64,000 bases of DNA from Ylistrum balloti (Eukaryota): contig NW_026782081.1 in the NCBI RefSeq assembly GCF_031769215.1, forward strand, positions 2,294,001 through 2,358,000, in the 5' to 3' direction. The notes beneath the pieces were generated by a model that worked only from the letters and a program-made list of their open reading frames with translations, was not told the DNA's origin and did not search any database. The position numbers and the translations under genes were made by a program. Shown in pieces: positions 1-64,000 of the stretch (positions are counted from its first letter, which is position 1; every line of letters starts with the position of its first letter).

Positions 1-315
1 AAAACTCTGTTTTAAGAGTGTGATTCAAGGGCCAGAAAAAAGTAAACACTTAAATATCACAGTGGGAAATAAGAAAATCAATGTATCTTGGAAAACGAGA
101 GGATATTGTAAATCTGATATAAGTCAGCTTTTTATTGTAGTCATAGTGCTGAGCTGATAGTAAGTTCTGGGTACTGCCAGAACAACATTGCTGCTGTAGG
201 CTTACAGTATTAACACAACTTTCTTAGTGTTATTCAAAACCACCCGAGCATGCCGTGGAATGTGACCTTGGGAAACAAAATGTATATCTAAATTAATGCT
301 AATGTATTATGACAC

Positions 316-429
316 CTTTCCTGAGGCTGTTCCACCTGCTACGCCTATCATGAATGGCCTTGGTATTCTGTCCATTCCGTTTATCATCTGATGAATGGAC
401 GAATCGTTCCCACCACGCAGAGTCGCCAT
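316..429 (-). CDS. UCK2: Uridine-cytidine kinase (UCK1/2-like), first coding exon; rest of gene lies left of window
   Basis: MATLRGGNDSSIHQMINGMDRIPRPFMIGVAGGTASGK, 38 codons ending in the UCK P-loop PF.IGV.GGTASGK, followed by phase-0 donor AAG|GTGTCA. UCK1 vs UCK2 cannot be resolved from one exon. Confidence 0.88.
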
Positions 430-2689
430 CACGAGTGCGTTTTTGTTTGTTGCGCACTTCTTGAAAATTCTGTGCAGTCTTCTGATCATCACGGAAAAAG
501 GCCTATACAATCGCCTCTAAGATCTGTTGCTATATATTTCACTCACAGTTAGATTATAGATAACTACAAAAATCTCACGCAATCACTAAACACGTGGTTT
601 TTGTGTACATTTTACGACAATAAGTTTTGATCTATTCTGCTTTGCGGTAACTGGCTTTGGACGGACGGATTAAAGTAGCTAGTGCACCGTTTTATTGGGT
701 TGATTTATAGATCGTAATATTTATTTTCCAGTTAAAATTTTTAACTTAACACACCGTTCGCCACTGAGCGGTTCACATGTGCTCGCCTTATTTTGTCAAA
801 AAGTTACCAAAAGCTTCCATTCCTTACGTTAGTTGCTAGATTAAATTAGTTAAATTATTATATGCAGCACTGAGGTGAACAACCCTCAATCCATGCGTAG
901 GTTTGGTTATTAAGATTTAATAAGACCAGGGATGTGGCTATAAGAGATGGACATTACTTATATGTTCAGCATTGAGTGTCGTATCTGGAAATGGTTCAGG
1001 GGAATAGGTGTGCAGGGTATTTACAGGTGACATGCATGCCCTCACCCGTGCAGATCAGAACACTTTTTTCCCCACATTCCATACATACCACAGCAACAAG
1101 CAAGCGACTGGTCAACCCTGATCACAACTCACTAAATGTATGCAGTCCAGGCATGGATATATATATATTTACAGATAATATATATATATAGGCGTCATTA
1201 CTAATATATATAGTGAAAATGTGATATATATATTCACTGGATTACATATATATGAGAGCATGTAAAACAATGCAGAGAGTTAACGAGCTAGTCATGACGT
1301 GAAGATCAGAAATGTTAACCAGGTTCGTGTTTTGTTTATTTTCATTTCTCCGTTTCCTTTCTCACCGCTCCCAAACAAGTGTATGTGTGTTGTGGTGTAC
1401 CGTTGGTGGTGGCGGGAGGGGATAGCGGAGTAGGAGTGGGATTATCTTCTATCGACAAAGACTATAAGCACAACTCGATCCTCCTATATCGTGTAAAATA
1501 GATTTCATGGAAACTAGGTACAGAAAGATTTTTTAAAAATCAAACAGCATAGATGTGATGTTCTAGCACAGATTGTGATATTCAACACGATACACTTTTC
1601 ATCACATACACGCGACACCTGTATTTAACTGCCACTTGGAAATAAACCATGTATTAATCCGATTATGCGGTATTTCAGGAGCCAATGCCAGAGCAAGCAA
1701 GCATAATTTCTAAAAAACTAAGAAAGTAATTGTACCCACTGACACTATTTTTAAAGGCAGAAACCGAAAACACAGATTTTTCTCCCCCATGTGGTCTTTT
1801 TTGATGATGCTGTTAGAGTTACCTCCCTTAAACCAGAGCTAATAACTGAAAAAAAGAAACCGCAGTTGAACAATGTTGATGTTGAATGAATATATGTACG
1901 TATGATGATTTCAGTTTTAATGTATCGGTTATATATACAATGTACCTATTTTAATACTAAACACAGGGACTGTATATGTATTATAGTAACAGTAATTCAC
2001 TTATATGGACCATAGGTTGGGAATTCGTGCCAAATCCGTGTGGTACCGAGTATCTCGTTTTGGTAGACAAACTACACAAGGTAAATATATCCTACATTTT
2101 TCAGACTTTATACTTCATGACATGAGCAATACATTACGGATATCTGTTCTTAATTTTTTACAGCAGATAGCACGTAATGATTGAATGTAAAGCAGTGCAT
2201 AAAGTACACTTATCATTTGATCTAATGAATGCGAATTAAGTCTGAGAAAACTATGGGTCGAAACGTTTGAACCCCTAGCATCCTCCGATTTTATTTCTAT
2301 CCAATGCCACAAATGATAGTGTGTCTGTCAATTTCAATAAATCTGGAACGTAAGTTATATTCAGCCGATACACATGATATTGATTTTTAAGTAGATAGAA
2401 ACACGTATGAATAATTTATTAGACATTTTGTAGGACAACTCCTCTGTAACATCCATTATACAGAACTGCGAAGGTACGCTGAAGAGATAGATAGTCTGAT
2501 CGATATACAAATGTATTCACCTCTTGTCATTTTTTTTATAGAAAATGATTTAATCTTATAATAATCTATTTTAAGGCAACCAACAAAGTTTTATGCATCA
2601 AAGATAAAAAAAAAAAAAAAAAAACATTTATCAAATTTCACTACCATTCCTAGCACTATCAAATCAGAGTTTCTAGTGTTATTATGAAA

Positions 2690-3265
2690 CCCTTTACTCG
2701 ACAGGTAAAAGTTTTTGACCAATCTTGTAACAACTTTTTTCCGAAAACATTCCTTTCATAAAAAACCATTTGATTTTTCGACTTTGTATACTCCCTTACC
2801 CCATTCCAACCCGAAGGAATGCCTTCATTCTGTGGTTAAGAGAAATTTCACCTCAAAGTACATGCGTATGGTTGTGAACTATACTGGTGTGCCTTTCGTG
2901 AAAAAGTATATCTAGAGCCGCGAATCCAACAAGAACAACTTTCCAATAAGATCTATAGGAAGCTTGGTAATATTTGGTTTATTTCCCTATTGAGAGTTTT
3001 CTGTTGCGAGAAAGTAATCAAGATTTTCGTGTAAGATGTCGACAGTTCAACAACACAGGAGGCTGGGAGATGCAAGTTGATGAAGTCTAGTGGGAAATTT
3101 ATGGTCTCATTGTGAAATATTTCATTTGAACGTGTGATATAAAATTTAATGTCAGATTTAGGAACGTGAAATTTTTCCTTCGATTAACAAAATTTACATG
3201 AAGGGTGTCTTTAATGTCGTCAAATATGTTTACCCTTCCGGAACACATGGATTTATTAACCTTTC
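2690..3265 (+). mobile_element. Decayed Penelope-like retroelement fragment (RT region and 3' tail)
   Basis: ORF 2715-2915 carries FDFSTLYTPLPH, matching the PLE RT motif (F/Y)DFSTLYT.(I/L)PH. Downstream are a frameshifted KFYG-like remnant (~3092) and TTACCCTTCCGGAACAC (~3230). Stops and frameshifts present. Confidence 0.68.
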
Positions 3266-4409
3266 ATGGTTCTTTTGCCTTCGATTTATCGATTTCATGT
3301 TTGGACATGTTGACATGACTTCATCCTGTTGTTGGCACAGAACATGGACATGTTTGCTGGTCGTCTTCATTTCTTAAGGAAACATTTTATTGCCTTGTAC
3401 GATTTGAAGTTCGAAGCGTTCAGTTCTCGTTAGCCTGTGTGATGACGTATTTTCCCAGTACGTTGTGTGAGAATGTAACAGTAACACGTACTAGGATTGA
3501 TCTAGGTCTACATGTCGAATGTGATATATCATTATCTATCTGAAGCACTAGACACACTACGGTTAAAATAATACATATTTATATAACAATTCCTACTCAA
3601 GTAGGACTCCATGAAACTTAGATATACTGTTTGACCACCATCTAATCTAAAATGTCGGACAATATTCAATATTAACTGCTCGCAGTTCAAATTAAATTTG
3701 TCTCTAGAGTAACTTAATCCATCATCCCATGGAATAGACAAATACAAGATTCAATGCTTAGATAAAATGATTCTTCATTAATGTTTATCACGTAGTAATA
3801 ACAACAGACCGAAGTTTTCAAATTAATTCATCGTTTTTGCTACGTCAGTCAGAAATTGATTTTGGTGTCATTGCATGGACAATGAAGTTAGGAATTTGAC
3901 TTCAACCCCCTTCGTAACTAGACTCCGACCTGACCTTAATTTCAAGTTACATCATGACCGCCTAACCCCAAAGTATTCATAGACAAAAGTATAACCAATT
4001 GGAGATAGCCAGCTGAAGGCCAATGTTTGCACCCATCCTTTAATATCTTGCGTGGATATATATAGCTTGTTTAAGTAGTATATTAATAGCATTTGACACT
4101 GTCAAATTACAGCTTGGTAAAGTCTTCATTTCTCTAATAGTGTCTAAACTAGAAGGACCAAGCAAGAAAACCGATAAGTCTCCAGTCTGATAAAAATACG
4201 CGATTTATATGTAAACTGCATTCAACATGAACAAAATATCCCTTCAGAAGATAAAACTAAAATTGACTCTGTGGAATGTTTGATGTGGGTTGTTTTAGAC
4301 AATTAGATATCGACAAATTTGGTAAACAATATAATGTAATATGTACATACACGTGTCAGTAATGCTTAGTTTTTCGACGATAACATCGAGTGTAGAATGT
4401 TTGTAGTTT

Positions 4410-4661
4410 GTGAACAGAGTAACCAGAAAACCACATACATGTACATCTATCGCAGTAAACAATGTCTGCCAGGATCATACGAGGACGAGTGTGAACAGGG
4501 TAACCAGAAAACCACATACATGTACATCTATCGTAGTAAACAATGTCTGCCAGGATCATACGAGGACGAGTGTGAACAGGGTAACCAGAAAACCACATAC
4601 ATGTACATCTATCGTAGTAAACAATGTCTGCCAGGATCATACGAGGACGAGTGTGAACAGG
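4410..4661. repeat. Tandem repeat, 81-bp unit, ~3.1 copies
   Basis: GTGAACAG(A/G)GTAACCAG recurs at 4410, 4491, 4572 and 4653; explains three overlapping repetitive ORFs. Confidence 0.95.
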
Positions 4662-4907
4662 GGCAATATAAGTGGGAGGTAGGAATGAAAGAAAAAATAC
4701 CTGTTAGCGACAGTTCTATATTATTAACCTAATGAAATTTAAAAATCTTCCTTCCAAATGAATAAGACAGTACCCTCAATCACCATTCTTTTTATTCTAA
4801 TGGATTTTCAGTTTCTATGTACATGTGCACATAATTATTGAAGATTTGAAAGTGTCGACTCATTGTTGCCAATTTCTCAGGCTATGTTGTTACCAGTGGT
4901 GACTACG

Positions 4908-5915
4908 AATCATCAATGGGTGTCTTAGTTTATCATCATTGGGTGTCTTAGTTTATCATCATGGGGTGTCTTAGTTTATCATCATTGGGTGTCTTAGTTT
5001 ATCATCATTGGGTGTCTTAGTTTATCATCATTGGGTGTCTTAGTTTATCATCATTGGGTGTCTTAGTTTATCATCATTGGGTGTCTTAGTTTATCATCAT
5101 GGGGTGTCTTAGTTTATCATCATTGGGTGTCTTAGTTTATCATCATGGAGTGTCTTAGTTTATCATCATTGGGTGTCTTATTTTATCATCATGGGGTGTC
5201 TTAGTTTATCATCATGGGGTGTCTTAGTTTATCATCATTGGGTGTCTTAGTTTATCATCATAGGGTGTCTAAGTTTATCATCATGCGGTGTCTTAGTTTA
5301 TCATCATAGGATGTCTTAGTTTATAATCAATGGGTGTCTTAGTTTATCATCATAGGGTGTCTTAGTTTATCATCATGGGATGTCTTAGTTTATCATCATT
5401 GGGTGAGTTTATCATCATTGGGTGTCTTAGTTTATCATCAATGGGAGTCTAAGGTTATCATAATGGGGTGTCTTAGTTTATCATCATTGGGTTTATCATC
5501 ATTGGGGTGTCTTAGTATTATCATCATCATTGGGTGTCTTAGTTTATCATCATAGGGTGTCTAAGTTTATCATCATGGGGTGTCTAAGTTTATCATCATG
5601 CGGTGTCTTAGTTTATCATCATAGGATGTCTTAGTTTATCATCAATGGGTGTCTTAGTTTATCATCATAGGGTGTCTTAGTTTATCATCATGGGATGTCT
5701 TAGTTTATCATCATTGGGTGTCTTAGTTTATCATCATTGGGTGTCTAAGTTTATCATCATGGGGTGTCTTAGTTTATCATCATTGGGTGTCTTAGTTTAT
5801 CGTCATTGGGTGTCTTAGTTTATCATCATTGGGTGTCTTAGTTTATCGTCATTGGGTGTCTTAGTTTATCATCATTGGGTGTCTTAGTTTATCATCATTG
5901 AGTGTCTTAGTTTTT
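4908..5915. repeat. Minisatellite, 23-bp unit (TGGGTGTCTTAGTTTATCATCAT), ~44 copies
   Basis: Directly visible tandem array. Confidence 0.97.
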
Positions 5916-6698
5916 AGTATACTTTTGTACTGTGCTGCCATCTTCTTCAACAATGAGGTTACCAAATAATGTAATTTTATATGTACATATTACAAAGGCG
6001 TATTACTTCTCCATTACGATAAAAACAAATAACACTAAATTCATTTTAAAGAACGAATTGAGATGTGTCTTTGTTTTGTAATACCGAATAACCATCATAC
6101 CTCCACCTATTCAGCGATAAACCGATTATTGGTTACTTATGCATGAAATATTTCCTGAGAATAAAATTTTTAATATTCAATCTTTAAATAAATTTATGCT
6201 ATAACTCAGTTCAATTTGTTAATTCAATTCGTTATTCTTCGAGAACTTTACAGCAGATGAAAGTCCAAGTATATAAATGTTTCGAGGTATAACAACTAGC
6301 TGTGTTGTCTTCTGTACATTTAATGGATCAGAAGTTTCAGTGTCAAGTTTTCCCATCGAAAACCTTCTCGTCAAGATAGAATCATTATTCTGATCATTAT
6401 TCAATGTAAATGTTTTAATATATAGGCGTCTGGCCTTAGAGACTTGAAAATAAATTATTTCAATATACATAAAAATAGTCATAAACAATTGTTTCAGATA
6501 GAAAACACATATTGATTGAATTATGAACATGTTTATGTCGTCCAGAAGGTAGAGTATCATTGAATGTGAAGTATTGCATCGCTTGTAAAGTGTATCAGTC
6601 GCTTGTTCGTGACACAAATATTTTGCTTTAGGAAACGGTATTTTTTTTAATACGTGTTAATCACGTAGCTAAGGTACAGCCCCGTATCATGTTTGTCA

Positions 6699-6736
6699 TC
6701 ATGAAGAGTTTTTCGCCATCATCGAGATCAGGTGAT
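6699..6736 (-). CDS. DTHD1: DTHD1-like terminal coding exon
   Basis: ttttccttctctgcag|AT CAC CTG..TCA TGA = DHLISMMAKNSS*. Confidence 0.75.
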
Positions 6737-9700
6737 CTGCAGAGAAGGAAAATAAATATATTTCGTTAAGATAATCACTATTATTACTAGGAATATCCGT
6801 TTCATATATTTGTTAATTCAAACATATTGTATTGATAATACATCAATCATTTATCTAGCAAGAAATATAAACGAGAAAAAGGCAACAAGATACATGTTAT
6901 CTTCCTAAGTAATGCCTCGTACCGTTTAATCTCAAAACTGTTCCTAAATATTGGAAATCTGTTTACCTGCGATATGGTTCAGTCCAAGATGTTTCAAGCA
7001 CTTGACAAGTTTACGGATGCCGTATCCATTTTGCTTTTGTTTCCAGAGAGACAACATCCCACGACATTTCAATACATCGTCAGTGTTTTCAGTGTTGATT
7101 GTCTGGATTTCTGAGTCATTCATGTCTAGCATACTAGCGATGTCCTTCCATCTGGACACCACATGGCCGCTCTTACAGACCGATAAGATTACTGTCTCCA
7201 TCTTGTTATCTGGAATTCGATTGATAATGAATTAGTAATGTCTCTTCCCACATCAACATAATACACTATAATGTACATGAAAGAGAAAATTTCAAATCCA
7301 GAAATCATATTCGATAGGTATAAGTATTTACTAGGATTTAAGCCCAAAAGAATGGCAGTGTTTCATTTGCAATAGACATTGAACCTACCCAGAGGTCACG
7401 TTTAGTTCATTCCAATAGTGGCACGGTTCATAGTATATAGATATACACTTGCCATTTTTCTAAAATTTACAGATATGTGAATAATTGAATTATAGGGATA
7501 GTGCACATCCTCATTTAGATTTTGATATTTCTTCTCATCACTTTAATTTTTCTCTGTCACCTTCTAGGCTTCAAGCTTTAACACCAATGGTAAATCCTAG
7601 AGGGACGAAACAGCTGTATGGTGCAGCTTACTTTATTGCCTCTCCTGTTTCTACCTAAATTTGTATCAATAGGTGCTATTCACTTTTGTGCTTAAAAAAA
7701 AATTAAAAAAAAACAAAAAAAAAAAAAAAAAAAAAAAAAAACAAATTGTACTCAACCTCTTGCATTTCTGGCCTGTTCTCTTCTGTACCGTTTGCTGCTC
7801 TCCCTCAGGGCGTCTGCTAGATCATCTCTGCCACTGTTACGTAGGGCTAGGATTAAGGCGGATGTCTGGTGCATATGAGGTAAATAATTAATTTTGAGAA
7901 AATGACAACAATGTATCCTTCAAATAATTTAAAAAAAGAAATTAATCATGAGGTAAATTATTACACAGACATTGACCTAGACAAAACATCTTTGTTATAC
8001 CCTCACTTTACAGACACGTTATCAATATATTATTAGTTAGATGTAGAAGACTGTTTTCTTAAGGTTAAAATATTCCCCAGGAGCGTACTGTACCTAATGG
8101 CCAAACAATAGAGACATATTTGGGAACACACACGGACAACGACAGCTCTATCTAAATATTTATTATTTCAATTATACCTTATTTTGCTTACACCTATTGA
8201 ACGCACCAATCAAACAGGAGGTTGTGTTTTGAGCCGTTATTACACTCGGATATTTTACTGATTATGAAAAAAAAACCCAGATATCAGAGTAGAGCTTTCT
8301 ATGTAAAAGCTATCTCCTCTAGTCTGATGTTAACCTTTCATTACATTGCGTTTACAATGCATGCTATGTCTCCAAACAGAAATAGTTTATTAACATGCAA
8401 AGCAAATTGTGACTGTTACATGTACTGGACAACATTGACAAACAGTACTGAAGAACTCTTTGATGATGGTGATTACATTTTTGCACGTTACCATGCCACA
8501 TCATATTCCTAAGTCATGTATATGGTTTCTAATTGGTAAAAATTAGTAAATTAATATAAAATAAGCAGTACCTTTTCTTTTCCGAACAATGACCGTTTGA
8601 ACCATGTCATAAGGATATCTCTCGCCAGCTCTTTGTGCTTTCCCTTATGCTGCTGTTTGATTGATTGTATTCGTGGATGGTCGATATCTAGACTGTTTGC
8701 CAGTCTCAGCCATCCTTCACCAATCGCCTGTGCAAGGTTTTCGAGAAATTCCGGCGTTATGGACCCTACATAATGAAAAACTAAGACTGAATACTAATTT
8801 AGTACCACATCAAGTATTGACAGGACTACATTCACCGAGTTTAGATAGTTTTGGTAACCATCACTGAATGGCTTAAAAGGTGGCATCATAATTCCTAAAG
8901 TTTGCGCTGTGAAGCCAATAGTAAAATTCTTATTGAACCAATTAGTTGATGAAGTGTTTGTGTTTTATTAATGTTGAGAGGAAATCAAATGTGTAATGGC
9001 ACTGGGCCATGTCAGTAAATTTGAATGAAGGAGTGTATGGACCATATAACTCGTATCACAAGTCCTTATAAAACTAATCACTTATTTACATAGGTACAGA
9101 GATTAATGACACTGAAAATGCTCACGTGTATAACAGAATAATGCATGGCGTTGATCGTAAGGAGTTTTTGCAATCACTGAGTGTTAGACTTTGTATGTAA
9201 TGATGAATATATATATATATTTCTTCTTTATTTCGGTAACATATACGCAAGTGCTATTCAATGTATTCACATTTTTATTGACTGATCAAAGGGAATTTTA
9301 CAAACCAACGGTTTTACTGCTGATAGAACATTTGGCTGTAAATGTTAGTCGGTAGAGCGTAACCTCAGGTGAAAAGCCAATGACTCTCCCTAATCTTACC
9401 GGTTTGTGTTTCTCACGAAGCTGAGAACCGGACCGGTCTCTGCTGACAGTCGTGTCCTTGATCAAGACACTACACTTTACCCAAATCACTCTGGATGACA
9501 GGCGAGGGGCCCCGCGTATGTTGTTCAGAGAGGTAGTAACCAAACACTACAAGAAGACCCCACCCAAACATATCCTGACGATACACTCAATAATAGAAAA
9601 AAACAGACACTCATTCCCAATGAACAGATATATCTCACCTTCACATCTAACACTGACCGGAGCTCGAACTACTTTTGTGGAAAGCTTCAGTGCTGGCTTT

Positions 9701-12344
9701 GGCAGAGAGATAGGCATTTCAGTGACAAGATCCCAGAATGTTTTATTATCCACATCCAAGCGCTGACAGTCGAATGGAAGCTTCGCCTTCCATACAAATA
9801 TTTGGAGAAAACCACAGAACGAAGAGAGTGACCTCTGAGAATACCGATCCACAATGTCGATCGTCCATGCTGTATGGATGCCATGAACACCATAGTAGCG
9901 GAATATAATGCGATGATTAGAAATAGACGAAATATTACCACGAAAACATAAACACAGTGTATCACCTTCCTTCAGTTTCACGGCCTTCGTTCTAATAATA
10001 TTGTCTGTCTCTAGTCGCATCATTTGGCGGGAGTTAATGTTCGTTACCTGGTCACATGACAGGGCAAGTTCATTAAGGCACTTTTTGTTGTGAGCCACGC
10101 ATATCTGTACATTTTGATATTCGATGTTGTTAAGAAGTCGAGGAACTATATCTTGTATCACTTTCGGCGGTAACTCTTCCGTAACTTCAAGGACAACCGA
10201 ACTGAATGGATGTTATGAAAGAAACATAAGTGACAAGTGAATAAAACATATAGAAGAAGGATTCCAGTTTGGCTGTTCTGCGTCCATTCTATGATAAACG
10301 TAAATTTCTACTAGTATTAACATGAACATCATCTGCACATCTTTGATATAACATGAGAATCTAATTTTCGAGTTTAAAAGACTTTGCACATGAATAAATG
10401 CAGTTTTTATATCTATAGAATAGAACCTCTTATTACACAACACGTAGAAGTTTCCATGACTACACATCACCTGCATCATCGACAACCGTAAAGCATACTA
10501 GCACTGACGTATTTAGTGTAAATATGATACAAAAGGCACACAAGGTAATTAACGACGCCTTTTAATACAAGGTGTAATAAGTAATAAGGAATCTACGTTT
10601 TTGGCTGTACTATACTCCTATGTCTAGATGATAAAGACATTACAGGAGAAAGTGCACAAGATGTTAACAATGTACTGTAGCCTCGACTACGCTTTGTTGA
10701 ACACACAAATGTATGAGAGTCTGTGGCCCCATCGTCCCTGTGTAGTACTGGTCCGCTTTGGTGTATCCAGATGGTCTTCTTGACCAGTCGGCTGAAGAGG
10801 TCATTTTCCATATTGTTTGGAATGATCTGTAAGTGCCGATTGACTGATCTGGCCATTTGTTTGATGAAGGTGACCTTGTAGTCATCGAAACTTCACACTC
10901 TAATCTTCTACTGGTTGTGGTATAAGAACTTTTATTCAATTAACATTAACACCCCAAAGAAAATGTTCTAAAATAGAATTTTTTCATGATTTCTTCTAAT
11001 TCGTGTATGTTTTGTAGTTAGTATGACAGAAGTTTGAAATCTATAATATAAAACAAATGATGCTGACATTAACTCACAAAACCAAAATGTTTACGTGAAC
11101 TGCACTGTACATTTGCTGAAACTATTCTTTCTAGATTTAAAGTATCTAAATCAAACTATATTCTATTTTATGAAAGACATATAAATGATTCAATGAACAA
11201 TCAACATACGTGCTTGATTTCTCATGTACGGAAAATGCCACTTGATCATCAACTGTGACATCATCAGAGGTCAACATCTTGACCTTGGTGGCCATACCAG
11301 ACGCAAATCGAACAAGTCGATATTCTTTTTCTTGACTGGGCTCTGTAAAACCATAAGCTGACATATCAACAGGCCAGTTTTTACTAGAAAACTTGCATAT
11401 GACCAAAGGAGAGAAAATTCAAGGTGTAAACCATGAATGAACACGTGCCCAAATGAACTAAAGATTGGTGCCATTACGTCTTCAACCTATTACTTGTGAG
11501 TACCTGATTTACATTTAAGAAACATTTTGTCATGACAGGCACCCAGTTTTTTCTGAAATTACCTCGATGATAGGAAGCCACCTTTTCTAAAATGACGTAA
11601 ACATGTTGTAAACTTGCATACCCACGAACTTGCCGAAAGTCGAGCCTTTCCTGCTAATCTGTGCTCCTCTAGACATTGACCTGTATCCAGAGTCAGGTGT
11701 ACCAAGACACGAAGATGCACGCTTACTGCCAGTCGTAGGACGAGAGGAAACTGGAGGTCGGGTACACGGCAGGTGCATGTATATCGTCTGGGGATGGTCA
11801 TCAAAGAACTTCAGAGTTACTATAGCACCGGCATTGTAAAGCTTCTGTCTGTCAGTGTCGAACATCATCTTTGTCTCTTCTAATATTCTGGGTAGTACAG
11901 GCATAACCTTACAAGTAAGAAACATATAATATCATATAGCAATTATGAGTTTATATTAAATCATTGTTCCTAGAATAGAATGTTCTCCGTAAATACTCGT
12001 ACAAGTAGAATCTCAAGGCTTTTTGTCTGATTTCTTTGATGAAGTAGGTGGAGATTTGACAACATGCCAATCGTTAAGTTTTGTATTGATATTTGATAGT
12101 GAGTATAATCAAATGAGTGGGATGTGTGATTCATTTAAAAGGCACCAATTTGTTTAATCTGATTAATTAAGATATAAATGTCGTAAGACCATCGTGTTGA
12201 AAAAGATTGATTATAAACTATGTAACTTTATAAACTTATGTAATCTCGGATCTATATGGTTTTATTGCGGATGTGTAATATTGAGAACAGACATGTTATT
12301 ATTGTACATGTATGTAGATAGCATCATTCAATACAAATTTCTTT

Positions 12345-12391
<47 letters not shown>

Positions 12392-15300
12392 GAAAAAAAT
12401 GTTTTGGAACTCTGAGAGACGAAGACATGCAGGTGTATATCTGGAGTAGCATCGTCAAATTATTACCGAAGTTTAAAAAATGGCACATTTTTAGTTAAAT
12501 CTGGTATGTCTGAATGCGCTACATAATTGTTACGCGAAAATACCTTGAGTTCAACGTGCACGTTTTTAGAGTTGATTCTTGCACTGACGGGACAGGTAAG
12601 GATAATGTCACTGTCTATGGTTGAATGGAACCTTGTCATCTTGTCTGTGAAAATAATGTCATCCACGATTGGCATGGCAACTACCACACATGTTGTTGGT
12701 CCAGTAAATTTTGCCATCAACACATACAGGTTCTGTAATAAACATAAAATCTAATTGATATTAGATCTATATCTGCCTCAATGAATTTGTAGTGTACAGA
12801 GACTCTATCTGGAGACTCTGTAGCTATATTTGTATTAGTATTATCATTATGATAATATTTTTGAATGGATGGATGATTATTTTTCTCATACACACTACCA
12901 CCTTGTATACAATATTGTTGACGTGACGTTCTAGTTATGAAAGTCATCCCACATTTACTGGTTAACCGTAAGGCCAGATATAGAAATCTCACAAAGGAAT
13001 GAATAATACCGTGCAGGTATTGTAACCTCTAATGTGAGATATCTTTATAAACAATGTATATACCAAAAGTTTGCGTCAGATTAAAAAGTTACAAAGTTTT
13101 CATTTCTCACTCACAAAAAGACGATGTTTAGACAAATAGTTTGTGGTGAGTACTACCGAATGGCTGAACTAAGAATTTGAGTATATGATATTGGCACAGT
13201 GTACATTGTATCATCAAAGTCAGAAACCATTCTTATATTGCAATAGCGGTGGAGTAAGGATACAATCATCACGAAATCTCCTTATTATGTTAATTTGTAA
13301 GGCTTAGTGTTTACATTACATACCAACTGAACCAATGAACGCCACCATCATGCTGTCTAATTCCTTACCGAATCATCGTCCCGATGATACAAAGTTTCTC
13401 GGCATGGAAAATCACTCCATCGGTCTTTTGAGTCTAACACGCGTAGTACGGGTTCTTGATAGTAGTACATCTCATCCTTCGTGAACGGTATTGCCACCGT
13501 GATTTCGTCCTTTAACAGAAACTATTGCGTTATATGTGACATACTAGTAGTTTGATTCTGTAGAAACAATAATGATCCTTAATTCTGATCAAATCAATCA
13601 TCTTATCCAAACTTTGAAATATCCGCGATATCAATATACAATGTATATGTTTATCATGATTTTCTACAGATCCTAGTGCATTAAGTCACTGTATTTCATG
13701 TCAGAGCCCACACAATTATAGTTGATATACTTCTATGCTTTCAGTCTACATATGTGAAGATTTGCCGTAACCTGCATGCCATGTTTCAATTCATCCGAAA
13801 TGTGACACGGTTCAGAATATATACATGTATTTGACGTTGTTCTAAAATTATCTGATATGTTTAAATAACGAAATTGATCTAATTATGGGGCTGTTGTACC
13901 TCCCCGTCAAGATTTTAAATTCTATTTCGATCAATATGGATTTCCCCCGGTCGCCTCCTAGGTTTCATAGGTTTCAAGAAAGTTTACCCTGATTGAGCAT
14001 CTATTCCAGTTCATCGCCTTAGACGGTCTAAATAGGTGCATTCGGAGTCACCGTGTCTAAATATAGAACACGTACGTCAGGAAAGTAATGTGTTTACCGG
14101 GGGCGTCGCTGGCAATATCGATATTACTTTTTTATATTTGACTTTTACAATCCTGAAAATACACTGAACACTGAGATGATATTCTTCCTTGTCTTCAACA
14201 CTATCAAGTAGGACTTTATGTCTCTAGCTGCATCGGCTGCATTCATAATCACCAAAGACATTTTGGCCAGTAATTGCGGAATGTATATGAACATGAAAAG
14301 TAAAATTAAAGAACATTCACGACTAAGTTTATTAGAAATATATTTTGAAATATGAAGAAATATCATGATGTCAGTAGCTGAGATCGAACTCAAGACCCAA
14401 TAAAAATTCGACTAACGTGGGAGTAACGGATGTAGAACTCGTCGAATTTTATTTATAAAAGTTGTCAAAATTGCATTTTCAGTCGAGAAAACTCCCATGT
14501 TTTAGTGCATATTGTTTCATGTAGCAACTTTGGCGATCTGTAAAAATAACTCATGACACTTATCAAAGACATTTTTGTTCTGATAATTGGTATTTGGATA
14601 TATCTAACTGAAATTGACTTTTCTAATTCAACAAAAAATAGAACATTATCTTTATAATTTTATTGTTGGTCATATTTTGGTAGAATCAGGTAGTCACACG
14701 CCCAACCTCTTTAGGCCCTTAGAATCACTGACGAGTCCTAGAAGGACGAAAAAGTAGTTTGATGCAGTTCAATTATTTTTATTGGCTCAACTGTATCTAA
14801 CTCTAAATTTGTGTTAAAATGTGCTATTCACTTGTGTGTCTTTTGTACAATCTTCCTAACATCTTACTTCGTCTTCCTCGCCAGTTAGGATCTCGCTTGG
14901 AACTATATGGAGAATGTTACTGACGACATTTTCGTAGATATTGACCACTGACGGAACATCGGCTGGATAGACAAGACTGCAGTGTGCTGGGTCCGATGTG
15001 TCCATTTCCGTGTAGACAACACACCCCACCACCGACCTTCCATTAAAGTCCTCCACAAGTAAACTGTAACAGTAACAGTGATCTATGTAGGAAATGTTTA
15101 CAGTTTTCGAACATATGCATACATAGATTTATGTATATCTGGTAAAATCGTTGTGAACATCAAATGTATTGATGTACAGCATCGAAAAGAGTTATCTTTC
15201 CCATAAACGCCAAACAGACCATAGGCGATATCTTGTATAAGCTGTTTTTAAAATGGCAGCAGATACTCTACTATACATACATGTATGTAGTTCCTAACAC

Positions 15301-18300
15301 GTCATATCTGATTTAAGAAAATTAAGAAATAATGGAATACCCATTTTAATGACTCACGTTTACCTCAATACAGCAGTGTTACATGTACAAATGCGTATCA
15401 AGCAATATGTAATTCTTCAAATAAAAATAAAAACAAGTTCGGTATAACTACAGCATTAGGAAATAAAGAACAATCCATATACTGACATTTTATATCTACG
15501 GATTTGATTGACACCTTACACATATCGTTAGAACAGTAGCTAGATCAATTGAACTGTCATTTTAAACCGGAAGCAGTAGATGGCGCCAGTTGGATATTAT
15601 TGACGACGTCTTGCCAACAAAATAGTTAAAGGAGACATATATATCTATATTGCTGCTTTTATTTTTACTGTTTAACAAATATACAATGTGATATTACATC
15701 TATGATATCTCACGTGTCTCGTTTAGGGATTTAGGGATTTTGGGATTTAAACAAACATCATGTATCTACAAGAAAGTGGTTAGTTAGCTTTTCCGAGGTC
15801 TTTGTTGGTTACTATTATATGTATGGCACCCTAAACACGCTAATACGTTTGTACGGATACTTACACCACATCATTCAGGTTAGAGTAGGTACTAGTCCAG
15901 TCCAGTGAACTGATACTGTCTGAAAATGACATTCAATAACACATTATTGGCAATAGGATAAATAAACAATGTGACGCCATGAAATAGAATTACATCGACA
16001 TGACAATAGTCATTCTTTTTATAAAGTATATTGTTACACCTCTAAAGTGAAGTATGAAATTCCAGATGTTTGTTACAGAACAATGGTTACAGGTCAGCAT
16101 CTCGATGTAGACTGCTTTTGTCACAGCTCATTGCTGTTTGGTACTTCCCGGTCATTGCACAACAATTTTCAGCATTAAACAAGTTGGCAGATTACATAAA
16201 AGTGAAACACTCCGCATTGCATTGATTTATTCCCAATAATGATGCCGTCCTATCATTTATATTTATCTATAATTTATTTGTTTAGACATCAGTCGTAGAA
16301 GGTATGACAAAACATTTGTAGACTGGATTTTCGGTCAACATGTGTTATGTTGAACCAGAAGACTAAACGTTTGCCCGAGGCCTTCTGTCTGTTTCGAAGG
16401 TTCAAAATAACACATGTTGACCTCAAATCCAGTCAACAAATGTATACTGTCTATCGGGTATATGTTATCTTCTTTTATAAAACACTCGTCCAATTCTGTT
16501 AACTAAAGGGAAGGAAACGTGGTGTTATCGAATGAGATTTGTAAGCTCGCTGTTTTTTAAGAGTGAAGGTGGTTTTAAATGTAATAGTGACAACTTTTTA
16601 TATAATTTTCACTGACGAAACAGCAGTATGATGCAGTTTATTTCATTGTTTCGCGCTACCGTGTTAATTCAAAACATGCATTGAAAGTTGTCATTTACTG
16701 GTGTGGTTATTGCACAACCACCATAAACACTTTAGTCTTATTGTCTTCTATATTTTAGTTAAACACACTTAAGGTTTAACATATCGCAAGAAGGGTATTG
16801 GAATGAGTTAGTCATAGTGAAAAAATATTTACTTATACCCTGTAGACTGTAAACAATCATTGACTAACATGCATTGCATGGCGTCCTGTATGTTTCAAAT
16901 TATAATAACTTTAACTGAGTTTCAAGAGAAAACATGAGCAGAAGTTAAATATATAAAAACAAAAAAATCCCTAATCTAGCATGGCAATGGTTAGGGAAGG
17001 TCAAACCGAGTAAATAAAGTGTTCTCTAATAATGCTTACACTGCTATTAAAGAATGATATGAAGGACAAGTTATGCACGAAATCATTAACGTTTGTTTTT
17101 TTTACTGGCGGACATATTGTGTTGTCTTTCAGAAAGTATTTTTTTTAGAAATAAAACTTTGCAGAGAAAGGGGACCATTGCTAAAATACTACATTTTCCT
17201 TATCAAATTTACCAAATGAATTTTTTTCTGTTTTTCATTCAATTGTACGACAAATACATCAAAATGAAACCTTGATTCGTTATAAGCTATATTTCTGTTT
17301 TAAAGTTCCAAAAGACTGGATATAGAGTACATCTGATATGTTGAGCCATAATTAGAAAGTTATTAGTAATTAGAAATCGAAGTTTTGAGAATTTTTCGCA
17401 ATTTGATACTTTCTATACATGTACTTTCTATACCTTTCCTTGAGTACTTTTCCTCGTCAGGTGACTGATCGATGTTGCCACTCAGGCGTGATGGTATTTT
17501 GTCATTGACATCAGTTTGATGGTTGAGGACTAATGTCTCTTTAGTTGACTTTTCAGTTGATCTTTCATCGCTGTCATCATCATCATTTTCCTCGACTTTT
17601 CTGTCACATGAAACCTCATCGCCATCGAAATGCACACTATTCTCATTTTCTTCATTTGTACAAGACTCGTTTCTCTGTTCTGTTGCCATGTTACTGTGAC
17701 TATCATCGTCTGAGTTTTGTTTTTCATCCTCTTGACCAATGTCCATACTTGATAACCGACGAATTGTTGCGATCTCCTCCTGTTCCTGAATACTGTTAGA
17801 GTCCTGGTTCTCTGTTTCTTCATTAGATTCAATGTTTTCCTCGGTTGATGTTGTCTCCGACTGACAATGGGGCGACTCATCATCTGCACTCATCTCAGCT
17901 GTGTGCTCTGTAGCAGTATCTGAATTGTCATGATCTTCTTTCTTTTCTTTGTCGTTTTCTGAATGTAATGCTCTTGACACACTTTTGTCTGGATGTTCTT
18001 TTGTGACGGAAGAGTCTACTCTTACACAGGCTGCCACTACCTGTCGCATTAGTCGTAATTCTTTGTACACGTCCTTCATGGTAAGTTTTTTCTGTCGATG
18101 GTTAAGTTCATCTTTGTTGTTTTCTTCCCTTTTCTCACTTTCCTTTATGGTATCGAATTTGGGTTCTTTTGATGACACAAGTTCAGACAAGTTTCTGTCA
18201 AGTTTTGTCCGTCGGATCAATCGATCCTTCATGGTACTGAGAGCTTCTGAGAACTGTTTTTCTCGTGCCATGTCGCCAATATTGTTGTAACTGTCGGTAC

Positions 18301-19547
18301 AAAATATTGCTCGTCTACGATAACGCCTTGCCTTGGAATGCTTCCATGTTTCCTCAATATAATCTGATTCCTCTTTGATAGGGGTTTGCTCCGTTTCCGG
18401 CTCCAGTTTTGACTCCGGTTCTGGTTCCGGTTCCGGTTCCGGTTCCGGATCTATATATATCGTTGAATCTATGGTTGATAGTTGCCTTCTATCTAGCTGA
18501 CCTGAGCTTGAACTAGGTTGTTGATCTGCAAGAATATTAAGAAATTCAAAATAATGATGAATATTCTTTTTATGTCTTATAGTGTATTCGGAAATCAATC
18601 TTGGTCTTGTTGCTGAATATATACAGCCTGTGTTGAAAAGCTAGTAAAAACCTAAACTTTGCTTACGACAGTTACTAGACACTTTATGCTGTTGCTTTTA
18701 ATATTAGGTTTATAAATCAGTCAGAAAAACGCGAATTTGTGTGTCGCGCATATAATTTGAGATAAAATCACAGGAAATATTTCAATGTCCTAACGCATGT
18801 TGGTGGTAAATCAAAAAGGGTAATAGATATGTGATATAGATATGAATCACTTTATAGATCTTATTTTTGGAACGTTTTTTTTTTTAATTTTTTTAACGAG
18901 TAGTTGAAAACTAAAATATAACTTTTAAAGTAAATAGAGTAAAAGATAGTGTCTTAAAGTGTTGCTTGAGCGGAGGTCTCATTACTAGTATCGATAATAT
19001 ACTGAATTCTATGCTTCAATAAAACTGCCAGCACAACACTTTTATTAAAATGCATATCATGTTTGTTTAAAACAAACAGGAAACAATTCAATCAACTGAT
19101 ATAAATCGATTCTGTCGGATCAATTGTTGGAATGCAATGGTTTTTATATGGTTTAGGTGGGTGAACTGGTAATATTTGGTTACCGTCAGGATGGTTTTGT
19201 TCGCTCCCATGACTTGTTATATCCACTGTTTTAACGTGTGCATGGTGAATCGTGATATTTTCGGAATCAACCATTATAGATTTACATTCGATGTTCGGCA
19301 TGTCACTGTAGTTTTGCATTCTCGATACTATGTTCCGGTCATGGTGAGCTTCACAATCCCCGTCACCCTTTCCGCTTAAGGAAGACGTAATCTGTCTGTC
19401 GCTTTCATTTGTTGAACACTCGTCGTTACCAGTTCCATTCCCGTGAATCATAACATTAACTTCTATGTTTTGTTGTTGTCCCTCATTGCTGTCATGGAAT
19501 CTTTTTTGATCGTCCACTGGCTGTTGGTGATTCTCCAGGTCGGCCAT
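6699..19547 (-). CDS. DTHD1: DTHD1-like death-domain protein (acidic IDR - ZU5 - ZU5 - UPA - DD - DD), 13 coding exons, ~1200 aa
   Basis: Exons 19184-19547, 17434-18525, 15865-15919, 14868-15063, 13369-13509, 12544-12732, 11622-11907, 11210-11342, 9639-10201, 8572-8765, 7757-7865, 6967-7209 and 6699-6736 total 3603 nt. All junctions are phase-compatible GT-AG with no internal stop. Motifs: ZU5-like (ITVAIPF..W, C.VVAMP, HVELKVMP), UPA-like (LKEGDTLCLCFRGNI..MPISLPK) and two death-domain helical bundles. Orthology is by recalled architecture, not a search. Confidence 0.8.
6967..7209 (-). CDS. DTHD1: DTHD1-like exon 12 (death domain 2)
   Basis: SRWKDIASMLDMNDSEIQTINTEN..KCRGMLSLWKQK..IRKLVKCLKHLGLNHIA; ttccag|AT..G|GTAAAC. 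Confidence 0.87.
7385..7692 (+). mobile_element. Retrozyme-like dispersed repeat, copy A
   Basis: Shares GTCACGTTT..TTCA..GTGGCACGGTTCA, GGACGAAACAGCTGTATG and GGTGCTATTCAC blocks with the copies at 13.8, 28.1 and 45.5 kb. Confidence 0.75.
7582..7623 (+). ncRNA. Degenerate type I hammerhead ribozyme (copy A)
   Basis: CACCA-ATGGTAA-ATCC-TAGAG-GGAC-GAAA-CAGCTG-TA-TGGTG; helix I perfect, core mutated. Confidence 0.65.
7757..7865 (-). CDS. DTHD1: DTHD1-like exon 11 (death domain 1, C-part)
   Basis: TSALILALRNSGRDDLADAL, the typical DD helix 5-6 L..AL...GR.DLA motif; caccag|ACA..G|GTTGAG. Confidence 0.85.
8572..8765 (-). CDS. DTHD1: DTHD1-like exon 10 (death domain 1, N-part)
   Basis: SITPEFLENLAQAIGEGWLRLANSLDIDHPRIQSIKQQH..ELARDILMTWFKRS; not in the ORF track; tatgtag|GG..AAG|GTACTG. 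Confidence 0.85.
9639..10201 (-). CDS. DTHD1: DTHD1-like exon 9 (UPA domain)
   Basis: Inside 204-aa ORF; ccattcag|T TCG..GAA G|GTGAGA. Confidence 0.87.
11210..11342 (-). CDS. DTHD1: DTHD1-like exon 8 (ZU5b end)
   Basis: ttttacag|AG CCC..AGC AC|GTATGT; EPSQEKEYRLVRF..QVAFSVHEKSST. Confidence 0.8.
11622..11907 (-). CDS. DTHD1: DTHD1-like exon 7 (ZU5b)
   Basis: ttgtaag|VMPVLPRIL..IYMHLPC..; GT donor after 11622, or GC donor after 11634. Confidence 0.8.
12346..12387. repeat. (GA)n microsatellite
   Basis: Visible run. Confidence 0.97.
12544..12732 (-). CDS. DTHD1: DTHD1-like exon 6 (ZU5a/ZU5b junction)
   Basis: tattacag|NLYVLMAKFTGPTTCVVVAMP..VHVELK|GTATTT. Confidence 0.82.
13369..13509 (-). 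CDS. DTHD1: DTHD1-like exon 5 (ZU5a)
   Basis: ttaaag|DEITVAIPFTKDEMYYYQEPVLRVLDSKDRWSDFPCRETLYHRDDDS|GTAAGG. Confidence 0.82.
13750..14852 (+). mobile_element. Retrozyme-like repeat copy B, split by ~745-bp insertion (13968-14713)
   Basis: 5' part ends GCCTCCTAGGTTTCA and 3' part resumes GGCCCTTAGAATCA; these blocks are ~12 nt apart in copies D and E. Confidence 0.75.
14722..14765 (+). ncRNA. Type I hammerhead ribozyme, intact core, damaged helix III (copy B)
   Basis: GAATCA-CTGACGA-GTCC-TAGAA-GGAC-GAAA-AAGTAG-TT-TGATGC. Confidence 0.75.
14868..15063 (-). CDS. DTHD1: DTHD1-like exon 4 (ZU5a start)
   Basis: gttacag|T TTA CTT GTG..GAC GAA|GTAAGA. Confidence 0.82.
15567..15587 (+). promoter_or_regulatory. 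Candidate CTCF site overlapping an ETS core
   Basis: CCGGAAGCAGTAGATGGCGCC; GCAGTAGATGGCGC matches the CTCF core CCASYAGRKGGCRS at all but the first base. Confidence 0.4.
15865..15919 (-). CDS. DTHD1: DTHD1-like exon 3 (55 nt)
   Basis: attttcag|ACAGT..GTGGT|GTAAGT; DSISSLDWTSTYSNLNDVV; supplies the phase 1 to 2 bridge required between exons 2 and 4. Confidence 0.8.
16312..16443. mobile_element. Inverted-repeat element (45-bp arms, 4 mismatches, 42-bp spacer), MITE-like
   Basis: 16312-16356 is the reverse complement of 16399-16443 except at 4 positions. Confidence 0.7.
16605..16720 (+). mobile_element. Retrozyme-like repeat 3' fragment (copy G), hammerhead helix II deleted
   Basis: CTGACGAAACAGCAGTATGATGCAGTTT followed by the family 3' tail. 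Confidence 0.65.
17434..18525 (-). CDS. DTHD1: DTHD1-like exon 2, acidic low-complexity region with (EP)n
   Basis: Inside 411-aa ORF; acceptor ttcttgcag|AT, donor G|GTATAG; 1092 nt, phase 1-1. Confidence 0.85.
19184..19547 (-). CDS. DTHD1: DTHD1-like exon 1 (start codon)
   Basis: ATG 19547 MADLENHQQP..HPD, donor G|GTAACC; an upstream acceptor near 19576 implies a 5' UTR intron. Confidence 0.75.
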
Positions 19548-22061
19548 TATAGTAGAGAATTATCGCGATTAATCACTGAAAAAGGGAAAGCATTGTTATA
19601 TTGTAAAAATCTAATTCATTGTCAAGTATAAAAAACGACAAAAAAATCAATCACTATTCACAACCATAATCGAATCCCCGAAACACATGCGAATAACACT
19701 AATGGCGATATGTAGAGCAACATATGGGTACAAATCCAAAGCATCATCCCTATGGCAATTAAACAGTTAAAGGCAACGAACCTGATCTTTTGATCTTCAG
19801 TTAGTTAAAATGCGAATGACTTCAGAGATAAGCATTCCAATACAGATGCTATAATACATTTAAACATATTTACTTGAATCAATGCCATTAGGAATTATTC
19901 TATGCTCGAAAAGAAGGAACATTGGTTATTCTGGATGCCGTTAAGGCCGCATGGATCATTCGTTATTGGTGAATATGTTTGTTGTAGTGTATTGGTTAGC
20001 TATCGTTCAAATTAGAGTATGTGGAAGGCATGTTGTCAATGCCTGTTACTGCTTCATTTACCTGCTTTAAAACCACGTGGCTATTGTTAATATCAGAAAG
20101 AATAGATAAGAAACAAGGAGTGGTATTTTGTAATCTGTATCCTACCCCCTAACAGTCAAACGTATGAACGCAATATGTTACTGTTATGCTTTTCAAACCA
20201 TTTATCATATGTAACGTCTCCAAGCCTTCCATTGTAAACTCAGCGGCTGTTACAAATAGACAAATATTTCGGACATAACACATGTCTGATATCATGTCGT
20301 ATTCAGAGTGAATTTGTTGTGGTATTACGGTTCTTTCCATATGTAATCGTATGATTTTTATTTGAACTTTCGTCAGTGTACTTTGCCGACTATATACATG
20401 GGCGTTCACATACCAGTAAAAGCGAGCTTTCATTATCGTGGATCAATCATTCTAGACACTTCAGTATATGTACTTTGAAGACACATGAGTTGATCTTACA
20501 TTTAACCGTTTCCGATGATATTGAATGTTCTCCATATTTTGGTAGCAGCAAACTTCTTTTTTAATGAAGGATGTCGCTTTACCTACACATTTAATTGAGG
20601 TACCCCCAAGGTTATGGTTTTATCCTGGGAAGGAGTAAGTTCAATGATGTTTTCAACAAAGCCGTTCAATTTCAAATTTTAATTTTCATTTTATTTTTTT
20701 TTAATTTGTCAACTGGTGTTTGCCGCAGATCATGCGTTTTAATGTTATATTGAAGAAGCTTTGTATAATCTCTTTTGTAGTTATTAGAGTGAACACACTT
20801 ATGAACAATGTGAAAAGTTTTGACAAAAGACATGAATAATTAACAAAGGGAAAAAAGATATAATCAATGATTAATAACTATCTATTGTTTGGATTAAATA
20901 CAGAATTATTTCCAACAGATTGTTAAAACATTTATAGATAAAGATAGAATAAACATGTATACATGGAACTTGATATTTCTATTTGAATTCGGCGCATTAG
21001 TAAATTTCCTATTTAACCTGACACTTTTTATTCCTCTCCACCTAACACCAGTAGATAACTTTATTGACATAAGCTCCTCAATTTGTCAGTTCCTTTTAGT
21101 ACCACAATGATACCAGAACGTTAATATCAAAGTAAATATGTGAAATCGCTGGCATTGCAAACTAAGTGCCTGTCAAACACGAACAACAGTATTTAAATAA
21201 CAAACATTAAGTTTAAATAACAGTTGGTAAACCCCCCAACACTAAATGAAGAAGAATGACAGTTACAAAACCCTCGGTCGTTGCTGGGAATGAATGTTTT
21301 CTCTCTGGACTGAAACACACTTAAAAAGAAATATATCGAATTTTCTGGTCATATTTATTTGGTTAATGACTATATAAAAGAAGATTGCATAAATGCTGCT
21401 CTCCAGTCCCTATGATATCGCACATGCTGTGTCCCAGTATGACTATAGGACACGGTGGTAAGTGAGCCAGGAGTTAGCTGGATTATGATACTTACACAGA
21501 AAATTGAACGTGAGTAGATATACTGTATAAGATTTGGATTCCAGTAGGATTGTAATAGTTATATACACATATAACCTAAGATAGATACATATACAATCAT
21601 AACACCAGAGATACAATGTATATATATAGATATACATTGGAAACTAGAGTTATTGTCGACCGACACTTATTCAAATTATGGTTATGAAAATTTCAAATAT
21701 ACAAAAAGGTAAAAAGGGTTTATTTGTATATGTTTTAGTGGAAACAAGGTAATCAGCTAGATATATATATTTCCTATGAACTATACAGTATTGTATTCGA
21801 TATAATCATTATATATGACTAAAACTGGACTTCTTTAATATTAGCTTGACTACAATGAAAAGATTTACTTCTTATTTACTGCACACCGAGTAGACAAAAT
21901 CTGATTGTGTTTCACTGATGACATTATTAAATTATTATAATCAAACGTGTCTAAACAATGAATATATTTTGCTGAAATCTAACTTAAATTCAACATTTTA
22001 TAAAAAGACCAACATCACAGCAATGTTGACGACAAGAATTGAGTAGTAATTCATAAAACAA

Positions 22062-22297
22062 ACCTTTATTTATTTTACATCAATTGAGGGTGAAGTTTTT
22101 CCAACTTATATATATTTCTTGACGGCCCGTAATGGGGGCGGACGAGTGGTCTTACTGTAGGAGGAAACTTTAATAGCCGGGATAAACCCACGTGATCGGG
22201 CAGGTGACCCCCATACCTTTTCACGCTCATTCTGGGAATCGAACCACGGACGGTTAGGTGAAAGGCGAGTGCGTTATCACTGCGCAACCCGACTATC
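22062..22297 (-). mobile_element. tRNA-derived SINE
   Basis: A-box-like GTTGCGCAGTGATAA, B-box GGTTCGATTCCC, central GGTTT.TCCCGG..AGTTTCCTCC core, AT-rich tail; homologous to 45241-45433. Confidence 0.8.
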
Positions 22298-25200
22298 CCA
22301 TTTTATCGAATGCATTATACACCCAAAGCAACGGGGATCAATTGATTCATTTGTTCAAGAAAAAATCCCAAGGAGTTAGATATAACATGTACACGATATT
22401 TGCTTTCCTCGTAACATATTGAATGTTGAATCCCTTTGAAAACCTCGCCGGGTTTTTTTTATATATGAAAGAATACGGACAACGTTCTGTGCACATAGAG
22501 TTTATAGGTAAACCTGTTCTAGTAGCTGCGTATGATTTGATATATAAAAAACTATTATAAATGTGTCCGAAGCATGAGGGTTCATTGTGTTAAATTTTAA
22601 TTTCAATTTTCAAACGCAATCCAAACTTCATGCATATACGCATTATACATTTTCTAATTTAATCATCTTGCATTTCACTCTGCCAATTTAATGAAGAGAA
22701 TTTGAATAGGCTTTGTTCTGTATGCAGTCTTGTCAATCAACTGTCACTGAAATGAAGTGCAAGCGATCAACATCTCAGTCAAACATAGGCTGTTCTATAG
22801 ACAAGAAATAATAACACGCAAATAATTTTCTTCATCGAAAAAATAACCAGGTAATCTTATTATTCATAAAAGAAAAATTCATTGCCATTGTACCAACTCA
22901 TTTGGTAGGTGACTCATACATCGGGGTATAATGGTATTTAATCGGTGAATATACATGGATCTAAGAACGAATGATATTGTAATATTTGTCATTGACATAA
23001 ATCTATTGTTATGTCATTTCTTGATTTGACACCTTTTAAGAAATTGATTTTAATATATCACAGACAATCAAAACGTTCCTTCAATTATCACACATTATAT
23101 TTATATTTATATCACACATTAAAAACCTCCATTACGTTTCAGAAACCAATATTGATGGGTTTATACATTTGGCACTAAACAGTTGTTGTATAGTGAAAGC
23201 ATCCTGTTCTTTTCGCGTTTAATTATTTGTGATAAATTCCTCAGTATGTATTTCCTGAATATCAAATTGCAAATACAGTCTCTTGTTACTTCTCTGAATA
23301 TCACGTGTTGAATCCGGTCCGTAAATACGGTATAGTATACCTACTAATGAAGTTTGTCAGCGTTCATTGGCGATAATACTCTGTATAGGTAAATTGAGCT
23401 TTTCCACTAACTATATAGATACTCGGTCTGCTGATCATTCTACGTAATACAGGTAGTAGTGAATTAGCAGAGGACAACAGCAAACACAATATCTACAGTC
23501 TGTAGTTAGTTTTCTCCATTATGATGAACAGTGCGTTTTACAATAGCGTATAGGGGGAGCATTATAACTGAATAGAATATACATAATACAGTCATTTACA
23601 TTTTAATTAGTTTAGTGTAAAGACTAGTGATAAGAGCTCAGTGATCACTGAGTAAAACAGATCAATGTATGATAAACACATAATATTTATTTACACAAAT
23701 ATTTAACACGCGATGTGGTGTAAATCACATAAGATAACAAATTTGGTAAATCGAAAGTCCTTTCAACACTTTTGTTGTATGCACAACCATTAATATATTT
23801 TGAAACCACCAGCCGCGTGTTTCATATTTATACTTAAACATTTGCAGAAAGATCAGGTTAAGAGCACAGAGCTTTGTTCAGGCAGTTGTTGTTCAAAGGC
23901 TTTTACCGACCTATATCACTGTAAGTATATATACATGTAAACTTCATACATTACGAACAACGGCAAAGAAACCTAAGATTTTGACAACTGACTCTATATG
24001 ATCACTATATATACATATACAACTCCAGGTTACCTATTTATGCAGCAAACAGAACGATAAACATTTGAGGATATCCCTGTGAAACCCCGGGAAGAATCTG
24101 TATATATTTCTTAATGAATTATAATTGCTAAGGTAAGTGGATGATTTCGCACGTGTCGTTTAATGTTTAAACACTTAATATACTGTTGTAGTGGGTATGT
24201 TCAAGTTATTTTAAATTCGTAAATGAGTGTTAATCTAGTCATGGGAAATTATACGAATATCTTGTTATAAAGATCATTCCGTTAACCTATGTCATGGCAT
24301 GCTTCATATCACCTATATCGGAACTTGGCAGATATTAACATATCTGTGTAATGTTGACACACCTGTTGAATTCTAATCAGACAGGTAGAATTCTAATCTA
24401 TGTATTGATCTATAATCTACATGTGGTATCATATCACATATAGTTATCTATACACAGTGACAATTACCGGTAGTGTAAACCAATGATAATAGCATCGAAT
24501 GAATGTGAACTAATTATATAGTGTATGCCATCATTATTGCATGAGAGAGAAAAAAAGAAGATTACAAATCAGACATCGGCGGAAGCATCAGTAATTAAAA
24601 TGTAACCCCTCTATATGCATGATCGATATATACACAGACGTGTAAGTATGTATGAAATGTATCTCGTCATAGATACGATATTAATTCAAAATCTTCATTG
24701 GTAACATTTCAATACTAATAAGAACTATTTAAAAATAATAATGGAATATATGAATATGTCCTCTTGTATGGAGGAGCATTTGTGCATTGGCGCATTAAAG
24801 TTAAGGTTGATACTGACGAAAGTGTCATATGAATTAGATTAATCATGGCTAAAATGAGATCTAGCGTATTCCTAAGAAGTCTTTAAATTAATCTTATTGT
24901 AAATTGATATCTAAATTCACAAGGGAAATGAACCTGACAAAGGCATTATTTTTACCTTAGCAACAAAGGCCTGACAATAACATTCCAAACAGTGCATGAT
25001 GAGTCGTAAAATTTATTTCTAAATAAACTAGAAATGGAATTCTTTTATTGGTGATCTGTGTATTGACTGTTTGTATTGTGATTTAGCGGCACATTGTTGT
25101 TTTCATTATCTTATAGGATCTCGCTAGACATTGCATGGTTAGTTTAACGGCTCCATATTTCAATAATGTATGAACCATTTCATTTAAGTTTGGATTTATA

Positions 25201-25811
25201 TAAGCTTTCAAAAGCTGAATAAGCTTCGTAAAAATAATTGGTCCAGGGAAAGTGTCAAGTAGAAACTCACTCATAAATAAGTTCATACCTGTGTTATTGA
25301 TCGTTTGTATAACACTGAGTACGTTTAAAATCCTTTGTGACATTTCGTATTTCAAATATTTTCTTTTGTATTAAAACCGAACAAGGCCTTTAATTGTATT
25401 GGTACTTATGATAATCATCTTGACAGATAAAGGAGAAAAATATTTGTTTTTAACTGTTGGATGGCTTCAATTTTCCTTTTTTGAAATTATATTTGTAAAT
25501 TTAAGCATGTCCTTAACGATACTAAACAGTGCATAGTTTTCTGAGTCATACAGGAACTATTTTTGTGTTAGCATGGTAACCCAGCTCAAAGACTGCAGCT
25601 TGTTTTTGTTGTACATATCAGATAAACAAAAAACAACAGAGAAAAGTAATGACACCCATATCAATTAATGTTGTTGTATAATATATAAATCTGAATGATA
25701 TTAACTTCTGTCTATTTGTACAACAAAGGTGGGGTACAGATTTCTGAGTCATACAGGAACTATTTTGATACATGAAAATCGCTAGCCCCTCATGCTGAAT
25801 TTTAATACATG

Positions 25812-26062
25812 AGAATGTTGGCACGTGCTCGTGCATTTGACGTTGTTCTGTATTGAAATTTTTAAGCTTAAAATAGTTACGGGATTAGTATACCTCTCTA
25901 TTTCTTCCCTCAAAAAATGGTTTTGGCTAATATTGATTTTCCAAAGCCTCCCAAAATTTAGTCACTAGCGTCAATTACATTTTGTAAAAACAAAAAAGCC
26001 CAAAAATTCTAATTCTAAATTTACATTGAATGGTGCTATTCCCTTGTGTGTCCTCTGTAACT
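25812..26062 (+). mobile_element. Retrozyme-like repeat copy C (hammerhead region lost)
   Basis: TTTGACGTTGTTCT, GCCTCC and GGTGCTATTCCCTTGTGTGTC blocks retained; the ribozyme segment is replaced by A-rich sequence. Confidence 0.55.
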
Positions 26063-27512
26063 GTTTGTTTTTCCTTCCTCACAAAATGTTGAAATACAGA
26101 CAGGTACATACAGATATTTCAGAATGAATAATTCATATAACATTTGATATGCCAGTGTTCATATTTAAATTGTAAGCATTATTTTCGTCAATATTCTAGT
26201 GAAAATTGATGCTGTACGTGTCGATAAAAATTCCAGTAAATCAGAATACAATTAGCTGGTGAGCTACATACACATCTGACCTTGCGAAAAGGTCACACTG
26301 TTAATATGATAAAAAAAGACAGATCTATATATTATTTAATGATCAAGGCCGTGTGACTGTCACTCACCACACAGTGGGTGTGGAAATCCAGTTTAATTAA
26401 GGTATGCTGACATAGATTCGCGTGACTGTTCTCGATAAAAAGAAATAGCCAAGTATCAACCTGCCAAGGTAGAAGTTATACCTGTATACAGCGCAACTAT
26501 AATTATGTGAGAAAGTGAAACTAGATATGTGTGTTAATACGTACAAATTCTTCCCGAAGATTTACACAGGATCATGTAGGATCTATTTCTGGTTACCCCG
26601 AGTCCTTACAGAGTTAGTCATGTGGTAGTAGTGTGTTTATTCATCCTTTAGTCTTGTTGCCTCGTTATATGATTATTCACTTGATGTTACACTGATTTTG
26701 GATCGCTAATGACTTCAGCATTTGTAGCGTAATCCTTTACATTTATTGATTATTGTTATATATCTTAATTGAAGAACCAACAAATGAATAAAGAGCAAAA
26801 TGAATAATTGAATTTTTTTATGCATTGAAGGGTTAAGTTTACACTGAACAGTCTTTATGAAAATGCAATTAATTGATGAGCCTATTCCGAAATATAACAA
26901 AAATAAAAACGACTCTCGAAATAGGCGGATTGGGAAGTCGATTCGTTGAATACATACTTTATATTTGAATCTTGTTTTTTTCCTTCCGAAATTACGATTT
27001 TTTGATGAATCATGTAAGAAGTTATTAGGATTTTTTTAAGTTCATTTATCATTTTAAGGCGTGTTATTGATATTAATTTTCGCTTTGATTTTCATAAGAT
27101 TGCGCAAATCTTAGTGTATAGGGAAGAAACGACATTGATCATTCATCCCATGAAGGAAACACTTTGGGAATATTAGGGTTTGCTTGACAGGAAACACAAC
27201 CTTTACTAGCTTTTGGATCAGCCTTACACGCACACACCTACTTTACTTCAAACACTAATGATAAAAAGAAATACTTGATATATCTGTAAATCCAAGCCAT
27301 TTTCACATAAATATCATCCATACACATTTGATGCTTAATATTTTCGTTTATTTCAGATTGCAAAAGTATGACGTAGTAAGGCGGATAGACTTACACAGTG
27401 ATATATCATTAGACATGGAGACTACTCAAATTAGAGGGTTTGAAATATCAGTCAGAACTAGGTATCTCATCTGATACCAGACTGTGTATATTATAACAAT
27501 GGTACTAGAACA

Positions 27513-27775
27513 ATGACTGGTTACGTTAATTCTCCGGCCAAGCCTATCACTATACAACATCGTCTTTACATCATCAACAAGGCGGGGACTGGGGAGGCTC
27601 ACTACATAATCCTCACTCCGGACCATTCTGACATCCTGTCGTACAATGTCAAAACTGACCACTGGAAGGTCACTAAAGATATCTGTAACTTCGGTGTTGC
27701 CGAGGTTGACAACCTGCTTTATATATTCGGAGGGTACAACAAAAAATCTGCCAGACATCTCGATGCATGTTTCAG
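27513..27775 (+). CDS. Kelch protein exon 1 (coding part; acceptor at 27356)
   Basis: MTGYVNSP..LLYIFGGYNKKSARHLDACFR, AG|GTAAAG. Confidence 0.85.
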
Positions 27776-28002
27776 GTAAAGTCACATAAATATACCTATC
27801 CATCACATGATACAGTGTTACAACAACGCACAGAGTTTGTTGATTTTTAAGACAAATTTTTTTCATGAAAATATATATTACTGTATTTCACAGTTTAGAT
27901 AAATGTCACAAATCTTAAAGTTTCTTTGCGAATATATATATTTTCCCCCCAGAAGCTTTATGATTTGTGTGATTTATCTAAACATTGAAAGACTGTAATA
28001 TA

Positions 28003-28040
<38 letters not shown>

Positions 28041-31000
28041 AAGATGTTATTCTCTTTTGAACAATCTTTGAGATTGCTGGGGTAGTCACTGCTGGTGGAC
28101 TCTTCGTCCCCTAGGTTTGCTGTATGCAAACATTTTAATTCACTCGAATATTGGTATGGTTATGAATATACACATGAATTTGACGTATTCTAAAATTATC
28201 TGTTATATGAAAATTACGATTTTTTAAAAAAAAATATGGGGTATGTACACCTCTTTATCTATATATGTTTTGTCTTTCTTTTGATCACTTTGGATTTTGC
28301 TCTGTTGCCTCCTATTTTAAAATATAGACCCTCAGTACCACTTACCAGTCCTAGAAGGACGAAACAGCTGTATGATACAATTAGATTCATTGCTCTGCTC
28401 TATTGCATCTTATTTGTACAATCCTCATCAATTCATGAAATTAATATCGACAAAAGTATGATGTCTCCAAGCAAATCTATAAAACGGAATGTATTGATGT
28501 TGAAATCAATTCTATACATACGTGAAATTATACACGAGTAGTTCAATTTATAAAACTTAATTACATGAAAGTGTAGTTAATAATTAAATTTGGTACCAGG
28601 CAAAACGTTCGATACATCGAGAAACTATAATCATCGAATTTTGATTAATAGAAGTTTATATTTATATATAATTTGTTATTATGTAACTTTCCATATTTTA
28701 GAAAACTGGTTGCTTTGTAAATCATTTTAGGCTTTTAAGTATTATCCAGCTACAACTCTTATTAGATCAGAAATGTTCTATCATATGTCATCTATATTTC
28801 ATGATTCGAGAGACTGAAGCCTGTCTTACATTTTATAAACAACCCAATTTTCTCACAATGTGTATCCATTGATAACATGGCTGTACTCTATTACATTACA
28901 GATACAACCCATTTGAGGGTATGTGGTCTGTATTACCCTCTATGCCAAGACCACGTGCGAAGTTTTCTACGAATGTACTTAAAGGAAAGATAATAGTTAC
29001 AGGTACGTATGTACCAATTAAAGTATGTATAGTACACCACTATCATATCAACATTATTAAATAACATCATGAAGAATAACTTTAGGATATGTAACTGAAA
29101 ACGAACGACGTCATGAAGTGTATATTTTGGAAATGTAACTGAAAACGAACGACGTCATGAAGTGTATATTTGGGAAATGTAACTGAAAACGAACGACGTC
29201 ATGAAGTGTATATTTGGGAAATGTAACTGAAAACGAACGACGTCATGAAGTGTATATTTGGGAAATGTAACTGAAAACGAACGACGTCATGAAGTGTATA
29301 TTTGGGAAATGTAACTGAAAACGAACGACGTCATGAAGTGTATATTTGGGAAATGTAACTGAAAACGAACGACGTCATGAAGTGTATATTTGGGAAATGT
29401 AACTGAAAACGAACGACGTCATGAAGTGTATATTTGGGAAATGTAACTGAAAACGAACGACGTCATGAAATGTATATTTGGGAAATGTAACTGAAAACGA
29501 ACGACGTCATGAAGTGTATATTTGGGAAATGTAACTGAAAACGAACGACGTCATGAAGTGTATATTTGGGAAATGTAACTGAAAACGAACGACGTCATGA
29601 AATGTATATTTGGGAAATGTAACAGAAAACGAACGACGTCATGAAGTGTATATTTGGGAAATGTAACTGAAAACGAACGACGTCATGAAGTGTATATTTG
29701 GGAAATGTAACAGAAAACGAACGACGTCATGAAGTGTATATTTGGGAAATGTAACTGAAAACGAACGACGTCATGAAGTGTATATTTGGGAAATGTAACT
29801 GAAAACGAACGACGTCATGAAGTGTATATTTGGGAAATGTAACTGAAAACGAACGACGTCATGAAGTGTATATTTGGGAAATGTAACTGAAAACGAACGA
29901 CGTCATGAAGTGTATATTTGGGAAATGTAACTGAAAACGAACGACGTCATGAAGTGTATATTTGGGAAATGTAACTGAAAACGAACGACGTCATGAAGTG
30001 TATATTTGGGAAATGTAACTGAAAACGAACGACGTCATGAAGTGTATATTTGGGAAATGTAACTGAAAACGAACGACGTCATGAAGTGTATATTTGGGAA
30101 ATGTAACTGAAAACGAACGACGTCATGAAGTGTATATTTGGGAAATGTAACTGAAAACGAACGACGTCATGAAGTGTATATTTGGGAAATGTAACTGAAA
30201 ACGAACGACGTCATGAAGTGTATATTTGGGAAATGTAACTGAAAACGAACGACGTCATGAAGTGTATATTTGGGAAATGTAACTGAAAACGAACGACGTC
30301 ATGAAATGTATATTTGGGAAATGTAACAGAAAACGAACGACGTCATGAAGTGTATATTTGGGAAATGTAACTGAAAACGAACGACGTCATGAAGTGTATA
30401 TTTGGGAAATGTAACTGAAAACGAACGACGTCATGAAGTGTATATTTGGGAAATGTAACTGAAAACGAACGACGTCATGAAGTGTATATTTGGGAAATGT
30501 AACCGAAAACGAACGACGTCATGAAGTGTATATTTGGGAAATGTAACTGAAAACGAACGACGTCATGAAGTGTATATTTGGGAAATGTAACTGAAAACGA
30601 ACGACGTCATGAAGTGTATATTTGGGAAATGTAACTGAAAACGAACGACGTCATGAAGTGTATATTTGGGAAATGTAACAGAAAACGAACGACGTCATGA
30701 AATGTATATTTGGGATATGTAACTAAATTGGCATCATGAAGTGTACATTTGGGATATGTAACTGAACCCGAACGACATCGTGAAGAGTATATTTCGGTTA
30801 TGTAACTGATATAAAGTGTATATATTTGAACTAGTGACTGACAACGACATTGTGAAACTAATACTTGTTTTTTAAAGCATGAATAACAACTTCAATGAAT
30901 CGATATATGTTATGTTGACATGTATTGTTTGCTGTGTGACTGACATTAACTAATGCATTATTGGTTCCAGTTTTTAATCGATAGAGTCGTGGCTTGATTT

Positions 31001-34000
31001 TAAGGGCGATTTTTTGTTGAAACGCGTTAAATATTCCTGACCTTTTTCGCAAGCAAGATGTCAAAATGGTTCGTCGGACAGTAGTCGTTCTACATATAAC
31101 AATATGATCCATTTTTCATTTTTGCTTTTGTTTTCTAATCAACACAACGGTTAATTAATTTGTTTATTACTTATAGTGTATTGAGGTGAAAATGTTATGA
31201 TTGTAAAGCACCAGCGTGTCGGCAGCATTGCTAACTAAATTGTTATCATGGTATTGATTTTCTTTGATTCTATTCTAAACATAGAATAGAAGAAACAGCG
31301 TGGTTATTCCGGTTAAGTAAATAAACGTAAAACAGAGCAATGACATGTCTCATTTCCTGTGTCTTCAAATTTCTTGTTCGACGCCGTTATAAGTCACAAA
31401 ATATTTCTGATACTACTAATTAGATCGTGCTCATTTTCCAATAAGACATAATGAAGTACCAATATCACGCACACTTGTATCATAAAACGGATGATAACAA
31501 CAATGTAAATGTGGATCTGACTGATTATGTCCCTTATATATTGGGCGAATTACTTTGACAGTCATGCAACCATCCCACTTAACGACATCACAACATAAAG
31601 GGTTTTAACGGGGCACAAGTGTCTGGTAACTACAGGCTGGTATCGACTTCATCACAAACACATTATATATTGATGTATTTTAACGCGATAATATTGTTTC
31701 CGAGTATTCTCATAGGAGTAATTAATTATGGACTTAAATTTGACTCTTAAAAGGTCCATTCAAGGTAAATATTACACAATAATCCATTAAAACAACATGA
31801 CAACATAAACTTATTCGATGTCATGTTATCATTCATTTTGTTCGCTTTTTTACCAAACTATTTTTTGTTCCATTTAATTGATTTGCTTTTGTTCTGCAAC
31901 ATAATAGAGTGTCAGTGACCTGACATGGAGCATTAACATGACCTGACCCGCGAGTTCATCACAGATGTCAATTGACATATGCTTTGTATTTACAAATTGT
32001 TTGTTTGTTTTGTTTTCGCTTTCTTTTGTTGTTAAATAGCAATATAAACCCAAACAAATTGTTGCTACTGAAGTCGGTCATTAGCACTATTCTTATTCAG
32101 GTCAGAATGATTTCTAGTTCGTTGTTTAGACCAGGCAATCAGGCTATAAAGCGGCCTAGCTGTTTGTATAAATATTTAATACATTGTGATTACCCTAATC
32201 AGTGTGTTTTCAAAATAAAAGGTGCCTGTTTATTGTGCTATTGTTAGTACAAGAATCTATATCCAGTTCATTAAGGTCAGATGTCTTGACTATTCAATAG
32301 ATGAGAAAATGTCAAAAATCACATCCTATAAAATACACAAAGCAACATATAATAGTTAGTGTAGTTTAGTTTAGTCAGATATCCCGATCAATATTGTTTA
32401 GTTAGTACCGTCCTCGTAGACTTAATCACAAGAGACGATATCATCTAATTAAATTTGAATATCAAGTACAACAAGATGTGATAAAATCTATCTGCTTCTT
32501 TAAACGTGAAGATAAATTTGACAAAGACATATGAATAACATGAAATGCTTGATATATTCAAATAAAATATAAAATCGGTGAACACTAATTTAACATAATA
32601 ACCTGCATTGTAATAGCTCGAGATAGTCCTAGAGGATGCAGATGGCGTCATTAAAGATAGTGACAATTTTAGTTTTTAATTAATAAAGTTTCTAAAATGC
32701 AGTCAATAAGTAAAAATGTAATTAATAGAATCTAGAAAAGCAATCAAGATGTAAAACATAGAATCTAGAAAAACCGATCCAGATGTAAAGCATAGAATCT
32801 AGAAAAACCGATCCAGATGTAAAGCATAGAATCTAGAATAACAATCAAGATGTAAAACAGAATCTAGAAAAGCAATCCAAACGTAAAGCATAGAATCAGG
32901 AAAATCATCAAGGTGTAAAACTAAACTCGAGAGAAGCTATTAAGATATAAAACATTTTATATAATAGGTTTCATTTTTACACTCTTTTTGGTATTTCCAA
33001 AACACAAGAAAGAAATGAATGAATATTGATGAGAATGAAAAAAACATAAATAGATAAACATGACAAAATAATTCAACATCCGAAAGTACTAATTTGTTTA
33101 AATGATCGTTAAGACATCATTTGATTAATTATATACATGTACAGATATGAAGTCAAATCACCTGTTATCCATTTCTGGTTGACACTGCCCGTCCCCTTTC
33201 AACGGAGAGGTTTAGAAATAGCAACAAATAGCAGATAACTACAATGTCTAAATATCATCTTAACCATTATGCTTTAAGAAAGATTCACACAAAAAAGTAA
33301 CTCTAAACTTTTTTCATCATGATGTTGAAGGAGGCGAGCTACCAGACGGACGCCAGTCAGTTATGTGTGATATGTATGATCCTGTAAAAAATACTTGGAC
33401 AGAGTTACGTCCCTTGATATCGCCACGTTCAAACCACGCATGTGCTGTATTCAATGGTGAGATATACTGTGCTGGAGGCTGTAATGGGAACCAGTTTCAT
33501 AATAATTTATGGTAGGTGAAATAATTCATATTTCATTTCAATATTGCATGTATCTAGATAATTAATAACACACTGATGAACATTCGCTCTTGATTTGTTT
33601 GCATTTATCTCAGGAACCAAAATAAACCTACGAATAATTGTGAAAATGTGTGAAAAGCAAATATGTAATCTACGAAAAACATTTTAAGGAAAAAGTGTGA
33701 AATATAAATTTGTGAAATTCTTTCATGCGTTCGCGTCAAACGAAACCTATTTATAATAATCAATACGACAACTACTAGCTGGCTCCTGAGAAAAGAATAC
33801 CAATATGTCAACAGAGTCAGAATTCAAAAACGCAAACAATGAGGCCCATAACAAGTACAAGAATAATAAGACCAGGTGTGTGTGGTGGGTAAGCGTCTTC
33901 TACAACATTCCCAATGTAAGCATCCAAATAATGTTACATCAAAATGGATATAAGCTTCATAAAAAAAACAAGAAAAAACAAAAACAAGAACCACCCCCCT

Positions 34001-37000
34001 CCCATCCACACACACACACACAAAACAAAAAAACAAAACAAAAAAAAAATAATAATAGATTTACCTATCATATTGAGCATTGTAAGTATCCATATCTATT
34101 TAGCACAAGGTAATACAAAATCCTTCTCAAACCTACTAGGTGATGTGCATTCGTAATTTTGTATTTTTATAACGGGAACCGTGAATACACCATCTACTGC
34201 ACACATAATGGAAATACAATGAATTTGGGACAATAAACTTTACTCTCTAGAAATGGAAAATTCACAATAGCAATATGAATCACCTCTTTATCATAAAAGT
34301 AAATGGCAAACGATTATTTTTGCCAGATTTTTGTTACATTTAATTAAAGTTAGCAGCATGTATAGCAAAAATCTGTCGGTGCCTGAATGTCAAGGTGAAA
34401 GTATGATAATAATCAATAAATGTTTTGATTTGTAAAGAAATGAATCACCAAGCATTTTAACATGAGACTGAAGGTGTTTGTTACCTGTTCTGATAAGCTA
34501 ATTGAAGTTTGCTGCCTTAGGTGCCAACCAACATCACTCTTATTATGGTGTCTTAATCTCAGTATAATCTTTAGGTAAAGGAGGCAGGTATATACCATGA
34601 AAACTTGGAAACAACATCTGTCATACTGTGATATTAATTTATCAACATACCTTTATATATCACTGATCTATCGACATTCATGTGACATTGTTTTGTCGAT
34701 GTGTCTATAAGATAGCTATAAATAATAAACACAGATATATTACCATTCCTTAGTAATGAATAATTTGTCTTGGTGATGCAGACGTAGATATTGATATGAG
34801 AGCTTTATTTGATATGGCTAGATTATTGTTTATGTGATAGAATCCCCTAAGACTTAGACGTGTGCTTGGTTATCTTATTGAAGTTGGCGTCATGGTGTTT
34901 ATCTAAATATACACAACCAACGAATTGACGCATAATAAAGTCATTACCTGAAACAGTGTCGTCAGCAGACCTTATTGTTTGATATTGATTATATTTGGTA
35001 GGAACGAGTAGGTTTTTGAAGTGAACCGCCATATCTGAGAAAATTAACAAGGACAGCAACGAAAGAAGAATAATTTTAATAAAATACCTCTCCAATTTAG
35101 CACAAGATAACTATATCAGCACCAAATATTTTACTTTGTTTTGTTGTCAGAAGAAATAATTAATTGATAAAAAAATACCGAATAACTGGTAGTATTGAAA
35201 AGGTATTTGATTTCGCTGCATTTATAGTCATTAACAACTGTTCGAAATCAGAATACGACAACATTTTCTCTTTAGCAATAGATTCTCAAGTGGGGCATTA
35301 AAACTGGACTCTATAATGTGTGTGCTAATTGCATGCACACTTTGTTAAACACTTATGTCTCCAATGTGCCAAAGTTAAGATCAATGTTTAAGTTTTTCAA
35401 ATGTAGGTCAAAGGTCACAGTCAAGGTCACATGGTCTGGAGTCTCCAGAAGGATCTTGTCACAAGGAACACTTGCCAAATATGAAAGTAATACCTCTTAT
35501 GGTGCAATAGTTATGGCAAATGTATTTTTTCAAATGTAAGTCAAAGGTCATGGTCAAAATATTTTGGTACCATCGGAAAGGTCTTGTCACAAGTAAAACA
35601 CATGCCAAATATGAAAGCTCTACCTATGCCCCCGGTTTTTCGATCCGCCTAATTTCTTTAAACATAGTACTGATTTTAGCCACCAAATAGCCGGTGACCT
35701 TAAATCACCGACATATACTCGAGGAAGAAGATGTTCTTTCAAGCATAATGACTGCAACCAAATTAAATATACAACGCCTTCTGTAACTTATATCATGTCA
35801 TATTGTATCATGAGAAGGACTATTCTAGACACTATGTAAAACATCAACAATTTCTAATTCAACATTTTTCAAATTCTTAAACATTTGCTGCATCCTGTAA
35901 CTTAGAATCTATACGGAAGCTACTTTGTGGCGAGTATATCAACAAAATCCTGCCTTACCTGAATTAGGTGTCCATATCCACCGTTCACTTTTATATACTT
36001 CCACAGAGTTCAACGTCTGTTTAGTACCGATTCTGTCTTTCATTATACATCGTCATGGTTGCTACGGACAGGTTCTATTCCCTTTGCAAATAAAACCATG
36101 AAATATGTGCAGTGTAACAAATCAATAAACATACAGAGAATGATTTTGTTGTAGTACAACCTCCCAAATTAGGATTGTTCCTTGTTGAATGTATTCTAAA
36201 ACCTCCCGGATAAGAACTGTTTCTAATTGAAATAATACATTTTGTTCACAAAATCAGAATAAACTGATTAATGATGTTATGTAAGCAACAGGTTAATGGG
36301 TATACAGCACCTTCCGTCGGTTAATGTGGCACGACCTCGCTTGTCCGATCGCACAAACTAAATAACACGAGATCATTGAGACCTTACTTGGATAACCCTT
36401 ACATTCCATTGTTGTATCACGATTGGTTCATGGCTCAGCGACTGGGTCATTTTTTTCATTTTCAGTTGATTTCACAGTCATAGTAACCACTACCGCGATA
36501 TCAACTTACCTGTTGTATTCATAGGAAGAACATTACGATTGTACACATCAATAACAGAAAATTACACGCTTGTATCAAATACATTGCTTAATGATTTACG
36601 TCGCATAAATAATTAGTTTACAAGAGGAAATCAACCACAGGAACTGACTGATAGAATGCTGATGACATTAATATGCAGTAGTCTATCTTGTCTGCGGAGA
36701 CACACTCACATTTTAGGAACACATCATTGATTGTTAATTTTACAGTAGTATTATGTTGACCACACACAAATGGGAATATTTGCTTGACTGTCATTGTATG
36801 TTTTCATTGGATGTGATAAGTGAAGAATGATATTGCTTTACACAGTCTAAAGATTGATATACTCGTGTAGCTTCATGGAAATAAGATACATTATTGCTTT
36901 ATTTTACATCACAACATTTACCCTCAACACATTATATACATTTATCGATTTTAACTTATATAATTGTTATCAACTTCAACAACGGTGCAACGTTCTGTTA

Positions 37001-40000
37001 CAAATAGATCAATCACATTAGTATATTAGGAAAAAAGTAAAACAAAATACCTACCCAATAACAGAAATTTAATCACACTGAAAGGTGAGGACCTGATGCT
37101 CAGGAAGAGTAGGCGTATTCTGCTTAATCGACGACAACCGCCTTGTAAATTTTTGTCGAGCATTGTCACAGTCCCAAATGATAACTGTATACAAAGGAAC
37201 CTTTTATAACATTACATGGAAATCAGATATTAATCTCCAGTAATATGCAGAAGGTTTAATCATTTGCACTTAACATAGACAAGCATGTGCATTAAATATG
37301 ACAGAATCCAGGCGTTAATGATATATTTGTTTTTAAAAATGAATATACAATTAACACATTCTCTACGACGTTAATTGGAACCGGTTTGATATCCTACTGT
37401 CACAATCATATTCGCATCAAAAGTTAAAAAAAAAGATTAAAGCCAGACGAATTTTAATATCTCTTAAAAAAATTGTGTTAGGCTGTAAAAGATAAAAACA
37501 GTCGTACCAGTTGAAATAAAATATTGTACTTTGTACTTTAGGTTTAGTCTGTGATTTCCATGGGGATTTCGTTGACCTCGCTGATGGTAGTATACCGTGG
37601 TTCATCAGGAGAAATGACGCGCATTAACAATTGAGCCGTTTGTTTTTTAAAGCAGCCCATTGATTCCTTCATCCCCATTGGTTAATTTCCTTGAACGTGT
37701 CTTATTTATTTATAAACTTTTCCTATAAACAACACATGAATACCACCATAAATGCCATAAGTAAATTCCCTTATAAGCTATGAAACAAGACGAAAATAGG
37801 AAGATGTTTACAGCTATAATCAGCGTAGTCATCATCATATTTTTCACCTGTCAAACTATCGGTTGCTTTTGAAATCTATTATTTGTGTTGGGTGTCAAAC
37901 AGGATCCATATACATATACACTTCGTCTCAATGTAATAAAATAAAATTTCAAAGGTATGAAGTGATACCCAAAGTACTGTATAGGGCCAGGCTAATTTAA
38001 GAGATATCCAAAGTGCAGCTTGGGCCAGGCTGATATAAGACATATCCAAAGTGAGCTTGGGCCAGGCTGATGTAAGAATTATCCAAAGAATAGTATGGCG
38101 CCAGACTGATGTTAGAAATACTAGAAATACCCAAAGAACAGTATGGGGCCAGACTGATGTTAGAAACATCCAAAGACCAGTATGGGGCCAGACTGATGTA
38201 AGAAATATCCAAAGACCAGTATGGGGCCAGACTGATGTAAGAAATACCCAAAGATCAGTATGGGGCCAGACTGATGTAAGAAATATCTAAAGACCAGTAT
38301 GGGGCCAGACTGATGTAAGAAACATCCAAAGAACAGTATGGGGCCAGACTGATGTAAGAAATACCCAAAGACCAGTATGGGGCCAGACTGATGTAAGAAA
38401 TATCCAAATAACAGTATGGGGCCAGACTGATGTAAGAAACATCCAAAGACCAGTATGGGGCCAGACTGATGTAAGAAACATCCAAAGACCAGTATGGGGC
38501 CAGACTGATGTAAGAAATATCCAAATAACAGTATGGGGCCAGACTGATGTAAGAAACATCCAAAGACCAGTATGGGGCCAGACTGAGTAGAAACATCCAA
38601 AGACCAGTATGGGGCCAGACTGATGTAAGAAATATCCAAATAGACAGTATCCAAAGACCAGTATGGGGCCAGACTGATGTAAGAAACATCCAAAGACCAG
38701 TATGGGGCCAGACTGATCCTAGAAACATCCAAAGACCAGTATGGGGCCAGACTGATGTAAGAAATATCCAAATAACAGTATGGGGCCAGTCTGATGTAAG
38801 AAGTATCCAAAGACCAGTATGGGGCCAGACTGATGTAAGAAACATCCAAAGACCAGTATGGGGCCAGACTGATCCTAGAAACATCCAAAGACCAGTATGG
38901 GGCCAGACTGATGTAAGAAACATCCAAAGACCAGTATGGGGCCAGACTGATGTAAGAAACATCCAAAGACCAGTATGGGGCCAGACTGATGTAAGAAATA
39001 TCCAAATAACAGTATGGGGCCAGACTGATGTAAGAAGTATCCAAAGACCAGTATGGGGACAGACTGATGTAAGAAACATCCAAAGACCAGTATGGGGCCA
39101 GACTGATCCTAGAAACATCCAAAGACCAGTATGGGGCCAGACTGATCCTAGAAACATCCAAAGACCAGTATGGGGCCAGACTGATGTAAGAAATATCCAA
39201 AGACCAGTATGGGGCCAGACTGATGTAAGAAACATCCAAAGACCAGTATGGGGCCAGACTGATCCTAGAAACATCCAAAGACCAGTATGGGGCCAGACTG
39301 ATCCTAGAAACATCCAAAGACCAGTATGGGGCCAGACTGATGTAAGAAATATCCAAATAACAGTATGGGGCCAGACTGATCCTAGAAACATCCAAAGACC
39401 AGTATGGGGCCAGACTGATGTAAGAAGTATCCAAAGACCAGTATGGGGCCAGACTGATGTAAGAAACATATAACATCCAAAGACCAGTATGGGGCCAGAC
39501 TGATCCTAGAAACATCCAAAGACCAGTATGGGGCCAGACTGATGTAAGAAATATCCAAATAACAGTATGGGGCCAGACTGATGTAAGAAACATCCAAAGA
39601 CCAGTATGGGGCCAGACTGATGTAAGAAACATCCAAAGACCAGTATGGGGCCAGACTGATGTAAGAAATATCCAAATAACAGTATGGGGCCAGACTGATC
39701 CTAGAAACATCCAAAGACCAGTATGGGGCCAGACTGATGTAAGAAATATCCAAATAACAGTATGGGGCCAGACTGATGTAAGAAACATCCAAAGACCAGT
39801 ATGGGGCCAGACTGATGTAAGAAACATCCAAAGACCAGTATGGGGCCAGACTGATCCTAGAAACATCCAAAGACCAGTATGGGGCCAGACTGATGTAAGA
39901 AATATCCAAATAACAGTATGGGGCCAGACTGATGTAAGAAATATCCAAAGACCAGTATGGGGCCAGACTGATGTAAGAAACATCCAAAGACCAGTATGGG

Positions 40001-43000
40001 GCCAGACTGATGTAAGAAATATCCAAATAACAGTATGGGGCCAGACTGATGTAAGAAATATCCAAAGACCAGTATGGGGCCAGACTGATGTAAGAAACAT
40101 CCAAAGACCAGTATGGGGCCAGACTGATGTAAGAAACATCCAAAGACCAGTATGGGGCCAGACTCCAAAGACCAGTATGTAAGAAACATCCAAAGACCAG
40201 TATGGGGCCAGACTGATGTAAGAAACATCCAAAGACCAGTATGGGGCCAGACTGATGTAAGAAACATCCAAAGACCAGTATGGGGCCAGACTGATGTAAG
40301 AAACATCCAAAGACCAGTATGGGGCCAGACTGATGTAAGAAACATCCAAAGACCAGTATGGGGCCAGACTGATGTAAGAAAACATCCAAAGACCAGTATG
40401 GGGCCAGACTGATGTAAGTACCCAAAGAAGTATACCCAAAGAACAGTATGGGGACAGACTGATGTAAGAAACATCCAAAGACCAGTATGGGGCCAGACTG
40501 ATCCTAGAAACATCCAAAGACCAGTATGGGGCCAGACTGATGTAAGAAATACCCAAAGAACAGTATGGGGACAGACTGATGTAAGAAATATCCAAAGAAC
40601 AGTATGGGGACAGACTGATGTAAGAAACATCCAAAGACCAGTATGGGGCCAGACTGATCCTAGAAACATCCAAAGACCAGTATGGGGCCAGACTGATGTA
40701 AGAAATATCCAAATCCAAAGAACAGTATGGGGACAGACTGATGTAAGAAATACCCAAAGAACAGTATGGGGACAGACTGATGTAAGAAATATCCAAAGAA
40801 CAGTATGGGGACAGACCAGTGTAAGAGATACTCTGATAATTGATAGATTAAAGCTTGCAAAGTTTATATATATTGATCATGACACTGCCTATCCTGAAAA
40901 GATATGCTTTGTTTCTTGACATTGTAGGATTTTTATCTGTTTATCCTCTCCTCATATGTACCTTTAGGTCCTATGCTATCCACAATCCATCATTTGTAGT
41001 GCTCGGAATGATAACCGGCCATGCTGCCGATTATATACTCTCTACATCCTCCTCTACTTAAAACGTCATACCACATGTGTGAATGTGTTGGGTTTGCATA
41101 GCAACAATCTCAACACAAAATCAATTGCGTATTTATTATAGTAATTGACCGAGGTTCCATGTCTGTGTTGCTCGATGTAATTTCAGCCCCATTGTGTGTT
41201 CTTTATCTCATGTGACCTATATTGTTATTGTAATTACTACAGCCAGATTTTCTCCATAAACTACTTGTTGTCCACTGGTTAGCGAGACTGATTGATTGAC
41301 TCATGTGATTAGCATTGTCTAATTTTCCTAGTACCGCTTTATATATATCAACTTAAAGTCTTGTCTCTTAAGTGATAATTCTGTGAGAAATTAACCGCCA
41401 GGTTGAACTTAATACAAACAAAGGTAGTTTATAACAATGACTTTACTTATTTTGTTATTTATCTTTTGAAGTCATAATCCAAACAAGATGATTTGACAGC
41501 CATGTTTTATTCTTACAAGTTGACGTACCTGGACGTGGTCTGGGTGATGGAGAGACGAAGTATGTGTGGTAATCTAGCAAAAGCAGGGTGACATCCGGTT
41601 ATGCTGCTGCCGATGGCGTTATAATTAGTCAGAGCAGATTCCATCATTATACGCGAGCAACCACCGAACGGGACCACATACACGGTCCGCACTAATATGT
41701 ACCTGATCTCTTCACTTAACAGCAACTTGGTTTTCTCGAAGTAAACAAACAGGAACAGCTTTCCACGAAGCTGTATGATAAGCGTAATAATTTTAGGCCC
41801 CTATGTAAATTGCCAATTTCTAGATAGCAACATAGCTGTATCCTAAATTCATGATGTTAAAATGTTGCAGATGATTCGATATTCTAGGGCATGTTTCCGA
41901 TATCACGATATTTACACATGGTGTCGGCATAAACACACAAACTCACAATACAGGTTCGAAAGACAGAGGTTTATTATGATCCTGGAGATGTTTTACGGTT
42001 GTCGTAATGATCTTGAGATCTTGAGAAATATACTAATGTCGTTGCGCGATATAAAATTCTGCGTGTGTGATACTTGTCAGTATTTTGGGATTCCGTTATT
42101 TACCTTATTTGGAAACTTGTCTTAGTTTACGGAACCAAAATTTACATAGCAGGTGTCGTAAATAAAGAAAAGAGCGCTTTCTCTTCCAGAACACCTGAAC
42201 CTATTCTGCCTGTTCGTTTTCAGTGGTCTCTATTCTTTGTTCATATGGGTTCAACTTCTGTCTGATTGTTCTCTTTGTATTGTATATGGGATATATTTTT
42301 AACGTGTAAACCTCCATACATAAAAACAGGATTACTTGGTGTCTACATATCTAATAATCAAATATTGATTAGCTACACGTAATCAACGATGCAAGTTATC
42401 AAGGTTTTCCATTAGACAATACAATTATATTTCCAAGGTCTTGTCTATGATATAAAAATATCTGTCAACAGGGCCTAAATGTACGACATTAATAAACATG
42501 GGGATGTATGTACTACATAATCAGTAGACTTACTTATATACTAAGATATCAACACCTAACACACCATGAACAAACCAAAACAAACTGTCAAGAAGTGAAC
42601 AAGAACAAACACCTAATGTTCAATAGTGTTAGCAAGCAAGTATTAGATATATCACAGCGCCAAGAACAAAAAAATCAGTATCAAATTAAGCAAAAGGTCA
42701 AATGTCACTACGTCAGCCAATAACAATTATGCAGCACATTCTAGAAAAAGAACGACACTAGGAGACTTCTTTGTGCGATATGAAGCTGAATGTGTTTCAT
42801 GCTCGTTAGTTTGCCTGTTGATTCCGTTGCTATATAACAACATTTTAAATTGTTTATGTAACGGTTAACAATCCACTCCATTCCTATTTCTCTAATTATA
42901 AAATTTAAGGTTTTCGCTTTCGATATTAAGTAAATCTTGGAATATGTCTTGATAAAAGCGATGGATTAAACAATCTGATCGGTTTTTAAAGTAAAACACT

Positions 43001-46000
43001 CGGCTAGCCGCAAGGCTGGTATTTGTCCTTTGAAAATAAGGTAAACAAATGCCACTGATTTCCCCTCGTTTTGTATCGAGAAAGCCCATGTATACAGGAT
43101 TCTGAAGCAGTCTATTTGAACCATTTGTACACATCAGCATTCAGTCTTGTCATAGCCCATTCCTAAAGTGAACATTATACTGGAGACAATATCAGATAAT
43201 TGTTCCATCCTTTCTCTGTACTGAAATTCGAACAATAGCGTACGATACATTTCATGTAAATCACATTTTTCTCTTTAGAATGAATACCATTAAATTAAAA
43301 AAACATGGAAATGTCTGAAATCTGTCATTTAATATTTCAAATAAGAAGGTGATCAACTACTACATTGAGTTCGAGGTGTTGACATTTTCTATGCCATTGA
43401 TCTCTACATTTTATACGTTTACTACAGACTAATCAAGACCTAACTGAATATTGCAATTTATCAAAGAACTCCGATGTGGATTCTAGTCCTTTTTAGAGAG
43501 AAATCAATCGAATTAACACAGCCCTTTTCCTTTGATATCACATAAGGACACGGTTGATGACAGCCTCCAGGGGTAAATGTGATGTATATCTAATGGTTTT
43601 AGCGAATTTGTTTCTTCCTGTGTTATGTAACATATATATACTTTCATATTCTTGTTGTCCCTTAATTAGTCTAATTGTTTGTTAACTCCAACAATATGTA
43701 GAAGCTAAAAATGAGTAAGTACAATTTGTTGTATTTTTTAAGGATAGTATTGAATTAGTTGTTTATTACAGGGTATATGAAGGACAGAAATGGGTGGAGC
43801 TCGACAAGGAATACCCCCAGAAATTACCTGTCAATTTGGACCGATTCTCCATGGTAAAACAAGGGCGATCATTTTACTTTATTGGAGGTAAATTTGTGAT
43901 ATAGGGTTACTAGCTCCCTGTAGCGTAGTGGCCTTTTGTGTACAACGTAATTCTACTAATTCCATATCGTAGTGAATATTTCATTAGGTTCATCTGGACA
44001 TTCCGCACTGAAACACGTCACTGTAGTTAAATAAATAAAAAAATGTTCTTTGTTTCAAAACAGTATGATAGGGAGTATTTCAAACAATGAATGGAATATA
44101 ATACCACAATTAGTCAGCAAACCATAAACACAAGACCCTACAATTTATACATAGATTGATAAGAAGGGTTTAGTAAATAAAACATACTCTGGTTCCCTTT
44201 TTCCTTTAAGGATGTATGAAACTCATGTTTGACAGGAAATGAGACATAATTCAATATTAGATAAATAAAAGCGTAATGCCATATATTTTTAGCAGTTTGA
44301 TATAGTATCTTACAAATATATTTTATATATTTATATTTATATATATTAAAACTTTATTCTATGACGGCATGTGACGCCGCTGTTCGATTTAAATGATATT
44401 TTGGCATCTAATTATCATCAGATCAAAAGTTAAATTTTCGAAAGTTTTTGGTGTTTGTGTTCCATACATCCATAAACGATACGCATAAAATAATTTCACG
44501 GTTAAGTCTATCATCACTAGATATTTTATCGATGGCTTGGAAAAAATTATTCTCATTGAATCTGACACAGAAGTTCGTTCCCTTATGGATGAAACACTCA
44601 ATCTCTTACATTGTGCTATAATCATTTTAGGTGTGTCGTGTCGAAAGGATAAAGACTTTCCCGGAAGGTTCAAGTTTGTGACAGAGAGACGTATATTTTC
44701 CTACGCCACAAGTGTTTCTGCCTTAGAAGAGGCTCAAGGCGATGCCATGTCATCTCGCCTCGTGTCCCCATGGTGCAACAAGCTGCCTACAATGACATTT
44801 GCCCGCCACAGCGCAGGTGTAGCCGTCATTGGTATGTATAAAAATACAATGCAATTTCGTCATGAGTTCGGCACAACCTGGATCTAACGAGGTATAACAC
44901 CTGGTAATTTGTATACTAATGATGAAATTGTGTTTTTCATTGGTGCCTCGACAACACATACAATGTATCCACTTAAACTAGACCAGTTGTCTGAGTATGA
45001 CCTGCTATCTGCTGCTGTGATAATGCGACAGCGATTGTGAATGTGTCTTATACGTTATAAGAGAAGTAGATAAACCTGGCTTCATGTCATTTTCCGGTTC
45101 GTCAAATTATGTGCGCTACATCGCATGATTTACTTTAAAAAGCAAATGCTTAAATGAGTGGCTTTTTCAGATTCATCGGAGTGTCTCCATTGATAAGAAT
45201 TTGTTACCGGTTTCTACATTTAGTAGATGCAAATGAATATAACCTTTATCTTAAAACAATTGCGAAATAAGTTATTTCAACTTATACTAATCATTCTTGT
45301 TGGCCCGGATGTAAGCATGCGAGAGGTCATGTTGTGGGAGGAAACAAGAGAACCCGGGGAAAATACGGGCAGGTCCCGGTCCGAGAATCGAACCGCGGAC
45401 GGCTAGGTGGAAGGCAAGTGCGTCACTACCCTAGGAGAGAGTAATACACGGAGATCAAAAAGATTGTACAAAAGACACACAAATGAATGACACCTTTTCA
45501 TAATTTATAGTGAGATACAGTAGAGCCAAACAATGGTTTAAACTGCATCATACAGCTGTTTCGTCCCTATAGGACTCGTCATTGATGCCAAGGGCTTGAA
45601 TTTGAATCCTAGGAGGCGACTAAGGAAAATCCAAAGTGATCAAAAGAAAAGTCCAAGTTTTGACAGGGAGGTGCAGCAGCCCCCAAATTAAATAAATTTC
45701 GCAATTTCCATACATCAAATAATTTAGAATAGCGTCAAGTACATGGGTATTTTCTGAACATTGCCACTATTCGAGTGAATTAAAACGTGACAAGCTGGTT
45801 ACTGCAAACCTCAGGGACTTAAAGTCCACCAGCAGTGTCTACCACTTGCAACCTTAAGATTAAATCAAATTAAAGATTAAATTGTTGTTTTACGAAGCTG
45901 TTTTGTTTGGTGATTTACATTTTATATATCGCTGCACATCCTTAAATGTGAGTATTATCAAAACCCCAATATCGTAGGTACCGAATGATGCACATGTAGC

Positions 46001-47191
46001 TGATTTTAATCAGAATTTTATAACATTTTGTTTTAATTATACTTGACAATTAAGTACAAATTACATCACAAGCTTGCGTATTCCTTTGATTTGATAACTT
46101 ATGAAAACAAAGTGATTCATATACGTATACTTTATTTTTGTCAATTCTGAAACCAGATTTAAAATTTAGTTCTAAAAAGAAAGTGTTGATGTCAATATTA
46201 AGGAAAGTGTCTCACCGCTTGGAGTTCAACCTCCAGCGAAAACATATTTTTTATTTACAATTGGCAATAACAATAGTTAAAGGTCCAACGCATGGCTAAA
46301 GTGATCAACATATTGACGACTCAGAAACCGAATTAAAATATCAAATTTGAGAGGTGTCGTTTATATTTTGGCAATGTTCTTCAAAAACATTTGCTTTGTA
46401 TTCTGAAAGTAGGCCAGTAACATATACAGTTTTTATATGGGTTTCAGAAAACTAACAATAATATCATTTACAAGTAAGTGTTTGGACATTGATGTTGTTT
46501 TGATGTAATTATTTAGCAATTCTAACAATGTGATATTTTTTCGATAGAATTTATCTGTAGAAAACATGTTTTCGGTACAATAATTGCAATACATGAAAGT
46601 AGTTATATCTCGTGGAAATCCCCACTACCTAAAGACCCCCTTGGGTTTTAAATAGGAAAACCAGTAGAACATTGTACGTAAGGTTGTTATTTTTATTTTT
46701 CCTTGGCAGGACACAAACTGTACGTTTTCGGAGGTTCTGTATTGGAAACAGGACAGCAGGTACGACTGGTGGAGTGCTTTGACACCGCAAAAGGAGAGTG
46801 GGAAGAGGACTTCCGGTTCAGAAAGGGTATCTATTAACATGTCACTTAACACATTATGTAAAATAATTCATGCAGTTATATATTTTTATTTCTTATAACT
46901 TATTTATAACTTAAATATAAATTCCTTGTGTTCAATTATATGTTTTATGTGTGTGATTGAGTATTGGAAAATATGACATAATCCAGCTGACGCTTATATG
47001 TTGTACACCTTTATATAAAGTTATTTTTGTCTACATTAGGTATTCAATCAATGTCTTTGAAATAAGACATATCTTACTCATGTTTTGTATGACCAGGTGA
47101 TGTTTCCAATGTGACCTGTGTGGTTCTGGAAGTTCCGAACAAACAGGACGAGGACCAAGTCCACTACAAGTTAAAGTGGGTGTTGTGGTGA
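27513..47191 (+). CDS. BTB-less kelch-repeat (six-blade beta-propeller) protein, 7 coding exons, 357 aa
   Basis: Exons 27513-27775, 28902-29002, 33331-33511, 43772-43887, 44631-44831, 46710-46826 and 47097-47191 total 1074 nt, all phase-compatible GT-AG. Repeated kelch motifs: LYIFGG/IIVTGG/IYCAGG/FYFIGG/LYVFGG, YNP..W, YDP..W, FDT..W. In-frame TAG at 27459 upstream of the ATG. Confidence 0.88.
28005..28036. repeat. (TA)n microsatellite
   Basis: Visible run. Confidence 0.95.
28054..28423 (+). mobile_element. Retrozyme-like repeat copy D (~357-bp monomer with terminal redundancy)
   Basis: Begins CTTTTGAACAATC and ends ATTTGTACAATC; colinear with copy E. Confidence 0.78.
28335..28378 (+). ncRNA. 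Degenerate type I hammerhead ribozyme (copy D)
   Basis: GTACCA-CTTACCA-GTCC-TAGAA-GGAC-GAAA-CAGCTG-TA-TGATAC; core G5 and G8 mutated. Confidence 0.68.
28902..29002 (+). CDS. Kelch protein exon 2
   Basis: cattacag|A YNPFEGMWSVLPSMPRPRAKFSTNVLKGKIIVT G|GTACGT. Confidence 0.88.
29085..30815. repeat. Minisatellite, 44-bp unit, ~39 copies, in kelch intron 2
   Basis: GAAATGTAACTGAAAACGAACGACGTCATGAAGTGTATATTTGG, near-perfect with a degenerate right edge. Confidence 0.98.
32725..32960. repeat. Degenerate tandem repeat, ~34-bp unit, ~7 copies
   Basis: ATAGAATCTAGAAAAACCGATCCAGATGTAAAGC variants. Confidence 0.85.
33331..33511 (+). CDS. Kelch protein exon 3
   Basis: GGELPDGRQSVMCDMYDPVKNTWTELRPLISPRSNHACAVFNGEIYCAGG..LW, TG|GTAGGT. 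Confidence 0.9.
35385..35625. repeat. Two units of an AAGGTCA-rich bivalve-type satellite/Helitron-associated repeat
   Basis: TCAAATGTA(G/A)GTCAAAGGTCA..TCTTGTCACAAG..GCCAAATATGAAAG occurs twice, ~133 bp apart; family assignment recalled, not searched. Confidence 0.55.
37960..40820. repeat. Minisatellite, 39-bp unit, ~73 copies, in kelch intron 3
   Basis: GATGTAAGAAACATCCAAAGACCAGTATGGGGCCAGACT with recurring variants; source of the long minus-strand ORFs. Confidence 0.98.
43772..43887 (+). CDS. Kelch protein exon 4
   Basis: tattacag|G VYEGQKWVEL..SFYFIG G|GTAAAT. Confidence 0.85.
44631..44831 (+). CDS. Kelch protein exon 5
   Basis: cattttag|GT VSCRKD..LPTMTFARHSAGVAVI G|GTATGT. Confidence 0.85.
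45241..45433 (-). mobile_element. tRNA-derived SINE (second copy, internally shortened)
   Basis: GACGCACTTGCCTTCCACCTAGCCGTCCGCGGTTCGATTCTC head and the same tail as 22062-22297. Confidence 0.78.
45458..45862 (-). mobile_element. Retrozyme-like repeat copy E (most complete)
   Basis: Reverse complement aligns block-by-block with copies A, B and D over ~400 bp. Confidence 0.8.
45545..45588 (-). ncRNA. Near-intact minimal type I hammerhead ribozyme (copy E; only C3 changed to A)
   Basis: GCATCA-ATGACGA-GTCC-TATAG-GGAC-GAAA-CAGCTG-TA-TGATGC: 6-bp helix I, 4-5-bp helix II, palindromic helix III, GUA cleavage triplet. Confidence 0.8.
46710..46826 (+). CDS. Kelch protein exon 6
   Basis: ccttggcag|GA HKLYVFGG..VECFDTAKGEW..RK G|GTATCT. 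Confidence 0.88.
47097..47191 (+). CDS. Kelch protein terminal exon
   Basis: gaccag|GT DVSNVTCVVLEVP..YKLKWVLW*. Confidence 0.8.
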
Positions 47192-47366
47192 CGTCGACAA
47201 ATCCATTACGAATTAGAGTGGGTGTTGTGGTGACGTCACCAAGTCAATTACAAATTCAATTTGGTGTTCTGATGACTACATCAAGTCCATTGCAAAATAA
47301 AATTGGCATTTTTTTTGACAGCATCAATTTCATTGCAAGTTAACGTGGGTGTTGCGATGACAATAT
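47156..47366 (+). repeat. Diverged 42-bp tandem repeat (5 units) spanning the kelch stop codon
   Basis: Units start at 47156, 47198, 47240, 47282 (43 bp) and 47325. Confidence 0.85.
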
Positions 47367-49499
47367 CAAATTTACCAATGCCTATTGATGTATTGTGTTC
47401 AGAACAGTTTCAGAGTAACAAAGCTTGGAGAGTTACTCCCACTAAAACAACGGATTTTCTATTAAAACCTATGTAAATGCATACAACAGAGAAACGACCA
47501 ACACGGTCCATAGAGGATCAATTAGGCCGTCCGATATATTGATTGACATTCAAAGTAAATGTCTTTTCTATATTCTATCCGCTATATCTATTTTCTTATC
47601 TTATTTCACATTTCAAATGTAAAAATAGAACGATATTCGTTTAACCACAACTGTTATGAAACACAACTACAGAGCTCGGCAAAATAGACAGCATTAGTGT
47701 GTTCATTGTCTATTTGTGTTGTGTTGAAATCAATATGCAGATAATGTTTTATTAAAATAGTTCTGCCGACTCGAATAAAAAAAAAAACACTGTCGAAATG
47801 AATTTCAAAACCCTATTCCTTTGACGATGGAATGCCATACATTCTATTTTGAATGCAATGTCAAATCTTTTGATAACCTATTGTCGTGTTGACACCCGAG
47901 GGAGTAATTAAATGACGCAATATCACTATTTAACATGACGGCTTTTACCACTATTGAAAGTGATCAGAATGATAAATGAAGGGGGTGGAAACAACACACA
48001 CAATGAACTTTATTCGATAAATTTTTTATAATCATTTTATAATCCAGAAGTCTTCCATACAGTATATGTAACGCTAGGTTTATTAAATAGGATTTGCTAG
48101 TATGTGTCAAACAAGGCAGCGCTAGCAGCTAGCTCAAGCTTGAATGTCGTGTTATTTATTTTTTTATGTTTCCATGTTTCCTGTAGTCATTGCCTTTGGG
48201 TTCTGATTTTGTCCAGTGGATCCACACTATAATTATCGATTGTTTACATGTCTTATTATTATACAAGTTCTCAAATGGACAGTAGCTACATGATCTACAA
48301 GAACTGAGATGCACGTGCACATGTGTCCTGGGTTCTATTATCTATAAATGTTGTGTCACTACAGTATCAAATTTCATTAACGACTTTTAAGTCGTTTTCT
48401 TGAGAGTCGAAATTCTGTTAATTTTCCATATTGGAAACTTGGAGTTATGTTAACTATAAATGGAAGGAGAACACATACATATATAATTCTAGGTACTATT
48501 TCTTATACAATCAACTGATTGACAACAGAATAATTCCCCAGAAACTAATTTCTACTCTGACAGGTTGTAACGGTCGACATAAGACTTTTAAATGCTGTGT
48601 TTAGCATGAAGAATGACTGACCTGTCTCTTAAAATCATACATGGTTTGGAAAATCACACCTTCCGGAATCTGTCTTGAGAGAAATTTTACATTTAGTGTG
48701 GCAAACACATTCTTGTTAATCGTCCTCTTACACCACATGTTTTTTTTCAATGATTTCATTTTATTATGTGAAATATTGATTTTAATGTAAGTTGTTTATA
48801 AATATCTTACCTCGCAACCTTTGATAAAAGTAGAAATTATGGCATTGTTAAAAGGTAGTTCAAACGTTGTTTGTGTGGGATGATATCGTGATCTCAGCAT
48901 TAAACATCAAACCTTTTTTTTTTTGTTTTTGTTTTCAATATCACAGAGTCTGTGAATTTTAATACCTTGTTGATAGCGTACTGTTTTTATTATATCGTCC
49001 TTCTGTTTTAGCCTCGTACATGATTTATAACGCGTGATTTGATGGATATCAAGGAAATTATAGAAAATTTATAGCTGATTTCTGCACTTTTGTTTCATTA
49101 TTGTTTTGTTTTATTGCTTGATAACTGGTATTTTGATATATGTCATTTATCAGTTTATCGATCTATCCTTGTGACTTACATGACATGCGATCTCGTTTTC
49201 CAGAATCATTTAATGGTTTACACTGCCAATACATTTTATGAGCACTGCTATGAATATTTAATATTTGCTATTTATTAGGAACTTGTCATGCATATCACGA
49301 ATGAAACGTTTGCGATAGAATTTTTTCTATGAAATGAAAAAAATAATGATTTATGGAATCAGTAGTAGTGTATCAATATATGATTTCGGAGTTTACTGTC
49401 CTTATCATGGTATGTAATGGCGGTCGATACTGAAAAAAAGTGTTGGTAGTTCAAACTCGTATAATAGTGTAACATAAATGTGAAGGGATTTGTCACAAT

Positions 49500-49880
49500 C
49501 ATATGCACATGTGCGATGTCTGTGTATAAGGACAGGCACGTGCATACTTATAACAGTTCCTACCTGGTTGTGATTTATCGCATTAATGAACATGTGCGAT
49601 GTCTGTCTATAAGGACAAGCGGGTGAAAACATATAACAGCTCCTATCTTGATTGTAATTGGTCATAATCATGCGCATGTGCGATGTCTGTCTATAAGAAC
49701 AGGTAGGTGTCTATACACAACAGTTCCTATCTTGGTTGTGATTTGTCGTAATTATGGACACGTGCGATGTCTGTGTATAAGGACAGGCAAGTGTATACTT
49801 ATAACAAGCCCGACCTCGATTGTGATTTGTCGCAAAAATGAACACGTGCGTTGTCTGTGTATAAGAACATTGCTTGTCTT
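49500..49880. repeat. Diverged tandem repeat, 83-84-bp unit, ~4.5 copies
   Basis: GTGCG(A/T)TGTCTGT at 49511, 49594, 49678, 49762 and 49846. Confidence 0.9.
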
Positions 49881-49967
49881 GATAACAATTTTGCAGATTT
49901 CGTATTTTTTGGTTGTATAATATCCCGTATGAAGCAAACACGATATTTTTCATAAAAAAAAAAAACA

Positions 49968-49999
<32 letters not shown>

Positions 50000-50907
50000 C
50001 AAAAAAGAAGGGAAAATGTAACTCGTATGACATTGCCGTGTCCATCACATCTGTACATTGCTTAAAATAGCTTTTGTCTGTCTTATTATACACGTAACCG
50101 AATATGTCAGTTTTCTTTTATAAAATATTACTCACTTAAGAAGGGAAATAATAAACTTTCTATTTAGAATTTTAGATTAAAGGAGCATGCTGAATGATGT
50201 TAATTGATTGCAAATGTATCATCACTTGTATGATTATAATATCACTTTCATTAAATGACGTCAATTACAAATAACGATATTTCTTTATGAAAATGGATCA
50301 GCGTTTTTGAATAATCAACAATATTGTATCTAGGTATTAACGTTTTGATTAATTACTGACGGTTAGTTTCTAATAAGACAATACTGTCATAAAAGACACG
50401 TGCTGATTATTGCAGTAATTTGCTTCAAGCATTGAGAGTCAAGTCATCTGTGGTGAAATGGTTGTTATCAGCGTTTCAATGTAGAAATTTCGAAGTTTGG
50501 CTACAGTCTATCCGTATTCGCTATAACACTAAACGGACGTTTGGAAAGCATCCGAATCTTCTTTGTTTTTTACTACAAGTTGATCTTGATTTTATGTGTG
50601 ATCCCACTTGCCGTGCTTAGTGAAATTGTCCACACTAACTCGGGAAATAAGCAAATTTTAGGAACGACTTTTAAGGTATTTAAAAAATACGGAATGGGAA
50701 ATCAAGTATGTTAATACAATACTGCAAGAATTAAAATGCAGGAAATAAATATAATATACATCTATTGATTTTTTTTAAACGGTGATATTTAAACAGAAAA
50801 GAGAAAACGAGAGCTTCCTCTTATCGTTATCCAGTTTTGGTATTTCACAATTAGGGTCAGTATCGCCTGAAGATAAGGACAACCGTTGCACACACCTTCT
50901 GGACAAC

Positions 50908-51054
50908 ATGACAACACGGCACATGTCACTATTATTTATAACAGTGTGTTGTACACAACTTAGATATGTCGAAAGCGTTAGACCTATACTCTACATGCAT
51001 GGAATCACAGCCACAGCCGGGGAAGTTGATCCACTGAGAGGGTTCGTCGAGGAG
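50908..51054 (+). CDS. PPT2: PPT2 first exon 1a (signal peptide + beta1/oxyanion loop)
   Basis: [52 protein letters not shown]|GTATAT, phase 0. Confidence 0.8.
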
Positions 51055-54000
51055 GTATATTAATTTGAGGGACACGAGACAGAGTTATGCAAATCTGAGG
51101 ATGTTCAGGGAGAAATTATGTCATTATCTCTTGTTTCGTGTAGAAGATGTCGTATCTTAATGTATGGAATTTTACGGATAGTACAAATGAATCTTAAAGG
51201 ATTCGTTTAAAACAACTATCACTGAAGATTTCATACTCTGAAAACGGGTTATTTGTCTTGTGGATTCATGAAATAAACTTAAGATAAAGCGATCTACGCG
51301 CATGTGAAATCAGCTTTGCGGTATGTTGATAATATTTTCGAAGTTGAAACATTGTTAACCTCTGCTTATATCTGAAAACTTTTCCGATTTACTAGGAAAC
51401 AAGCTGAACAGATCACATGACTGATCACGTGACAAGGTCATATGGTACTTCCATGAATTACGTTGTAATGTGAAAAGACACGCGTGTTTTAGATACAGTT
51501 GTCACTCTCTAACTGCTAATTGGAAGTGACAATGTCTATGAGGGGCGAGTTTACAATGATGACGTCACAGCGAGCGCTGAAGAGCAGTTAGTTTGGTTCG
51601 GGGGGTACTTTTTCTATCCACCTCATTTACCTCATACATGTAGACGTGAACATTGAAATCAAACGCCGTCTTTGCAGTTTTCAGATGAATTCGTCACGAG
51701 TACGACAGTTCTCTTTGCATTTATAAACATTGGCATTCAATGTATGTTCATGTACGTGAAGTTCTTGTCAACCATGTTGTTTCTTTTCTATCCGAATCTT
51801 CAAGTGTCAAATTTGAGTAATAAAGAGGAGGTGTTAGTTTTGTAACATACTCATAGAAAATATAGTGTTTAGGACATGTTCTAATCCTTATAGTCGCTTA
51901 AAGAGGTACAAATATGCAAAGGGTGAAAATTCATATTCCGAATGGATATTGATAACAGAAAAATATGGGTCTGTGCAACAATTTCCCAGCGGACCAATGT
52001 CATTACAGAATTTGAAATTATCAATGTACTGGTTTTTCCTGGAAAATTTATTTATTTTCAAGCAACAAATGGTAAATTGAGGAAAGGGAAAGGAAGCTTG
52101 AGATACTTGCTGGGTGTATGCATTCCGTAGAAAATGGACAATTTCCCTTCATTAGGGATAATCTGTGATAACGCTTTATTGAAAAGTAATGCATGTTTAT
52201 GTAATTTACCGCAAGCGAACAGAGAAGTCCGTCTGTAGCCAATGATAGAAAATTCTACAGACTTAGTGAAAGTTTTCATTGAGTTTCCAACACTATAAAA
52301 ATTGGTAAAGACATAGAAATAAGAGATCAAATTGTTAGTAAAATTCCGATAGATATGCATGTGAATGTCTATCTCCTAAAAACGGCAGTATGATCTGATA
52401 TCGATGTTTCCTGTATATTGTGTTATCAGCAGTATGATCTGATATCGATGTTTCCTATATATTGTGTTATCAGCAGTATGATCTGATATCGATGTTTCCT
52501 ATATATTGTGTTATCACCAGTATGATCTGATATCGATGTTTCCTATATATTGTGTTATCACCAGTATGATCTGATATCGATGTTTCCTATATATTGTGTT
52601 ATCACCAGTATGATCTGATATCGATGTTTCCTATATATTGTGTTATCAGCAGTATGATCTGATATCGATGTTTCCTATATATTGTGTTATCAGCAGTATG
52701 ATCTGATATCGATGTTTCCTATATATTGTGTTATCACCAGTATGATCTGATATCGATGTTTCCTATATATTGTGTTATCAGCAGTATGATCTGATATCGA
52801 TGTTTCCTATATATTGTGTTATCAGCAGTATGATCTGATATCGATGTTTCCTGTATATTGTGTTATCACCAGTATGATCTGATATCGATGTTTCCTATAT
52901 ATTGTGTTATCAGCAGTATGATCTGATATCGATGTTTCCTATATATTGTGTTATCAGCAGTATGATCTGATATCGATGTTTCCTATATATTGTGTTATCA
53001 CCAGTATGATCTGATATCGATGTTTCCTATATATTGTGTTATCACCAGTATGATCTGATATCGATGTTTCCTATATATTGTGTTATCAGCAGTATGATCT
53101 GATATCTATATATTGTGATGTTTCCTATATATTGTGTTATCAGCAGTATGATCTGATATCGATGTTTCCTATATATTGTGTTATCAGCAGTATGTGATGA
53201 TGTTTCCTATATATTGTGTTATCAGCAGTATGATCGATGTTTCCTATATATTGTGTTATCAGCAGTATGATCTGATATCGATGTTTCCTATATATTGTGT
53301 TACCAGTATGATCTGATATCGATGTTTCCTATATATTGTGTTATCAGCAGTATGATCTGATATCGATGTTTCCTATATATTGTGTTATCAGCAGTATGAT
53401 CTGATATCGATGTTTCCTATATATTGTGTTATCAGCAGTATGATCTGATATCGATGTTTCCTGTATATTGATTGTTTGATATGTTTCATAACTAAAGGGG
53501 ATTACGATGGTAAACATTTACAGGAAAAAACGTAATTCAAACTGAATCACTCGGAAATTAATGCAAAATATGAACAGACAAAATACCGAATCCCCTAAAA
53601 GCAAAATAGTGAGAACATCATTTGGTCCTTGAGTGCTGCAAGCAACGCCACATTACTAAGATAAAACCCTTTGAGTAACAATGGGAAGGGACGCAACCGA
53701 GTGTTATTCATATCCTAGGCATGGATGTAGAAACAACAGTGGCAGATAAGTAGTGATGTTAGGGGTGGTGCTACAGAAAGTAAAGTTCACAATAAAAATA
53801 AAAAACAAAAATGAAATCGGCTATACCGACTGGAGAAAGGCCGTTTCTGTCAAGTAGATACTGGTGAATGATAAGAAGTTGTCTCGATTTCATGCTGAAG
53901 GAGATGGAACTTTTATTAGACAAAGGCAACCTATCGTTAGAAGAGCTGAAAATTAATTTTACTTGTTAAAGAATTTATGACCTGTTCTGACAAATTCTGG

Positions 54001-57000
54001 TAAAATCGACGTCATATTGAAAGAAAGACAACCACACCATTATAACGATTGTTCCCCTTTGTATACTAATGACTTTGTTGGACATTACTACTTATAAATC
54101 TCTGAAAAGAAACTTTAACAAGATTTCTTCATTTCTTCAATTCTATTATTACATGTCATTTAATCTGTCGTTGCCGTGATATTAAGTTTTTAAAATCTTG
54201 CTTTTCAAACTATATCTTTATCAACTTTACACTACTCTAATTACAAACGAAATTCCTAACTTATACAGTGTTTAAAAAATTAAATCAGAATATCAGGGAA
54301 AAATTGTATCGATGTTATGATTTTCTAAATCACGTGTTCCTGATATACGTTTATCTGTAATTCATGATGACCGGGCAATTTATAAAATACAGCTAACAAG
54401 GTTAAACGAAAGGACGACTAACTATGTTTTAATCTACCAGTTAAAATATCAAATACGAATGAATATGTGTTAATTGGTTGTTTAAGTTAATGAATGCAAC
54501 AATTTATCAACAGTATAAAAATTATAATCGTCAAGATTCCCACACGGTGTATACGGTCAGAATTACATGTGGGATGGTCTTGAATGACAAAATGACCTAT
54601 ATATCAAAAATGGTATTGGTAGCAGAACCTTCTTGTCACTATCTGGTTTTGGTATTGGGGTCAGAAACATTGTACGATAAGGTGACCGTTATACACAGCA
54701 GATTTTCAATATGGAGACACAGTTTTTATTATTTGTGTCAATATTTTGTACGTTAATTATTCATGCTGAAGGTATCAAGCCAATTGTGTTTATGCACGGG
54801 ATCGTAGCTGCTGCTGATGAAGCTGACCCACTGAGAGGATTCGTGGAGGAGGTACATTGTATCTGGTTTGGTATACAATATACTTCTAGTTATTATCATG
54901 ATACAAGGAAATGAAGCTGTAATGAGATTCTTGATTATGTTTCTTGCCAGATAGTGACATTATCTGATTAATATGAATCTCAAGGCCTAAGTTCTATATT
55001 ACTTCAGTACAATTCACGTGAGGAAACTCATTTGATTAGCTAACCTAATATTATTCATATATCAATTGATATAAAAAAAACAATTGATATAAAAAAAACC
55101 TAGTTCTTTGTTCGTTTAACAAGGCTGCTATGAATGAAACTTATCGTATATTTATCATTCATCGGTTTTTAAAAGGAAATAAAACCTTAAAGTCGCTCAG
55201 TTAAATAATGATCCAAAACCTCACTACATAAACAGACAATGGAAAATGATAACCAGTAATATGTGGATGTTATGTTAGTTACAGATACATGGTGGAATGA
55301 GAGGGAAATTATAATGATTATGGCAGTTACCAGAATCCAAAGTCGTATCAAATATGCTTACCTTCCTCTGTTAGTATTGGGTTTTTATGGATGATTGATG
55401 TACCAAATCAGGCGATTAAGTTGTTTATTGGTTTTATCATCAATTGAATAGCAAAATTCATTCTGAAGCGGGTCCCCTTAAGGTAGCAAATGAATACCTC
55501 ACTAAACAGTATACGGAGTCTTGTCACAGACACAGTCACGTCAGTACACAGACCGGCCATTTTCTCAGCTTTCCGTGACATAAACCGTAAACTTCGTCTG
55601 AGGTTATATAAGTCAATGATTTGACCACATGAGCTACCGTGGCCGCTTATTATCATTCTAATTACTACAATTGGAAATAAATGTCACCGATATAACACTG
55701 AGCTATCTCATATCTATAAGCCAGATTGTATGGCACTGAGTGCCCATTTTTGTGTTCATAAATAGAAGTCTCTATAAAGAAAGATACAAGATACAACATG
55801 TGTTTCGGACTTACCTGGTGGATTTTTATCTTTAAAATTCACTGATCATATTCATACAACTTAAACAGGAACAGACATATGAAAACATCTGCAATACCGA
55901 GCTTATGTGTTTAGGGATACATGTATTACTATGTAATTAGCCAAAACTTAATGTGCCAGCCATGTTTCATTTGTTACTTTGTAATATGACCTCTTGTTTC
56001 ACGTTATACGCGTGACTGAGTAAAATGAATGAATCCGAATCTGTAATCAACGGTCACGGAACAATTATTAGAAATGACAACAAAGTATGTAGGGTATGTA
56101 GAATATTCTTTATACTAAATCAATAACAATATTTTATTGATGATTTCAATAATGGTCATATTAGCATATATATATATACATCCATGTATTTGTTTGTACT
56201 ACTACCTAACCGATCAACACTACCAACTTTGTTATTTTTCTCACTAATTTCACTTTGATTCATTGGTCCATTGCAAAATTGTTGTTTTCTCATTCGTCTC
56301 AGTTGAAGATAACAAATTCACTGCCGATGTTTTAAAGTTTAATGACGTCACGAATGTCCTCGGATATTTTTCATTATATTCCTAAAATAATTAAATTCGA
56401 AATATTTATCAATCATCGAGCTGCCTTTTCATCGTTATATTAATCAGGGTCTAAATCAGGTCTAGAACTTTCATGATTTTGATTTAAACTTATTGTATTG
56501 CACGTACATGNNNNNNNNNNNNNNNNNNNNNNNNNNNNNNNNNNNNNNNNNNNNNNNNNNNNNNNNNNNNNNNNNNNNNNNNNNNNNNNNNNNNNNNNNN
56601 NNNNNNNNNNNNNNNNNNNNNNNNNNNNNNNNNNNNNNNNNNNNNNNNNNNNNNNNNNNNNNNNNNNNNNNNNNNNNNNNNNNNNNNNNNNNNNNNNNNN
56701 NNNNNNNNNNNNNNNNNNNNNNNNNNNNNNNNNNNNNNNNNNNNNNNNNNNNNNNNNNNNNNNNNNNNNNNNNNNNNNNNNNNNNNNNNNNNNNNNNNNN
56801 NNNNNNNNNNNNNNNNNNNNNNNNNNNNNNNNNNNNNNNNNNNNNNNNNNNNNNNNNNNNNNNNNNNNNNNNNNNNNNNNNNNNNNNNNNNNNNNNNNNN
56901 NNNNNNNNNNNNNNNNNNNNNNNNNNNNNNNNNNNNNNNNNNNNNNNNNNNNNNNNNNNNNNNNNNNNNNNNNNNNNNNNNNNNNNNNNNNNNNNNNNNA

Positions 57001-59908
57001 TTGTGTATGTTAAGAATACTTTGTATATATGTAGAACATGCATCTGCTCCTTCTCCATGTAAGTAATACGGGTTATACACTGTCCTCATGCCTAAACTCC
57101 CAGCTTGTCAATTTCATGAGAAAAGTTGTCTGCTTGCAATATCTTAAGGAATCTTGAAGTGTGACATGTGCTTTTTTTTTTATGAAAGGCATTCCCAGGA
57201 ACGAACGTCACGTCTATCAATGCCTTTAACCATCTACAAAGCGTGGTGCCCATGTGGACACAGATTAACACCATAAAGGAAATGGTCAGGGACAGCCTTG
57301 TAAATAGCCCAGATGGAGTTAACCTCATTTGTTTCTCACAAGGTTTTTTTTTTCTTCTTTATATCTTGTCTAGTATATACACTTTTATGACATGTAAAGC
57401 TAAATCAAACGAAAATTATCTCAAGTAGATGCAAACGTAAACTACATAGTTGTTCTATGAACATTTAGAGAAATAAACGATGTCTTAAGTCTACATATCT
57501 CCATGTGTATGTGAATGTTTCACTAGCAAAGGTATAATTGAGATATTAAAATTAGATAATGCAAAATAATATTCAGAATACAAATTAATATTTTGTATAA
57601 AAAAACATGAAAGCTACTTATTGCTAAATATGATATATTTATCCTGTGCTACTTTCTAAGGCGGATTGATATGCCGCGGACTACTTTCTGTTCTTCCTCA
57701 CAACGTTAACAACTTCATCTCCGTTAGTTCACCACAAGCAGGACAATATGGAGGTATTTTACCAAAATATCATCAGTTATCTATGTAGTACTTATAAACT
57801 GTATATCCACATCTAAATGCCATCATGGTCATGTTTTAAGCTACTAGAACTGTTATCAAAACATTCATTGAAGTTCTGGCCTATCAATATTGAGATTAAA
57901 TGGGTAAAACAAGTTCTTGTTTTCTGAAATACAGTTATCAATACAATTTGGTTGTAAAAGCAACCAATACTGTATACAAGAAATCGAAAAGATTTCCATG
58001 CCAAAAATTATATCGTTGAATGACGAATTGAGTAAAATCTTACTGTGTGTACAGATGTAATAAGACGACGGCATCTAGTAATTACTATACGTAATTCTTC
58101 ACTGCATACATTGGAATGTGTGAAAGATGTAATGAAATGTTCATTGTATCTCATTATTCACTACTTGCAATGTAAATTCTAACATGTGGGCTACTTTTCC
58201 AGACACGATGTATCTGAAGTACTTTTTCCCAAACTACCTGAAACAGAACGTCTACAAGTTAGTACAATTTACTTATGTGAACCGAGTTTTTAAACATGTC
58301 GTGAACGTGTTTGTCGGAAACGACAGTTAGGTATTTGAATTAGATGGAAATTTTACATTTACTAACTTCTAGAAATACTAGTGAACGTTAACATGTTACT
58401 AATAATTTCCAATCATATGAAGTGTCCATTGTTGTTGACTACATTTAGCTATACATAAGGCAATCCTTGTGATCAGTTTTGAGTTATCATTGTAACAGAA
58501 ATGGTCTGTCTATAACAGAAGGTTCTTGATCACAATTTTTTAAAAAGGAAAGAAAGCAAAAAATCGTATTGGCGTTGATATGATGTTGTTTATTGATTTA
58601 AATAAAACAGATTTTTCTACACGCAAGCGGGACAGCAGTGGTCTATTGCCAATTACTGGCATGGTAATGTATTAGGATTTTGTTGAATACATAATCTTCA
58701 GTATTCTTATACGTTTGTGTTTCAACTGAGGGGTTCAAATAATCGTACATTTTATCTATTTTCCCTCGAGTAATGTATCATCAGAGTTTCAAATGTTGGT
58801 TTATTAAAAAGGAACTAAAATTCCCCGCCGACTTCCCCGAGAAGTAAACTGACAGGAGTGTACAATAAGTACATGTTAAATCATTATCAACAAGGAAGCT
58901 TATACATATATTTGCAGTTATCACTAAATTTGCTGATTTCGAATTCGTTTCTTCAATGAATTATTTAATCTGTTATTATCAATTAATCATGGCATGCTTT
59001 AGGTCTTAATGAACAGACCCATTATCACATTATCACATGTAGATCCACACCAGGAGACACTTTACAAGCAACATAACAAGTTCCTAGCAGCGTTGGACAA
59101 CGACACCGCCACGCCTAATGCAACAAGTACGTACAGATAGTGATACAAGGGAGCTAACTCGTGTGTATCTCGAAACAAAACTATTTTCTCTTAAGTTAGC
59201 TGGTTTATATGATGTAATGGTATCGCCTTACATAGTTTTGTATTACGTGTTGCGTGACGACATTTTTTATATTCTATGTCTAAAGTCTAACTACAGAATG
59301 AAGCCATTACTAGGACAATTAATATAGGTGAATTTGATCCCGTTCCACTGCGCATTGTTTATTTACAAGTCGCAATCATAATACTAATTAAATACGGTAA
59401 TTAAAACACTTGGGCTATGCTGTGGCAGTTTGAAATTGACTTACGGCGATTCCGGTAATAGTGATTTCGTATATATTATAAGTTACGTGTAGATTATACA
59501 TGTTTTCTCTCTTGAACAGTGTATAAAGACAATTTCCTACGGTTAAAGAAGCTGATAATGATTGGCGGTCCTGACGATGGTGTCATCACTCCATGGCAGT
59601 CAAGGTATTTACTACGAACTTATCTATAGATCTCATAAATACAATAATACCTTCTATACTAATCTTAACATCCATGTAGGGAGTAACATTATATCAATAA
59701 CATATTTGTTATATTTTAAATTAAATGGATAAACATGCTGGTCACACTGGCTCAATGAATCTGTAGTCCATGTCTTTTACAATGAAAACTGTTACTTAGA
59801 AATGAAATGAAAATCTACTTAATTAAGTATTTTCTCTTCAAAAACCAAACAAACTCATTCAATTAATTTGGAAACGTTTCGAAAATAATAATAACACACA
59901 CACACACA

Positions 59909-59939
<31 letters not shown>

Positions 59940-62326
59940 CGCACGCACACATGTAATACATGCTAAGTGAACTTAATTTGACATCTTCAGCATAGTCGTC
60001 TTATAAACACCATGTTGACTGTGCATATAAGCTATCTTGAATTTTAAATTTATCATCCCTACCATTTTATTGTGTCGTTTTCATAATCATTTATAAAGAA
60101 TTATGCTTAATTATGGAGTTGTTGACTATGTTTCCGATATGTAGCTCCTCGCTTCTAACATAACTAGCAATTTCCAGAGGGACGAAAGATTGAATAATGT
60201 AATTCAATCAATTAAACGACATGTACTGGATCAATCATTATATTAACAATGATGATCCTTTTGTTTCCACAGCCACTTTGGATTTTACGACGCTAATGAT
60301 ACAGTAGTGCCAATGGAAAAACAAAGGGTATGTAATGCTAAGTATGGTTCTATATCACAAGGTACAGGGACATAGCTCCTGTAGTACCACTGTGAGGAAC
60401 AGAAGGTTTGTAATGTAAATAATACAACGTCACAGTAGTACCACTGTGAGGAACAGAAGGTTTGTAATGTAAATAATACAACGTCACAGTAGTACCACTG
60501 TGAGGAACAGAAGGTTTGTGGTGTAAATAATACAACGTCACAGTAGTACCACTGTGAGGAACAGAAGGTTTGTGGTGTAAATAATACAACATCACAGTAG
60601 TACCACTGTGAGGAACAGAAGGTTTGTAATGTAAATATTACAACGTCACAGTAGTACCACTGTGAGGAACAGAAGGTTTGTAATGTAAATAATACAACGT
60701 CACAGTAGTACCACTGTGAGGAACAGAAGGTTTGTAATGTAAATAATACACGTCACAGTAGTACCACTGTGAGGAACAGAAGGTTTGTGGTGTAAATAAT
60801 ACAACGTCACAGTAGTACCATTGTGAGGAACAGAAGGTTTGTAATGTAAATAATACAACGTCACAGTAGTACCATTGTGAGGAGCAGAAGGTTTGTAATG
60901 TAAATAATACAACATCACAGTAGTACCACTGTGAGGAACAGAAGGTTTGTAATGTAAATAATACAACGTCACAGTAGTACCACTGTGAGGAACAGAAGGT
61001 TTGTAATGTAAATAATACAACGTCACAGTAGTACCACTGTGAGGAACAGAAGGTTTGTAATGTAAATAATACAACGTCACAGTAGTACCACTGTGAGGAA
61101 CAGAAGGTTTGTAATGTTAATGAAAAGATCCGTCACTGTATTAAGATTTTAAGAAATTTAAGATTTTTTTTGTAGACGTAAGAAACTTTGTGTAAAATTT
61201 AGGAACAGAAGGTTTGTGGTGTAAATAATACAACATCACAGTAGTACCACTGTGAGGAACAGAAGGTTTGTAATGTTAATGAAAAGATCCGTCACTGTAT
61301 TAAGATTTTAAGAAATTTAAGAATTTTTTTGTAGATAATGAAACTCGTGAATTTATCTATCAATAACATGTCTCTCAAAATATTTGCGTATCGTTTCTAG
61401 AGAAGATAAAGGGAGACAACTCCTTCATCTCGCATAAGTGGTCTTGGTGATTTGGATATCGACTTTATCTTGAGTTTTAATTATAATGTTTACAGAAAAA
61501 TCAAGTTTAGTTTTCAGAAAAACTGATATGATAGAATGAAACATATCTATATATAAACAAAATCAAACGCTGGGTGTTCCCTCAAAAATGATTTGATGTA
61601 GAGTAAGCTGTATATTAAAATTTTGTTTTTATTTTGATGAATGATGCTCCTGTTTTGCTGACACTTATTCAAACTTTATCCTTACACTGACACTGTATTT
61701 TATCCTGAAACACTGTTTAGTATAAGTCGCATAGCATTGATACACAATAGAAAATACCTGAACATATATAAAACACATTACATACAAATCCATTCATAAC
61801 ATTACATATGCACAACATGTTCTCACCCAATTGGAAACAACCCTTTCATGATTTACAAAGGATGACACATCAATAAACTTTCGGTTGAGTTTTAAACTCT
61901 ACATCAACAACACTAATAAATAAATCTGACAGTGTATAGGATTTCAGGTGCAGAGAGAAAATCTGTTCAATAACATTTCACTATCCACCGTTAAATGGCG
62001 AAACATAGTGCATCAACATGAGGTATCTATTTCAGGTTTGGTGCATATATAATGTTCAGCTGTTCTCTTACATGTACAATAGTTATTTATTATTATTTCT
62101 ATTATTATTAATTATATTTTTAATTTCCTTTAGTTATGATTTTGTAATATATGCAATTATCCTGTGTATACTTTTCCAGTTTTATGAGCAAGATTCGTTC
62201 GGATTGAAGACGTTGGATGCACGTGGGGACATCTATACCTACATCGTACCTGGTGTACAACACACAAACTGGATAAAGAACCGGATGGTGTTTGAAAAAT
62301 TCATCAAACCATGGCTGACAGAGTAG
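50908..62326 (+). CDS. PPT2: Lysosomal thioesterase PPT2-like, 288-290 aa, two alternative first exons
   Basis: Exons 50908-51054 or 54711-54851, then 57189-57342, 57661-57753, 58203-58257, 58611-58663, 59043-59126, 59520-59604, 60273-60327 and 62180-62326; phases consistent. Signal peptide, MHG oxyanion motif, nucleophile [26 protein letters not shown], Asp in [21 protein letters not shown], His in VQHTNW and C-terminal PWL follow the PPT2 pattern. Confidence 0.92.
51413..51444 (+). promoter_or_regulatory. Cluster of three E-boxes incl. MiT/TFE (CLEAR/M-box)-type sites
   Basis: TCACATGA 51413-51420, TCACGTGA(C) 51425-51433 and CATATG 51439-51444, just downstream of PPT2 exon 1a. Confidence 0.45.
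52384..53470. repeat. Minisatellite, 44-bp unit, ~24 copies, between PPT2 exons 1a and 1b
   Basis: CAGCAGTATGATCTGATATCGATGTTTCCTATATATTGTGTTAT; unrelated to the 29-kb 44-mer. Confidence 0.97.
54711..54851 (+). CDS. PPT2: PPT2 first exon 1b
   Basis: [50 protein letters not shown]|GTACAT, phase 0. Confidence 0.85.
56511..56999. other. Assembly gap (489 N)
   Basis: N run between PPT2 exon 1b and exon 2. Confidence 1.
57189..57342 (+). CDS. PPT2: PPT2 exon 2
   Basis: [38 protein letters not shown]; weak donor GTTTTT. Confidence 0.88.
57661..57753 (+). CDS. PPT2: PPT2 exon 3
   Basis: [31 protein letters not shown]. Confidence 0.9.
58203..58257 (+). CDS. PPT2: PPT2 exon 4
   Basis: [19 protein letters not shown]; ttttccag / GTTAGT. 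Confidence 0.88.
58611..58663 (+). CDS. PPT2: PPT2 exon 5
   Basis: [17 protein letters not shown]. Confidence 0.88.
59043..59126 (+). CDS. PPT2: PPT2 exon 6
   Basis: [28 protein letters not shown]. Confidence 0.88.
59520..59604 (+). CDS. PPT2: PPT2 exon 7
   Basis: [28 protein letters not shown]. Confidence 0.92.
59895..59950. repeat. (CA)n microsatellite
   Basis: Visible run. Confidence 0.95.
60100..60215 (+). mobile_element. Highly degenerate retrozyme-like fragment (copy F)
   Basis: TAATTATGGAGTTGTTG, GCTCCTC and TCCAGAGGGACGAAA blocks occur in family order. Confidence 0.4.
60273..60327 (+). CDS. PPT2: PPT2 exon 8
   Basis: [19 protein letters not shown]. Confidence 0.9.
60375..61275. 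repeat. Minisatellite, 54-bp unit, ~14 copies plus duplicated end, in last PPT2 intron
   Basis: CAGTAGTACCACTGTGAGGAACAGAAGGTTTGTAATGTAAATAATACAACGTCA. Confidence 0.97.
62180..62326 (+). CDS. PPT2: PPT2 terminal exon
   Basis: [30 protein letters not shown]. Confidence 0.92.
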   Translation, partial: FYEQDSFGLKTLDARGDIYTYIVPGVQHTNWIKNRMVFEKFIKPWLTE

Positions 62327-63727
62327 TTTCGAGTAATTCATGTGTAGCCTGAGAATTTATAACAGCTCAATACCAAAATCGTAATATATAGTATTTGTTT
62401 TTGGTGTGCATAATAGACAGTATATCAGTAATATATAACGCTATACTCGTGATAGAAAAAAACAAATGACAAAAGACACACAAACCAATACCATCTTTAT
62501 TTATATTTTTGATTAATTAAGTGAGATATAGTTCTTTACAGATGCTCGTTTATAATTATTCATTTCATTTCTTCTGCATGCTGATGCCTTAAAGATAGTG
62601 ATATTAATGGAGATTAACATAACAATACCGGTGTACATTATCACAACCAGACGGAAACATGCTGCAATATGAAGACGATCACCAGTAACAATATGATACA
62701 ATTAAGGAATAGTTTTTTTATAAAACATATGAAATTAATGACTTTGTGTTTTATGTACTTGTATTTTATAATGTTTGTCGAGTTGTTTTCCCAGACATTT
62801 AATTAACATTATTTTTATTAATTTTCATTCCAAAATAGTTTTTGATTTTGAGAAAGAAATACCAGTTACACCAACTTTTTAATTATCTGGCATAAATTTG
62901 TAAAGATTTCACTGAGTGTGTAGGCAGTTTTAGGATATTTATGGTATTCATTAAAGGTTTAATGTCTTTATGCAAAAAAAGCAACACTTAATATGAGTTA
63001 AAAAGGAATGAAACAGAAATAGATTTATTGCTTTAAACTCGCAAAAAATCACAACTTAATGATTCAAAACTTTTAGTTTAAATAAGTTTCATGAAAAGAA
63101 ATGAAGTATGTTGTTCCGATCATTATTAATGATACACAAAGTATGATGCTTAATATCTCATAGTTTTGTTTTATATACTTTTCAGTGCCATTAATGCAGA
63201 TTTTAAATCACCAAACAGTCTTGTTTATTTTGATATTGTTTTTACGTGAAATGATATCCCGGTGTTTCAAATTAATGTTATCTGTTTTAACACTGCCAAA
63301 CAAATCATGGCTTTGATACAGGTTTTTTTACTATAAACTTCGATTTCGCTGCAAAATCAACGACATTTTTTAATGTGTATCCCAGCGGGTTTAAAAAAAA
63401 TAATTATAATATTCCAAAATATATTAAGAAACTTATTGGTGTTTTGAATAAAATACACGGTATACAATAACACCTAAATTTTACCCTTTATGTTGCATAC
63501 TACATGGGATTACTAATTACGGTCATTTTTCTTGTTTTCTATGCTTATTCTAAGGTAGTTGTTTTATCCAGAGTTCAGGCTTATATCGTACTTATAGAGC
63601 TCCGCGTTTCATTTACGCTTCTAATGAGAAAATATAGTAATCGTATTGTTATTAAAAACATAAACTAATTTTGGATGCTTTTAAGATAGCGATTTGAAAA
63701 ATCACGGCATTATTTACGCAGAAAATT

Positions 63728-63742
63728 GCCGCTAGAGGGCTC
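63728..63742 (+). promoter_or_regulatory. Candidate CTCF site
   Basis: GCCGCTAGAGGGCTC resembles the CTCF core; lies in repeat-like sequence. Confidence 0.3.
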
Positions 63743-63883
63743 TAACTCTTTTCGATATTTCAGCCAATGAGAAGGCCAGGATCGGTAAATTTTGTTTGAA
63801 AGGCCGTCGCAATAGGCTATGCGTACTAAGTACGTTTAGCCTAAAAACATGTTTCAGCGACAATAATGTAGTGTATATTTTTC

Positions 63884-64000
63884 ACTTTATCAATAGGTGG
63901 GTGAACAAGTTACCACCTTACATACTGACTACTGGTATACAGGTTGATGACTTTATCAATAGGTGGGAGGACGAATTACCACCTTACATACTGACCGCTG
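63884..64000. repeat. Direct repeat, 66-bp period, runs to window edge
   Basis: ACTTTATCAATAGGTGGG..TTACCACCTTACATACTGAC at 63884 and 63950. Confidence 0.85.

What the first reader, a model, noticed from the sequence alone, without database searches (positions are those of the whole stretch)
45458..45862. Dispersed ~360-400 bp repeat family carrying a minimal type I hammerhead ribozyme (retrozyme-like); best copy
Seen: on the minus strand, 45588-45545 reads GCATCA-ATGACGA-GTCC-TATAG-GGAC-GAAA-CAGCTG-TA-TGATGC. This gives helix I GCATCA/TGATGC, helix II GTCC/GGAC, the GAAA core, a self-complementary helix III CAGCTG and a GUA cleavage triplet. Only the first core base differs from CUGANGA. Homologous copies lie at 7.4, 13.8-14.8, 16.6, 25.8, 28.1 and 60.1 kb, and copy B supplies the perfect CTGACGA, so the consensus is a complete ribozyme. 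Established: minimal type I hammerheads with a short palindromic helix III occur in Penelope-like elements and in animal non-LTR retrozymes. These are non-autonomous units of a few hundred nt that self-cleave (often as dimers) and give circular RNAs. Inference: this is such a family, abundant in this genome (7 relics in 64 kb) and possibly undescribed for this species.
Basis: partly seen in the sequence, partly recalled or inferred. Interest (0 to 1): 0.92.

Follow-up and report, generated by a model that had tools for sequence, protein, structure and literature searches.

The report
Dead copy of hammerhead-ribozyme retroelement
This stretch is one decayed copy of a roughly 400-base non-coding mobile element, present thousands of times in what earlier notes call a scallop genome, that carries a self-cutting hammerhead RNA motif; the kind is already known from mussels, corals and amphibians, so this is a real but ordinary find.

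Summary
That is below the curated 34 because core base C3 is A.

The family's majority ribozyme is complete. The exact 44-mer occurs 67 times in the 648-Mb genome (0 in the reversed control) and scores 34.1 bits. An intact core plus helix II/III pattern occurs 3,532 times (0 in control).

The unit is about 393-400 bp, 38% GC and has no conserved ORF. The search gave at least 5,818 candidate places. Copies are about 81% alike, so the burst is old. All window copies have broken ribozymes.

Copies share a fixed 3' end 90-92 nt past the cut site. Their 5' ends vary and often begin inside an upstream partial unit. They have no poly-A tail and no consistent target duplication. This is the signature of Penelope-like elements (PLEs), which start reverse transcription inside the RNA. 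A non-autonomous 'non-LTR retrozyme' mobilised by a PLE is therefore the best reading.

No PLE partner was found, and no RNA evidence of cleavage or circles could be obtained. Many relatives carry 45-bp arrays of the ribozyme alone, which this scan has already reported on other DNA of this genome. Verdict: a new member of a known kind, of modest interest.

The parts
45459..45861 (-). Solo, about one-unit copy of the hammerhead-bearing repeat (profile positions 2-399 at 45856-45461). It is 80-86% identical to its best genomic relatives.
45545..45588 (-). Type I hammerhead relic: helix I 6 bp, helix II 4 bp with a 5-nt loop, GAAA, helix III C-AGCU-G, GUA triplet. The predicted cut would fall between 45551 and 45550.
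45582..45582 (-). Core position C3 reads A (AUGACGA instead of CUGACGA). The family majority has C here. The C3-G8 pair is needed for catalysis.
   Evidence: PMC11167929 for loss of activity in C3/G8 mutants
45459..45550 (-). The 90-92 nt between the cut site and the fixed 3' end of the element (ends ...GTACAATCTT). By analogy with PLEs, this is the presumed RT-binding and initiation region.
   Evidence: PMC11167929
7394..7690 (+). 5'-truncated copy (profile 66-384). Its ribozyme relic at 7582-7624 has a destroyed core. An A-rich run at 7694-7745 interrupts the 3' end.
13757..14853 (+). One copy (profile 46-260 and 259-399) split by an insertion of about 740 bp. The ribozyme relic at 14722-14765 has CTGACGA but a broken helix III.
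16614..16719 (+). 3' fragment (profile 295-398) that starts inside the ribozyme.
25791..26059 (+). Strongly decayed copy (E 1e-6).
28040..28425 (+). A copy slightly longer than one unit. It begins with the last ~35 nt of an upstream unit (terminal redundancy ...ACAATCTT at both ends) and lies directly after (TA)17. The ribozyme relic at 28339-28376 has a mutated CUGANGA.

Best explanation
Window 45459-45861 (-) is an old, inactive solo copy of a non-autonomous, non-coding retroelement of about 393-400 nt. Each unit of this element carries one type I hammerhead ribozyme, so it is an animal 'non-LTR retrozyme' in the sense of Cervera and de la Pena (2020). Proposed life cycle, all inferred: a master locus is transcribed into RNA longer than one unit. 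Because helix III is only 2 bp with a palindromic loop, two ribozymes pair through the 8-nt palindrome ACAGCUGU into a double hammerhead and cut after GUA. Monomers may then be ligated into circles. A PLE reverse transcriptase/endonuclease supplied in trans starts cDNA synthesis at an internal site about 90 nt 3' of the cut, at ...GUACAAUCUU. It copies an uncut multimer or a circle for one turn or more. The resulting insertions have a fixed 3' end, variable 5' ends that often lie in an upstream unit, no poly-A tail and no regular target duplication. Shown here: the ribozyme motif and its completeness in the family, the copy number, the age, the lack of coding capacity, the insertion anatomy, the presence of PLEs with their own hammerheads in the same genome, and the predicted preference for the dimeric fold. 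Not shown: transcription, cleavage, circles, and which enzyme moved the element. The window copy has lost core base C3 and is about 10% away from the family majority, so no function at this locus is expected.
For: Motif: the exact string is present, and Hammerhead_1 scores 30.0 bits end to end.

Family ribozyme is complete. The majority of 30 copies reads GCATCA-CTGACGA-GTCC-TAGAA-GGAC-GAAA-CAGCTG-TA-TGATGC. That exact 44-mer occurs 67 times against 0 in the control and reaches the Rfam gathering score at 34.1 bits. The pattern of intact core plus helices II/III occurs 3,532 times against 0.

Abundance and age: at least 5,818 candidate places. Mean pairwise identity is 81%. Conservation is flat along the unit, 0.86-0.92 majority frequency, with the ribozyme at 0.914. 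That pattern fits neutral decay after one old burst.

Non-coding: 38% GC, and the median longest open stretch is 57 aa even on a doubled unit.

Insertion anatomy. All 30 copies end within 5 nt of the same 3' end and their downstream flanks are unrelated to each other. 14 of 30 continue upstream into the 3' part of another unit. The 5' ends are scattered, and there is no poly-A tail and no consistent TSD. The terminal 15-mer occurs 1,663 times against 5 in the control.

The 3' end lies 90-92 nt past the cut. In the anole PLE PAc the cut is at +26 and RT starts at +111 to +118, which is 85-92 nt past the cut (PMC11167929). Resident PLE families lose homology 55-72 nt past their own cuts.

PLEs with GIY-YIG domains and palindromic-helix-III hammerheads co-occur in this genome.

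Folding: the monomer MFE (-13.6 kcal/mol) sequesters CUG of the core. Two molecules form an 8-bp helix III dimer at -33.3, against 2 x -13.6.

Precedent: mussel retrozymes are 350-390 bp with about 5,000 ribozyme copies and make abundant circRNAs (PMC7229834). Retrozymes are related to PLE pLTRs (bioRxiv 10.64898/2026.07.22.740005).
Against: No resident PLE with a homologous 3' region or the same ribozyme was found among 30 GIY-YIG loci. The three nearby family fragments look like chance insertions.

There is no RNA evidence for this species. Only assembled contigs were on offer, and the RNA or 'RNA?' runs share only the ribozyme plus or minus 15 nt with different flanks.

The whole unit does not fold better than shuffled sequence (z -1.2 and -0.8 on two decayed copies), unlike the 'highly self-paired' circles reported for known retrozymes.

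Long tandem arrays of the 400-bp unit, which are the classical retrozyme layout, were not seen. Copies are 1.0 to 1.6 units long.

The 30-copy sample was chosen by similarity to the query, so the 5'-end statistics are biased.

The ribozyme is not better conserved than the rest of the unit within this family.
Confidence: 0.75

Rival explanations
1. The units are not a separate element. They are 5'-truncated ends ('solo pLTR plus tail') of an autonomous Penelope-like element that carries this ribozyme.
For: PLE insertions are typically 5'-truncated partial tandems with a hammerhead near the 3' end (PMC8557442; PMC4209133). PLEs are present in this genome.
Against: In 14 of 30 copies the sequence upstream of unit position 2 is the 3' end of the same 400-bp unit, not an ORF. 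The cycle therefore closes on itself without coding sequence. None of 30 GIY-YIG loci has this ribozyme or homologous flanks as part of the PLE itself.
Confidence: 0.1
2. It is a pol III, tRNA-derived SINE that happens to carry a hammerhead, like Sm-alpha and Sj-alpha of schistosomes, and is moved by a LINE.
For: By eye the 5' region resembles a tRNA D-arm and anticodon arm. The length of about 400 bp and the dispersed solo copies resemble SINEs. The Sm-alpha precedent rests on my own knowledge and was not checked here.
Against: Rfam gives no tRNA match at E up to 5 in a majority-type copy, and ARAGORN finds none. There is no poly-A or simple-repeat tail and no consistent TSD. Copies longer than one unit with an internal 404-to-2 junction are not expected from a SINE.
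Confidence: 0.08
3. It is a satellite or minisatellite spread by DNA-level processes (unequal crossing-over, segmental duplication). The ribozyme is a passenger.
For: The ribozyme module forms 45-bp arrays of up to 30 units. A 47-bp array exists at the unit junction.
Against: Thousands of dispersed copies on hundreds of contigs share one precise 3' end and have unrelated flanks. DNA-level duplication would carry flanking sequence along with it.
Confidence: 0.04
4. It is a chance resemblance to a hammerhead in AT-rich repeat DNA.
For: The window copy scores below Rfam's gathering score.
Against: There are 0 matches in shuffles and in reversed controls, against 67 and 3,532 real matches. Majority-type copies pass the curated threshold. 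Every conserved core position is present in the family majority.
Confidence: 0.01

Closest known systems
Non-LTR retrozymes of metazoans, in particular the Mytilus galloprovincialis retrozyme (Cervera and de la Pena, NAR 2020, PMC7229834)
   Same: Both are non-coding units of 350-400 nt with low GC. Both carry one type I hammerhead per unit with helix I of 6 bp, helix II of 4 bp and a short helix III with a palindromic loop. Both have thousands of copies in a bivalve genome and co-exist with PLEs.
   Different: Here the genomic copies are mainly solo, 1.0 to 1.6 units long, with a defined 3' end, rather than tandem multimers. The sequence is unrelated as far as I could see. Expression as circRNA is not shown. 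Many relatives carry the ribozyme module amplified into 45-bp arrays.
Penelope-like elements and their pLTR hammerheads (PMC4209133; PMC8557442; PAc of Anolis, PMC11167929)
   Same: Shared features are: a partial tandem structure with a 5'-truncated upstream copy; a hammerhead that depends on a palindromic helix III (dimeric action); and an element 3' end tens of nt downstream of the cut (90-92 nt here, 85-92 nt in PAc, 55-72 nt in resident PLE families). TSDs are absent or irregular.
   Different: There is no RT/EN ORF. The ribozyme is of the 'canonical metazoan' form (helix I 6 bp, helix II 4 bp), whereas the resident PLEs have helix I of about 4 bp and helix II of 5-7 bp. No sequence homology to any sampled resident PLE was found.
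Rfam RF00163 Hammerhead_1 (newt satellite 2, Schistosoma Sm-alpha, cave-cricket pDo500 type)
   Same: Core, helix II (GUCC/GGAC) and overall length match the model consensus. Majority-type copies score 34.1 bits against the gathering score of 34.
   Different: The window copy itself has A at C3 and falls below threshold at 30.0 bits.

Membership tests
Hammerhead ribozyme, type I (Rfam RF00163) | Conserved core CUGANGA ... GAAA and cleavage triplet NUH | tested here: not met
   The window copy reads AUGACGA (C3 to A), while GAAA and GUA are present. The family majority and 67 exact genomic copies have CUGACGA. The feature is therefore met for the family and not for this copy.
Hammerhead ribozyme, type I (Rfam RF00163) | Three helices around the core, with helix I open (type I), and a score at or above the curated gathering score | tested here: met
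   In the family majority, helix I is 6 bp, helix II is 4 bp and helix III is 2 bp plus the AGCU loop. Copies in L003 and L010 score 34.1 against a gathering score of 34. The window copy scores 30.0.
Hammerhead ribozyme, type I (Rfam RF00163) | Mg2+-dependent self-cleavage 3' of H17 | not testable with these tools
   Only folding was possible. The monomer prefers an inactive fold, and the dimer forms the 8-bp helix III.
Non-LTR retrozyme (Cervera and de la Pena 2020) | Non-coding unit of ~170-400 nt with low GC and a type I hammerhead in each unit | tested here: met
   The unit is about 393-400 nt and 38% GC with no conserved ORF. There is one ribozyme per unit in all 30 copies, and it is formally intact in 6 of them.
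Non-LTR retrozyme (Cervera and de la Pena 2020) | Genomic organisation as head-to-tail tandem repeats (dimers to multimers) | tested here: inconclusive
   Head-to-tail junctions exist: 14 of 30 copies are 1.05 to 1.6 units long, and one pair of adjacent units lies on C442. No array of several full 400-bp units was seen.
Non-LTR retrozyme (Cervera and de la Pena 2020) | Expressed as self-cleaved, circularised RNA | not testable with these tools
   Only assembled contigs of four coded runs were offered. No raw reads and no read ends at the cut site were available.
PLE-dependent non-autonomous element (pLTR derivative) | PLE-type insertion signature: fixed internal RT start downstream of the hammerhead, 5' truncation, partial tandem | tested here: met
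   compared with PMC11167929 and with resident PLEs.
PLE-dependent non-autonomous element (pLTR derivative) | Sequence homology of the unit to the pLTR or 3' end of a resident autonomous PLE | tested here: not met
   blastn and the family profile against 30 GIY-YIG loci found only family fragments at varying distances beyond the PLE homology. The sample covers 30 of at least 117 candidate loci, so a partner may have been missed or may be extinct.
tRNA-derived SINE with hammerhead (Sm-alpha type) | tRNA-related head with A/B boxes, and an A-rich or simple-repeat tail with TSDs | tested here: not met
   No tRNA match. No tail and no consistent TSD in 30 copies.

The most novel reading that the evidence does not exclude
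The solo copies may be a fossil record showing that animal retrozymes are inserted by the internal-initiation mechanism of Penelope-like elements. Reverse transcription would start at a palindromic site 90-92 nt past the ribozyme cut, on an uncut multimer or a circle. In addition, a sub-lineage whose ribozyme had become a 45-nt tandem array may itself have been mobile. At least 13 independent loci share the same duplication register: inner units end TGATGT-A and the last unit ends TGATGC. That would mean in-cis ribozyme partners for double-hammerhead cleavage were selected at the level of the element, and the arrays did not arise as junk DNA at each locus.
Probability: 0.3. Interest if true: 0.55.

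Novelty: new member of a known kind. Interest (0 to 1): 0.3.

Why it matters
The finding adds a well-delimited hammerhead-bearing retroelement family to a second bivalve lineage. It has thousands of copies and precise ends. It also supplies genomic footprints that bear on an open question: how retrozymes are copied back into DNA. Those footprints are a fixed 3' end about 90 nt past the cut, insertions longer than one unit, and no tail. The numerical match with the RT start site measured in vitro for an anole PLE supports the recent proposal that animal retrozymes are non-autonomous PLE derivatives. For genome annotation, the family and its 45-bp ribozyme arrays explain many 'ribozyme' hits in this assembly as transposon relics rather than gene-regulatory elements. 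The specific window copy has no expected function.

Tried and rejected
1. Rfam at gathering threshold over the whole window found nothing. Rfam at E up to 1 over the whole window missed the 45.5-kb motif and listed only the 14.7-kb relic. Only a focused scan shows the 45.5-kb hit.

2. A strict regular expression for an intact hammerhead found none in the window. All window copies are defective.

3. tRNA origin of the 5' region: no support.

4. TSD search in 30 copies found only short chance matches.

5. Search for the autonomous partner among 30 GIY-YIG loci. Different ribozymes were found, and the family fragments near L081, L084 and L085 lie beyond the PLE homology at varying distances, so they are chance neighbours.

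6. Whole-unit RNA folding of two cut-to-cut units was not better than shuffles.

7. Sequencing runs. Ids and organisms are coded, and only Logan contigs were available. The ribozyme plus or minus 15 nt is shared with other organisms' contigs and a metatranscriptome, but with different flanks. There are no read ends and no strand information, so nothing can be said on expression, cleavage or circles.

10. I tried to estimate the share of internal junctions from exact 24-mer against 15-mer counts. Calibration on my own loci showed that the exact 24-mer misses most real junctions, so no fraction is reported.

11. A test for extra conservation of the ribozyme within the family found none. The profile is flat.

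No full-length consensus of the element was printed or saved as a sequence. Only a profile and the 44-nt ribozyme majority were used.
Full report
**Observation**

It is unique in the window even with three mismatches allowed, and it never occurs in 100 dinucleotide shuffles.

A focused Rfam scan aligns it end to end to Hammerhead_1 (RF00163) at 30.0 bits, E 2.5e-5. The only core departure is A for C at position 3. The curated threshold is 34. Whole-window scans do not list it, which I put down to the speed filters.

A profile built from 30 family members finds six solid or weak copies in the window:
- 7394-7690
- 13757-13971 plus 14709-14853, which is one copy split by about 740 bp
- 16614-16719
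- 25791-26059
- 28071-28412
- 45856-45461

The 60.1-kb 'copy' is only a faint remnant. Every window copy has a damaged ribozyme.

**The family**

A search of the window's own 648-Mb assembly with the 405-nt stretch gave at least 5,818 first-look candidates. The 40 that were scored are 80-86% identical to the query and nearly all span query positions 2 to 404.

In 30 fetched copies the majority ribozyme is GCATCA-CTGACGA-GTCC-TAGAA-GGAC-GAAA-CAGCTG-TA-TGATGC. That exact 44-mer occurs 67 times in the genome and 0 times in the reversed control. It reaches the Rfam gathering score at 34.1 bits. A looser pattern that requires an intact core, helix II and helix III occurs 3,532 times against 0 in the control.

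The unit is about 393-400 nt and 38% GC, and it has no conserved open frame. Copies are on average 81% identical to each other. Conservation is flat along the unit, with the ribozyme no better kept than the rest. This is what neutral decay after one old burst gives. Six of the 30 copies still have a formally intact ribozyme.

**Insertion anatomy**

All 30 copies stop within 5 nt of the same 3' end...GTACAATCTT, and their downstream flanks are unrelated to one another. The terminal 15-mer occurs 1,663 times in the genome against 5 in the control.

The 5' ends are scattered. In 14 of 30 copies the sequence upstream of unit position 2 is the 3' part of another unit, joined head to tail, so the insertions are 1.05 to 1.6 units long. 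Window copy D (28040-28425) shows the same terminal redundancy.

There is no poly-A or simple-repeat tail and no consistent target-site duplication.

The cut site lies 90-92 nt upstream of the fixed 3' end. A full-length DNA copy must therefore come from RNA that was uncut at its internal ribozyme or was cut and re-ligated, and reverse transcription cannot have started at a ribozyme-made 3' end.

**Comparison with Penelope-like elements (PLEs)**

In the only PLE studied biochemically (PAc of Anolis), the ribozyme cut is 26 nt into the ORF. Reverse transcription starts internally at +111 to +118, which is 85-92 nt past the cut. Unprocessed RNA is the main template, and genomic copies are partial tandems (PMC11167929).

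This genome has many GIY-YIG loci, some with 755-aa open frames in 5.36-kb tandems. They carry their own hammerheads 0.8-1 kb past the endonuclease match. Those ribozymes have helix I of about 4 bp, helix II of 5-7 bp, and palindromes ACATGT, ACCGGT or ACTAGT in place of helix III. Copies of three such PLE families lose homology 55-72 nt after their cut (approximate).

The 400-nt family therefore has the PLE insertion signature but no ORF. Its upstream continuation is itself, not coding sequence. That makes it a non-autonomous element and not a truncated PLE.

I found no PLE whose 3' region is homologous to it. The three family fragments near PLE relics lie beyond the PLE homology at differing distances and fit chance at this family's density.

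**How the ribozyme would work**

A single 44-nt ribozyme is predicted to prefer a fold that sequesters CUG of the core (-13.6 kcal/mol, against -7.8 for the hammerhead fold). Two molecules are predicted to pair through the 8-nt palindrome ACAGCUGU into a double hammerhead (-33.3, against 2 x -13.6).

This agrees with the established behaviour of metazoan type I hammerheads with a 1-2 bp helix III (PMC4209133). The C3-G8 pair is essential, so the window copy is predicted to be inactive.

**The 45-bp ribozyme arrays**

Most exact-majority ribozymes lie in tandem arrays whose 45-bp unit is the ribozyme plus one base. These arrays have up to 30 units at 97% matches. They are embedded between normal upstream and downstream parts of family-like elements that end at the same 3' end.

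In 23 arrays, 162 of 354 units are formally intact. That sample is biased, because the loci were chosen for containing an exact ribozyme.

In at least 13 independent loci the inner units end TGATGT-A and only the last unit ends TGATGC. This corresponds to one particular duplication register, in which the T comes from the upstream flank cccTTA. Array-bearing copies also differ from single-ribozyme copies at a few flank positions.

I read this as inheritance of an array from a mobile master, with later changes in unit number, and not as a separate birth at each locus. This refines earlier notes of this scan, which had already found these arrays on other DNA of the same genome. One array shows a compensatory G1:C44 to A1:U44 change across 25 units, which counts as one event.

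**RNA evidence**

When they were laid on a majority-type copy, one run of unknown type covers the whole element. The RNA or 'RNA?' runs, from other coded organisms and a metatranscriptome, share only the ribozyme and about 15 nt on either side, with different flanks.

This hints that the ribozyme module is conserved beyond this family. It shows nothing about expression, cleavage or circles in this species.

Two cut-to-cut units do not fold better than shuffles.

**Comparison with what is known, and verdict**

The closest described thing is the mussel non-LTR retrozyme: 350-390-bp units, about 5,000 type I hammerheads, abundant circRNAs, and co-existing PLEs (PMC7229834). A 2026 preprint argues from vertebrate data that such retrozymes are non-autonomous PLE derivatives and describes 'solo' monomers.

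The present family fits that class in every feature I could test, except the tandem layout (inconclusive) and homology to a resident PLE (not found). Earlier notes of this scan call the genome a scallop's, which I did not test.

It is a new member of a known kind. The window copy is a dead relic. The fixed 3' end about 90 nt past the cut and the apparently inherited ribozyme arrays are the only points a specialist might find useful.

Noticed in passing
window 45300-45450 (-) and 22236-22274 (+): Directly 3' of the retrozyme-like copy lies a tRNA-like stretch with a box-B-like GGTTCGATTC. A 39-nt part of it recurs at 22.2 kb at 90% identity. Neither ARAGORN nor Rfam calls a tRNA. It is probably a tRNA-derived SINE family.
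   Followed up: partly
L031 1881-3232 (G000:C427:1041380-1042731) and about 22 other loci (L032-L060): These are 45-bp tandem arrays whose unit is the whole hammerhead, with up to 30 units at 97% matches, embedded in family-like elements. Inner units end TGATGT-A and the last unit ends TGATGC in at least 13 loci. In L031 most units read GUG at the cut triplet (G17, predicted inactive).
   Followed up: partly
G000:C212:31445-31797 and G000:C246:415612-417841: The exact 24-nt unit junction (3' end joined to the next unit's start) recurs every 47 bp or at multiples of 47 bp. This is a second minisatellite, built around the presumed RT start and junction palindrome.
   Followed up: no
G000:C422:240415-261997 (L072-L075, L089); also C129:50248 and 67535: Five GIY-YIG matches lie 5.36 kb apart, four of them with 755-aa open frames. 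This looks like a tandem array of an apparently intact Penelope-like element. Its hammerhead is of a different type (helix I 4 bp).
   Followed up: partly
window 29067-30809, 52385-53470, 38123-40816, 60381-61280, 4909-5913: There are five large minisatellites, with periods of 44, 44, 39, 54 and 23 bp and 17 to 68 units. None resembles the ribozyme. The 39-bp array gives a spurious 878-aa ORF.
   Followed up: no
window 28006-28039: A (TA)17 microsatellite lies immediately upstream of copy D. PLEs are reported to prefer AT-rich or (TA)n targets. This is a single case, and the pattern was not seen in the 30 other copies.
   Followed up: partly
window 7694-7745: A 52-nt A-rich run interrupts the 3' end of the 7.4-kb copy. 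The element's last bases seem to resume after it, so it is not a retroposition tail of the family.
   Followed up: partly
L010:1570-1642 against runs X1-X3: Contigs of two other coded organisms and of a metatranscriptome share the ribozyme plus about 15 nt on each side at roughly 85-90% likeness, but they have unrelated flanks. The ribozyme module seems to be conserved across elements or species.
   Followed up: no
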